DNA of 62,585 nt, counting the filler, from Hausera hauseri (Eukaryota), in NCBI GenBank assembly GCA_046269625.1. It is 11 parts of 11 records of this genome, joined end to end, with 100 filler letters (N's around TTAATTAATTAA, not from the genome) between each part and the next. Parts side by side here need not be neighbours in the genome. Positions count along the whole stretch, not along the records: positions 31,554 to 35,621 come from JBJURY010782535.1; 10 more parts are not named here. One strand, 5' to 3'. The notes beneath the pieces were generated by a model. It had not been told where the DNA came from. It worked only from the letters and a program-made list of their open reading frames with translations, and did no database searches. Of the stretch, positions 1 through 62,585 are shown one piece after another (positions within the stretch are counted from its first letter, which is position 1; the number at the start of each line of letters is the position of its first letter). The translations under genes and the position numbers were made by a program.

Positions 1-128
1 GTCAATTTACTTCAGATCAACTAAAAGGGAAGATCTTACACCACATACGGACATGTCACAATGACGCAAATAATCCTCAAGTAAGAATCTTATGCAAGTG
101 TAAACGCTTCTTCAAAGGGCACGAAACA
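1..128 (+). repeat. 128-bp direct repeat, second copy at 3218-3345
   Basis: Identical except cctcaa vs ccttaa, which creates a TAA in the second copy. Confidence 0.95.
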
Positions 129-780
129 TTCACACCCACTAAAGATTGCATGAGATTGGACACGGCAAGCCGGAAACTTATAAAAGACTGGAATTTTGAG
201 ATCCTACCGAAATCCAAATACCAAAAACTCATGCTGCTTTTTCTCCGATGCTTCGAACAATTTCACTGTGCGAGAATTTCAACAGACAATATAGAATGTC
301 ACTAGTCAAAATGTCACCACAAGGAGCTCACGCCTGAGTCAAACACACATTGTTTTGGCTGTCAAGAAATTTTTCCATACAAGAATCTCAGTAGTCACTA
401 CAGTCAACATCACAAGCTGACTCAAAGCGCCTCCAAACCTAAACTCGCAAGACTATCCAAATCTAAAGCCTCATCTATTGATTCTCTAGATATTACTATC
501 AAGACCTTACTTGATAGATACCTACCCATTACAGCAATGCTCTTTGATGTTCACACAACATCGGCACTATTAGCGAAAAATGAGGACTTCATTAAACATT
601 CAATTTCATTTTCAGATTTCAGATAAATTGAATATCTCTTCTGCTGAATTGCAACTGCTACTGGACATCGAATGGCCTTCATTGGATCGGTACCAGACGG
701 CACGTGCAACATAATCTATCCAGCAAATTCAGACAATTCCTCACAAGCAAATCTATATGGACATTCTAACTCCAGGCAAT
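1..780 (+). pseudogene. Degenerate multi-zinc-finger ORF (C2H2-like), probably the N-terminal region of a non-LTR retrotransposon; continuation of the frame that breaks off at 3345
   Basis: Translates as QFTSDQLKGKILHHIRTCH..ILCKCKRFFKGHE..CFGCQEIFPYKNLSSHYSQHH with in-frame stops. Bases 1-128 are near-identical to 3218-3345. Confidence 0.55.
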
Positions 781-864
781 TTCATCTCAGTATTTAAATG
801 CATAGGAATATGTCCTTATGATCATGACATTTTTACTATGTATATGGACATTCTAACTCCAGGC
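754..864 (+). repeat. 24-bp perfect direct repeat TATATGGACATTCTAACTCCAGGC (754-777, 841-864)
   Basis: Read directly; 63-bp spacer. Confidence 0.9.
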
Positions 865-929
865 TTTTTCAGAAACTTAAGGCAAGGAGACCAGCTAAAA
901 GCCACTAAGTACTACAGCCAGGCAAACAA

Positions 930-1098
930 CGTAGGAAATGGACGTATGAAGATTGGATGAACATTTTATTTTCAGATGAAGCACTGTTTCATCAGTTTGG
1001 GGACAAAAAATCTAGTTGTTAGACGGCCGCCATGTACCAGATATGACCCTAAATATACCTTGCCTGGAATGAAAAGGATAGGTGGCCAAATGGTTTGG
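930..1098 (+). mobile_element. Tc1-family transposase fragment
   Basis: RRKWTYEDWMNILFSDEALF, then after a frameshift VVRRPPCTRYDPKYTLPGMKRIGGQMVW. This matches the Tc1 'W..ILFSDE...VRRP...P.K.GG..MVWG' region. Confidence 0.75.
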
Positions 1099-2058
1099 AA
1101 AACCAAAGGTGCAGTTCATATGTGTATTGCACATGTACAATACATAACCCTGAGAATTGCCACAATGCCATGAGGAGCTATTATGACCACAAATTCAATA
1201 GGATCCTCTATTATATTTACCCAGCATGTGAGACTGTATGTGATGGAGAATACATACAGTTCTATGAAGATCACAAGCACCATTTGACTGACTTCGCATC
1301 AAAGTCCAAGATCATATTTAATGAGCATAGGCCAATTGCACAGTGCGCAGTACAGCCTGCAGCAGTACAGCCTGTAGTACATCGAGATTCGGGATTAAAA
1401 CGTCCATCAGACCCATCAGATGCCTCAGGCTCAACAGGCGTAGCGGCTCCGCTAAAAAGCCAAAGACAGCGGCCAATTGATGCTGCTGCATTAAAGAAAA
1501 AAGTCCGCAAATATGTCATTTCAAATTTTTCAAAATTTCAAAAAGTTTGTATAAATATTAATTAAACTTTTACATAGAAATGCCACAATCTGAGAAGCAA
1601 ATGTATTCAAAATTAGAAAGTGTGAATGAAAATATATCCTTCGCCATTTCAGAAATCAGTTGAAACCTAGAATAATGGAATCTGGTTTCATAAATAATAA
1701 AAATTATACAGTTTACTTAAAAATATTCAAGCGTTAGAAGTTCAAAGATGTTGATTTTGAATCTCTGTTATAGTTTTATATATTAAATATCTTTATTTTT
1801 ATCACTTTTTTATTTGTTTTTTAAAAATAATCGAATATCTTATCATGATGGCGATGGCAATAAGTAATCCTTCATTTACACATGATGGGTGTCGTAAGGC
1901 GTCGATGACGTTTGTTCAATGTTGAATGACTTTTGCCATTCAAAACTGCCAGATATGTTTCGTCGATTGAAAATTTTCTGCGATTCATGTGCTGACCAGA
2001 AAAAAAATTACTCCGTGTTTTGCTCTATTTATTCATTGGTTCATACAGAAGCACCATA

Positions 2059-2600
2059 CCAGTACCCTCCCTAGAAAGAAAGAAAACGCAAGCAATTGTA
2101 ATCCATCATTGCCATCAGTTGAATGCTCGTCTCACATCGACATCAGCCAACAGCTACAAATTACCCCACTTCCTATATTGAAAAACACTGGTATTCGCCA
2201 AGACGCAATAACAACACGGAGAACAAGAAGTACAAAAATAACATGTCCAAAGCAAAGTTTCCACTTTCTGCTATCACAATAAACGCGAAGCAACACTTAA
2301 GCAAACCACTCGCAGAAAGCTGTTCACAAAACTCGGTGGTACATCTGGATGGTGATCTTCATGTTCACGAGAAAGAATCTGCCACAGTATGTTCCAGCTA
2401 CGACAGATTCTCCTTCAGTAAAAAACACAACACCTATCAAGCCAAAGCGGAACGAAGAACTAACCAGCACCCGTCCGAGAAAGGAAGAAAACGCAAACAA
2501 TTGTAATCCATCATTGCCATCAGTTGATTGCTCGTCTCACATCGACATCAGCCAACAGCTACAAATTACCCCACTTCCTATATTGAAAACACTGGTATTG
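2059..2600 (+). repeat. Internal duplication of about 135 bp (2059-2195 and 2464-2600)
   Basis: Both copies encode NCNPSLPSV(E/D)CSSHIDISQQLQITPLPILK. Confidence 0.9.
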
Positions 2601-3345
2601 CCAAAAAAGGCAACCCTAATCCAGATTACTTCTCGGAAGATGATATCATAGACTACGTAGAAACAGTAGATGTCCCAGTAAACACAATTGTCTGGCACCC
2701 TCAGCTCCTGGCGTTATCTATCGCTTCAACTGCTGATCCATCTTTAGTAATCGACCAAGGTCTTCTCACAAAACTGCGGAAAGCGCATTCTATCTTAGCA
2801 CCAATCCTGCAAAATGATCACTGGATGCTTCTCAGAATTAATAGCATCGAAGGGAAAATTCAACTACTCGACTCGCTCTCGAATGATGGTAATGCTGAGT
2901 TGGACCAATTCCTAGTCTCACTATGCGACACTTTATCGACAATCCTGAACTGCAGTACCTTCACATATGAAAAATACCCGAAAGCGTTGCCAAAACAAAC
3001 AAACAAACAACAGACTGCGGTCCATACGTTTGCGGTTTTATAAAATATCTATGTGAAGAAATATCATTAGATTCGTTTGATCCAGAACAAGTACGACACA
3101 AAGTGGCACTGTTGCAAACTTTAAAAGAACTCCCCAAGCTGCCCGGAGAAGATCAAGGGAACAAATTCTATGCATTCTTCCTCGAGAATTATATGCTCCG
3201 ATGCCTGGAATGGGATTGTCAATTTACTTCAGATCAACTAAAAGGGAAGATCTTACACCACATACGGACATGTCACAATGACGCAAATAATCCTTAAGTA
3301 AGAATCTTATGCAAGTGTAAACGCTTCTTCAAAGGGCACGAAACA
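2600..3345 (+). pseudogene. Ulp1/C48 cysteine protease domain followed by a C2H2 zinc finger; NeSL-like non-LTR retrotransposon relic
   Basis: APILQNDHWMLLRIN (His), IQLLDSL (Asp), PKQTN (oxyanion Gln). After a frameshift at an (AAAC)n run near 2993-3010 comes DCGPYVCGF (Cys), in frame with CLEWDCQF..ILHHIRTCH. The RT is not present on this contig. Confidence 0.7.
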
Positions 3346-3452
3346 GTAATATTGTTGATCAACGAGAATATTCGGCAATATATGAGTATACTCCAAGTAT
3401 CAAATTTTTATAATCATCGATAATCGGATCGGTGGCTCTTCCGTTAAATACA

Positions 3453-4734
3453 CAGTGCGGCAATTAAATTCCGAAACTGAAGCTGTATCTCAGCAACCCG
3501 TAGCGACATCTGTTTAAATATTACGTCATATGAAGTTTGGTCATGTATGAACATAACCTAAAAATGATATTTAAATCGGTTGACATTTTTGATATTTTAT
3601 TTATCAGTTTAATTTGTTGCATGTAGGAAAACAATAATGGAACAACGTGCTGTTATTAAATTTCACCCTAAACTTGGCACAAGTGCCACAGAAACGTTCA
3701 AAATAATGCAAAAAATGTATGGATGTGTGTGTTTGTCGCGGTCAAACTTTTGAGTGGCACAAACGATTTTTGGAAGGCAGACAATCACTGGAGGACGACG
3801 AACGTGTAGGAAGGCCAATAACAATTCGAACAGCAGATTCGATTAAAAATTTCAAGAATTTGTATCCAACGATCGCAATGCGACACTGAGAATAATGGAA
3901 GAGGCATTAAACATTAACAAAGAGACAATACGACAAATTCTTAAAGATTTGGGCAAAACAAAGGTCTGTACTAAATTTGTTCAGCACACACTGACCCAAG
4001 AGCAAAAATTGATGAGACTGGAAAATTCCAGAAATTTTACGAGCAGCAAATAACAGCTCAGCCTTCCTAGAATCAATTGTTACTTGTGACGAGACCTGGT
4101 GTTTTAGATGTGACCCAAAAACAAAATGTCAAAGTGCAGAATGGAAGTCAAAATCATCACCTCAGGCCAAGAAAACACGAAAAGTTCCATCAAAAATCAA
4201 GACGATGTTCATTGTTTCCTTCGATAGCAAAGGCATCATCCACCGTGAGTTCGTCCCACAGGGTCAAACAGTTACTGCAGATGTCTACTTGGGAGTTTTA
4301 AAGCGATTAATGGGAAGAATTCGTCGAATTCGACCAGAATATCGCAATTCTGACGATTGTTTGTTACACAATAACGCACCGAGTCACACATCATTGATTG
4401 TTTGTCAATTTTTGGCACGAAATGAAGTCTGTGTGTTGAATCATTCGCCGTATTCCCCTGATTTAGCACCATGTGACTTCTCTTTATTTCCATAAATTAA
4501 AATGAAGGTGAAAGAACGCATTTTTGATGATATTGAAACCATCCAAAGAGAGTCTACGCGCACAAGAGGAAATACCGAAAATTGAGCTTGAGTAGGCATT
4601 TGAATCAATATTAAATCGCTGTAAAAAGTGTATTGAAGCAGGAGAGTATTTTGAATAATGTAATAAACAGATGTGAATAAAATTGTTTTGTTTCACTTTT
4701 ATAGCTTCAGTCCCGGAATTTAATTGCCGCACTG
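3453..4734 (+). mobile_element. Full-length defective mariner (DD34D) element with 32-bp TIRs
   Basis: Left TIR CAGTGCGGCAATTAAATTCCGAAACTGAAGCT (3453-3484) matches the reverse complement of 4703-4734 with 2 mismatches. TA at 4735-4736; the left flank is CA. Confidence 0.93.
3637..4658 (+). pseudogene. Mariner transposase with frameshifts and stops
   Basis: MEQRAVIKFH start, IVTCDETW, LLHNNAPSH, YSPDLAPCDFSLFP, ends GEYFE*. Confidence 0.92.
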
Positions 4735-5753
4735 TAGTCAAACACCGCAGTGATCGATAAGAGGCAAGATTTCTCTCCTCGAACTGTTCGAACTCGTCGG
4801 TGTTGATGTAAAAACTATGATTGAGTAATTATGGTTATAGTATTGTTGTTATGGCAACTTAAATACTTCCGAATTCGACCAATTAGTTATTTGAATTTTA
4901 ATTTTTTGAAATTATTCACCTAATGTCCGGCGAACTGTGCAACCCATATGACTCATGAGTCATGTCTGAAAATAATCATTAGTACATTAATTAAAAATGT
5001 AATGTAATTCTGATATATTAACATTTGGGATGCAGACGAGCCCAAACTGTTCGATACCACCAGTTTCCTCTGGATTTCCTGGGGGATAATGACGACGATC
5101 GATCAGTTATTCGAAGCGCTAGTTCCAACTGAAAGCCGGTTGTTTCCTGGTTGGAAAATATCTCTGAAAAATACATAGAAATGGACAAAAATTTAGACAG
5201 AGATGGCTTATAAAATTTAAGCCATAACAAAATTGTGTCAAGAAAGATAAATAAATTTATATCTCGACATACAGATATAAATTTCACGAAACAATTATTG
5301 CAAGTGTCCAATAATCAACCACGTCAAATTGTCAAAGGTTTCCAACTTGAGGTGCACACCGGCCGCAAACCTCAGAGGAACAAAAGCGTTGAATTTGTGA
5401 CACAGCAGATTAGTGCCATGTCACATTCATACATGATTCTGATGAAAAGTGTATTTCACCAATGATTTTAGTCTTAAGATCTCTTGGCCCTCGAAAATAA
5501 AATTCGATTTTCAAGGCCGATAATATTCGAATAGAAACATCAAAGTCGGAAAAACTGGGAAAGCATGTAACAGATTGGTTCAATGAAATTTATTTACCAA
5601 ATTTGAAAAGAAATTAATTAAATAATTTGTTTAAATTTTTAATAAATCTATTTTTCCCGACTTCAAAATTTTTGTACTTTTATACAAAACTGTTGAAACC
5701 AACAAATGCTGAGCTAACAAATGGTGTCAGGATCAGGATCTCACAGAAAATTT

Positions 5754-5853
5754 NNNNNNNNNNNNNNNNNNNNNNNNNNNNNNNNNNNNNNNNNNNNTTA
5801 ATTAATTAANNNNNNNNNNNNNNNNNNNNNNNNNNNNNNNNNNNNNNNNNNNN
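5754..5853. other. Artificial contig linker (44 N + TTAATTAATTAA + 44 N); first of ten identical linkers
   Basis: Identical 100-nt blocks at 5754-5853, 15128-15227, 21104-21203, 26646-26745, 31454-31553, 35622-35721, 39837-39936, 45915-46014, 51924-52023 and 56847-56946. TTAATTAATTAA places stops in all six frames. Confidence 0.98.
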
Positions 5854-5905
5854 TTCTAGTCTATCTATGAAATGAGAAGAAACGTCAGATGAAAAAAATG
5901 TACCA

Positions 5906-7551
5906 TTGAGAAAATGTGCAACAATATATTCGAGCGATTCATTTGTGTCAAAACATGAACAGTTACTACATAACGAGAATTTCTATTATGATGAATGTAT
6001 CACAAAGTTACAAAAAGAAAGTGGCGGTAAACAGGCAATTAAAGGAGGGTTAATTGAAGTTATTGGTCCAGCTTTAAGTGAAGAATCATCGAAATCGTAT
6101 TATGCAATGAAAACTATTGAAAAGTCAACGTACGTTCAAAATTCGTTCAATGGATTTTGGAAAGGACAGGATATTTTGGTGAAAAGTAATAGCGATTGGC
6201 TTGTGAAATGTTATTATACCTTTATCGAATTGAAGAAGCTCTACATTGTTATGGAATATACGCCAGAAGGTAATCTATATCGCTGGTTAATAGAAATGGA
6301 TGAACTCAACAGTGAACAAACACATTTCTATGCAATGGAGATGTTAACGGCAGTCGAAACTTTACACAATATGGGCTATTTGCACCGGGAATTAAAACCA
6401 GATAACATGTTATTGGATAGAAATGGGCACTTGGAAGTGACAGATTTTGGAACGCACACCAAGTTGAACAAAGATGGGAAAATCAAGACCAATTTCCAAG
6501 TGGGTATACCAGATTATATTGCTCCAAAAATACTCCGTAAAGCTGAAGTTCAAGATTTGGAAGTTGGTTTTGAAGTCGATTGGTGGGTATATGGTATCGT
6601 TGTATACAAATTGTTCTACGATGAAACACCATTCGAAGATGAATCAACTGCAACACTACAAAAATATCACGTCATCAAAGCACATTGACTTTTTCAGATG
6701 ACAAAGAAACATCAAAAAAATTCATTGAATTACTTGGGAAACTCTTAACAGAACCAAATTTGAGAATAGGCATTAACGATCTAAAGCGTCATTTGTATTT
6801 TACGTCAAGTGGTTCCAAACGGAACTTCATCAACATCCGTAATCAACAGTCACCGATGGTTGTTGATGGTGACAGTGACGATGACACCAAATCTATTGAT
6901 TACGATCTCAATGACAAACGCGACAACATTGGCAATGCATTTGCGTCAAACGAATCTTTCAGCGGAGAAGATCATGCATTCAGTGGATTTGCGTTTAATC
7001 GATCACATACGTATAACGGTTGGTCGAGTGTCACCATAATCAGACAAGCATCGTCGACGTCAACCGAGTTGGAAGTGAAAATATCCGAATTGGAATCATT
7101 CGAACAACAGATAATATCCAAGTTGGAGAAACAGTTCATTTGATTGTCTCAGTGTCAGTTGAAAATCGATTACTTGAAAAATGAGCTTTTGAAAAAAGAA
7201 AAACTTATTAAATCAAAATACTCCAGCGTCAAAGGAATATTGAACTTGAATAAACTGCTAAAAGTTAAAGTCGAAAGTCTCAGTAAATTAATCAAGTTGA
7301 CACAAAGTGAAAAGGACCAGTTTCCTGCTCAATTGAGTGAAAAAGAAAAATCGGTGGTGAGCTTATTATCGGAAATTGAAAAATCACCTTGCCAATCCAT
7401 TTATTTTTATATGTACCTTTTACTAGATGAAAAGAGTCGAGCAGAAGTTGAACTAGGAGTTTTAAAAGCAGTTATCAAACGAATGGCAACCAAAAATAAA
7501 CAAACTGCTAGTCGGATACGAAGTCTGCTATTGGGTAAATCCAAATACTGA
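5906..7551 (+). pseudogene. ROCK: Rho-associated (ROCK/DMPK-family) AGC kinase, intronless decayed copy: kinase domain, hydrophobic motif and start of the coiled coil
   Basis: YYAMKT, LYIVMEYTPEGNL, HRELKPDNMLLDRNGHLEVTDFGT, VGIPDYIAPK, DWW, FSGEDHAFSGFAF, then coiled coil. Gly-rich loop deleted, HRD changed to HRE, frameshift near 6685, stop at 7141-7143. Confidence 0.8.
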
Positions 7552-9311
7552 AATAAATCTGAATGTTAACGGTTCTCTTTAGAAGCACATTTTTTGATTG
7601 CAACGGGTTCCCAATCCCCATAAAAAATTCGCTTTAATCAACATTTCAGCTGAAACGAACAGAAGTCTACCTCTTTTGTCGGGTGGAAATTCCATTTCAA
7701 AACGGGATCGGTGTCATCATGTCCAAATATCGAATCAGAAAAGATGAACCGAGGAGAAAACAATATCAAATAAGACAAAGGTCAATTATTTTGCATTGTT
7801 ATGTATGCCATTGTCTGCCATTCCCACTCCCTACTTTAAATCCCTTTTTTATGATTATTGCATTAAAACTTACAGGGGAAGGTTATATAATTTCTATCTT
7901 GCTGTTTTAAATTATACTAAGTCAAACGTAAGAATAAATTTGTTCTTTCTAAAAAATTTGTCTTTAAAGGAAATTGTAGAAAACATTGAAATAGACATCT
8001 TATATAAAAATTCATAATACCTATATCGCGCCAGACTTGTAATAACAATGTATCAGATAATTGGAAGAATTAAATATAAGACAAGTAACCAATTATCTGT
8101 CGAAAGAGTTTATCCGTTAATTAAACATTACATAAATAAAAGTTTCTCATATTTACATTTAGAAGACAATATGACGAGGTTTGTTATGTTGTCATTAAAT
8201 ATCTTTATCATTCTTTATGGTGGAAAACTTGTGAATATTTGTATTAACGCAACCGAAATAACTGTTTATTATAAAATTACGGTAGAATTCATTTGGAGAA
8301 AACTCAGTGCTAATAAATTAATTAGATTGCGAGTTTTAAATTTTATTCTAGCAAAAGACTATTTATACGAGGACTGTATGTCCAACTTAAACTCAAAACT
8401 TTGAGTCCTTTTCGAGAAGTAAGTTATTTGAATGAATTAAAGTGCATGTCAACGAATTTAACTAGAAAAAAGCGAAAAACAAATGAACTCATCAAAAGGA
8501 GACGTGAAAAATCGATTTCTTTTGTCATGAAGATGTACAGGTGATGTCGTTTATTCCAACGGAATACGAAAGGCTTGTATCATCACCGACGACAAAGTTA
8601 TGTAGAAAAATTGGCAAAAACTCCGGAATCTGTAATTGGAGTATCCATGTAGTTGATACGTATACAGAAAAGTTTTTAAAATTGATGTATAAAACTGAAC
8701 TGATATCGAACAGGATAACTGATATCCGTGGGTCCAGGATCAATGATGTACTGTATCCGATTTCTAACATGAAATTAATCACAAAACGGGATGATAGAGA
8801 ACTATGGGAAATAAATAGTCCTTTTGAATCTACTATTAATAAAAGCTCGAAAGGTTCTCAGTTAACACCGTATTTGAGTTCAAACATATACGAATCTTCA
8901 AATGACTACCTGGACATGTTATCAGAAGAATTCGACGAGTTTACGGATGAAACTAATGAAAAGGAATGAAATTTGCAGGCAGAATGTTCCGTGGGACCTG
9001 TAAAGGATGAGTTGATGAACAGATCCCTAAATAATGAAGTTCAAAACAATACCCAAAATTTGTCAAAACAGTTCAAGATGATAGGGGAAGAGTTATTAAA
9101 TGGTTAAAGGGAGAAAAACAAAAAACATCAGATATTAACTCGAGAAATGCAGAAATTGAAATATGGAAAGATCCAAGAATAGCGAGAAAAGAATTCGACA
9201 ATAATACAAACTATGATGAGAAAGACAATAAGGATAAAATAAACAAAATAATGGAAAGGAGAAGGATAGAATTAAAGAAGGAAAAAATAGAGTTTGAAAA
9301 ACCACAATTAA

Positions 9312-9530
9312 AACAAATCACTGAGAGTAAACCAAAACCTACCAATCGTTGTTGTAGTTGACGGAATAGAAACAGTCGCTGTGGTAAAAAGAAAAATATC
9401 AGAAAGATGTTATATGAAAATAGAAGATTCTGTACTCATCTATAAAAATAGAAAGTGGAATGATGATAAAATAATACAAAAGATCCCACATGGGGCGACA
9501 ATAAATCTCCATTGCGGATTGAAAGGAGGA
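9312..9530 (+). other. Ubiquitin/FUBI-like domain ending in LKGG, in frame with BEL/Pao Gag
   Basis: SLRVNQNLPIVVVVDGIETVAVVKRKISERCYMKIEDSVLIYKNRKWNDDKIIQKIPHGATINLHCGLKGG aligns by eye along the whole ubiquitin fold. Confidence 0.65.
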
Positions 9531-10591
9531 AGCATAAATGAAAACGAAGATTTCGAGAGCCGATTATTAGCCAAAGGTGGGCTAAAATGCGAATTGATAG
9601 TTCAAAGAAAATCGCTTATGAATAGCCGATTGACCGAAGAGGAATTTCAATGTCAGAACAATAAATACGACGAAATCTTCAAGAATTTATCCATGGAGAT
9701 CAGCGCGCTGAAATTACTCGCCAGGAAGCTGAAGAAAAAACAAGAACTAGCAGAATTAATCGAGGAGTTAAAGAATATTGAAATACAAAACGAAGAAATA
9801 ATAAAGATGATACAAATGAAAGGTCTTTTAACGTTTGAAGACAAATCCAACTTGAAAACTCAAAGTGAGTATCTGGCACCGAAATTAAAGCGGGTCGAGC
9901 TTCCGAAATTCGGCGGGAATGTCGCAGAATTTGAGAAATGGCGACAAATATTCAAAACATGCGTGGACAAGACTTCGCTTTCTAGTATAGATAAACAGAT
10001 CCAATTAGAAAATTGTCTATATGGAGAGGCGAAACGTTTAGTTCAAAGCTATGATCTTTCCGAAGATTCCTACAAAGCAGCAATCGAAAAATTGGAACGA
10101 TATTATGGAGGAAATCAAAAAAACTATGCTTCCCTCATGTCAGAAATCATGGAATTTCAGAAAATAAGTGTACACAATATCAAAGAACTGGATTCCTTTT
10201 CTACATTGTTGGATTCGGTCATCGTAAGGCTAAAACACTTCGACCGTGAAGTAGAGTTAGAAGGCGGTCTATTGTATCAAAACTTAATCCAGAAGTTACC
10301 CGAAATTATGGTGCTAACATGGGAAAGATATCGCGAAGATAAGGACAAAAAACGAAACGTACAAGAAAAGAAGAAGAGTTAAAACGCATTGCTGCAAAAG
10401 GAGTCTATGCAATAAATGTCCCGAGGCCAAACCAAAATAGACACCTTGAGCGACCAGTGAAGAATTCGTTTTTTACTAATAAAAAAGAAGAAAACAGAAA
10501 GACAACAGACAAAACTGGGATTGACACTAAAGAAAAAATAAACGAGATAAATGATAGTTATTGGAAACATAAAAGGAATCAGCAACGTCTT

Positions 10592-10750
10592 TGTAAATAT
10601 TTTCTAGCTGGTAATTGCCAATTTGGTGAATCATGCAGGTTTCGGCACGAGAAGGAAGATCTAAATAGTTATAAGAATATTAATCAAAAATCCTGTATAT
10701 ATTTTCAAAGCGGGAACTGTAGGTACGGAAAAGACTGTCGGTTTAAACAT
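10592..10750 (+). other. Two tandem CCCH (C-x7-C-x5-C-x3-H) zinc fingers between Gag and protease
   Basis: CKYFLAGNCQFGESCRFRH and CIYFQSGNCRYGKDCRFKH, in the same ORF as the protease motif LLDDAS. Confidence 0.88.
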
Positions 10751-13700
10751 GGAGATTCTTCAAATACTTTTAAACGAGAAATCAATTATTCAAGTAATCT
10801 CGATAGAAAACTAGATAAAGACGGGGTATCTAAAACCCTCCTCAGTGCTGACAAATCGAAATCACGATTAACCGATAGCTTTTGTCAAACATATGAAAAT
10901 GACTACTCAGAGAAACGATCCTATATGACAAAGATGGAAGAAGAAAAGTCTGAAGGATTAGATAAAATAGCCCTAAGGACCGTGTCGGGTTACCTGATTA
11001 ATAGAAATAAGAAGATCAAAGTAAATATGCTATTGGATGACGCCAGCACTGACAGTTTTCTTGAAGAAGATATTGTACGACAATTAAAACTGAATGGGGA
11101 AGAAGAAAACGTTACTGTGGCCGTAGTTGGAGGCATGCAACAAAAACAAAAGATGACCAGAGTTTGCATGACCTTACAAAGTCTAGATAATAGTATTTGT
11201 GAGAGATTTAATGCGTTATCTATGAGGAGACCAACGGGGACCATGAAAGCCGTTAATTGGGTGGTAGAAAAAAGACAGTGGCCGCACTTGCGATGTATTA
11301 AATTTGCAGAAACGGGGAAAGGAGAACATGTGGACGGAATCATAACAGCCAACTATATACATCTCCATAAATCCATAAAGGAAATCTCGGAAAAACCAGG
11401 ACAACCAGTAGCTCGACTGACTCCTCTTAGGTGGACATGCGTCGGGATTCTGAATAAATGTAGAAATAACATAATACGTAACAACTTTGTGCGGACAAAT
11501 TGGACTAGAGCGGATGAAGTGAATGACAATATAAAAAGGTTATGGGAAATCGAAAATTCGATTGAAGAGAAAGAGAATTGGTCAAAATTGGATAAAGAAA
11601 TTCTCCAAGCCACCAAGGATAAGATGAAGAAAACTGAAGATGGAAGATATGAGGTCACTCTACCCTGGAAAAATAGAAGTGAAGAAGTACCAGACCCTAG
11701 ACAAATGGCGGAGAAGCGACTCGAGTATTTAAATAGAAAATTAAACTCAAATGGTTCTGTGAAAACGGCTTACGAGCAAGTAATTGATGATCACATTAAG
11801 AAAGGGTATGTAGAACTAGTGAAGAAAAGGAAAATAAAACGAACTACTGGATACTACTACATTTCCTGGTTTTAAAACCGGACAGATCTACTACTAAAGT
11901 TCGAGTAGTCTTTGATGCTGCCGCAAAGGTAAAAGAAAAGAGTCTAAATGATTTGTTACATCCAGGACCGAAACTACAACAGGAACTAGTAGATATCTTG
12001 ATCCGCATACGACGCTATAAAATAGTTTTGATTTGCGACATAGCCGAAGTGTTTTTGCAAATTAGAATATCTCCCGATGATATAAAATTTGTACCATTCC
12101 TATGGAGGATAGACGGAAAAATCTTCACATATCAATTCACGAGGTTGGTGTTCGGATTAAATGTCTCACTCTTTCTAGCGCAACTTGTAAGCCAGGTTAA
12201 CGCGGACACATTTGAACACCAATATCCACGAGCGGTTAAAACGATTTGACAGTCCACATATATGGACGACTGTATTGTCTCCGTTGAATCAGAAGATGAA
12301 GTTATTGATCTATATCCACAGTTAAAAGAAATTTGGGGCGCAGCAGGAATGAAAACGCATAAATGCCTATCAAACTCAGAACAATTATGTCAAAAGGTAC
12401 CAGAAGATGAGAAGACAAAAGAATATACTTTCAAGAGCGAAAGTAATTGTATTTCGAAAACCTTAAAATTAAAATGGAACGTTAAAGGGGATCGATTGAC
12501 CTTCGATGGTGGGGGAGGTTACAAAAACAGGTTAACGAAAAGAAGCGTTTTAAGCGCTCTGGCAAAAATATTTGATCCTTTAGGACTATTGAGTACCATC
12601 ACTGTAACAGATAAATGCATGTTACAAGAAATGTAGTTGAACGGAATTGATTGGGATCAGGATATTCCCGAAGAATTACAAAAACGTACAAGGATATGGT
12701 TAGATCAATTAACTGAGATTAACGAAATAAAAGTAAAAACATGATTAGGGATGGATAAAGTTAACAATAAAGAAATTCATATATTCTGTGACGCATCCAG
12801 TATGGCTTACGGAGCAGTAGCCTACCTCAGATGCATAGATGAAAAAGAAATAAAAACAAATATAATTGTAGCAAAATCAAAAGTCGCCCCTATAAAATCT
12901 GTATCAATACCTCGATTGGAATTGATGGCGACGTGCGTAGGGGTAAAACTATGTATGAAAGTAGCGAAGATCTTACAGATACCAAATACACAAATAACAT
13001 ATTGGAGTGACATCAAGAATGTTCTATTCTGGATTAAGCAATACTCGAAGTATTATAAACCGTTTGTTGCGAACAGGATAAGATTCATTCAGGAAAAGAG
13101 CGAAGGGTCGAAGTGGAATTATATCAACACAAGAATGAATCCAGCAGATCATCTTTCTCGGGCTACCACTGTAAAAGATATCATAAGATTGAAATCGTGG
13201 TGGGAAAGACCCTAATTTCTAAAATTAGAAGAAAAAGTTTGGCCGGAACAACCGAAGCAGCTAGAAGAGACGGAAATAAAAGAAAAGAAATTGATAAAAA
13301 CATATTCCATCCAAATAAATGAAAATACAAATATTACTCTGGCAAATGTGGAAGAAGATTCCAAATGGGACAAATATATCGAGGAACAAATGATGAAAGA
13401 ATGCAATAAAAACATGTCTAGGAAAGAAGTTGTTATAAAAATTATACGAGAAGAACAAGAGGAACATCTAAAAGACGAAATCAGTCAATTGAAAAACGGG
13501 AAGGAAATAAAAAGAAGTAGTAAAATTTTACAAGCTACTCCCATATTAAATAATGAAGGAATAATCAGGAGTAGTAGCCGCTTATCACTGATTAAATTCC
13601 TCGATTGGTCCGTTAAATACCCAATAGTATTATCCGAAAAAATGAAGATCACCAAGTGGTTGATAGAACATCACCACATACAACAAAGACATTGTGCAGG

Positions 13701-15700
13701 AATTAATCACCTATATGCATTAATAAGTAAGTCATATTGGTGTCCTAAATTTAGAAAGCTGATAAAGAAAATCCAACATGATTGTAAAAATGCCGTGAAT
13801 ATAACGCCAAAGGAGTTCAACAGCCGATGGCGCCATTACAGGAATTCCGCTTTCAAGAACCGCTTAGAGCATTCAGTGTCGTAGGAGTGGATTTCGCAGG
13901 ACCAATACCAATTAAAAAAGGTAGAGGAATGACAAGATTAAAACGGTATATATGTTTGTTCACGTGTCTAAAGAGTAGGGCCATACACTTAGAATTAGCT
14001 GTAGATCTTTCAACAGATTCATTCATACGAGTCTTGTTGAGACTTATAAACCGTCGTGGGAAGTCAGATACGATCGTGAGTGATAATGGAACCAATTTTG
14101 TATGAGCAAATAAAGAAATTTGCGAAATAAAAGTTGATACATATGCCGTAAAACAAAAATTAGAGAAAAATGAGATTCGGTGGATATTTAACCCACCGGG
14201 GACTCCATACTTCGGAGGGGTCTTCGAAATCATGATAAAAGCCACTAAGAAAGCTATATACAAAATATTAGGAAATGCCAATACAACAGAAGAGGAATTG
14301 TTGACAGTAATAATTATCGCGGAGGGAATAGGTAATTCCAGACCCATTACTAGCACTGTAACGAATACCAAGGACGACATTATACTGTCACGAAATCACT
14401 TCATCATACGTGGTTATGATGGGAAAATAAATGCCGAAATTAATGGTACTAGACAAAGTTCATCAGTCGCACGTTGGGGATACATGGAAAACTGTCTAAC
14501 GATTACTGGACGAGATGGAGAGAGGAAATAATAATAGGATATAGAAATCGACAAAACAAACATACGAAAATAGTGGAGTTTAACATTGGAGATAAAGTCT
14601 GGTTATTAGAAAATGACTCGATAAGGAACCAATGGCAAATCGGAACCATCAGTCAATTATATCCAGGAAAGTATGGTATTACTAGAATCGTGGAAATCAA
14701 TATGGATGGGAAACTAATTATTCGGCCAGTAAAAAAGATATGTAAGGTCGAGAGTGATACCAACTGAAAAAATTAATAATTAAAATAAATTAATATAAAT
14801 ATATAATAAATAAATATAGGGTTAAATAATCAGAGATTATCATTTGTTTCGTGAAAATAAATTTAGTCAAGTATAAAATTAAAATCGCCAACTCCTTATT
14901 AGAGGGATTGGATAAGTCAAGTCCTTCTTAGACTGTTGCCAACATCGTTCTTTCGGACATTAATAACCATGTACATGAATTGAGTATTCTTTAAAAACCT
15001 TCTGGTAGACATTGGTTGGAAATAATCTTAACTTATAAATGGACAAATTGAGTGAACTAAAATTTCCTTAAGTTGTTATAGACACTGTTTCTTCTGACGT
15101 TGGTATCTTACGTATAGCAATTAAGCGNNNNNNNNNNNNNNNNNNNNNNNNNNNNNNNNNNNNNNNNNNNNTTAATTAATTAANNNNNNNNNNNNNNNNN
15201 NNNNNNNNNNNNNNNNNNNNNNNNNNNTATCGTCACATATACCCAAAGACAGAGCAAATCAAACCCATTAATCACACCGATTGTGTTCAAATGTGTATGC
15301 ATGTGTGCCAAGGATGTGTGTGTGTGTGTTTCACTGTCAACACACCCAATAATAAAAACTTTAAATTCCCCATCTGTCGACTCGCAGCAGTCTTGTTCTC
15401 CTGTGTGGGGTGATTGATCACTAGAGGAGCCCCTGGTTGGATTCTAATTTAAAGGGAGATGTGAGCAATCAATAAACAGCCTACTGAAGAGTAGGAGGAA
15501 GTTGAAGATTATCTTTTAGTGCTATGGAACTATCACCATCTACCACGCCAGATGGACTGCACTCAAAGGATGTAACGCCTTGTACCAAAGTGGAACAAAG
15601 TGCTTTAGGATCTGTGCTTCACATTCATTCATTCACAGGTAGAGTCAATGTTACAATATCACGACCTGTCTGTTTTTACGGTATGTGCTGGAAATGAGAG

Positions 15701-15751
15701 GCCTAGTGGTCTCCAGTGCTAGAGGTACGGGGTTCAAATCCTAGTGAAGCA
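15701..15751 (+). mobile_element. tRNA-derived SINE head fragment
   Basis: GCCTAGTGGT (A-box-like) and GGTTCAAATCC (B-box). Similar to the inverted copy at 16514-16551. Confidence 0.5.
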
Positions 15752-15789
15752 ATTAGGATTTTTTTCTTTTGGATCTTCTCCCCTATTAG

Positions 15790-16150
15790 TGCTTGCCAGC
15801 GCGGTAACATGTACTCTGTAAGTTTAGCGTCTATCTGAACTCCTAGGTAAGTATGGTTGTTTTCTTTTGCCACGATTTTGTCAGCTAATTCTAGTTGTAA
15901 AACTTTCCCGGCTGAGGGTAAAAACTGTGTACACTGTTTTGATTAAATTAATTATCCATTTTCCAGAGACCGCAATAAGTTGTTAGTGCAGCTAGGGCTG
16001 GATTTAGTTTTTTCTGGTGTTTGGGCGGAAATTTTCCTTCTGCCCATAGCCAGGTCGTCTGCAAACAGTACATTGGGCACATTAATATAGTTTGCCAGAT
16101 CATTGATACAGATGAGGGAAAGGGTGCAGCTTAGGCTTGAGCCTTGACCG
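15790..16150 (-). mobile_element. Non-LTR retrotransposon RT fragment (C-terminal motifs)
   Basis: QGSSLSCTLSLICINDL, LFADDLAM, KTVYTVFTL, TYLGVQIDAKLT. Confidence 0.75.
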
Positions 16151-16339
16151 TTCCTGAGTGGCGGAGCGTGGAATTTTTCATAGTGTTAGCACATTATTTG
16201 TACAATGTCCAGTTTGTCGAATGTCACTACTCACTACCCATAGATTAAGGCATTAAGGACAGTTTTTACTAGATAAGATAAGATATGATATATAAGATAA
16301 GATCTGTATTTAATCAGGGTCGATAAATAGACAGTATTG

Positions 16340-16562
16340 CATTTTTACATTACTGCCCTGGAGGTAGATTTTTCCTAGAATTTTTTCCAGACAGCGGCCG
16401 TTAGTACAACTCTTTTTCCGTTTCCAACCGCCAAGGGATTTTTAACGTGCACGACAATGAACACGGACGCCGGATCTCAAAATTCAGAAATCAGGCGAAT
16501 TTATTACTAGAAGTGCTTCCACCGGGATTCGAACCACGTACCTCTAGCACTCGAGGCGAACG
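16340..16562 (-). mobile_element. tRNA-derived SINE with a Deu/Nin-like central domain
   Basis: Minus strand: AGTGCTAGAGGTACGTGGTTCGAATCCCGG (B-box), followed by GTGCACGTTAAAAATCCCTTGG, which resembles my recollection of the conserved Deu/Nin SINE core. Confidence 0.5.
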
Positions 16563-17109
16563 AAAAACAAATTTCCAATGCGTTCACCATGATTTAAACT
16601 TATGTAATTATATTGTTTAAATTAAGAGATAGTTTATAACTGTACTCGCCTGGTATAAAATTCTTGAAGAAAATAGTGACTACGTAGCTCCTATGGAACT
16701 GTATAGAAACAAAACTTTCCCCTCAAGACATTTTCTAACGCGGCAAGAATGCAAATTTCGCATCCGTTCGTCAGAAATATGACCTGTAACCACGTCTACA
16801 TCTGCTAACACTGGCTTTAATGGAGGCGGTTAATCTTCAAAAGAATCATCTCTCGGATATTCCCGATTTTTACAACAATATCTTGCCCTCCCTTCCATCG
16901 CGGATTGTCAGCCCGCTAACGTAAGGTTTGCGCGGCGAGGCGGTATGCTGTACCAGCATTGCTTTTTCACTTTTACAATGAAGAGCTACTGCCTGTAAGA
17001 TTCTCGTTGCTGCCAAATTTTGTTTTTTAAATTGCCCATTGTATATTATATTTCATTTTTTTTTTCAATTTCTAATCATCAGTAACACTGCGAACACGGG
17101 CGCGCAGCG

Positions 17110-17345
17110 ACTGCCGTTCCTTGATAGTTGTTTTCCCTGACTTCTTCCATCGTATGTTGCATTCATGTTTCGAATCGTTAAAAAAATATTTGATCCATTC
17201 GTACAGTTTTCCTTACACTCCCTTCTTCTTGGAAGAGGCCATCTCTCCACAATCTGTCGAATGCCTGCTTGAGATCCACAAAGGCTGCTGCAACATTTTT
17301 TATTTGAAAAGCATCAGTGATGTTTTGTACCAGACGGATCAGCTA
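17110..17345 (-). mobile_element. Non-LTR retrotransposon RT fragment (N-terminal motifs); probably the same element as 15790-16150, split by later insertions
   Basis: QLIRLVQNITDAF..AAAFVDLKQAFDRLWRDGL..GKLYEWIKYFL. Confidence 0.75.
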
Positions 17346-19020
17346 TAATTTGATTCTTTTCATCCCGGTAGGTAGTCTATATCCAGTGCAGGATGTCCAA
17401 AGTATGTTAGGCATTGTACCACTGTATCACTGTATCACTGGAGAGTATTTTACTTTCCCTTGCTAGCTTCAAATTGCTTCTGCTGGTGTGTGATTGATGT
17501 CCTCCATCCCACTGTTAGCTATCCCATATTCCAATATCTACTGACTCAGTGGGGCTCGCCATTGTGCAGTCCCCGCCACCAGATCCTAGATATAGCCATG
17601 TTTGGCAGCTGTTCTGGAAGCGCATGTTCTCTGTCAAATGGATCGTCACATCTTGCACACTGGTGCCTTCACTAAGAGTACAGCAAGTATGGTACTACAG
17701 TCAAGGTATCTCAGGCTGGTGGGCAACGTCGGACACACCAACATGTGCAAGGGCATTCAATGTAGTTTAGCCAGTCGGTCCAGACTGTTATCAGAGGATG
17801 GCTAATGGAATCCATACACTGAACATGTGAGGTCAAGGTGGATCGACAGGCTAAACTACTACAACTCCTGATCTCCCCATCCCCCGCGGACAGAGTAATA
17901 ACATTGCTAGGCAAACTTTACAATGATAATCATAGGGACAGAGGAATATCGCGTGATCAACAAAACCATCTAAATAAGATAGTAAAAAACATCTTTTGAC
18001 AGAGCCTGTCTATTCCTACTGGGAAGCTCCAAGAGCCCGCGGCAAACTTCATGCGGTAGAGTAGCCTTGATTGACACACTTAGACGTTAGAAACCTTCCC
18101 ATCCGAAGGTAATGAATTTTGTTTGTTTTTCAGCTGTTGAACAAAAAAGCTCACGAAGAATTTGTATAAAGCATACCACTTGCAGTTAGTGTTAAACATT
18201 TTGCTCAGTCTTTTGGCATTGACTCATTCATCGGAAACCATAGAGAGTATCTTCTGTCTGCTTTGTTGGTTGATGTTTCTGTCAACTGCGAGTGGGGATA
18301 CTCTTAGTATCAAACTGGACCGTCATCCGTTTGTACATAGCAGATGACGCAATCACCGATTCGATATTCGAGAGTCAACTTCATTGACTTACAACAGAAT
18401 TATAGTCTGTCCGCTGGAGTACGTGTAATGCATGTACTACACTGTAGATACTAATTATGTTGTTGACTATTTCCAGACTGTTCCAGGCGTGAGCGCTATT
18501 CAGTTTACATATTATTGATTTATATGTATAAGGATAAGAAGGAGAGAGAAAGATAATACGACAATATAACTGTGTATATTTTATATATTATTGTTGACTC
18601 AGCGCAGAAATATCGCGGGTGAAACTGTCTCTTTCTGGACATTGATAAAATCAAGTTTCGTTCGTTCGTTCGTTCGTTTTAAAACAATGAGATCTTCAAA
18701 TTTGGCATGTTGCGGACGTACGCGTGTGTTGTTTACCTCCTAATCGTATTTTTCTAGCTCCATTTATTATATACTTTTGATCACAATCTTGATGCTGGTA
18801 CAAGCATCCTATAATGTGAGTCTCAGTCTGCTCTTGGCAATGACATTTAAGACGATATGCTTGACCTCCGTCTTTGTTGTTACAATGAAGTATGCTCTAT
18901 TCAATTCCTGATGTTCTTTAGCGTGAGATCTATTGTTATAGCTATTATCAATGTTATTTACATAGGCTAGTTGTATTGCAGTGGCTGTTTATATTATTCT
19001 CTTTTTTTATGTTTGAACGA

Positions 19021-19797
19021 TGCCGACTTTATCGCGAGTGAAACGATGAAGTTGTTGGGCAATGCGGCAGTAAGACATTGACTAACAAAGCCAAGCACAC
19101 AGCAATATCTTATTGTCGGGGTAATGACTCTACCTAGGCCGCCAATAATCCCCATTTTAAAAAGATGATTTCAAATTTCCGACGACCTATTCAGGGTAGA
19201 AACTTTTAAGAAAAAAACAGCCTCGGACCTGCCCCAACAGATAGGATTCTTTGTGTACCAGTACGCAAAGTTACGGATGTCAGAATTTTACTACGACTCT
19301 ATCGATAAGTTCGTAGAAAGGTCAGATTCCCAGTTGTGCGATGTATGAATACGGACAGTCTGTATGTGGCCTTAAGTACGGATGACTTAGCCGCAGCAGT
19401 AAGACGGCGCCTGGGACAACAGTTTTATAGATCCTACAACCGTTGGTGCCTCGCGGACGTTTTCCGTGCCCATAGGATCCTATTTATCGCTAGAGGTGGT
19501 AATGCGGGAGTAGACTGTCAGGCTTGTAAGGACAAGAAATTATATGACAAAAAGACCCATGGCCTCTTTATGCTAGAATAGACCGTAAAAGGGATGATTT
19601 CCCTTTGTAGTAAAACATGCCATTGTTTTGGAAGCTACAATAAAACTAGAACAAAAGGCCTTACGAAATAGCAAAATACACTAGATAAGGAAACATTTTT
19701 AACAGTTTTAGACATGGAAAAGCCACAGGAAGGACAAACGTAGGTTTTTAAAATAAACAAATCCTCAGTATACACGTACACCCAACACAGAAATTCA
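19021..19797 (+). pseudogene. Protein-primed family B DNA polymerase C-terminal fragment (Maverick/Polinton/adintovirus type)
   Basis: TMKLLGNAA..KTLTNK, DLPQQIGFFVYQYAKLRMSEFYYD, MNTDSLYVAL, DKKTHGLFMLE, MISLCSKT, KGL, VYTYTQ. Frameshifted. Confidence 0.85.
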
Positions 19798-19804
19798 CAT
19801 TTAA

Positions 19805-20105
19805 GCCTTAGTAATCCTTAGTGTATAATACTGTAGAAATGTACCCTACTGTATATATCCTAGTGTAATATTATGTATATTCTGAATATATCCTATTGTA
19901 TACAATGTATGTACCCCATTGTAAATAATATGTAGAAATGTATATCCTATGAGTACTTACTATTTTGGTTAAATATCCTAGTGTAAAAGTATGTATATAC
20001 TATAAAAAAGAATTTTTTTCTATGAGTACGTTATTTTTTATATATCCTATTGTAAAAATATATTGCCTATGATTTGACTGCAAAGGTTTTTCCTATGTAT
20101 ATAGT
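19805..20105. repeat. Degenerate tandem array of about 10 (T)CCTA(G/T)TGTA-like motifs
   Basis: Recurrent atatcctagtgtaa / atatcctattgta / tcctatgagta units directly after PolB. Confidence 0.6.
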
Positions 20106-21203
20106 GAAAATAGAATTACAAAAAAGGCGCCAGGCTTTTTTATTTCTTACATACATCACTGCATCTCCTCTAACAACAATCTTATAACCTCTCCTCCACT
20201 TTCAATATCCTGGCGCAAAATCTATGTTCCTCTTCACCATTCCTCTTCTATCGTATTAACCCGGCTCTTTAACCTACGCCTGTTACACCTAAGAAACCCT
20301 ACCTCTGTTGCAGCAACACCTCTCTAAAATCTACACCTCTCCTATATCTAAGAACTACTCACACACCGAAACCACCGTGCTAATGGCGCAATACCCTGGG
20401 AAACACCACCTCCGGTACCTTCCTCCTCTAACAACAGGTTTATCCTACCTCGATACTGCTCCACACTCCGTCGTACACCATCAAAGAATTACTCACAAGA
20501 CGCAACACCTTAGGGAAACGCCAGCGTTGGTTACGTTACTCAGACAGCATGCCAGAACCAGGGAAATGACAGCCTTGATTACTGAGGCAGCACGCCAGAA
20601 CCTCATTACCCCGTATCCTAAATACTTACTCTAACTACAAATAAATACATCCTCAAATTATGGAAGCTAACAAGAGGAAAAATGCTTAGTTTGCAGAAAA
20701 AAAGCATAGTCCTGTTACTCTCATCGTGAGGATTGTTTCCCCTTACCCCTGGAGGACTAATATCCTCCAGCTATATAAGCAAATTATATCCTCCAGAATC
20801 GGCGTCGTTTTATACCTAGTAAACTACTCACTATGTGTTATGTAGGTTGTGGGACTCAAGTTCTTCACTACAATATGTCACAATGTTTCTAGATTATTAG
20901 TCATTTAATACATTTAATAGACGGTCTCTATATCCAATCACCGGCATATTTCTAGGACACTGTCTAATTTGACGAAGAAATTTACTCGTATAATTTAAAT
21001 ATAGTCTATCTCTACTTATAATGACTGTTTTGTCTGCTGTAGAGTTGAAAGATCCAGATCCGTATTTCGGGCATGAACTCTCTGCTAGTGTCCAGGTGCT
21101 GACNNNNNNNNNNNNNNNNNNNNNNNNNNNNNNNNNNNNNNNNNNNNTTAATTAATTAANNNNNNNNNNNNNNNNNNNNNNNNNNNNNNNNNNNNNNNNN
21201 NNN

Positions 21204-21460
21204 TGTATCAGCAACAAACGCCTTCGCTGGATATCGATTGTATTTTAAAAGTCTCAGGCAACAGAAAACGTACGGAATCACAAAAAACAAAGAGAAAAGG
21301 TTATACTGCCAAGACGGACCGGTAACAAATGCAACCAAATTGAAGCAGCAAATAGAAACTGCAATAATCGAACTTTGGTCAACCTCTATTCCATTAATAC
21401 CTGCATACATATTGATGGTATTCTTACAAAAAATGGCCAATGTCATTAAATTATGATTCA
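21204..21460 (-). pseudogene. DPAGT1: DPAGT1/ALG7 (GlcNAc-1-P transferase) internal fragment, cut by the contig end
   Basis: LAIFCKNTINMYAGINGIEVDQS..FSLFFVIP..LLKYNRYPAKAFVADT matches the 'FCTNAINILAGINGLE..YPSRVFVGDT' motifs. Confidence 0.85.
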
Positions 21461-21924
21461 AAATGAGCATAAATAGGAATATTATGGAATAAATAACGCC
21501 ACGCCGTAAGCCTAGTGTTTCAGGTGGACAAATTTCCTTATGGACAAAACGCAGAAAAGTTTGAACGGTCTTAAATCCCAAATTCGGAAATTCTTGTTTG
21601 ATACTTATCATGGCCCTATGAGACAGTATTTTCAAGTTCTCGTCGATATGAATACTGAAGTGTAAAAGTAGATCAACAATCCGAGATTTAATTGTCTGAA
21701 GGGAGTAACCTTGGAATGGTAGATATACAGGTTTTAAGATAAATTTTCAGCTTTCTTTCGGTAGTTATAACATTATCCAATCCTTTGATAGTGTTTTCCT
21801 GTTTCTTCAACAACATCGTACGGATAACTTGTTGGTTCAATAATTTTAACATGGTATCAAAGGCTTGTCCAATGAGATTAATGTAAATACTAAATAAGGC
21901 TGTGTTCGTGTCGTTTAATGTCAT

Positions 21925-24900
21925 GGATGGGTAACTCGATTTGTAAAGGAACCTAAAGTTTGTTGGATGATTGCAAACCTCTACAAGGGCTTTAGCGAAT
22001 CATGCAGCACCTTTACCACCTTAAGCCCAATGAGAAGCTAAAATTGCATTGTGCGTTCCGTTTTCTATTGCTATTCGACAAACTGCTTCGATTTCTTCCG
22101 TATGATCGTATTTAAAATTGTTTAAAGCAACGACGACTGGGACTCCTTGTTTTTTGATATTTTCAATATGGCGAATCATATTTGCACAGTCGGCTTCAAC
22201 AAGGCCAACATTCTTTTCTTCAGTATTCTTGAGGCAAAGTTTGACCGGAAACAAAATCCGGGGCGCCACCATGAAGCTTAAGAGCTCGAAGTGATACAAC
22301 CAAAACGGCAACATTTGGTACAAGACCAGACGATATGTATTTAATATTAAGAAACTTTTCCGCTCCGATATCGGCACCGAATCCGGCTTCCGTCACAATA
22401 TATCTATTCGCACCAATCAGTTTAAGAGCAATCAAATCATCTATGTTTGCCGAATTGCCGTGCGCTATGTTAGCAAATGGTCCAGTATGAACGAATACCG
22501 GACCACCATCGAAGGATTGCATCAGTTTGGGTTTAATAGTTTCTTTCATCAGAACTGCCATTGCACCTCAAACACCCAAATCACTTTTGTGATCACATCC
22601 CCCGATTTACTAAATCCCACTACAAATCGCCTAATACGTTGTCGCATGTCTTGTAAACTAGTGGACATAGATAATATGGCCATCAATTCACTAGCAACGC
22701 TTAGATCAAACTGACAATCTTTTTCATGACCCTTTTCTGTTTCAGACTTGCCGATCATAATTTTTCGTAAAAATCTATCGTTAGTATCGATAACTCGTTC
22801 GACTGGAATCGTACTGAGATTAATATCAAGTCGAGCAAATCGACGAATTGTCATTTCGCCCCATGTCGTAACGTCTGTATTTGATATACTCAACTTTTGA
22901 ATTCTTTCCAATTGTATTGCACACAATTTACGATGACCGGTATGATTAAATGTGACTAAACGATTGAACAAAGTAGTGCAACTTTGAGTGTTTTTGTGAA
23001 ACTTTCGAGCATCGATAGCAGCCACCAGTAAGTTATTGGCATCAGTGAATGCATGAATATCACCCGTTAAATGTAAAATAAATTCCTCCATTGGAATAGT
23101 TTGAGAATAACTGCCGCCTGCGGCACCTCCTTTAATTCCGAAAGTTGGACCTTGAGACGGTTGCCTACAGCATGCCAAAACAGTCTTTTTAAATCACGCG
23201 GATAAAGCTTGACTCAGATCCATTGTTGTTGAACTTTTGCCCTCACCAAATGGTGCTGAGTTGATTCCAGTAACAAATGCGTATTTCCCATTCTTGTAAT
23301 TCTTCAGTCGTGATAAAATTTCCAAACTGACTTTCGCTTTACTTTCACCATATAAATGAAGTTCGTGGGGCAAAATGCCAATTTTTTTTGCTAACTGGAA
23401 AGTCGGTTTCGGTTTTTGTGCACAAGATAGTTCGATATCTGAAGGCACATTCGATTGTAGTTTTAAGGAGTTTGGTGAACTAGTCCGATTTGTATTCTGG
23501 TTTCTTTCAAATAATCTCTCCACACTATAAACAGTATTCTTTAGTAGCATTGTCACTGTCATAGGCCCAACTCCACCAAAAACTGGGGTTATCCAATTAG
23601 CACGAGTTTTAGCCACTACAAATTCAACATTGCCAACAAGTTTCTTTTTCGATTTGTTATTTGCGTCAGGGCTGGTGGATATGTCGCAATCTATAACAAC
23701 AGATCCGGGCTTAATCCAGTCACCTTTTACAAACTGTGCTTTGCCAACAGCAACCACAAGAATATTAGCTCTACTAACTTCATCAGCAATATTTTTATTT
23801 CTCGAGTCATAAACTGTAACTGTTGTCTGGTTCCATAACAACAGGTTAGCGATTGAAATATTATTTCTGTACAGTACTTGAGCAATGAAAGTAAGGTTCT
23901 TCGCGTCATATTCATGTCCAGCGAAGAGTAAATTATTATTAATGAAGCAATCATGTTTCAGAAATGATTCATGGAACAGCCGAATAGAATTAAAGTATGT
24001 TTCGTGTTTTCCTTTAAAGGCTTTATCTATAAATCTCAAAAATCGAATCAGCGGTGAAGTACTGGGCATAATTTGTGTTACTACTACTATGAACCGTATC
24101 CGATCAATTCATACTTAGAAGAGATAACGTGACATAGTGCGTGACCAGAGGACAAAAGTGCTCCCATCGTTATGGAATAGGAACAAACTAAAGCAAAAAA
24201 TGGGCTTCTCGTTTTCTTTAATCGACAGATGTGTAACGTATTTTATGTTATCAACTTTCAATCCAACAATCTGAATGTGGGGATACTGTTCAAGAAAATC
24301 CGGAACACTCAGTGAAAGATGATGGTGTTGGTAAGTAATTAAAATCGTTTTAGGACCGAGTTTATTTTCAGCGATAAGTGTACTAAATAGGGGAACATAA
24401 CCGGGATCAATTAAAATGTAACCGGGATGGAAATTATAATAGACAGAAAAATCGTAGTTGTTTAATAAATATGAAATGGTTACTGCATTAAATGGATCAC
24501 ATTTTATAATTTTAGACAATGAATGACTGCCCGTTGTAAAATTTTCTTCGGCTTTCTTTAGTTCGCGTTTAAGATAAGTCGGTCCAAATGGGGTATTCAC
24601 ATACAATTTATATCCTAATTTTGCAACAAAATCAGTTATTGGTCGACCAACTATTTTACCTCGGCCTAAAACGACAGCATGTTTTTCTTGTCTACTTAGA
24701 CCGGTAAACAAAATGAGCCCTAAACGACCTCTCGTTGTACATAGAACAGCATATAAATTCATTTCCCCATGTGCCAGTTTACAGGAATTTTCTTCTCTTG
24801 ACCCATCGACATCTTTTTTTACTGCATGGAATTTGTGATGAGGTTAGAATTAACAACACTCGTACAGTCAAACGGTAATTGCACTATAATTTCATGCACA

Positions 24901-24935
24901 CAATAATCACTGTTCAGTTTATCGAACAGATAATG
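21925..24935 (-). pseudogene. MTHFD1: C1-tetrahydrofolate synthase (dehydrogenase/cyclohydrolase + formyl-THF synthetase), intronless, truncated, with stops and frameshifts, interrupted by an insert
   Basis: [131 protein letters not shown]. Confidence 0.93.
23854..24630 (-). pseudogene. PNKD: PNKD/hydroxyacylglutathione hydrolase (glyoxalase II, metallo-beta-lactamase)-like sequence inserted within MTHFD1
   Basis: GYKLYVNTPFGPTYLKRELKKA..GSHS, LNNYDF, LIDPG, ILITYQHHHLS (decayed THxHxDH), DNIKYVTH, SGHALCHV and YFTADSIF in shifted frames, AFKG..FNSI, LLFAGHEYDAKNLTF. Confidence 0.72.
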
Positions 24936-27011
24936 TTTACCGAAGATAATATTTCTCTTACAAACAAAAGCTAAACTCACCGTATTGTTCCAGAATCGAA
25001 ATATGCAAAAATCCCAAGAAATCATCGGTGATAATTCGTAATTGAAAGTTTGATAAATCACATAATAAATTGTAGCATTTTCGACGGACTTTGTATTGTA
25101 TAGTATCTGACACTAATTGTTGGTACATGTTTTGAATAGTATTCCATGAATCAAATCTTTTGAAAACTTAACATCTAAAGATAACGTAAAATTGATCACC
25201 CCATTTTGTTGGTGCATGGAATTAGCCTTCAGTACATCCCGATACAACAACAATGTATTTATTAAATTCGATAATTTATCATATGTTGAAGATTTCACAA
25301 GTAAAATTGTGCGCATTTATATTATCATTTAAGTGAATTTTCAAATAAACCAAACTAATTTTTGGATAATCAAATTTATTTCGTAACTTCAAAATTCAAC
25401 ATTTTCACTCTACTGAGTTCTCGTGACATTAAAACAAAAACCATGTATTCAAAAAATACAAAACTTGGCGTCCGGCCTTTGTCCGCGAAACGCCCTACGA
25501 TCGCCCAAGTGTCGCAGTCCAATTATCTTTCCAACGATACCGCTAACAATTTTAAATATAAAGCCACATTTAAAATATCAATTATATGCATGAATTGTAA
25601 TTTGTATTTTCGTAATGGATTATGTATTTAATGAAGCATCCCATATTAGAATTTCAGATAAGGAATGGATGTGTAAAATTTCAAAAATGAAATCTAAAAA
25701 ATTAATCTTTATAACTTCGCTGACATTTGCAGTGATTGTGTTTCTAATTGAATTCTGTTTGATAACCTTGGCTTACATGTACTGAAATAGATTTAATGTC
25801 TTGTTTATATATATAGTAGTCCGTAGAATAGTTCATTCCATAAAAGAAACGATATGTCTAATTTTACTTTTGTTTTCCATCGTTTGGTTTGGCCTCAGAT
25901 TTTATTGGATTTATCTTCACCAAAGACATGGAAATATTTTTTATTCGCCAAGAGACAGGCAATATTCATTGTTGTTCTTGCTCAATCTATTTATTTACTT
26001 CAGTATATTTTACATGAAACAAAACCGAGCCTATGACAACCCATCAAGGAAGTAACTGTGTATGCTAACAGAGAACTCACAAAAGTGGTGGTATTTTTCA
26101 GTTATCCCAAAATGACTGTTTGTGACAATTTTAGGAGATGTGAGTAGCAAGTAACTTCTGTATATCCAAAAAATGTAACCACATCGCGCAAAAAGGAGAA
26201 TCGAGGATAGGAATCAATTAGAACAGTCTAGTTTGTTGTACATCTGACCTTGGTTTGAAGCGTTACAGTCTCGAGAAGCAGTAAATCCTCGTAGACAAGA
26301 AGGAGGACAGTAGGGGTATGTGAGGACACTGGGCCAATGTAAATTTCCTATCTCGAGGACCCCCCAAGGATTGGAAATCAATATTTAATAACCAATTTTT
26401 AAATTTTTAAATTTTGAATTTTGCAAATTTTAAAAAGTGCATTATTGATTTTCGAAAGTGCAATATTGATTTTAGCACTTTTAAAGTGTGCAGCACTATT
26501 CGAATTAGGTGCAAATTTCGAAAATTTTCGAAAAAATGAAAAATGCATATTTTAGAATTCTGTATATAATAGTAAATCTCATTCGGGTGTTGAACATTTT
26601 CCACCGTTGAGCCGTCTAATAAACATTTCACTTTGTTGTATTTCTNNNNNNNNNNNNNNNNNNNNNNNNNNNNNNNNNNNNNNNNNNNNTTAATTAATTA
26701 ANNNNNNNNNNNNNNNNNNNNNNNNNNNNNNNNNNNNNNNNNNNNTTTCTTCTCGAAGAAGTCTCTTGAAGCGTTGATCGCCATGTTAGTAGATCGCATC
26801 TCTACCATCCCGACCTCAACCTTACTCGATGATTGTAAGGTAGAATTATCCATAAGAGATTTATTATAAAAGCTTGTATAACTATTATCCCCTTCACTCA
26901 TTAAATGAGTCTTATTTTCATCCTTTTTTTGAATTTCCTGACTTTATATTGACTATTTATTGAATTAACTTTGAATTAAATTTAAACATTAATATCCGTC
27001 TAAATTCATCC

Positions 27012-27185
27012 TCACACTCTATCTACTAGCATTTCGCCGCGATCGATTCTATAAATGCTAGGCCGTGCAGCGACAAATATGTGAAAACTGTAAAAGTAGC
27101 ATGGCAACGGGGCACAATGGTACCGTTGCCCCGAACATTTCTCGATCGGTAATGCACCAGGTGCACTACCGATTAATACATGTCC
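27012..27185. repeat. Double-hairpin interspersed repeat, copy A
   Basis: Hairpins GGCAACGG/CCGTTGCC (27103-27130) and ATCGGTAaTGCAC/GTGCAcTACCGAT (27145-27173). Homologous to 28450-28625. Confidence 0.65.
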
Positions 27186-28449
27186 AGTATCGATTTTATC
27201 GTTTTTTATTTTATACCGGAAAGGCCTGTGGCGGTTATGTCTCAGTAGACATTTTATTGAAAACCAATCTATAGATTTAAATTCTAATTGCACATTCACA
27301 CAATGTATCGTATTTTCACTCGACTGCACCAATTACCGAGTCCTCATCATCAATATTGAAATTATCGGAGATCCGATATTATTGATTTTTGCACACTTGT
27401 ACATGTGCCGTGTACCTGTGCCGTGCATGGATCGATGCATCTCGATGAGCACTACCGATTAGCACTTTGTGCGAATTCCAATTGTTCCCCTACTAAGGAG
27501 CACAAATAAAAAACTCACCATTCTTGGAAGTGATTTTGGAAATAATGAAAAATATAGCCATCTTAACGCGCACTGCCTCGTTTATGGACTTTTTAAATTC
27601 AATTGTTGAATTTATTGATTTTTTAAATTTGAATTTTCTCTGAAATTCGATTATTCTAGAACAATTTGTTTTAATGCAACAATTACATGAACTTGCCGCC
27701 AACTTTGATGTTTCATTTGAAAGCCATGTGCTATGCAGTGCTAATTTCGATTTCCTTATGGGGTTTTGTACATGGCGAATCCAACGGATATATCCGATTC
27801 GTCGAATAAGTTACGCATGATCGATTTTTCGAGTTCCAATATCTAAATAATAGATTCTGAATAATGTATTAAAACATCTGATACCGGATTCGGATTTCCC
27901 ATATATTATTTCCTATCCAACCCCGCTTGGAGATTTTTCGACTTCTGCTTCATTGAGCTTAAAATGTGCATTCTGCTTAATTAGATTTATTGATTTTATA
28001 ACTATATAGTACATTTTCATGAAATAATTTTAATGGTTTAGGGGTTTTAGCATATGGGGAATCAAATGACATCGTCAGATTTTTCGAATAATGCTTAGTT
28101 CTATATTCGGTCAAAAAAATTTTCGAATACGAATATGGGACGTCACGTTCAAAATCTCCATACTCGGTTTCCTGTCTGTCTCCGCTCCAAGTATTGTCAA
28201 ATTTTCCTTTCTTAATACCAAAAAGGCTTATGTACCTTGTCCCTCAATTGACTTTTCGAATCAATATTATTCGAAAACTATTCTATCGATTTAAATTCTA
28301 ATTCCACACTTGTATAGCACGCCGTTTTTGCAATCGATTGTATCCGGTGCCATGCTTTACTCATTAATATTAGAATTAATGGAAGTTCCACATTATTTCT
28401 TCGCACCAATTTTCACATGTGCACCTTCATTGCATTGTGCAATAATCGA

Positions 28450-28625
28450 CGTTCCCTATCGATTAGCACTTCATTCCAATCCATTAGATCAATACTGCAC
28501 TGTGCAGCAATCGATATATGAAATGTGAAAAAGTGCCTTGGCAACGGTACCGAAAGGTACCGTTGCCACGCATATGTGCCAATCGATAGTGCACCGGCTG
28601 CACTATCGATTACCACATGTGCACT
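28450..28625. repeat. Double-hairpin interspersed repeat, copy B
   Basis: GGCAACGGTACC-GAAA-GGTACCGTTGCC (28540-28567) and AATCGATAGTGCA-CCGGC-TGCACTATCGATT (28581-28611). Confidence 0.7.
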
Positions 28626-28969
28626 ATCTCCCCCCGGGGGTGAGGGAGAAGGTACACTTTCCCCTACTTCGGTATATAGTCTAATACATTTTAGTTCGAC
28701 AAATGAGTAGTAATGCACTATAATTTGTATATGACTAGAGTAATCTGATATGAAGAATGGAAAAATAATTTTGTTAATGTTCAACATTCCTAAAAGTAAC
28801 GTTGGAGACTTGAACAAGTGCCTAAAATCTCTCTGACTGGAGTGACGTAGCAATTTTTAGAATTGCGCAACCACAATGATAAAGTAACACAAATAATTAT
28901 GATCGAAAATTAAGTAAAATTCTATATTTTAATTTCACATCATGGTACTCATCGTCAATCAAACAACCA

Positions 28970-30880
28970 ATGTCCCAGTGACCTCCACCTCACAAATAAT
29001 ATGGTAGTCCAATGCCGCATCCTTCTTAGTAATTGCGATATACCTCGCTAATATCGGCTGTGAAGAATTAAACGACAGCTCAATTATGTTCAGGTCATTA
29101 CGGAGACCGAGGGCAGCAGAATTGAACATCAGCAAACTGTCGGAAGTTAATGGCAGAGGAACGGTAGTGGCCACCGTGATATCAGTGGTATAGTAATCTT
29201 AATGGTATCAAATATATATCATGGACGTTATAAATTTACTTCCCCAGTACCAGTAGCCACTGTTCCATATTCTGATCATCGATAATTGGTACACAGCCTC
29301 AAGGTCGATCACGACAGACGTTAAAGTGTTAGACCAGTAACATTTTGACCAAACACTCGATTGATCAAGATAGCCGTCATTAATGGCCCATGTTCTGCTG
29401 GTGACACCCAGATAAACTGGTTTACCCAGGGCAATGTTCTCACCTTGCGTAGAAATTTGTTACCATCTTTATTTAATATTCAGAAATGTCGACGAATTTC
29501 ATCAATTTAAATAATTCAATAAATCAATATTTAACATCACTTTTTGGAATTAGAAAACAGCATTTTTGGGAAACATGCTTTGTAGTTGACTTCAAGGTCT
29601 ACATCATGACAACAAAGTATTTCTTTAGCAACGTAACAAGTATGTTAATTCAAAACATTCGAATTATTATTCCGAGTTAGCATCTGTATTCTATTTTATT
29701 TTATTACTTATTTTCTGTCGCAGTAATTTGACTTCAATTATAATTATGCAATATGAATTACGAATTATCGCATTATTGAAATACTAAATATGCAATACAC
29801 ACCGTCAACACACACACATAGTCAGCATACACAAGTCAAAATACACACCGTTAACACGAATCAAAAGACACACACAGTCAATGCACACAAGCCAAACACA
29901 CATACTGTCAATGCACACAATCCAGACACACACAGTCAATGCACACCGTTAACACAAATCAAAACACAAAATCAATACACAATGAGATAATATAACATGT
30001 AATATTCTTACTTGTCAACGTAATTGTACATCGATTAGCAAATATGTCAGGAGGAGGTGCAACAGACAGAGCCGTGCCAAACACAGTAAACTCATACAAA
30101 GTCAGCCATGTTACCGTGTCGTATCCAATGGAGGACATCGCGATATATCGACCCGTGCACGATCCATTGACCTTCCATTCATAATAGTCACCAGATGGTA
30201 GATCGGCCACTGCATATCCTTGACAAGGTTTCCAATTTGGAATGTAGTAAGTGGCGCATGGACGCCAAGTATCACCTACAGTTAATTTAAATGAGGACAA
30301 CCTTCTTGAATAAAATGGCCACTGAAATAAGAAACCTACGCTGACATCCAGTACATCGTGTTCAGTCGGATGAAATTTATAGATGTTGACGTTCCCAGAT
30401 CGATGACGATATATGTAAAGTAGCGTCCTGTGGCGAACAAAGTTGATGGTTGCCCATCATTTACGTATGATGCCACATAGGAGGAATACGGAATCGACGA
30501 GTAGACTGTCATATTATAGGCAAGGTTTTGGGCTAGAAATTGAAATGGATAATTCTGCAAATTAGTCAGTGCTTGTATGATATCCCCCTACTTAGTGTCA
30601 ATTTAATAAGGTCAACAACAGAATTTACTGCTGTATCATTGAAATTTATTACGTAGCGAAATAATGAAATACTAACATATATCCGACACATCACATGCCA
30701 ATTCATAAGCCTGCATCGGAAGGTTATTCGTATCCCCTGGCACACTAGTTCCTGTCACAATTATTTCACAAATCTGCAGTTGAACATTGCTGGTACTGGT
30801 TATCCCGATGAATCTACCATTGCACAATGATCCCGTATTCAACATGACCGAATTGCTCTTGCTTGTAACCGTCAGATTGG
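28970..30880 (-). CDS. Partial multi-exon gene with about 3 tandem F5/8 type C / fucolectin-like (galactose-binding fold) domains
   Basis: Repeated pattern N(I/L)A..K..AIND G..VVIDL..GR(Y/F)IAI..ICEVEV.G: GRFIGITSTSNVQLQICEIIVTG; QNLAYNM..VNDG..IVIDLG..GRYIAM..LYEFTVFG; ENIALGK..AINDG..VVIDL..ARYIAI..ICEVEVTG. Short GT-AG introns, e.g. about 29197-29238. Exon boundaries are approximate. Confidence 0.7.
29795..29960. repeat. Intronic CA-rich minisatellite (unit about 24 bp, ACACACAGTCAATGCACACAA..)
   Basis: Read directly. Confidence 0.8.
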
Positions 30881-31553
30881 CTAGACAGGCCTGTAGTGCT
30901 TCAGTTCGTTGAATATTCGGTGTAGCAGTTGATGCACTGCATGCACTTCAGTCGTAATAATTGACAACGTTTTTACGGCTGAATTTAACTCCATTATCAA
31001 TTGCTGATCTGCGGTACTTTCTAACGTGGAATAACGCGTCGACAATGGGCGAAACTGCATGACCAACTTCCGGGTGGCACATATCACTGGGACTACATTC
31101 GATGCCACCGTTGTTTTGTAGTGTTTCTAATTGAACATCCGTTGGAAACTTTTGTAATTCGAACTCAATTCATTGCCGTAACTTCCGACTGAAGTTTCTG
31201 CTGTCTTACGAATGAGCATGTCGACGTCTTCGATTCGCTTCGGATTACCGTCCAATTTTAGCGTCTCTTTACTTAACTGAAATACCGCAAATTTTCGCAA
31301 AAATTACCATTGATATGTTTCCTTAAAATTGTCCACGGTTTAAACAATTGATCACTCGTCCGATTCCGGTAGAAGGTTGAAAAATGATCTTCCTTCAGCA
31401 ATTGTTGAAATAGTTCCATCGACGACTGGACGAAAATACGCCACTCTAACGAANNNNNNNNNNNNNNNNNNNNNNNNNNNNNNNNNNNNNNNNNNNNTTA
31501 ATTAATTAANNNNNNNNNNNNNNNNNNNNNNNNNNNNNNNNNNNNNNNNNNNN

Positions 31554-31990
31554 GTTCTAGCATGTATAACCTTCCTAGAATTAGGTGGTATTTTCTCAAT
31601 ATGTCCTATCCAAATGTCCGTTTCATCGTAATTATCTGGAATATCTTCATTATTAGGACAAAGAGATCCTGACTGCAAATTTATGTAAAATCCATCCAAA
31701 TTTCTTAATACATTCATTCCTAATATGCATCGGGGATCTAAAGTTGTCATCACATCTAGAACCACTTTTATTCTTTTTCCACAAATTATAGGTTCACATT
31801 TCCAATACCCATATGGTTTCAAACATTGCTGAAAGGCTGATGTAGTACCGGTACATTCTTTTGGGGCCAATTTTATGTGTGACTGATATTCGTCCGGTAT
31901 CGCATGAAACGATGGCTCCGGTGTCTACCATTGCGTTTATATCGAAAGTATCGAAGTGAACTGTCGTATGAGGTCGATTATCTCTTATCA
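31554..31990 (-). mobile_element. Retropepsin (Gypsy-type aspartic protease), frameshifted, cut by the contig end
   Basis: RPHTTVHFDTFDINAMVDTGAIVSC ... PRCILGMNVL ... IPPNSRKVIHAR. Confidence 0.85.
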
Positions 31991-32739
31991 GCTTGAGAAA
32001 GGTCAATATGTCGTTATGATCATCTATATGTGGTTCCATTAAAGTATAACGTGCTGCGTAATAATTTGGTGATCCATTTGATAACATGACTGTTAGACTA
32101 TCTAATGATTGCGTATCATTTGTTGGTTCTTTCATTCGTTGTTTAAATTCAGTTAAATCTGTGTAGTACCTTGCTCGTTCTGCAGAACCTTGTTGCATTT
32201 TAGCAGGTGGCATAGTTGAAATCAAATAGTTCGTCCTTCCATTTGGTTGTTCGACATCATTATCAGTGGCTTGTTTATTTAATTTGACTCTATGATGAGG
32301 TATGGGTGGCAATGTTTTTAATTTTGGCGACATTGGTAGTGATACTCTATTCTTTTCCATACTTTGAGTAATAATAGTTTGAAGTATTTCTTCTTGTGAA
32401 TATTTTGGAATATTACGCAGCTTTATGTATTCTTCTCTTTTAGCATATGGATCATTCAAGTCAGATAACTTTGGTAGCCTATCAATTGTTTGTTCCTTAA
32501 TCGAAAGTATTTTCTTTTCATATGGAGCATCTGGTACTGTGCGATTGTTCTTTAATCTTGTTTTCTTTATTGCAAACAATTTTCGGATTTTTCTATTCTT
32601 CTTTTTAGAAGTGCCAGGTTTTGAATATAGTCCATGTGTATTATCATCATCATCTGAGCTTGATGAATTATTTTTCAGTATAGGATTGCCAGTCTTATAA
32701 TCCACATGTTTTTCCAATTTACCGCGCCATTGTTTTTCA

Positions 32740-34600
32740 TGGTGAGCTTTAATGAATTTGCCAAGTGGGGAAAATAGAGCACCAATTATGCTCAGAGATA
32801 ATCCTGCCAGATTGTAAATTTCGCATGCATTTAATACTGAATTGATACAAACTTTCAAAGTTTGCAGGATAAAGTAGATAGCTAGAAATCCAGAAGCTAC
32901 CTGTCCAAATTTTAAAAATCTACCCCAAATTTTGTGCCATAAACTGGAAACTATTTTTGTATAGGCATCGGGTGTCCATAATTGATCCCAACTTCCTTCT
33001 CCAGTAGAATCATCAATTACTCTGTGAATTCCTCTATTTACGACCTGCTATAGTTGTTTTGGATAGGCTAGAAATTTGACAAATGAGTCAATTTCTTTTT
33101 TACTTTACAATACTGACTTTGATACGTCAGTAAACATGTTTGTTTCAATGGCATATCTAAGGTTAGTCATCGTCAATTTTTTTGGTTGTTCCTTTACCCT
33201 ATTTCTATCCGGTAGTCTAACCCATAAGTCTTGATTATCGTATTTGATAAATGGCTTGTTCAGTGCTGTACAGTTTTAAATTTCTGTTGGAATTGTGTGT
33301 GGTGCCAGTAATACTCTAGTTATAGGCTGAACATATTGAATTTATCTTTATACTTAACTGGTATTTCTGAGTAGCAAGGGGTACCAGTGATTAATGGTAA
33401 GTCCAATTTCTTGCATTTGTAGGTGAACAGCATTTCTCCTAGGACTCTGCCTTGGATTCCTTCGCCGAAAGGTAATGTTATTGTTATCATCTCTGGATTT
33501 GAAGCGTAAATGGCCAGTCGATTTCGTAATGTCTCAAAATTGATTTTACAAAAGTTTTGTATTGTCTCAGAATATATTTCTTCTATCGTTTTGTGGGTGA
33601 GATAAAATAGGAAATCATCTCGATTAGCGATGTAGTCAGCAATGTTCAGTAATTGTGCCCTGTTAACTGGCGAATTATCTGCCTGTGCAATCTCTTTTTC
33701 CGATATGAAATAATTTTCATAGTTTGTACTGAACACTTGTTGTCCACATTTAACGATCACGTCTTGTTGTATAAATTTAACTCCTCCTTTTATATCCTTG
33801 GATATTACAATTTTAGGGGTTCTCACTTCTGGAATCGCTTGAGTGTTTGTATTTTCAAAGTTTGTTTCATAGTGTCGAGCGTAACGTTTTCCTGTCGTTA
33901 CATTAAATTCGCCTTTTCGAATCTGTACCAATGAGCATTCATAGCTCTTGGGCGCTGTCCATACTATAGTAGAGGACTTTGTGTGACAATGTCCTATTTC
34001 TAATCTGCAGAAAGATGCATCCATCATTGTATTTGTACTCGTTTCGAAGATAAAGGTATTTTCTTTGATTTCGACTTCATATTGGTCGTGCACCACTACG
34101 CCTGAAATAACACCTTTGCCAATATCAAAACTTCCACCTTTACAATTACCTTTTTCATCCTTATGTCCGGCTATTCATTTCTCTTAATGAGAAATTTGGC
34201 CTTTAATTGCTGTTAGTAATATGTCTCCATATTTCAGTTGTTGAATTTCAGCTGCATCTCGACAATAAGTGGGATTAATCGACACATATCTAGGCATCGT
34301 ACTTGGCTGTATTAAGGAATCATGGTGTAAATGACCAGAGTAAGAAATAGTGCGAGATACTCGCAATGAGCATTCTAGTCCTTTTATGTGAAGCGTGGTT
34401 TTATCATAATAAATAAATAGGTTTTGTGATATTGTTTGTAGCTTTCTCGGAAGTGCATTCGGGCATGATTGTAAGTCCATGAGTGAATAGTAATTTCCTT
34501 CATAAATTTTGTCACAGTCATATGCTAATATGGTTCCTGACCTTTTGAAATTAGAAAATAAAAGCAGTATAAATAGAATGAGTTGTAAGAAGAATCCGTT
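32740..34600 (-). pseudogene. Chuvirus-like (gB-type, class III) fusion glycoprotein / env, degenerate
   Basis: Signal-like FFLQLILFILLLF, then ILAYDC..YSLMDLQSC, ECSLRVSRTISYSGHLHH, GNCKGGSF, CRLEIGHC..TIVW..ECS, CYSEIPV, QPITRVL, and C-terminal WGRFLKFGQVASGFLAIYFILQTLKVCINSVLN membrane helices. Confidence 0.82.
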
Positions 34601-35577
34601 AGATTTTGTTCCGTCTGTCTTTTGTATATCCTCTTGAATTTGTTGTGTCATTTTCTCCATAACGACTTGAACTACTTCCTCTTGAGGTGTATTCTGAGTG
34701 ATTTCATGAATGGCTTTTTCTAAAGCAGTCTGGCCTATTTCTGGTTGAGTTATTTCTTCATTTCGTAAGAATAAATCTTTCCATTTACCATATTGTGGTA
34801 TAATCATCTTACTAGCTTGGATTATTTTTCCAGTTGTTGTTTTCAACTCGCTTTCACTTGGTGTTTCAGAAATGAGCAAAATTATCGTTTTCTCCCAATT
34901 TGTACGTGGCGGTTTTTCTAAAATAAGTTGAGTTATGTCATCAACAGTAAAATGTTTCCATTGAGAATTTTTCTTAAGATTCTTCATGAATTTTAACTGT
35001 TCTTTAACTCGTTTCTTCCATTTAGGAGAACGATTATTTATTGCGTCTTTGCCTATATCAATGTAATACAATTCTCTTGCTAATAGCTTAACTTCTTTAT
35101 GTTCTCTTTGTATAATTTTGGTGTTTTGTATTCCATTATTTGATTAGAAAAATTCTTAGCTATCGTTATAGTTTTATTCCGTTTACTTCGTCTATTTAGA
35201 TCGAGTAAGGTTTTCTTTACAATTGGCTGTACAACTTCTTGATCATCAGTATCAATATTTGGTCGATTCAAGTTTTCAATTAATGTCTCATGGAGATGTT
35301 TCAAATATCCTTGTTTATCTTTTATTCCCATAATTGTTTCGTCATGTGTTATATTTTCGCCATTAATAATTTTTCGTTTAGCTTTTTCTGGAGTTAATTC
35401 TGTTGTTTGTCTTACTGCGATACTACATATGGTATCAGGAAGCATTCCGACGTTTATTAGAAGTTCTTCTGGATCCAAAATTCTATCGTAGTATATAATT
35501 CTGAGATGTTTTATTTGCTTTTGAGTTTGATATTTGATTGCCTGTTCAAGGTCAACAACTCGGCTGTCACTACTCAT
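34600..35577 (-). CDS. Uncharacterised N-terminal part of the glycoprotein-protease polyprotein (possible Gag), with one frameshift
   Basis: ORF 34184-35071 is open from this region into the glycoprotein; ORF 35080-35577 abuts it. No motif recognised. Confidence 0.4.
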
Positions 35578-35759
35578 TTCTATATTTGGGAAGAAACTAT
35601 TGTCAATCCAAGGTCGGATTGNNNNNNNNNNNNNNNNNNNNNNNNNNNNNNNNNNNNNNNNNNNNTTAATTAATTAANNNNNNNNNNNNNNNNNNNNNNN
35701 NNNNNNNNNNNNNNNNNNNNNTGCTTCTAGAAGAGAAGAACACAAGAGATACGGATATG

Positions 35760-37597
35760 ATGTAAGAGAGACACTTCAGAAGTGTTATATGTGTAGAAGA
35801 GTTGAGCACATAGCAAAGGAGTGTGCCATGGGCATAAGAAAAGCGAATAACTTAACTGAATGTGTCATCTGCGGTGGCATTGGTCACATTGCAAAGTTTT
35901 GAATTCAGAACCGCAGTGGAGGACATTTAGAAAAGTATAATCTTAGAAACAGGAATACGAAGAAGCAGGTTCTATCTATTCAGTTGCATAGATGTAGCTA
36001 TTGCAGACAAGTTGTTCGAGTCGAGAAAACCTACGGCGATTTGAATCAAATGAACGGGGCTCAGTATAGGTCATATACGGTTGGAGCATGTGCGGGAATC
36101 AGACAAGGGCAGAACTGTGAGGAAGACAGTGTGATACAGGGTGCTACTATTGCGAGCTTAATGGGGCAGATTGAGAAACTGAATGGCTTGATATTTAAAC
36201 TGTGCCGACAACATAAGCGCTACTTGGATACGTTCACCGTAGCGGACAGTCACATGAACAGTAGGAACGGATATGCGACGAATGTTCAGCAAATGTTCAA
36301 TGAAGAAAGTAGTACAGATACAGAAGGAAATAGAGATTTTAATATATTTGAGTCAGATACTTTAGGTGTGAAAAGAAGTAGGAAAAAGACACAAAAGGAT
36401 GGTAGACGAATAAATGAAAAACAATATGTAGAAGTGATTAAAAGAAATGAAATCATGATTCCGGATCAGCAGAGACAGCTAGACAAATTGCAAAAACAAG
36501 TTGAAAGTATGAAGCGACAAAATACAGATGTAGTAGAAAATACGAGAAATGCAGAGAGTGATATGGGTGTCACAATAAACGAAAGAGAGACAAGGGTCGA
36601 AAGTAGTGAAGATGGTTCAACAGATACAGGTTTTGAGAGCCATGAATTTTGTGTGTCTCAAACAGAGAACTCATGTGCTAAGGTTGTGAGTCAGAGGAAC
36701 TTAAGTAAGAGACATATACATAAAGCGGCTATAGTAAGAAAGAAACTAGCAAACGAAAAAAGAACAACAAAATCGGAAAGCTGTCATGACATAATAGAAA
36801 AGGTGGCGGGCAAGACAAAAGAACAAAATGATCAATTATTCATGGTCGATGGGTATTTCAAACCGGTCGATGAAATAATGAACAATAAGCAAGAAGTGTC
36901 TAACTCAATACAACAATGTGTATTTAACAAACAAGAAGAAATTATGGAAGGCGAGAACAATCAGAAACAAGAAGTTGAGTTAGAGAAAGAACGACGTGAG
37001 GAAAACCTACGAAAAATTCATAGTTTAGAAGAACACGTGCAAAACTTGAATGTGAAGATTAGAGAACATGTGGCAGTCATAGAGCAACTAGAGAATCAAA
37101 ATAAAGGGTTACTGTCACAGAATGAGGATTTGAAGAAAGAATTAGATAGCAAGGACATAATGGCAAAAGAAAACTTAAATGAATTAAGTAGAAGAGCAGA
37201 GGAAATTGTTAGCCTAAGAAATAATTTAGAACAGAAGGACAACGAAATCGTAGACTTAATACGGGCGGTGAAGACAGTTACCGAACACCGACAAGATGCG
37301 TTACTGAGAGCAATGGAATTAACAACTTTAGAAACGGAAGGGCGAGAACAGGTTGAAAAATTGACACTGGAAGTCAGGGAACTCGAAGATGAGATAATGA
37401 AACAACGTAACATTGAGAAACGTATTTTTGAAGAATTAGAAAGCACTACTAGTATGATGGAACAATATAAGAGTGAGATATCGGTAAAGGATGTGCTTAT
37501 TCAGACGTTACAAGCAAAATTAGAGAGCACCGGCAACACACATGCAGTAGTTGGGAAGAAAACAAAGTGGAATGCAGATCAGAAGCGCAGAAAGTAA
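35760..37597 (+). CDS. CCHC zinc-knuckle + long coiled-coil protein (Gag/ORF1-like), degenerate at the 5' end
   Basis: KCYMCRRVEHIAKEC and ECVICGGIGHIAKF* upstream of and in line with a 537-aa E/K/Q-rich heptad ORF. Confidence 0.55.
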
Positions 37598-37683
37598 GAA
37601 ATGGATGGCGATTACAAAGAACAGGTTAGTGTATCGAGAATGTTAGATACCACAACGTTGCGACCGACACGAAAAAAGCAATT

Positions 37684-38163
37684 GTGCAGGACAATAATTT
37701 GATGGAAATAAAAAGAAAGACGGGCATTGAAGGGAATTATGAAGACTGGCGAAAACGGATGTTAGTCTTGGTAACGTTCATGAGGAATCGCAGATTGAAC
37801 AATAAAGTGGTTGCACCTACGGTTGCACAGTTCACGATAGCCATTCATGGTATCTTTAAGAATGCTGACCTTAACACCTTGACTTCAAAGCCAGTGAGGC
37901 AAATGTTGGAAGAAAAGTTTGATACTGATTTGTTACCAAGGGCTATGGCAATGGATGAACTCATCACGAAATTATTTGATGAACTTGTTGAGATGGATAT
38001 GCCTCAGTTGACAGTTGGTCAAATGCGGGTCTTTCGAGTTAGAAATATGCAGATAGTATCAGACGATACAGATCTAAATGTAGTCCCTAGTATACTTATT
38101 GAAGAGGATATGGGTAATGAAGATAAGTTTGATGGTCAAGAATATTGGTCAGCGAAGGATTAG
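37684..38163 (+). CDS. DEK C-terminal (DEK_C) domain-containing ORF, probably a frameshifted continuation of the previous ORF
   Basis: PTVAQFTIAIHGIFKNADLNTLTSKPVRQMLEEKFDTDL matches the DEK_C pattern 'IL..ADL..T.K.VR..LE..F..DL'. Confidence 0.7.
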   Translation: MQDNNLMEIKRKTGIEGNYEDWRKRMLVLVTFMRNRRLNNKVVAPTVAQFTIAIHGIFKNADLNTLTSKPVRQMLEEKFDTDLLPRAMAMDELITKLFDELVEMDMPQLTVGQMRVFRVRNMQIVSDDTDLNVVPSILIEEDMGNEDKFDGQEYWSAKD

Positions 38164-38749
38164 GTGGATAATTGTGGAGATCAGGCGGTAATGCTAACTG
38201 ATTAGCTATCACAAGTGACTACGCTCTAGCTATATATGGATTTAAGTGGGATTGTTAATGGTCACTGTTGAATGAAAATTTCGGTTGATATAACAGTAAA
38301 CATGGGCATAGTGTCTTTATATCTAAACTGATGCGCGAGTAGGTCGTAATGAGGACAATTTTCACGTCTTAATTGGGACGGTGACACAGTTCAGAGTTTG
38401 TGGCAGCAGGACCAAAAGTTCTGCTACCAAACCAAAGACCAGGAAAAGTGTTGATGCGCGTTAAAGGCACATCACCACCTTCATAGAGGAACCTCAGCAA
38501 ACCGTCAGGCGAAATAAAAATGTGACATTTCAGAAAACGTTTTGTGTGGTTTATGACAAACGGACGACATGACGGGACGACATCACCTTTTGCTTATTAC
38601 CTTGTCAGACTCCATTCTATGGTCATCCATATTTAAAGGGGAAACTTATTTGAACCTTTCTTTGTTATTAGATTTCTAAAAGAAGAAACTATTTTTCTGT
38701 TACTAGATTTTAAAAAGTCACATTCAGGTTATAGACAGGAGACTCATTT

Positions 38750-39362
38750 TGATCGTTTTGACTCAAGACTCATTTTTCTGCCTGAGTGTCTGTGGAAAAT
38801 CATACTTTGTACAAAAAATGTTATGGGATTGTAGTCATGTGATGGATGCTGAGCCAGAAACTTTGTATGGATTTAAACTTCTCAACCTATTTATGCTGAA
38901 TTGCAAAACATGGCTAAAAAGATGAAGTTCATCTACGGTTTTCCTGACTGTCGAGATGCAGACTTGTTTCCAGCGAATCAAAGCCACTTAATCATTTTGG
39001 ATGATGTCATTTTCCAACCTCAGAACATCCTGAAGGGGGTCAAGTCTTCACACAATTCAGACGTCATAGATCCACGAGTGTAATAACGCTGAGTCAGGAT
39101 GTATTTCAGCCGCAAGTCTGAACAGTAATCATATGTGTAAGAGTCCGAGAGACAGACTACCAGTGAATATGTAAATCTAGTCGCCCGTCAAATCTTCCCA
39201 CCAGCAAAAGGAGCTTTTCTTAAGAGTTTTGAAGATGCAACCAGAGAGGCTCATGGTTATTTAATCCTTGACCTGACTCCTAGCTGTCCAGAACATTTCA
39301 GATTGAGATCGGGTTTACTACCTCAACAGTGGCCAGTTGTGTATGTAGCTAAAACAAAGTAA
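38750..39362 (+). pseudogene. FtsK/A32-like packaging ATPase of a Maverick/Polinton (adintovirus-like) element
   Basis: Decayed Walker A SVCGKSYFVQK, Walker B HLIILDDV, SPRD, ARQIFP, FEDATREAHGYLILDLTP..FRLRS. Confidence 0.85.
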
Positions 39363-39365
39363 GTC

Positions 39366-39707
39366 ATGTCTGCACGGATAAAAAGGAACGCACCCTTGCT
39401 TAGAGCTCTGTACCACGCCACTCCCCAGAAGAGAAAAGACATTCTTGGGCACTGCTCACCTGACTTTCTGAAAACTTTGTGTGAGATTGCTCTGAACATT
39501 TTAAAAGGTAACATTAAACTTTCACCTTCTCAACACCGGAAACTTAAAAAACAGAAGAAGATCATCAGACTGCTGGCTGACAGAAGAAAAGGTTTAAAAC
39601 ATAAACAGTCAGCTCTCAAGACGCAGGGAGGGGGGTTTATTCTACCTGTTTTAGCAGCTCTTGCACCTTTGATTGGAAACCTGGTGGGTGGAATGATCAA
39701 TAAATAA
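39366..39707 (+). CDS. Small basic Maverick/adintovirus virion protein (PZ / 'GasderminX' type) with QGGGF motif and amphipathic C-terminal helix
   Basis: LCEIALNILKGNIKLS..LKKQKKIIRLLAD..QGGGFILPVLAALAPLIGNL. Intact ORF directly after the ATPase. Confidence 0.8.
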   Translation: MSARIKRNAPLLRALYHATPQKRKDILGHCSPDFLKTLCEIALNILKGNIKLSPSQHRKLKKQKKIIRLLADRRKGLKHKQSALKTQGGGFILPVLAALAPLIGNLVGGMINK

Positions 39708-39709
39708 AA

Positions 39710-39836
39710 ATGTCTCAAAAAATGTATCTCATCTCACCGCATCAGTTCAAGCGTTTAAGTCAACCAGAGACTTCTATCAGACAAACGGCTGAAGAGGATT
39801 TGGATTCTAAGATGAAAGAGATATTGAATGAATCAG
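39710..39836 (+). CDS. 5' end of the next Maverick-associated ORF, truncated by the contig end
   Basis: ATG two nt after the previous stop; MSQKMYLISP..EDLDSKMKEILN. Confidence 0.55.
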
Positions 39837-39936
39837 NNNNNNNNNNNNNNNNNNNNNNNNNNNNNNNNNNNNNNNNNNNNTTAATTAATTAANNNNNNNN
39901 NNNNNNNNNNNNNNNNNNNNNNNNNNNNNNNNNNNN

Positions 39937-42900
39937 GATCCAACCGACCTCGATAGAAAATCAGCTACCAAGTTATCCGTGCCTGAGATATATTCCAAAG
40001 TAAAACTGAACGTCGATAGGTATGTTATATGTCTCTCTTGCCTTGGTTATGGCTCTTTTAACGACATGGTGTGCAGCAGAGACTTATGGTCAGTTTGAAT
40101 GATGAATGGGCGAGAGAGAAGTAAGTGTTTGAAGTATTTTACTGCCAGAACTATGGCGAGTAACTCGCGATCAAATGTAGAGTAACGGCTTTTAGGTTCT
40201 GTTAGTTTCTTAGAATAAAATTCTAATGGTTCGGCGACGCCATTAAAGATCTGGTGTAGTACAAACCCGTAGCTGTGGTTGAGGCATCGGTTGTAATTAT
40301 AAGATCTGCCTTGGGTTTAGGATAAGCCAGTATTTCTACGCTTTTAAGACCTTCGCGCAAGTGGTCAAACTTGGTTACCAGATCAGGAGTCTAGTGGATC
40401 AACTGCCTCTTTTCTCCTGGTGATAAATGTGCAAAAGGTGCCATGAGCTCAGAGCAATGAGGCACATATTTGTGGATGAATTGGAGTGTGCCTAAAAACT
40501 TCTCATATCAGTGGTAGTTGTTAGTAGAGTTATGTTCTTTAATTGTTGTAGTCGATCCGGTTGTGGAGAGTAGCCGTTGGGAGTGATGACGTGACTTAGG
40601 AAATTTACACGTTTTTGAAAGAAGTGACACTTTGCAAAGTTGACTTGCAAATTGCTATAAAGTAATCTGTGAAAGATAATACGAAGGTGTTCTTTATGTT
40701 GTTTGACAGACGTAGAGGCAACTAGTATGTCATCAATATATGGATGAGCGAAATCTAGGCCTGAGAGTACAGTATCATTGTGCCGTTGGAAAGTTTGAGA
40801 GGCACTACGCAAACCAAATGGCATAAATATATATTCGTAAGGGGCAAATGAAGTAATGATAGCAGTTTTTGGAATATCATTAGGTGCAACAGGAATTTGA
40901 TGATATGCTTTATGCAAGTCAATTGTAGAGTACGTGTTAGTGTTGGTGAGGCTGTGCAGGATGTCATTTATTAGATGTAAAGAATAAGCATCCATAACTG
41001 TTAGATTATTTAACTGCCGATAATCACCGCATGGTCTGTATGTGCCATCTTTTTTCGTCGCAACATGCAAAGGCCAGGCCCATGGTGACTTGGATCGTCG
41101 AATAATGCTCGCTTTTTCGAGTTCGTTGAACTCTGATTCAACGGCTTTTCGTCTGCGAGGTGACAGTGGTCTGACCTTTTGTCCAATAGGTCTTTGGTGT
41201 TCGGTGACTATGTGGTGATATGTTGTAGAATGCGGTTTAAAATTGATGTCCTTCTTAAGAATGCAGGAACAAGAAGTCTTAATGTAGGATTTAATGTCAG
41301 AATCTAATGATGAGAATGATGATGGCATATCATTATAAGAGTTAGTTGCTGTAATCGATATAGAAAGACTAAGTGCTTCATTAATGACGTTTGGTTCAGC
41401 CGAGTGTTTTAAAATTGATTTACCACTTGACGCGATTGAAAATGTAGATTAAATATTAAATGCATTGTTGTCAACCGATGAACAGGATGTCACATTGACA
41501 TTTAAACAATCTGAGGAAAACAAAGTTTCCGACTGATCTTTTGGTAAGTATTTTTTAGAATTGGCAGTGAAATCTCTGCGCAGGAGGCATTTATGCTTGC
41601 AGTCGACTAACAAGTCGTATGCAGCCAAGAAATCTGAGCCTATTATAGGCGATCTAATGTTGGCTATATGAAAATTCCAGGAAAATTTCCCTGGTAGGTT
41701 GTAGAATGAGAAGGACAGCTTTGTGGTACCTACAATGTTCAAAGGTTGACCACAGGCAGTGAAGAGTGGAGAAGAGAAAACTGTGTTGGATGTAAGAGCG
41801 AAAGACAAAGGAAGAAGTGAAAATGCAGCTCCTAAATCAATAAGGAAATCTATGTGTGATGTGTTTCCAAGTAACAAATTAGGTTTCAACAGAAAGTCTG
41901 CATATGCTGTGTTGAAATGGCCAGTAGTTTAAACGATATTGCCTGTACCAGAATGTGCCGTGGCATCTGGTGGCATTATTGTTTTTTTGAGACTTGTTGG
42001 TACGAAGAAAAGGAATGATGAGTGCGCGGAGGAGAAGAAAATGGAGAACTAGAATTCCTTTTATAATATTTACATCCTGGCGCGCATGACCTAGCTTTGG
42101 ACTGGTACTTTGCGTGATAGATGCAGATGGGATTGTCTACGGCATATTGTGCATTGTAGAATCGACAGACTAAAACACATTTCTTTGCATCTTTGCGGAA
42201 TTTGTTGTGATAAAAGCACGTCATTGTACCATCTCTAGATTTAGAACAAGAGGAGTGCCTGGAAAAACTGCGATTGCGCGAAATACTATTTTCGCTTCCT
42301 CGGGGCACAGATATGTCGCTGAGTTGGGCTGTGATTGCAGAAATTGCTTGTTGTAGTGTATAGAATTGCTTCTGCATCATGTTTAGTTGTTGTGCAAATA
42401 AAGTGTTGTCTGGTAGTGTGTGAGTAGTTGCTGCGGCTACAGGCTGCGAGTTATTGGACTGCAGAATATCAAAGCTTTTTTCTGCCAATAAGGCGAGCTG
42501 TTCGAGGGCAGTAGAGTCATCTACTACAGTAAGCAGCGCTCGGATGGAGGTTGGCAGAGATGAGAGAAAGTACCGACGAAGAAGATCGGCATTGTTTGTG
42601 GGAGTCACGCCTAAAGAGCTCAGTTGAGATGGCCGTTTTAAGGAAATCCGATGGTTTTTGATTTCCAATGGCGTGGTCGTTGAAATACTTCTGGACTATG
42701 CTGTCGATGGAAGGGTCGGTGATATGTAGAACAGATTCGTACAGCATATCATACGGGCTTGAATAAGAGAGGTTGTCAGTCAGGTTACTGATTTGCTGCT
42801 TGATGTTGGCTGGGAGTAATAGCATCAAACTCTTAGCCCGCAAAAAGGAATCTGTAATGTGATTGGCTTCTAGCCATTGCAAGTGAAACTGCAACCAAAT

Positions 42901-43083
42901 TCGGCTCGAGTTCGTTTTATCTAGGAAAAAGTCTGTATAGGGAAGGTTTGTAGATGTTGATGGTGTGGGGTCGACAGGACGACGACCAGACCTGGTTTTT
43001 GTTAAAATTTCGGCAGAAGGGTCAAGGTCTGATCCACCGTTGTGCATAAAATAAAAATCAGAGGAACAGAAAAAAGAGGGCAA
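39937..43083 (-). mobile_element. Ty3/Gypsy LTR retrotransposon, CsRn1-like, copy 1 (gag-PR-RT-RH), degenerate
   Basis: Gag IGNQKPSDFL and two CHCC motifs; PR FLIDLGAAFS..IIGSDFL; RT SPWAWPLHV..RPCGDYRQLN, MPFGL, YIDD; RH TDAS, YSTFDRELLA, TDH. Confidence 0.92.
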
Positions 43084-43354
43084 TTCAGAATAAAGAATAT
43101 GAGCTGTATGTTTGTGCGTAACCCTTAATGTGTGGACATGTTTATTATTAGAAAAGATAAAAAAAGAAAGGGGACATGGCGCAACGGGGCGAGCACGTTC
43201 GGTCCCTCAACCAGAGAATCCCTTGTATCTCGACAAAAATTATTAAAACCAAAGTGACTTCTCGATGACGAACAAACAGAAATTTTCCATATCTTAAATG
43301 ATTGAGTGTATGAATAACTGTCACCATTACCTTGTGTTATTTCATCGGAATTGG

Positions 43355-44830
43355 TCAAGCAATGAGATGTCGGAGTTGAGTACCCCGAACATTGTGTAGC
43401 GGTAGAATGATTGTTATATGACTTAGGTGACGTAGGACTTGACTTTGGTCGCAGTTGTTTTTTTTAATATCGATGGAGTCGGTAATGACTCTGGTTGAAT
43501 TTTTTTGTCGACCATAAACGTGGGCATGATGTCGCAAACAACATGACGTGTTCTTGGCAAGGGTCAAATCCCATGTTTTATCTAGATAACTGCCCTTCAT
43601 ACGACTATTATCATCACTGTCGTCAACGAATATCAAAGCTTCAACCGTTGACGTGTTCTCTTTCGGGCGTTTTCTTAATTCAAATTTCGTATGTGGCAAT
43701 ATTGAAACGTCTGGGTATTTCATTATCGCACCAGTATAATTCATATTGTCTACCAAATAGCTTCTTTCCCCCATTGCCTCAATTGTAAAAGTGTTCCTCG
43801 TCGTAGGACGACCAGTACTTCGATAGATTGTAAGCGGTAACAACTTCAAACATTCAATGCTTTCACTGACTGCGAATCGTGCTTCTGGTTTCAAAATGGT
43901 AGGGTGCAAATTAATTGGCGGTGATACAAAATCCATATTAACCTCATTGGTGTAGACTTCGTCATTCGAATCATGTTCATATTTTATATCTATGAATCTC
44001 TGAGGGAATTCGTCAAAATGTGTCCTTTTTGATTGCGTTACACCAATTAATCCAGCTGAGGGTGTTTTATATATAAATTTTGGTACGCCTGTATCAGTGT
44101 CTGATTTGTATATGTTTACTAAAGCAGATTCGGATTCAGTATTTTGTTCAACCGACTCAATGGTTTGAGACAAACGTCCAGAATAAACGGGCAATTTTCT
44201 GCATCTGACATTAATGTTTGTCGGATAGTTATCATACAACGGTTTGCTAACCTGATTTTTTTTCGTCTGATTTTTGCTTTCTGTTTGCTTCTCGCTTTTG
44301 GCATTGCAAAACTTGACCTTTTTCATGGTGTCCGCCAACTTTACGCAATCCAAACCTTTTGTTAAAGACGTTAAATCTGTTGTCGATATACTTCCTGCTT
44401 TGGTAATCGGTTTATATCTTCCTGAACGTCTTGAGGATTCTTTTAAGCTAACGCTCAGCAATTCGCTATTGCACTTTCTCGGACGTTTGTGTGACTGACT
44501 CAGACTATTGCTGACGGAATTTTTTCTACATTTTTTGACGATTTCGAGGATTCTTTTGCACTATTGTCAATCAATTCATTCGACGATGTTTGTGTTTGCT
44601 CAGGTGATTGTTGTAAAGTCTTACTAAGTAATTCATCGGTGACTTTGTTTTGAACATCAAGTGTACGGGAGCTGGACAATGTATGTGATATTATATCGCT
44701 TGGATTATCAATAAAAGTACGTTTTTTTATTTGTGATCTGCATATATCAGTGGTACTATGGTCCGGATTAAACATGACTGCAACTAGTGTTCCATAGCCT
44801 TCGACGCTATCCGGAATCACATTGTAAGAC
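43355..44830 (-). CDS. Uncharacterised S/K/T-rich ORFs (43355-44461, 44500-44934), joined to the CDC23 fragment
   Basis: Long open frames with no recognisable motif. Confidence 0.3.
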
Positions 44831-44849
44831 TTCAGATTTAAACTTTCCA

Positions 44850-45225
44850 ATTCTTCGCTGTTTGTATTAAATTCAGGTATGTTACCGCACTTCGTTGCGA
44901 ATGACCGAGCTTTCTCAAAATTTTTATTGTGCATCCAATGATATCCAGAAATATGTAAGCATGGCCAAAATCCTGTACTGTACTGAATCCATCTTCGTTG
45001 AACTCATCGACAAGTAAGTTGTAAACTGCGGCAGCATTGTCAGTTTCTTTTTGTTTCTCGAGAATTTTCCCCAGTTTTATCAGAGCCGTACGTTCAACGT
45101 CACCGATGGCATAAGCCCGATGGAAACAAATTTTAGCATCATCAAATCGATTCATTTCGTCGTAAACCGAACCCATAGCAACGAGTATTCGAGAATCTCC
45201 TGGTAATAACTCGAATGCTCGTCTG
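44850..45225 (-). pseudogene. CDC23: APC/C subunit CDC23/APC8 C-terminal TPR fragment, frameshifted
   Basis: RAFELLPGDSRILVAMGSVYDEMNRFDDAKICFHRAYAIGDVERTALIKLGK..AAAVY ; NFEKARSFATKC. Confidence 0.85.
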
Positions 45226-45589
45226 GGATTTAAGAGATCAATATAAATAAAAGGATATTGTTGAAATTGTTATCAGGATCAATACTTAAATATGACGACG
45301 GTAACTTTCCTACTATCCTCATTAGTGAAATATTCCAATAGTGGCCAATAAATTTTCATGAAAATATTCAGGTATGTAGACAATGTAACTGGTATGCTGA
45401 ACTCACTTTCAGAAAAGGCTGCCCGTCTAAATTAAAGGAGACGAAGTGGAAAAATATTGACAGAGTTAGTGGTTTTCAAGTACTATATGAAAAACATTTT
45501 TCAAACACACACATTGAATTTTCGTACAGACTTTCCGAAATTTAATGTTAGTTTGGGTTTTTCTGATCACCGTGTATATTTAGTAGTGG

Positions 45590-45914
45590 GATTGGTCCGT
45601 CGACCAGTTTCCCCCACCTGATTGGCTATTCCGAACATTTCAGTAAAAATTTCGGATTACCCCCCCACCCCCCGCGGCCGAAAAGGAGGTCAAGCAATGG
45701 ACTTTGGACCGAGTGATATCGTTAGCGCTTGACGAGCTGAGTATAAGTTGTTATAGGTGAGGAATACAGAAATGTAAGGGAGAGGCGCTAGAAGAGGAAG
45801 AAACAAAACAGGCAATGTACCACATGTAAAGGCTAAATCGATGTTGGCGAATCCAATGGACACGGTTGCAACTCAATCAGACCATGGGAACATGGGGAAA
45901 AATCGATGGGAAAA
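45590..45914 (+). repeat. Interspersed repeat (non-autonomous element), shared with 53910-54263
   Basis: Colinear similarity from GATTGGTCCGT..CCCACCTGATTGG to AAAATCGATGGGAAA. Confidence 0.85.
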
Positions 45915-47642
45915 NNNNNNNNNNNNNNNNNNNNNNNNNNNNNNNNNNNNNNNNNNNNTTAATTAATTAANNNNNNNNNNNNNNNNNNNNNNNNNNNNNN
46001 NNNNNNNNNNNNNNCTACACTAAAACCAGAAATGTCTCATTGACTTTTTTGTTTATATTGTTGAAATCAGAAGTTTACATACACCGTTCTAACTGACCTA
46101 AAGCAAGAGACGTTTGGTCTGGTTTAACCTCAGACAGTGAGAAAAAAAGGGTGCGTGTGTCTTTTTAGTAGCTGTATGTAAACTTCTGGTTTCACCTGTA
46201 ATTGCATAAAGTGGTCCAAAAATTAGACTTTTGCTTTATCAGGTAACAAAAATCTGCGATATACAGATATCTGTTCTTATTGCACCTTTTAAAAGTGACA
46301 GAAATAAACAATCTCGGGGCCTTTGTAAAGTGTTTTTTTTTTTGCTCACTAAATAAAGTCTTTGCTTTACTTTTTATTGATTCACTAATTGAAGAGTACG
46401 TGACAAGTAAGTTAAGTCCCACGAACCGGAGTATGAACGAAAATTTCCTGAATGCCAGTTCTTGGGACAAGACAATACATGTAAACTAACGAAGATCTAG
46501 CAACTTAAGACAGTTGTGTAACATGTTGGATACAGTTTGAATGTCAGTGCCGCTCACATTTAAAGAGCTATTACCAATGCCGAAGTAATGCATGTGTCCA
46601 ATCAACCTGTAGGTTCTGGTTTTAAGTCTGAAGACTGCGTCATTATTCTCTCTACATTTTCACCTGGAACTTATTTGTATCATCCCAGTTCACGTCATTT
46701 GTCCCTACTGAGGCATTGGCACCGTCGCTAAACAGCGTCACCCGTATGCTGTTGTTTCGTCACATAAATTATAATGACAGATTACACTCGACTATCTAAA
46801 TAAGCGCTGCTGTTGTCATCTATTTTCCTGGTACCTAATTTTTGTGGCGGGGTGGACCTCTGAGTCAGTTTGGTTAAAAATAATCAATCTCTAGTTGCTG
46901 GGAATTTATGACCTTTCAGTGCCACTAGTGCTCCTCTGTTTTATTAACTTTTGTAAATTGTAACTTCAATAATTACAATCTATACATTTTCTATGTACAA
47001 TCTTTATGTATGTACACATTATAAAAAAAGCTATAAATAATTTTTACACGTAAGGGAAATTGAGAAAAATTGTCACAATTAAATCTCCAATTGCGTTATC
47101 TGGACTTGCAAATGTAAATGGGGTCTACATTTTTTGCTGCCACATCTCAACACACAAATTGCTGGTTGAAATGACAGAAGTACTTCAATATCATCTGGAA
47201 CATTTCCTCTTTTGCATAAGGAGCATCTTTTAATTTAAGAAATAGTGGTCGGATTCTCGACAATTCAATTTCAACTTGTTCTCTTTTCTCTTTCATAAAA
47301 CAATTGATCTGAAACATCTTCAAATTTGATGTTCACAATAAAATTCCTGTGCTGATGGCTGAAATGTCTCTTGGTAGAGATTAAATTTAGCTATCTTCAA
47401 TTCACATTGGTATCTGACAATGCCGTGCTTTGTTTTCAAAGATTCTTTTGACTGATCATCACTACTGCTTTAAATATCAGAATCAGTGGTACAATGAATT
47501 TGCAAGGTTTTCAGTTGGAAACATGTTTTTGTTTTTCGAGATCTGGAGGTCGGTTCAAAGTTTCTTTTTTGCGTGCGAAATAATTTCCAATTTGTCTCAG
47601 ATTGTTGTAGACTGTGGTAGCGCCCAAGCCCGCGGCACCACA

Positions 47643-50600
47643 CTACCCCTTTACGGAAACGACACTGCATTAATGAAAAGAAAGTTAAAAGACAAAATAG
47701 TAAGGTGTAGAAGAACTATTGAAAAAAGCAAGTTTTTGTTGTGATTGAAACTAAAACGTGAAAAAAATTGCATCTTTATATGGACAAGGTGTTAAATTTT
47801 GTCGACATTCTGTTCTATGCTGTATTTGCTGAAGGTAACCGTCTTATTTTTTTACTGTGTTGTTTGGCTGCTTGCTGAGTTGGTTTGTAGGAAGTTAAAT
47901 TTTGATTTGACGTGTCAGCAGCTTGAGAACAAGTCGGTATGTCGTTTTGCGTAATGATTTGAGTTAATGCAGGTTTTGGAGTAGCAGGTTGTCGTGCAGG
48001 TAGAATGGAACAAGGATTGAAAGAATCTAGAAAGTTTTGTGTGGATTTAGCTGAAGATTCCGGTGTATCATCGACAAAGAATTCAGGTTTTACGTTAGAT
48101 ATGTAAACGTATTGTTCCTTATCATTTTTTAATATAGTAACTGTATGTGAAATAACGTTGAGGACTTTAAATGGTCCTACGTAGTTTGGTTGAAAACCAG
48201 AGGGTAATGGATTTTTTAACCAAACGAACTTGGCATTAAATAGTGAGTCGGGTAAGCATGTTTTATCTACATGTACTATTTTACAGAAAGAATCCTGGCT
48301 TAGCTAAACAAAGTTATTTTGTGCAGACCTAATTGTTACGCCATTTGGTGTGTTGTCCAAGTCGGTGAGCTCAAAAAGTTCCCGAATTGTGGTACTGAAA
48401 GTGCTTCAGCAGGTGCGCAACCAGTGGTAGTAGACGGCGTGTTGCGCCACCCGAGTAAGACAAAAGGTAGGATGGTTGTTCAATTCTTATGACCTTCGGC
48501 CAGGATTTTTAATGAGATTTTGAGAGTGCGATGAAAATGTTTTAATAAGCAGTTCGACTGGAGATTGTATGGAGTTGTGTGTATGTGGTGTATGCCCAGT
48601 CGATTAACTAGAAATTTGAATAGATTAGACTCGAATTGAGGACCTTGATCTGTAATTATGTAGCGAGGTGAACCGAACCGGCTAATCCAGATCCTTATGA
48701 ATGCGTCGGCAATGGAGTCTATATTGATGGAGCGCAAAGGGACGACTTCCAGGCAACAAAACGCGCGTTCCATCATTGTTAAAATAAATTGGTGGTCGTT
48801 ATCGGAATGTAATGGGCCAACGATATCTGTTGAACTGACTCAAAACGAGATGTACATGGGAAATGAAATAATGGTGGTTTAAGATATTTAGCAACTTTGA
48901 ATTTTTGACAAGCTACGCATTGCCTAACCCAACTCTGTACATCAGACCTCATTGATGGCCATGTTACGTGACGTATGAGAAGGCGGAATGTAGCCTTGGA
49001 ACCTGGGTGATGCAAAGAATGAACATGTTGAAATGCAGATTGTTGAAGAGTGGGTGTCAAAATTGTCAAATGTTGTCCAGGTGTCGAAGTGTCCATGGCT
49101 ATTCCATCGATGATCTGTACGGATTTATATTGTTTCAGAATGTCATTGGCAGGTGGATTTTGGATTAACTGGTCCTTTGAAAAAATTGGTGTGACGCTAA
49201 TTGCACCGACTGAACGTGATAGGATGTCAGCTATTAAATTATCAGTTCCTGAAATATGGCAAATTTTAAAGTTGAATGTTGAAAGATATGATATATGGCG
49301 TTCTTGTCGCAGTGATGGCTGTTTCATGTTCATTACGTGATTTAGAAGTTTGTGGTCAGTTTGCATGGTGAAGGAGCGAGCGATAAGCAAGTGTGAAAAA
49401 TGTTTCAGAGCTAAAACATAGCCAGAAGTTCTCTATCGAAGGTAGAATAGCGGCGTTCTTGTGGCTGCAGCTTGCGTGAAAAAAATTCTAACGGTTCATT
49501 TATACCTTGAGATATTTCATGAAGAACCGCTCCTACTGCTGTAGTCGATGCGTGGGGTTGTTAAAATGAGCTCAAAATCAGGTTTTGGGTAGGCTGAAAT
49601 TTCAACTGTTTTGAGCTTGTCGCGAAGTTCATCGAAATGGTTAGTAAGTTATGGCATCCAATATGAGCTTTTTCTTCGGCCCTACTCCTAGTTGTGCGAA
49701 AGCAGCCGTTAACTGGCTACAATGTGGGACGTATTTATGTACAAAATATAAAGTCCCAAGGAAAGTACGCATATCAGTAGTAGTTTTTGGTAACTCGATG
49801 TTTCGTAGCTGATGGATTCTATCAGACTGTGGACTGTGACATTCAGGTGTGATGACGTGGCCAAGGAAATTAACCTTTTTCTAAAAGAAGGAACATTTAG
49901 AAAAGTTCTCTTGCAAATTGTAGTTGTGCAAGCGTTGTAAAACTAGTCTGAGATGTTCTTTATGTTGTTTTGGTGATGTGATGCGACTAGTATGTCATCA
50001 ATGTATGGATATGCAAATGACAAGCCTGAAGGAACTAAATCGATGTGCCGTTGGAAAGTTTGTACCGCGTTCTTTAAACCGAGCGGCATGAATGCGTACT
50101 CGAAAAGACAAAAAGGTGTTATAATTGCCGTTTTTTGGGATGTCTTCTGGTGCTACCGGTATTTGGTGGTAGGCTTTTTCGAGATCTATGGTTGAATAAA
50201 TCGTAGTCTTGTGTAAAGAATGCAATATATCCTTAATCAACGGTAGAGAATAAGTATCTATGGTTGTGACACTATTAAGTTGTCGATAGTCGCCGCATGG
50301 ACGGAATGTGTCATCTTTCTTTGGGACGACATGGAGTGGTGATGCCCATTGTGACTTAGAGCGTTTTATTAGGCCGGTTTGTTGGAGTGCAGAAATTCCG
50401 CTGGTATTGCCTGTCGACGGCGTGGTGAAAGTTGGCGGAGTTTCTGTCTAACTGGGTTAAGGTTTTCTGTAATGATATGATTAAACGTCGTGTTATCCGG
50501 TCGAAATGTTGGGTCTTTTCTAATTGTATAGAAACAAAACTTGGTTATATAGTGTTGTATTTCTTGTCTAAGTATAGTAAAGGCTGTTGTTGTCACGGCA

Positions 50601-51923
50601 GTGGTTTGATTGGACTTAGTGTGTGAAATGCTAGAAATTGAGTCGCCTAAATCGTGCTTGTCAACACTTTTTGTTTCTCTATTACTGGAATGCGACGAAA
50701 TTGTTGTATTATTTTTATTGGTATTAATGATGTTCTTATTCGTGTCAGCTGATGGTTTTTTTAATATCGATTCTATAGGCGAGATAGGTTGCGTGATTTG
50801 TTGGTTATTTATAGAGGTAGGTTTTATCAAACTGCTCTTGATGATCCGACGTTGTCTGCAATCTACAAGGAAGTTGTAGAAAGGTAAGAAATCAGATCCA
50901 AGTGTTGAAGATTGTGTCGGCAACGATGGATATCCAATTGAAAATGTCGAAAAATGGTGGTAACGTAAATGAAACTTTGGATGTGCCTAAAATACGTAAA
51001 GCTTGGCCGTTTGTAGTATATAGTTTGGTGTTAGACGGTGAGATAAATAGTGTTTTGATGGATGGTGGTAATAAAGAAACAGCTGCCTCAGAGTCAATGA
51101 GGAAACTGATTGATTAATTGGATTCAGAGGTTAAAAAGCTTTTAATGTAAAAACGGAATAAGTACGGCTATTGGATTGAAGAGCTTTGCCTGTGCCAGTA
51201 TGTGCCGAAACATCTGGCGGCTTTATAAGTTTTTTGAAGGCACGGGACTTATGTTGTTGGAAAGAGTAGATCATTGTGAAATAGATCGGTTAGCAAAAGT
51301 GCAACCGTTGATGCAGTTTCGGGCTTTATTGTTGAACGTATTGTAATAAATGCAAACAGTGTCTGATTTTTGAAAGGCTGGTGTAAAGAATTTGCACCCC
51401 AAGCAACATCTGCTGTATTGGTCCTTGAACTTATTGTGATAATAGCACACCATAGGTCGAGTAGGGGACATAGTGGATTTAGAACTGTGTGATGAGGCGC
51501 GGCTATGACTAATGTGAATCTGTCTCATCGCGGCATAGATAAATTGTCCAGTTTAGAAGTTAGAGCAGAAATGGCTTGGTGGATTGCCGTGTTTCCAGCC
51601 CGGAGAGCGTTTATTTTGTTATTCAACTCTACAATTTCTGCATTGGGCGGTGTTATAGGTGGTTGTAATGTGTCTGTGACAATAGAAGTATGTTGTGTAT
51701 TTAGTATTTCGTAGCTTTTATCAGCCAGTTGTTCTAACTTTTCTAATTTAGCGGTATCTTCAACTACTGTTAGTAAAGTGCGTATTTCTTTCGGTAGTGA
51801 TTAAAGGAAATATCTGCGCAATAAGTCGGCGTTGTTGGTCTGGTTAACTCCCAACTTGCTTAATTGAGTCAAAGATGTTTGCAAAAATTCGGAGGGTTTT
51901 AATGTGCCTATAGTGTTTTCATT
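47643..51923 (-). mobile_element. CsRn1-like Gypsy copy 2 (partial gag-PR-RT-RH-INT, PPT), degenerate
   Basis: Two CHCC motifs, FLIDSEAAVS, RPCGDYRQLN, YIDD, TDH, HSLHHPG..CVACQ, ITDQGPQFES, PNYVGPFKVL. Purine tract AAAGGGGTAG then TGTGG at 47652-47638. Confidence 0.92.
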
Positions 51924-52774
51924 NNNNNNNNNNNNNNNNNNNNNNNNNNNNNNNNNNNNNNNNNNNNTTAATTAATTAANNNNNNNNNNNNNNNNNNNNN
52001 NNNNNNNNNNNNNNNNNNNNNNNGACCGACACGGGGTTCGTCGGCGGGCGTCGGAACGACGTTTTCCGCGGGAGGTGGCGTCTCGCTGTGCGATCCGGCT
52101 CCGGTCTTCGCTCCGGGTTAGTATGGTGGAGACGGTAGGTTCGTCTGTTCGGTTAATCTGACCGGTGTTTGATGATCGGGGTATTTTCGGGATACGATAC
52201 CCCACCGGCAGAGTAGTTTCCCCTTGCTCCTGGACGGCCGCGCGAGGCAGAGGCTCGCCAGGCTTCACAATGATCCTTTTCCCTTCCTTGGTCGAAGTCT
52301 TGGATGTTTCTGGCATCTGTTTCTGGTTTTCCTTCGGTCTGGACATCTTGTTGGTTCTCGACTTTTTCGTTTTTGAAGATTTCTGTCAATCCTTGAACTG
52401 TGGATTTAAACAAATGTATTAAATCCACAGATCTTGATTTTTTATTTGTTACAAGTGCTGGTCGCCTCAGCACTTGTAATCATGATTTTATTATTTTTAT
52501 TTGTATTTTTGTGTTTGGGATTTTGTAGTTTCATGGGTTTTATGAATCCGTGATTTTAACTTTTTAAGTTATTTTATTTTGATTATTTTTTGATCATGAT
52601 TTTGAGAGATTTAAATTTTATAATGTTTCACAGGAAGATTTTTTGATTTAATTTTATTTCAAATATTTTGCAAGGTGGAACCTTACAATATCTAACAGAT
52701 ATAGTTAACAGAAATTGAATTATACAAATAGAGAACAAGTTTCAAATGTCAACAGTCTGGACAGGATTTCTTGA

Positions 52775-53870
52775 TCAAGCTACGCACATAATAGCTCTAT
52801 GCTCCAAGCAGAATGGTCGCTTGCATTGCGGACAAGCCCAAAATGTTTTTCTGTCTTTAGAATCTGGGCAATATGCACATCGATCACTTTTCTCCAGTTT
52901 AATTGACTTCCTGTCATCAAGAAGTTTGGACAAAGAAGGTGTAACAACATGATATCCCAAGAAGTTTATTGCTAGCTTCACATTGTCCTTAAGTCGACAG
53001 TCCTCCATGCAACATTTGATCTGCTGGTCAACACTCTGATAGCCCGCATTCTTCAGAAACTGAAAATGGGCTTCTTTTGGCCTGACACGGTGGTTACCGC
53101 GGTCACTGAAGATGATACATCCATTGTTCGCTGCTATATCCATGAGTTTGGAGAAGATGGCATAAGTCCAGCGTCTGCATTTCCTTTTGCATGAGTATCC
53201 ACGGACAAGCTTATCAAATATGTCCACGCCAGGTGTCGTCCGATTGTATTCCAATACCCTGACACACTTTGCATTGTCTTGTGGAACAGGAACCGTCCGG
53301 TGCAACATGTCTATCAAGAGTACAGCTTTTGTCCCTTTATACCAGAAAGATACGATAGAGATTCCTTGGCCATTGTAATAGACTCGAGTGACATTTCTTG
53401 CACGGATGGTGGTTGATCTGGCTATGGGAGGAACTCCAGGCTGTTACTACGCAATGTTCCGATGTAAGACGTTTTCTTGAGCTTCAACTCTTCGGCGAGT
53501 TCAACAGAAGAAAACCACTTATCGGCAGTTGGGTGTTTACACATGTTAAAATAGGGTTGCATCAAGTGCATAGTTACGCCTTTGGCTGTGACGTTTTCTC
53601 ATGATGAAAGAGAGCCTTTACCGATATAGACCACAGCATTGAGAACGTAATAGGATTGAGCATCACACAGCCACATCAATTTAATTCCAAACTTGCCAGG
53701 CTTGGTGCTTATATATTGTTTGAAAAGAACTCGCCCGTGGAACTCTAACATCTGTTCCTTGTTTGTCAACCACTCACTGGGCACAAAGATTTCTCACAGC
53801 TTCTTGATAAATGCACTCGTAATCTCTCTCACTGGTGCCAGAGGGTCTTGTTTGTCCGGTCATAGTAGGT
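52775..53870 (-). mobile_element. piggyBac (PGBD4-like) transposase pseudogene
   Basis: DPLAPVRE, EQMLEFHGRVLFKQYISTKPGKFGIK, YNRTTPGVDIFD..YSCKRKCRRW, C-terminal Cys-rich RCAYC..CPQCKRPFCLEH. Confidence 0.9.
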
Positions 53871-53909
53871 CGTCAGTAGGTAGAAGTGAGCGTTCTGCCG
53901 CACTTTTCT

Positions 53910-54263
53910 GATTGGTCCGTGGAACATTTTTCCCACCTGATTGGTTATTCTGAACATTTCGCTAAAAATTTCGGATAACCCCCCTGGCCGAAAATGAGGT
54001 CGAGTAATTGACTTTGAACTAGGTGATATCGATAGCCCGTGACGATGTGAGCAAAAGTTAATATAGGTGGGGTATACGAAAAATGTAAGGGAGAAGAGCT
54101 AGAAGAGAAAGAAGCAAAACAAAAAATGCTCCACGTGGAACACGAAGCATGCTGCTAGTACTGAAAAAATGTGTACAAGGGGTAAATCGATATTGGCGAT
54201 TGCAATGGACACTGTTATAAGTCGGTCAGACCACGGTAACATGGAGAAAAATCGATGGGAAAT
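53910..54263 (+). repeat. Second copy of the repeat at 45590-45914
   Basis: Colinear similarity, read directly. Confidence 0.85.
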
Positions 54264-54429
54264 TTTCAAAGTGGTCAAATTTCCCCATGTTCAAGTCTGC
54301 CGGTGATGAAAATTGGTGTAATACATTGCTTATAAGCTGTGAAAAATTTCATATTATAGCCACCTCACGATCAGATCAATGGATCGGGGTGAAAAATGCA
54401 ATCAAACAAACGAACGAACGAACGACAGT

Positions 54430-56720
54430 GAAAACTCTAGTAAGACGTGGCTCCACTTTCATGAACTTTGGCTACAATCCAACGGCATTACTGACTCGTT
54501 AACCAAAGCCCATTATCTACTCTACCTTCTACCAAACTCCATGAAGACCTCAATCCATAACTTAGTGAACATCTTTCAACACTCTGACCCTTATACGCAA
54601 TTGTTCAACGCTGTATTAAAACTAACAGAAACACCAATTGACTCCATAATACAACGATTCTTTAATGAACACGCAATGGGGACACAAAACCTAGTGATTT
54701 CTTACGCACCTCTTTGGCCCACTCACGTACCCTGGGTGTCACAAAGGAACACAATCCGGATCTACTTTGCCGATATTTCCTTAATGCTTTACCCATTCAA
54801 ATTAGGGCTTTACCTACTGTTGTTAAGAATTCTACAGCTTTAGCTAAACTAGCTGAATTGGCCGAAAAGCACACGAAGTTTTACAATTACAATCACAACC
54901 CATCGTATTAGCTGTAATGACGACCGACGACAGTCAATGACATGCACCTATCGTACACCAGCTGAACCAATTACGCACCGAAAATGTGACACTACAACAT
55001 GCAATTAATAACATCAATGATAAGCTGAATGACCTTTTCTCACATCGACGGAATGCTTCTTCCCCTAATCGAACACTTTCTGTTTTAAGAAATCGAACAC
55101 CGTCACCAACGCGGTCATTTATGTTATTATCATAACAAATTTAATAGCAAAGCAAATAAATGCTGTTTAAGGTGTAGATATTATTCCTCTCATCTACACT
55201 CAGATAAAATTATTTGCATCTATCGTGCAAAATTGGGATCTAATTCTCGGAGTTGTATTTTAGGCTGTAAATATAAAACTAACCATAACTACATCACTAA
55301 TAGACGTCCCAGTTTCTCTAAAATTAACCGTCCCAATTCACGAATCCAAAAAACTGATTTCGCCGTCAGTATTCACGGCAGAATCTGGCAAAGGCAACTT
55401 ACCCAATTCTTGTTGACACACTTCTTTTGCAGTCTTTACCCTAAAAGCTGCCATCTCTACTTCTAACATTCAATCCATAGACTTTCTCATCAATACCGGT
55501 GCAGCGATTTCATTACTAACACTTTCTTTTCCGGTTCAGTATCCTTCACTAAAAACAAAACCGTTATATACCGCCTCCGGTCAACCCACTGATATTGTCG
55601 GAACTTGCAAATTATCTTTCACGCTGCCAAAATTTTCCTTACCATTCCATTGGATGTTTACAGTCGCTAACGTCCAGACGGCAATACTTGGCTCCGATTT
55701 CCTGTCACACTATAACTTGCTAATCGATTGTAACCAACGATGCCTGAAATCAAATACACTTGAAGATTGTAGTACAGGAATGGGCAGCACCCCGACGACA
55801 GCACAGCCAACGGTAAGTAGACATTCAATCTTAAAACAGTCAATACCTCATACTAATTCTCTTAACTATTACGTTTTACCTCGTAAGCTGTCAAAGGACA
55901 ATGTCGATAGCCAGTCACAGCTCAATATCGTCACTCACGATCTTGTTTCTTCAGTAAAATCGTTGAACAACTACACTTACTCAAATAAGGTTTCAGACAC
56001 GACCATTCTACATCAAACTCCACTCGATTCCTTACCAACAGTGAACCAACATTCACTGCTAGCAACCTTGGTTCATGGTCACTCCCAATATTCCAGCAAC
56101 TACGCGTAAGTTTATAACAACTCATTAATACTTCTTGTCCTCGTATTGTTCAGAAAAATCGGAATTTCACCCCTGTAAAAGGCATTTACCACCATATAAT
56201 TACACAATACCAAAGACCAATTCGACAAAAGGTCCGTCCATTGTCACCGAGTCGCATACAGGCAGTAGAGGTGGAATTTTTTGAATTCGAACAATCAGGT
56301 ATTGCCCGTAGATTTAAATCTCCAGGGTCTTCGCCTTTCCACATTGTCCAAAAAAGATGGATCCTTCCGACCATGCGGCGATTACCACCAACTTAATACT
56401 TTAACCATAATGGATGCATATCCACTACCATTAATCAAAGGCATATTACATCGGCTTAATTCTACTACAATCTATTCAATAATTGATTTAGCCAAAGCTT
56501 ACCACCAAATTCCTGTCACACCGGAAGACATCGAGAAAACTGCAGTTACCACACCTTTCGGTCTTTATGAGTACTTATACATGCCTTTCGGTCTCCGGAA
56601 TGCTGCACAGACTTTTCAGCGACACGTTGACTCAATCCTTTCAGACTTCCCTTTTGCTCATCTATATACTGACGATATCTTGGTTATTTCTGTTAAACAA
56701 CACGAGGAACACTTACGATC
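54430..56720 (+). mobile_element. CsRn1-like Gypsy copy 3 (gag-PR-partial RT), degenerate
   Basis: WLHFHELWLQSNGITDS (homologous to copy 1 gag), doubled CHCC, FLINTGAAIS, ILGSDFL, RPCGDYHQLN, MPFGLRNAAQTFQR, YTDD. Confidence 0.9.
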
Positions 56721-56946
56721 TATCCATTTCACCAGCATGCACTCGATAATTGTTTCTTCCCTCTGCGTTCGTATTTCTGTTAAACTCACCAGCTTTGAAA
56801 ACTGATCAATAATAACCAACATATACGGATACATGCTATCTTTGTCNNNNNNNNNNNNNNNNNNNNNNNNNNNNNNNNNNNNNNNNNNNNTTAATTAATT
56901 AANNNNNNNNNNNNNNNNNNNNNNNNNNNNNNNNNNNNNNNNNNNN

Positions 56947-57095
56947 AAAAAAAAAAAAAAAGAGACAAAAAAACCCCCCAACCCAAAAAAAAAAAAAAAA
57001 AAAAAAAAAAAAGACAATATATAAATAACAAAAAAAACAGAAGAATAAAAAACAACCGGAATCAAAAACAAAATAAAAATTAAAAAACTAAACAT
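56947..57095 (-). CDS. nad4: Mitochondrial NADH dehydrogenase subunit 4, 5' fragment; low quality near the contig end
   Basis: Position directly after nad4L; hydrophobic MFSFLIFILFLIP start. Confidence 0.75.
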
Positions 57096-57097
57096 TT

Positions 57098-57373
57098 TTA
57101 ATAAACATCAACTAAAGTTGTATAATCATTACCAACCTTCCGAACAGAATAAACAAGAATTGAAAGACCTAACACCCCATCACAGACACCAATAACAATA
57201 AAACAAATTAAAAAATAAAAATCATATCTAAAAAAAAAAAGAAAAAAAAAAACTAAACTGTACAAACCCAAAAAGATAAATTCAATACCCAATAAACATA
57301 AAAAAAAATGCCTACAAAACATAACAACTAAAAAAAAAGAAAATACAACCGAAAAAAATATTAAAATAAACAT
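57098..57373 (-). CDS. nad4L: Mitochondrial NADH dehydrogenase subunit 4L
   Basis: HFFLCLLGIEF, VCDGVLGLSILV..GND. The ATG at 57373 is preferred because the one at 57400 overlaps trnT. Confidence 0.93.
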   Translation of the reverse strand: MFILIFFSVVFSFFLVVMFCRHFFLCLLGIEFIFLGLYSLVFFFLFFFRYDFYFLICFIVIGVCDGVLGLSILVYSVRKVGNDYTTLVDVY

Positions 57374-57395
57374 AAGTTTAATAAAAAAAATTAAA

Positions 57396-57459
57396 TACAT
57401 AATAGTTTAATTCAAAAACAATGGTCTTGTAAACCATAAATAAAATTCATTTTATGTAA
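57396..57459 (+). tRNA. trnT: Mitochondrial tRNA-Thr (UGU)
   Basis: Acceptor TACATAA/TTATGTA; anticodon arm ATGGT-CTTGTAA-ACCAT. Confidence 0.92.
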
Positions 57460-57462
57460 GTA

Positions 57463-57529
57463 TCAGAAAGAGGAAGTTTCTCCCTTCTTTAGTCTCCAAA
57501 ACTAAAATTTTATTTTAAAATACAAACTG
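57463..57529 (-). tRNA. trnP: Mitochondrial tRNA-Pro (UGG)
   Basis: Minus-strand anticodon arm TTAGT-TTTGGAG-ACTAA; canonical position. Confidence 0.9.
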
Positions 57530-57531
57530 AA

Positions 57532-58044
57532 ATAAAAAAATTAATTTTATTAATCTTATTAAACTCCACAATAACAATATTTATAAAACATCCTATTTCT
57601 ATAGGATCAATTCTCATAACTCAAACTTTCCTCACATGCATTTTAACATCATTCCTAATTAACAACTCGTGAATATCATTTATTCTCATTTTAACAATAC
57701 TAGGAGGCATGATAATTTTATTTACCTACATAGCAAGAATTTTATCAAACAAAAAATTTAAACCATCCAAGACTTTAATAATCTCAACTCTAATTTTAAT
57801 TCTCTCAACCCTACTAACAAATTACAAGTTTCTAGATACAAATATCAACGAACCCCATCAAATAATTATTAACCCAAATGAACAAGCAAAAACAATTATA
57901 AAATTTTTCTCCTCAAACAAATCTAATCTAACTTTAATATTAATTTTAATCCTTCTAATTGTATTAATTTCAATTACATCAACATGCTCATCATTTAGGG
58001 GACCACTTAAAAAAACCTATGAAACCTATACGAAAAAAAATTAA
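57532..58044 (+). CDS. nad6: Mitochondrial NADH dehydrogenase subunit 6
   Basis: ATA start; MKHPISMG, LGGMMILFTYMAS, GPL in the invertebrate mitochondrial code. The first TAA overlaps the cob start by 26 nt. Confidence 0.93.
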
Positions 58045-59137
58045 TATTAATAACATGTTAATTGATCTCCCTTCACCATCAAATATCTCTACATTATGAA
58101 ACTTTGGATCGCTCTTAGGACTTTGCTTATCCATTCAAATTTTATCAGGAATTTTTCTAGCTATACACTATTCACCCAACATTAATCAAGCTTTTGAAAG
58201 AACAATTCACATTATGCGAAATGTAAATTATGGATGAATTATACGTAACATTCATGCAAACGGTGCATCAATATTTTTTCTAATTTTGTTTATACATACA
58301 GGACGAGGAATTTATTACGGATCATATAAACTAAAGAAAACATGAATAACAGGAAATACAATTACCTTATTAATAATAGCTACAGCTTTTCTCGGTTACG
58401 TCTTACCCTGAGGACAGATATCTTTTTGAGGTGCAACAGTTATTACCAACCTTATTTCAACTATCCCATACACAGGAGAAGAAATTGTTAAATGAATCTG
58501 AGGAGGATTCGCAGTAGAAAACCCTACACTCAATCGATTTTTCACATTTCATTTTATTTTACCTTTTATCATTACAATTGCAGTAATTATACACTTAAAT
58601 TTTTTACATGAAAAAGGATCATCTAATCCCCTAGGAATTAAAAACTCTATAGATAAAATTCCCTTTCACCCATTCTTCTCAATTAAAGATATAATAGGGA
58701 CATCCTTAACTTTATTAACCTTCTCAACCTTTATATTCTTTAATCCCTCAATAACTATAGACCCAGAAAATTTTATACAAGCAAATCCTATAATTACCCC
58801 TATTCATATTCAACCAGAATGATACTTTCTATTCGCATATGCCATTCTACGATCAATTCCCAATAAAATAGGAGGAGTCATCGCACTAATTTCATCAATT
58901 CTATTACTAATAACTCTATCATTTTCAATTAAATCTAAGTTTCAAAGAATAACATTTTACCCAACAGGAATAATTGTTTCATGAACATTTTTCAACTCAA
59001 TTATTCTACTCACATGAACAGGAGCAAAGCCAGTTCAAGAACCATTTATCCTAACGAGTCAAATTTTGTCCATTATTTACTTTTCAACCTTTATTGTTTT
59101 ACCCCTAACACTCAAGAGCTGAGATAAAATTAATTAA
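58019..59137 (+). CDS. cob: Mitochondrial cytochrome b
   Basis: 1119-nt frame in code 5: [64 protein letters not shown]. Confidence 0.98.
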
Positions 59138-59202
59138 GTTGTCAAGCTTACAGCACTTTAACTTGAAATTAAAGAAAAGATCTTAATTTAATCTAACAAC
59201 TT
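59137..59202 (+). tRNA. trnS2: Mitochondrial tRNA-Ser (UGA)
   Basis: AGTTGT/ACAACT acceptor; anticodon arm TTTAA-CTTGAAA-TTAAA. Confidence 0.9.
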
Positions 59203-60142
59203 TTAAACAATTACAAAATCTAATGAAATAAATTAACAACTTAAAAACAATCTCACAAACAAATAAGTTAAGAATTAAAGGTAAATAGCACCTTCAAGAC
59301 AAATATATCAACTTATCATAACGAAATCGAGGCAAAGAACCACGAACCAAAATAAATAAAAAACAAAAAAAAAAAGACCTAAAAAAAAAAAAAAAAGAAA
59401 AAACATCAGAACCAAAAAAAACTAAACATCTTAAAAAACTCATAAATATTATAACACCATACTCAGATAAAAAAAATAAAGAAAAATTGAAAGCACTATA
59501 CTCTAAATTAAAACCAGAAACTAACTCTGACTCCCCCTCAGAAAAATCATAAGGAGAACGATTAGTTTCAGCCAAAACACAAGAAAAATATATAAAAAAC
59601 AAAGGAAAAAAAAAAAAAAAAAATCAAGAATAAAACTGAAAATAATAAAACTTAATTAAATTTAATCTACCATTAACAACAAAAAAAAAAACAAAAATTA
59701 TAAAAAAACAAACCTCATAAGAAATTCTCTGAGAAACACAACGCATACTCCCAAGAACAGAATACAAAGAATTAGATCTTCAACCAGAAAAAATAATGAA
59801 ATATACTCCAAAACAAGAACAACAAAAAAAAAACAAACCACCAAAATCAAAAGAAAAAAAATTATAATATAAAGGATACAAAATTCAAAAAACTAAAGAA
59901 ACTAATAATCTCATCAAAGGAATAAAAATATAAATATAAAAATTACCAAAAAATATAAAACCAAATTCCCTTCTAAAAAGCTTTAAACCATCTCTAAAAG
60001 GCTGAAACAAACCGCCCAATCCTACCCTACAACAACTAAATCGAAACTGAACAAACCCTAAAATTTTCCGCTCAAACAAAGTAAAAAAAGCAATCCCCAC
60101 TAAAACAAAAAGAAAAATAAATAAACATCCTAAAAAAACCAC
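59203..60142 (-). CDS. nad1: Mitochondrial NADH dehydrogenase subunit 1; 3' end uncertain (first full stop at 59183-59185, inside trnS2)
   Basis: GTG start; TLFERKILG, QPFSDGLKLF, ISYEV, AETNRSPYDFSEGESELVSGFN, PRFRYD. Single frame in code 5. Confidence 0.96.
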
Positions 60143-60208
60143 TACTAATCATGGAAAATCCACATAAATTAAATTCTAAATTTAAAACACTTAATCTGCC
60201 AAACTAGT
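60143..60208 (-). tRNA. trnL1: Mitochondrial tRNA-Leu (UAG)
   Basis: ACTAGTTTGGCAGA.. with anticodon loop TTTAGAA. Confidence 0.92.
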
Positions 60209-61391
60209 AACATTAATTTATGCTCCATTAAAGTCCTTTCGTACTAATAACAAAAAAAAGAAGATAGAAACCAACCTGGCTTACGCCGGCCTGAACTCAA
60301 ATCATGTAAAATTTTAAAGGTCGAACAGACCCAAAAGAAATAAAACCTACCCCAATCCTTTATTTTAATTCAACATCGAGGTCGCAAACAACTTTATCAA
60401 TAAGTACTCTCCAAAATTATAACGCTGTTATCCCTGAGGTATCTTCATCTTATAAACAACATAAAAAATCAAAAAACCAAAAAGAAAAGTTAATAAAAAT
60501 TAAAGTTTAAACTTTTAAAAATCACCCCAACTAAATAAATTAATAAAATAAATCAACCAAAAAAAAACTTTAAAAAATTATAAAGATCTACAGGGTCTTA
60601 TCGTCCCTCACAAAAACTTAGGCATTTTAACCCAAAATTTAAATTAAAAAATAAACTCCCAAAAAAGATTTTTCTTCGTCAAACCATTCATTCAAGACCT
60701 CAATTAAAAGACTAATTATTATGCTACCTTAGCACAGTTAAATTACCGCGGCCATTTAATATATCCCAATCATAGAGCAGGACCAACCTAAAAAAAAAAC
60801 AATAGAACATGTTTTTGATAAACAGGCGAGAAAATAAAATTTGCCAAATTATTTAAGAAAAATTAACAATTTTACTTATTTAAACAAAATAAAAAAAAAG
60901 AAAAAATTTTATTAAAACTCCCAGTATAAAAAAAAATAAAAAAAAAAATCATAATTAATCTTCAACGAACTTAAAAATGATAAAAGAATTTAATCCAACA
61001 AAACTAAACAAAAAATAAATTATTTTTATTTCACAAAGCTTACCCCTCAAAAAATTAGAAAAAAAAAAGAAAAAGATTAACTAAATACTCCAAAAAAAAA
61101 TCCTTAATTAAATTAAAATCCCAGAAAACCAGATATAAAATATACGAATTTCATATCAAAACTTAGAAAAAATTAAAAAGCCCAATAAAACGAAAAATAT
61201 CAATAAAAACCAAGATCATAAACTTTCGGGAAAAATATAATAAATAAAAAAACTCAATCAACCCTGATACAAAAGGTACAAAATAAACCTTTACTTTTAA
61301 AATAAATAATATTAATCCTTCACAGTACAAATAAACTACCTGAAATATCCATTTAATTTTAATCAGATAAAAAACAATAAAAAAATCAATA

Positions 61392-61425
<34 letters not shown>
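60209..61425 (-). rRNA. rrnL: Mitochondrial large subunit rRNA (16S); 5' end approximate
   Basis: Conserved blocks on the + strand: CCGGCCTGAACTCAAATCATGT, CAACATCGAGGTCGCAA, CGCTGTTATCCC, ATGTTTTTGATAAACAGGCG, CCCTGATACAAAAGGTACA. Confidence 0.97.
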
Positions 61426-61494
61426 CCCCAAAAACCCAAAACTACTTCACAAAAAACCTTTCTTTTAAATAAAACCAAAAACACCTGAATCCCA

Positions 61495-62270
61495 AGTACA
61501 CCCTCCGGTACACTTACTTTGTTACGACTTATCTCAATTTTTGAGAGTGACGGGCGATATGTACATTCACCAGAACAATATTCAACTAATTAAATAAAAA
61601 AAATTACTAACAAATCCAAATTCAATGAAAATACAAATAAACATATCCCAATATAAACTTTAAAGTAACCCATAAAAACCATCTATACAACTGCACCTTG
61701 ACCTAACATACAATCAATAAAAATTTAAGAAAATCTGCTCACACAACATTCAACGACAGAGATATACAAGAAACAATAAAGGTTAAACCAATCGTGGACC
61801 ATCAATTTAATTTACAGGTTCCTCTAAACTGAAAAGTAAACCGCCAAATTATCTGAATTTCAAGAAAAATTTTACTACCCAGGAAATTTAAACCTCAACT
61901 AAAATAATAGGGTATCTAATCCTAGTTTAAAAACAAGATTAAGAAGAGAAAAAACTAATTAACAAATAAATTTCACCTAAATTAATTAAATCAAAAAACA
62001 AATAAATAAACTCCACCCCCGAAAAATTTAATTTATTAATGAAGTATAACCGCGAATGCTGGCACAACATTTTACTTAAATCAAATATGATAGCCCCCAA
62101 TTTATTACTATTAAAGAATTAAACACTGAAAAAGAAAACCTTAATCATTCAGAAAATTTAAATTAAATCTGAAATCAACACATGCACAACCTCCTAAAAA
62201 CCAAATTAATAAACTAAAATTAAACTTTATATTCTAAAACAAAAAAACGGTACTTAAATAATTTAAAACT
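61495..62270 (-). rRNA. rrnS: Mitochondrial small subunit rRNA (12S); ends approximate
   Basis: TTGTTACGACTTATCTC, GAGAGTGACGGGCGATATGTAC, AATAGGGTATCTAATCCTAGTTT, ACCGCGAATGCTGGCAC. Confidence 0.97.
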
Positions 62271-62293
62271 ATCTCTAACCCAAATACCCAATC

Positions 62294-62585
62294 ATTAAGA
62301 AAATTTCATATCTTCAGCCAGATAATTGACCAGATTAAGAAAATTTCATATCTTCAGCCAGATAATTAACCAGATTAAGAAAATTTCATATCTTCAGCCA
62401 GATAATTAACCAGATTAAGAAAATTTCATATCTTCAGCCAGATAANNNNNNNNNNNNNNNNNNNNNNNNNNNNNNNNNNNNNNNNNNNNNNNNNNNNNNN
62501 NNNNNNNNNNNNNNNNNNNNNNNNNNNNNNNNNNNNNNNNNNNNNTTGACCAGATTAAGAAAATTTCATATCTTCAGCCAGATAA
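62294..62585. repeat. Mitochondrial control-region 40-bp tandem repeat, interrupted by a 100-N scaffold gap
   Basis: Unit CCAGATTAAGAAAATTTCATATCTTCAGCCAGATAATT(G/A)A; about 3.8 copies before the gap and 1 after. Confidence 0.95.

Follow-up and report, generated by a model that had tools for sequence, protein, structure and literature searches.

The window analysed here, a 62,585-nt stretch of DNA made up of contigs of about 5–9 kb strung together with N-spacers, includes a 4,068-nt contig lying between the spacers at 31454–31553 and 35622–35721. Animal transposon remnants are abundant across the window. As the feature under study occupies the entire contig (31554–35621), both ends of the element fall into gaps of the assembly. 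Translation and Pfam searches place on its minus strand, in this order, a ubiquitin-like domain, an internal signal peptide, a PF24664 glycoprotein, a membrane segment, a linker of ~250 aa and a retropepsin. The individual features are as follows:

31554–35621, minus strand: element fragment, filling the whole 4,068-nt contig
35415–35583, minus strand: ubiquitin-like domain, indicated by modest but agreeing signals
34770–35095, minus strand: predicted helical region in the position of the relatives' Bcl-2-like slot (low-confidence models)
34547–34603, minus strand: internal hydrophobic segment, predicted env signal peptide (hydropathy 1.75)
32930–34531, minus strand: fusion glycoprotein ectodomain (PF24664, Monjiviricetes_fusion; Pfam), with one frame switch near 33340 and five stops
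32763–32900, minus strand: predicted transmembrane segment (32900–32844, hydropathy 1.81) and a weaker hydrophobic segment (32819–32763, hydropathy 1.54)
31990–32750, minus strand: hydrophilic linker of ~250 aa, open and in frame with the env tail and the protease
31554–31982, minus strand: retropepsin and start of the next pol segment, with VDTGA at 31928, a frame switch near 31905 and ILGMNVL in the next frame

The order of glycoprotein, hydrophobic segments, linker and protease had been proposed in a first-pass annotation of the sequence, and is confirmed by translation, Pfam, hydropathy and profiles built from relatives.

Reading frames and domains of a decayed copy

The glycoprotein tail, some 250 hydrophilic residues and the VDTGA motif lie in one open frame, a stop-to-stop ORF of 417 aa at 31794–33047; the shared frame had been recognized before, with slightly shorter bounds (31794–32858). 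Three frame switches interrupt the copy (near 35.1 kb, 33340 and 31905), and its env in addition contains five in-frame stops (34186, 34177, 33278, 33107 and 33050). The last of these switches splits the protease, so that ILGMNVL, which does follow VDTGA as the first-pass annotation stated, is read in a different frame. Because several of the breaks sit where other copies differ, they look like private decay of this copy.

PF24664 matches three minus-strand ORF pieces that are collinear with the profile, namely 34184–35143 (E 4.9e-7, profile positions 4–123), 33320–34174 (E 2.4e-23, positions 143–407) and 31794–33047 (E 3.9e-17, positions 516–634). An AYDC motif at 34525 is preceded by the hydrophobic segment 34603–34547; at a hydropathy threshold of 1.5, a comparable peak stands ahead of AxDC in six of eight relatives, and small residues are found just before AxDC in relatives. 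Past the ectodomain, most relatives have a single strong hydrophobic peak, whereas the present copy has a second, weaker segment as well. Going by hydropathy, the single peak of most relatives fits a cytosolic pol, while the second segment of this copy would permit another topology.

With Pfam alone, the broken protease scores weakly (RVP, E 0.1). Against a profile of the final proteases of seven relatives, it is the top match in the six-frame translated window (39.2 bits, E 1.7e-13; second part 5.3 bits), compared with 2.7 bits against a profile of non-final proteases. It is also collinear in tblastn with the last protease before the reverse transcriptase (RT) in the relatives L001 (E 2e-8), L003 (E 1e-6), P0028, P0122 and P0125, and by these alignments appears to correspond to that protease. 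A profile of 12 non-final proteases detected no extra protease domain in the linker. The catalytic DTG is separated from YIDD by 401–408 aa in six of six relatives, and from the relatives' domain positions RT would be expected to start ~510 nt past the contig end. About 45 codons after the protease fall inside the contig; they are collinear with relatives, but a post-protease profile alone gave no match there.

The region upstream of env, of about 330 aa, had been described as unknown; it does precede env, but it begins with what is probably a ubiquitin-like domain. PF00240 matches 35583–35415 with E 5.3e-4, under the Pfam cut-off, a profile of the ubiquitin-like segments of eight relatives has its sole six-frame match in the window at the same coordinates (E 8.7e-5), and ubiquitin-like clusters are among the atlas leads for this segment, at 0.83–0.87 (below 0.9). 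Each of these signals is modest, and all point to a ubiquitin-like domain ahead of env, as in the planarian element Burro.

Between this domain and env lies the helical region, in a slot that is weakly Bcl-2-like in relatives: P0052 matches Bcl-2 with E 0.00096, and the slot profile of the relatives retrieves a series of Bcl-2 chains, starting at E 0.014 and ranked below four designed helical proteins. In the window, the same slot profile gave no HMM match, and the segment aligned to the relatives' slot in the expected register with an hhalign probability of just 0.5%. Two AlphaFold models of the region reached pLDDT values of 42.5 and 49.9, and three fold searches with these low-confidence models yielded nothing significant, Bcl-2 folds scoring Z 5.3–5.7, below unrelated helical domains. 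The top fold matches, Ndc10 and recombinase domains (Z 8.3–6.6), were set aside as within the range of helical low-confidence models. The region had no match in the atlas. A PDB sequence search and a profile comparison did not reach significance either; a slight resemblance to the FADD death domain (E 0.1) we treat as a lead only.

Relatives sharing the order and a multi-copy family

A HMMER search with the tail ORF gave 121 matches, all through its glycoprotein part. A retropepsin follows PF24664 within one protein in 11 of these 121, or in 11 of the 21 that were domain-scanned, which had been picked for length or position; a profile run over all 127 stored proteins together with the metagenome loci L001 and L003 recovered the same 11, plus two cluster mates and both loci. 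The loci, three in all (L001, L002 and L003), had been retrieved with an alignment of the env core. Word-index protein searches returned no longer relatives; it was the full HMMER scan that retrieved them. Scans of viral contigs returned no relative, and prokaryote genome contigs searched with P0028 gave no match.

RT and RNase H are reached by six relatives (P0028, P0050, P0122, P0125, L001 and L003), five of which continue into an integrase followed by a GPY motif. This motif, given as a Ty3/Gypsy feature in PMC12440569, together with the domain order identifies these five as Ty3/Gypsy elements. The first-pass annotation had referred to captures of such glycoproteins by Pao or Gypsy elements; the relatives bear out the Gypsy part and not Pao. 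The fullest case is L003, where a single ORF of 3,703 aa runs from a gag-like start through two CCHC knuckles, ubiquitin-like domains, env, two proteases, RT and RNase H to integrase. In L001, a 5′-open ORF of 3,426 aa holds env, protease (three in total), RT, RNase H and integrase in one frame, while L002 comprises gag, CCHC, a ubiquitin-like domain and env. Among the proteins, P0028 (2,627 aa) reads CCHC-env-PR-RT-RNaseH-integrase, and P0122 (4,844 aa) and P0125 (3,003 aa) read env-PR-RT-RNaseH-integrase. Gag sequence bearing CCHC is present in L002, L003, P0025 and P0028, and tandem proteases, two to seven in number, occur in several relatives. None of the three loci, which are possibly incomplete, shows a pair of LTRs.

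The env of this copy is 27–32% identical to 11 envs of the polyprotein type over 325–412 aa (149–217 bits in BLAST), against 17–27% identity and 43–81 bits for 24 stand-alone glycoproteins. In a 36-row tree of env ectodomains, from which P0003 and P0007 were omitted because they share clusters with P0122 and P0125, it falls inside a 12-row group with SH-aLRT 100, apart from the 24 other chuvirus-like glycoproteins; this is a quick tree in which its branch is long (1.71) and long branches may join artificially, and the BLAST gap agrees in direction. The group consists of this env, all nine env-protease polyproteins in the tree and two truncated relatives. As read from these ORFs, the env-before-protease order is real in the relatives and ancestral. 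The gag-env-pro-pol polyprotein suggested in the first-pass annotation, which had called for a search for intact homologues, is what intact relatives display: L003 extends from gag to integrase in its one ORF, and L001, P0028, P0122 and P0125 likewise keep the order in one frame. That suggestion is supported by the relatives' single ORFs and by the grouping of both env and protease with them.

In public data, 8,475 contigs of run X1 and 885 of run X2 match the contig over 30 of 30 bins in each run, at 80–100% likeness; depth gives no copy number here, and X1 is possibly not independent of the source of the window. Records that extend past the contig ends number 83 in X1 and 14 in X2. Since thousands of similar contigs cover its whole length, the element belongs to a dispersed multi-copy family. 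Summed depth is comparable for env, linker and protease in both runs.

We consider it highly probable that the contig represents part of the interior of a decayed copy of an animal retroelement, a multi-copy one of the Burro-like Ty3/Gypsy LTR type, with gag upstream and RT, RNase H and integrase predicted downstream. Its Ty3/Gypsy class is taken from the pol of the relatives and, with gag, RT, integrase and LTRs expected beyond the contig, is likely rather than read directly.

Three other readings were weighed against this one. A non-autonomous or internally deleted derivative of the same lineage, with env and protease kept and RT-integrase partly or wholly lost, would agree with the decay of this copy, with a contig in which pol is not seen and with the deletions present in single X1 contigs; we nevertheless judge it very unlikely, given that collinearity with the pol of the relatives extends right to the contig end and that the final two bins show no drop in depth. 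Chance nesting, by which a glycoprotein element and the protease of an unrelated LTR element were joined in this copy only, draws on the linker itself. Depth dips there in both runs (32506–32641 and 32098–32233), the interval 32573–32745 is covered by none of the 16 matches listed (out of a total of 9,406 pieces), none of which spans the whole contig either, and the gap from glycoprotein tail to protease, 333 aa, exceeds the first gap of 14 of 15 relatives (130–217 aa, the remaining one being 390 aa). Yet this copy, decayed elsewhere, has kept its linker open for ~250 codons; the relatives matched by env are also those matched by protease, with the two domains in a shared order, and one X1 contig bridges 32403 to 32776. 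No LTR-like or other notable repeat was found within the contig, junction included, and the relatives are collinear, so the nested insertion that the first-pass annotation had named as a refutation finds no support; we regard such nesting as even more improbable than a derivative, and the shared depth dips may instead reflect a variable linker.

An endogenised chuvirus glycoprotein, or a Pao element resembling Anakin, with a neighbouring protease, is the reading to which we give least credence, hardly any. PF24664 is a Monjiviricetes glycoprotein family, and mosquito Pao elements do capture chuvirus glycoproteins, according to PMC7642597; against this stand the low identity to the 24 stand-alone glycoproteins, on the other side of the tree, the Gypsy-type RT-RNaseH-integrase of the relatives, and a contig in which Pfam detects no Pao domain and no viral N or L gene. 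An Anakin/Pao type was dismissed because the env lies outside the arthropod chuvirus-like group and the protease matches Gypsy-type relatives, and a Jingchuvirales endogenous viral element because the env does not stand alone but has a ubiquitin-like domain on one side and a retropepsin on the other. Troyka was discarded as well, no Troyka encoding an env according to the text available of PMC12440569.

Comparison with known elements and a model of expression

The preferred reading, a fragment of a Burro-like Ty3/Gypsy element, has close counterparts in print. As described in PMC6431247, which cites Jurka 2007 and Grohme 2018 for the element, planarian Burro/GYPSM1 has an ORF of 4,873 aa with Gag and CCHC knuckles, a Ubi2/SUMO-like domain, BCL-2, and an env between gag and pol. 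The same account has the env matching mononegaviral fusion glycoproteins and being followed by protease, a dUTPase-like domain, RT, RNase H, integrase and ankyrin repeats; it presents Burro as the first case of an in-frame env between gag and pol, and mentions decaying Burro fragments in Dugesia japonica. Planarian BURRO1 RNA increases upon smedwi-2 RNAi (PMC8532177). The present copy resembles Burro in its ubiquitin-like domain, its mononegaviral-type env and a protease in frame with env, and the relatives resemble it in their Bcl-2-like slot and, for P0122, in the possession of ankyrin repeats and in ORF length, 4,844 aa compared with 4,873 aa in Burro1. The copy differs in showing one protease only and no detectable Bcl-2, in having no gag, RT or LTR inside the contig, and in an env just ~30% identical to those of the relatives. 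There is good support for the view that the element would work like Burro; its putative membership of Burro proper is drawn from architecture only.

A second set of counterparts consists of the GAG-ENV-POL errantiviruses with an HSV/gB-type env, which PMC13524379, in the text available, places in Nematoda, Bryozoa and Platyhelminthes, in several clades and not one; accessory domains are absent from that description, which predicts gB-like trimers for env of the chuvirus/gB type and also includes nematode endogenous retroviruses with ENV before POL. The main text of that paper contains neither the word Burro nor the word polyprotein. With the element studied here, these errantiviruses share a chuvirus/gB-type env before pol, probable membership of Ty3/Gypsy and a multi-copy state. 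Nematode endogenous retroviruses with a continuous gag-env-pro-pol ORF were reportedly also treated by Sacco et al. in 2022. Anakin, a group of Pao elements in mosquitoes with a captured chuvirus glycoprotein (PMC7642597, in the part available), is similar in that a glycoprotein of the same broad family was captured by an LTR retrotransposon; it is Pao and not Gypsy, and the env of our copy lies outside the stand-alone group that includes insect glycoproteins.

Drawing on general knowledge of polyprotein processing for topology and cleavage, we propose that intact copies would express one long ORF translated at the endoplasmic reticulum, with Gag and the accessory domains remaining cytosolic. 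Entry of the glycoprotein into the lumen would be directed by the internal signal peptide, which signal peptidase would remove by a cut just before AxDC, leaving a lumenal ectodomain of class III type, and the membrane anchor would bring the chain back to the cytosol in one pass. There, the retropepsin would cut itself and the pol enzymes free. A single unspliced mRNA would in this way yield equal quantities of Gag, Env and Pol, and Env would probably serve cell-to-cell spread.

A bolder view, which we think unlikely, is that the copy represents a deep-branching lineage of gag-env-pol polyprotein elements that has been amplified in an animal group without a prior report, in which the Bcl-2 slot would hold a death-domain-like module, that is, a cargo for control of apoptosis would have been swapped ahead of Env.

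The first-pass annotation had taken an env upstream of pol to be new. That premise was mistaken, as the order has been described for Burro (PMC6431247) and for GAG-ENV-POL errantiviruses (PMC13524379); the copy is a divergent member of an already published gag-env-pol polyprotein architecture and, its surprising order being in print, contributes little by itself. What it does reveal is a divergent, strongly amplified family whose design has received little study: a single membrane-crossing polyprotein would supply the capsid, the fusogen and the enzymes. Our searches gathered 11 protein clusters and three loci built in this way, for the most part without names, and the known range of this design would be widened if the host falls outside flatworms, bryozoans and nematodes.

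Other gene copies, ORFs and mobile-element remnants in the window

Besides the retrotransposon fragment under study, the window carries several other features:

4016-4495, plus: mariner-type transposase piece
5876-7143, plus: protein kinase gene copy, stop-interrupted and apparently intron-poor
9312-13884, plus: decayed Pao/BEL element (DUF1759, Peptidase_A17)
22549-24843, minus: C1-tetrahydrofolate synthase gene copy, stop-interrupted and apparently intron-poor
37630-38163, plus: ORF with a DEK_C domain (E = 3e-10)
38877-39707, plus: short ORFs downstream of the DEK_C ORF
39948-43206, 48411-50396 (minus), 55417-56805 (plus): ordinary Gypsy remnants, on contigs other than that of the fragment
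52775-53443, minus: DDE_Tnp_1_7 transposase piece

The synthase and kinase copies are possibly processed pseudogenes. In the Pao/BEL element, two CCCH zinc fingers are positioned between gag and protease. The short ORFs at 38877-39707, for which the Pfam scan returned no match, are reminiscent of Polinton/Maverick genes.

Proteases and accessory domains in the relatives

Polyproteins related to the fragment contain two to seven tandem retropepsin domains each (protein sequences P0003, P0007, P0012, P0025, P0122 and P0125; metagenome loci L001 and L003); in P0122 two of the retropepsin domains sit C-terminal to the integrase, accompanied by ankyrin repeats and C2H2 fingers. At both L001 and L003, a separate ORF 3′ of the polyprotein encodes an RNase_T exonuclease domain (L001:10617-12107, E = 1.4e-5; L003:12085-13473, E = 0.0011). 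The database entry for another relative, P0028 (HBK71150.1), assigns this complete env-pol polyprotein of a retroelement to a Flavobacteriaceae MAG; its source is likely animal DNA binned with a bacterial genome.

Additional hydrophobic segments in the relatives

All five full-length relatives (L001:2-10282, L003:97-11208, P0028, P0122 and P0125) have a further hydrophobic pair downstream of the integrase, in which a signal-like segment is followed by 280-350 aa without a clear Pfam match and then by a strong membrane segment. Additional hydrophobic segments lie amid the proteases of L001 and P0122. The segments at these two locations may represent extra membrane proteins inside the polyprotein.
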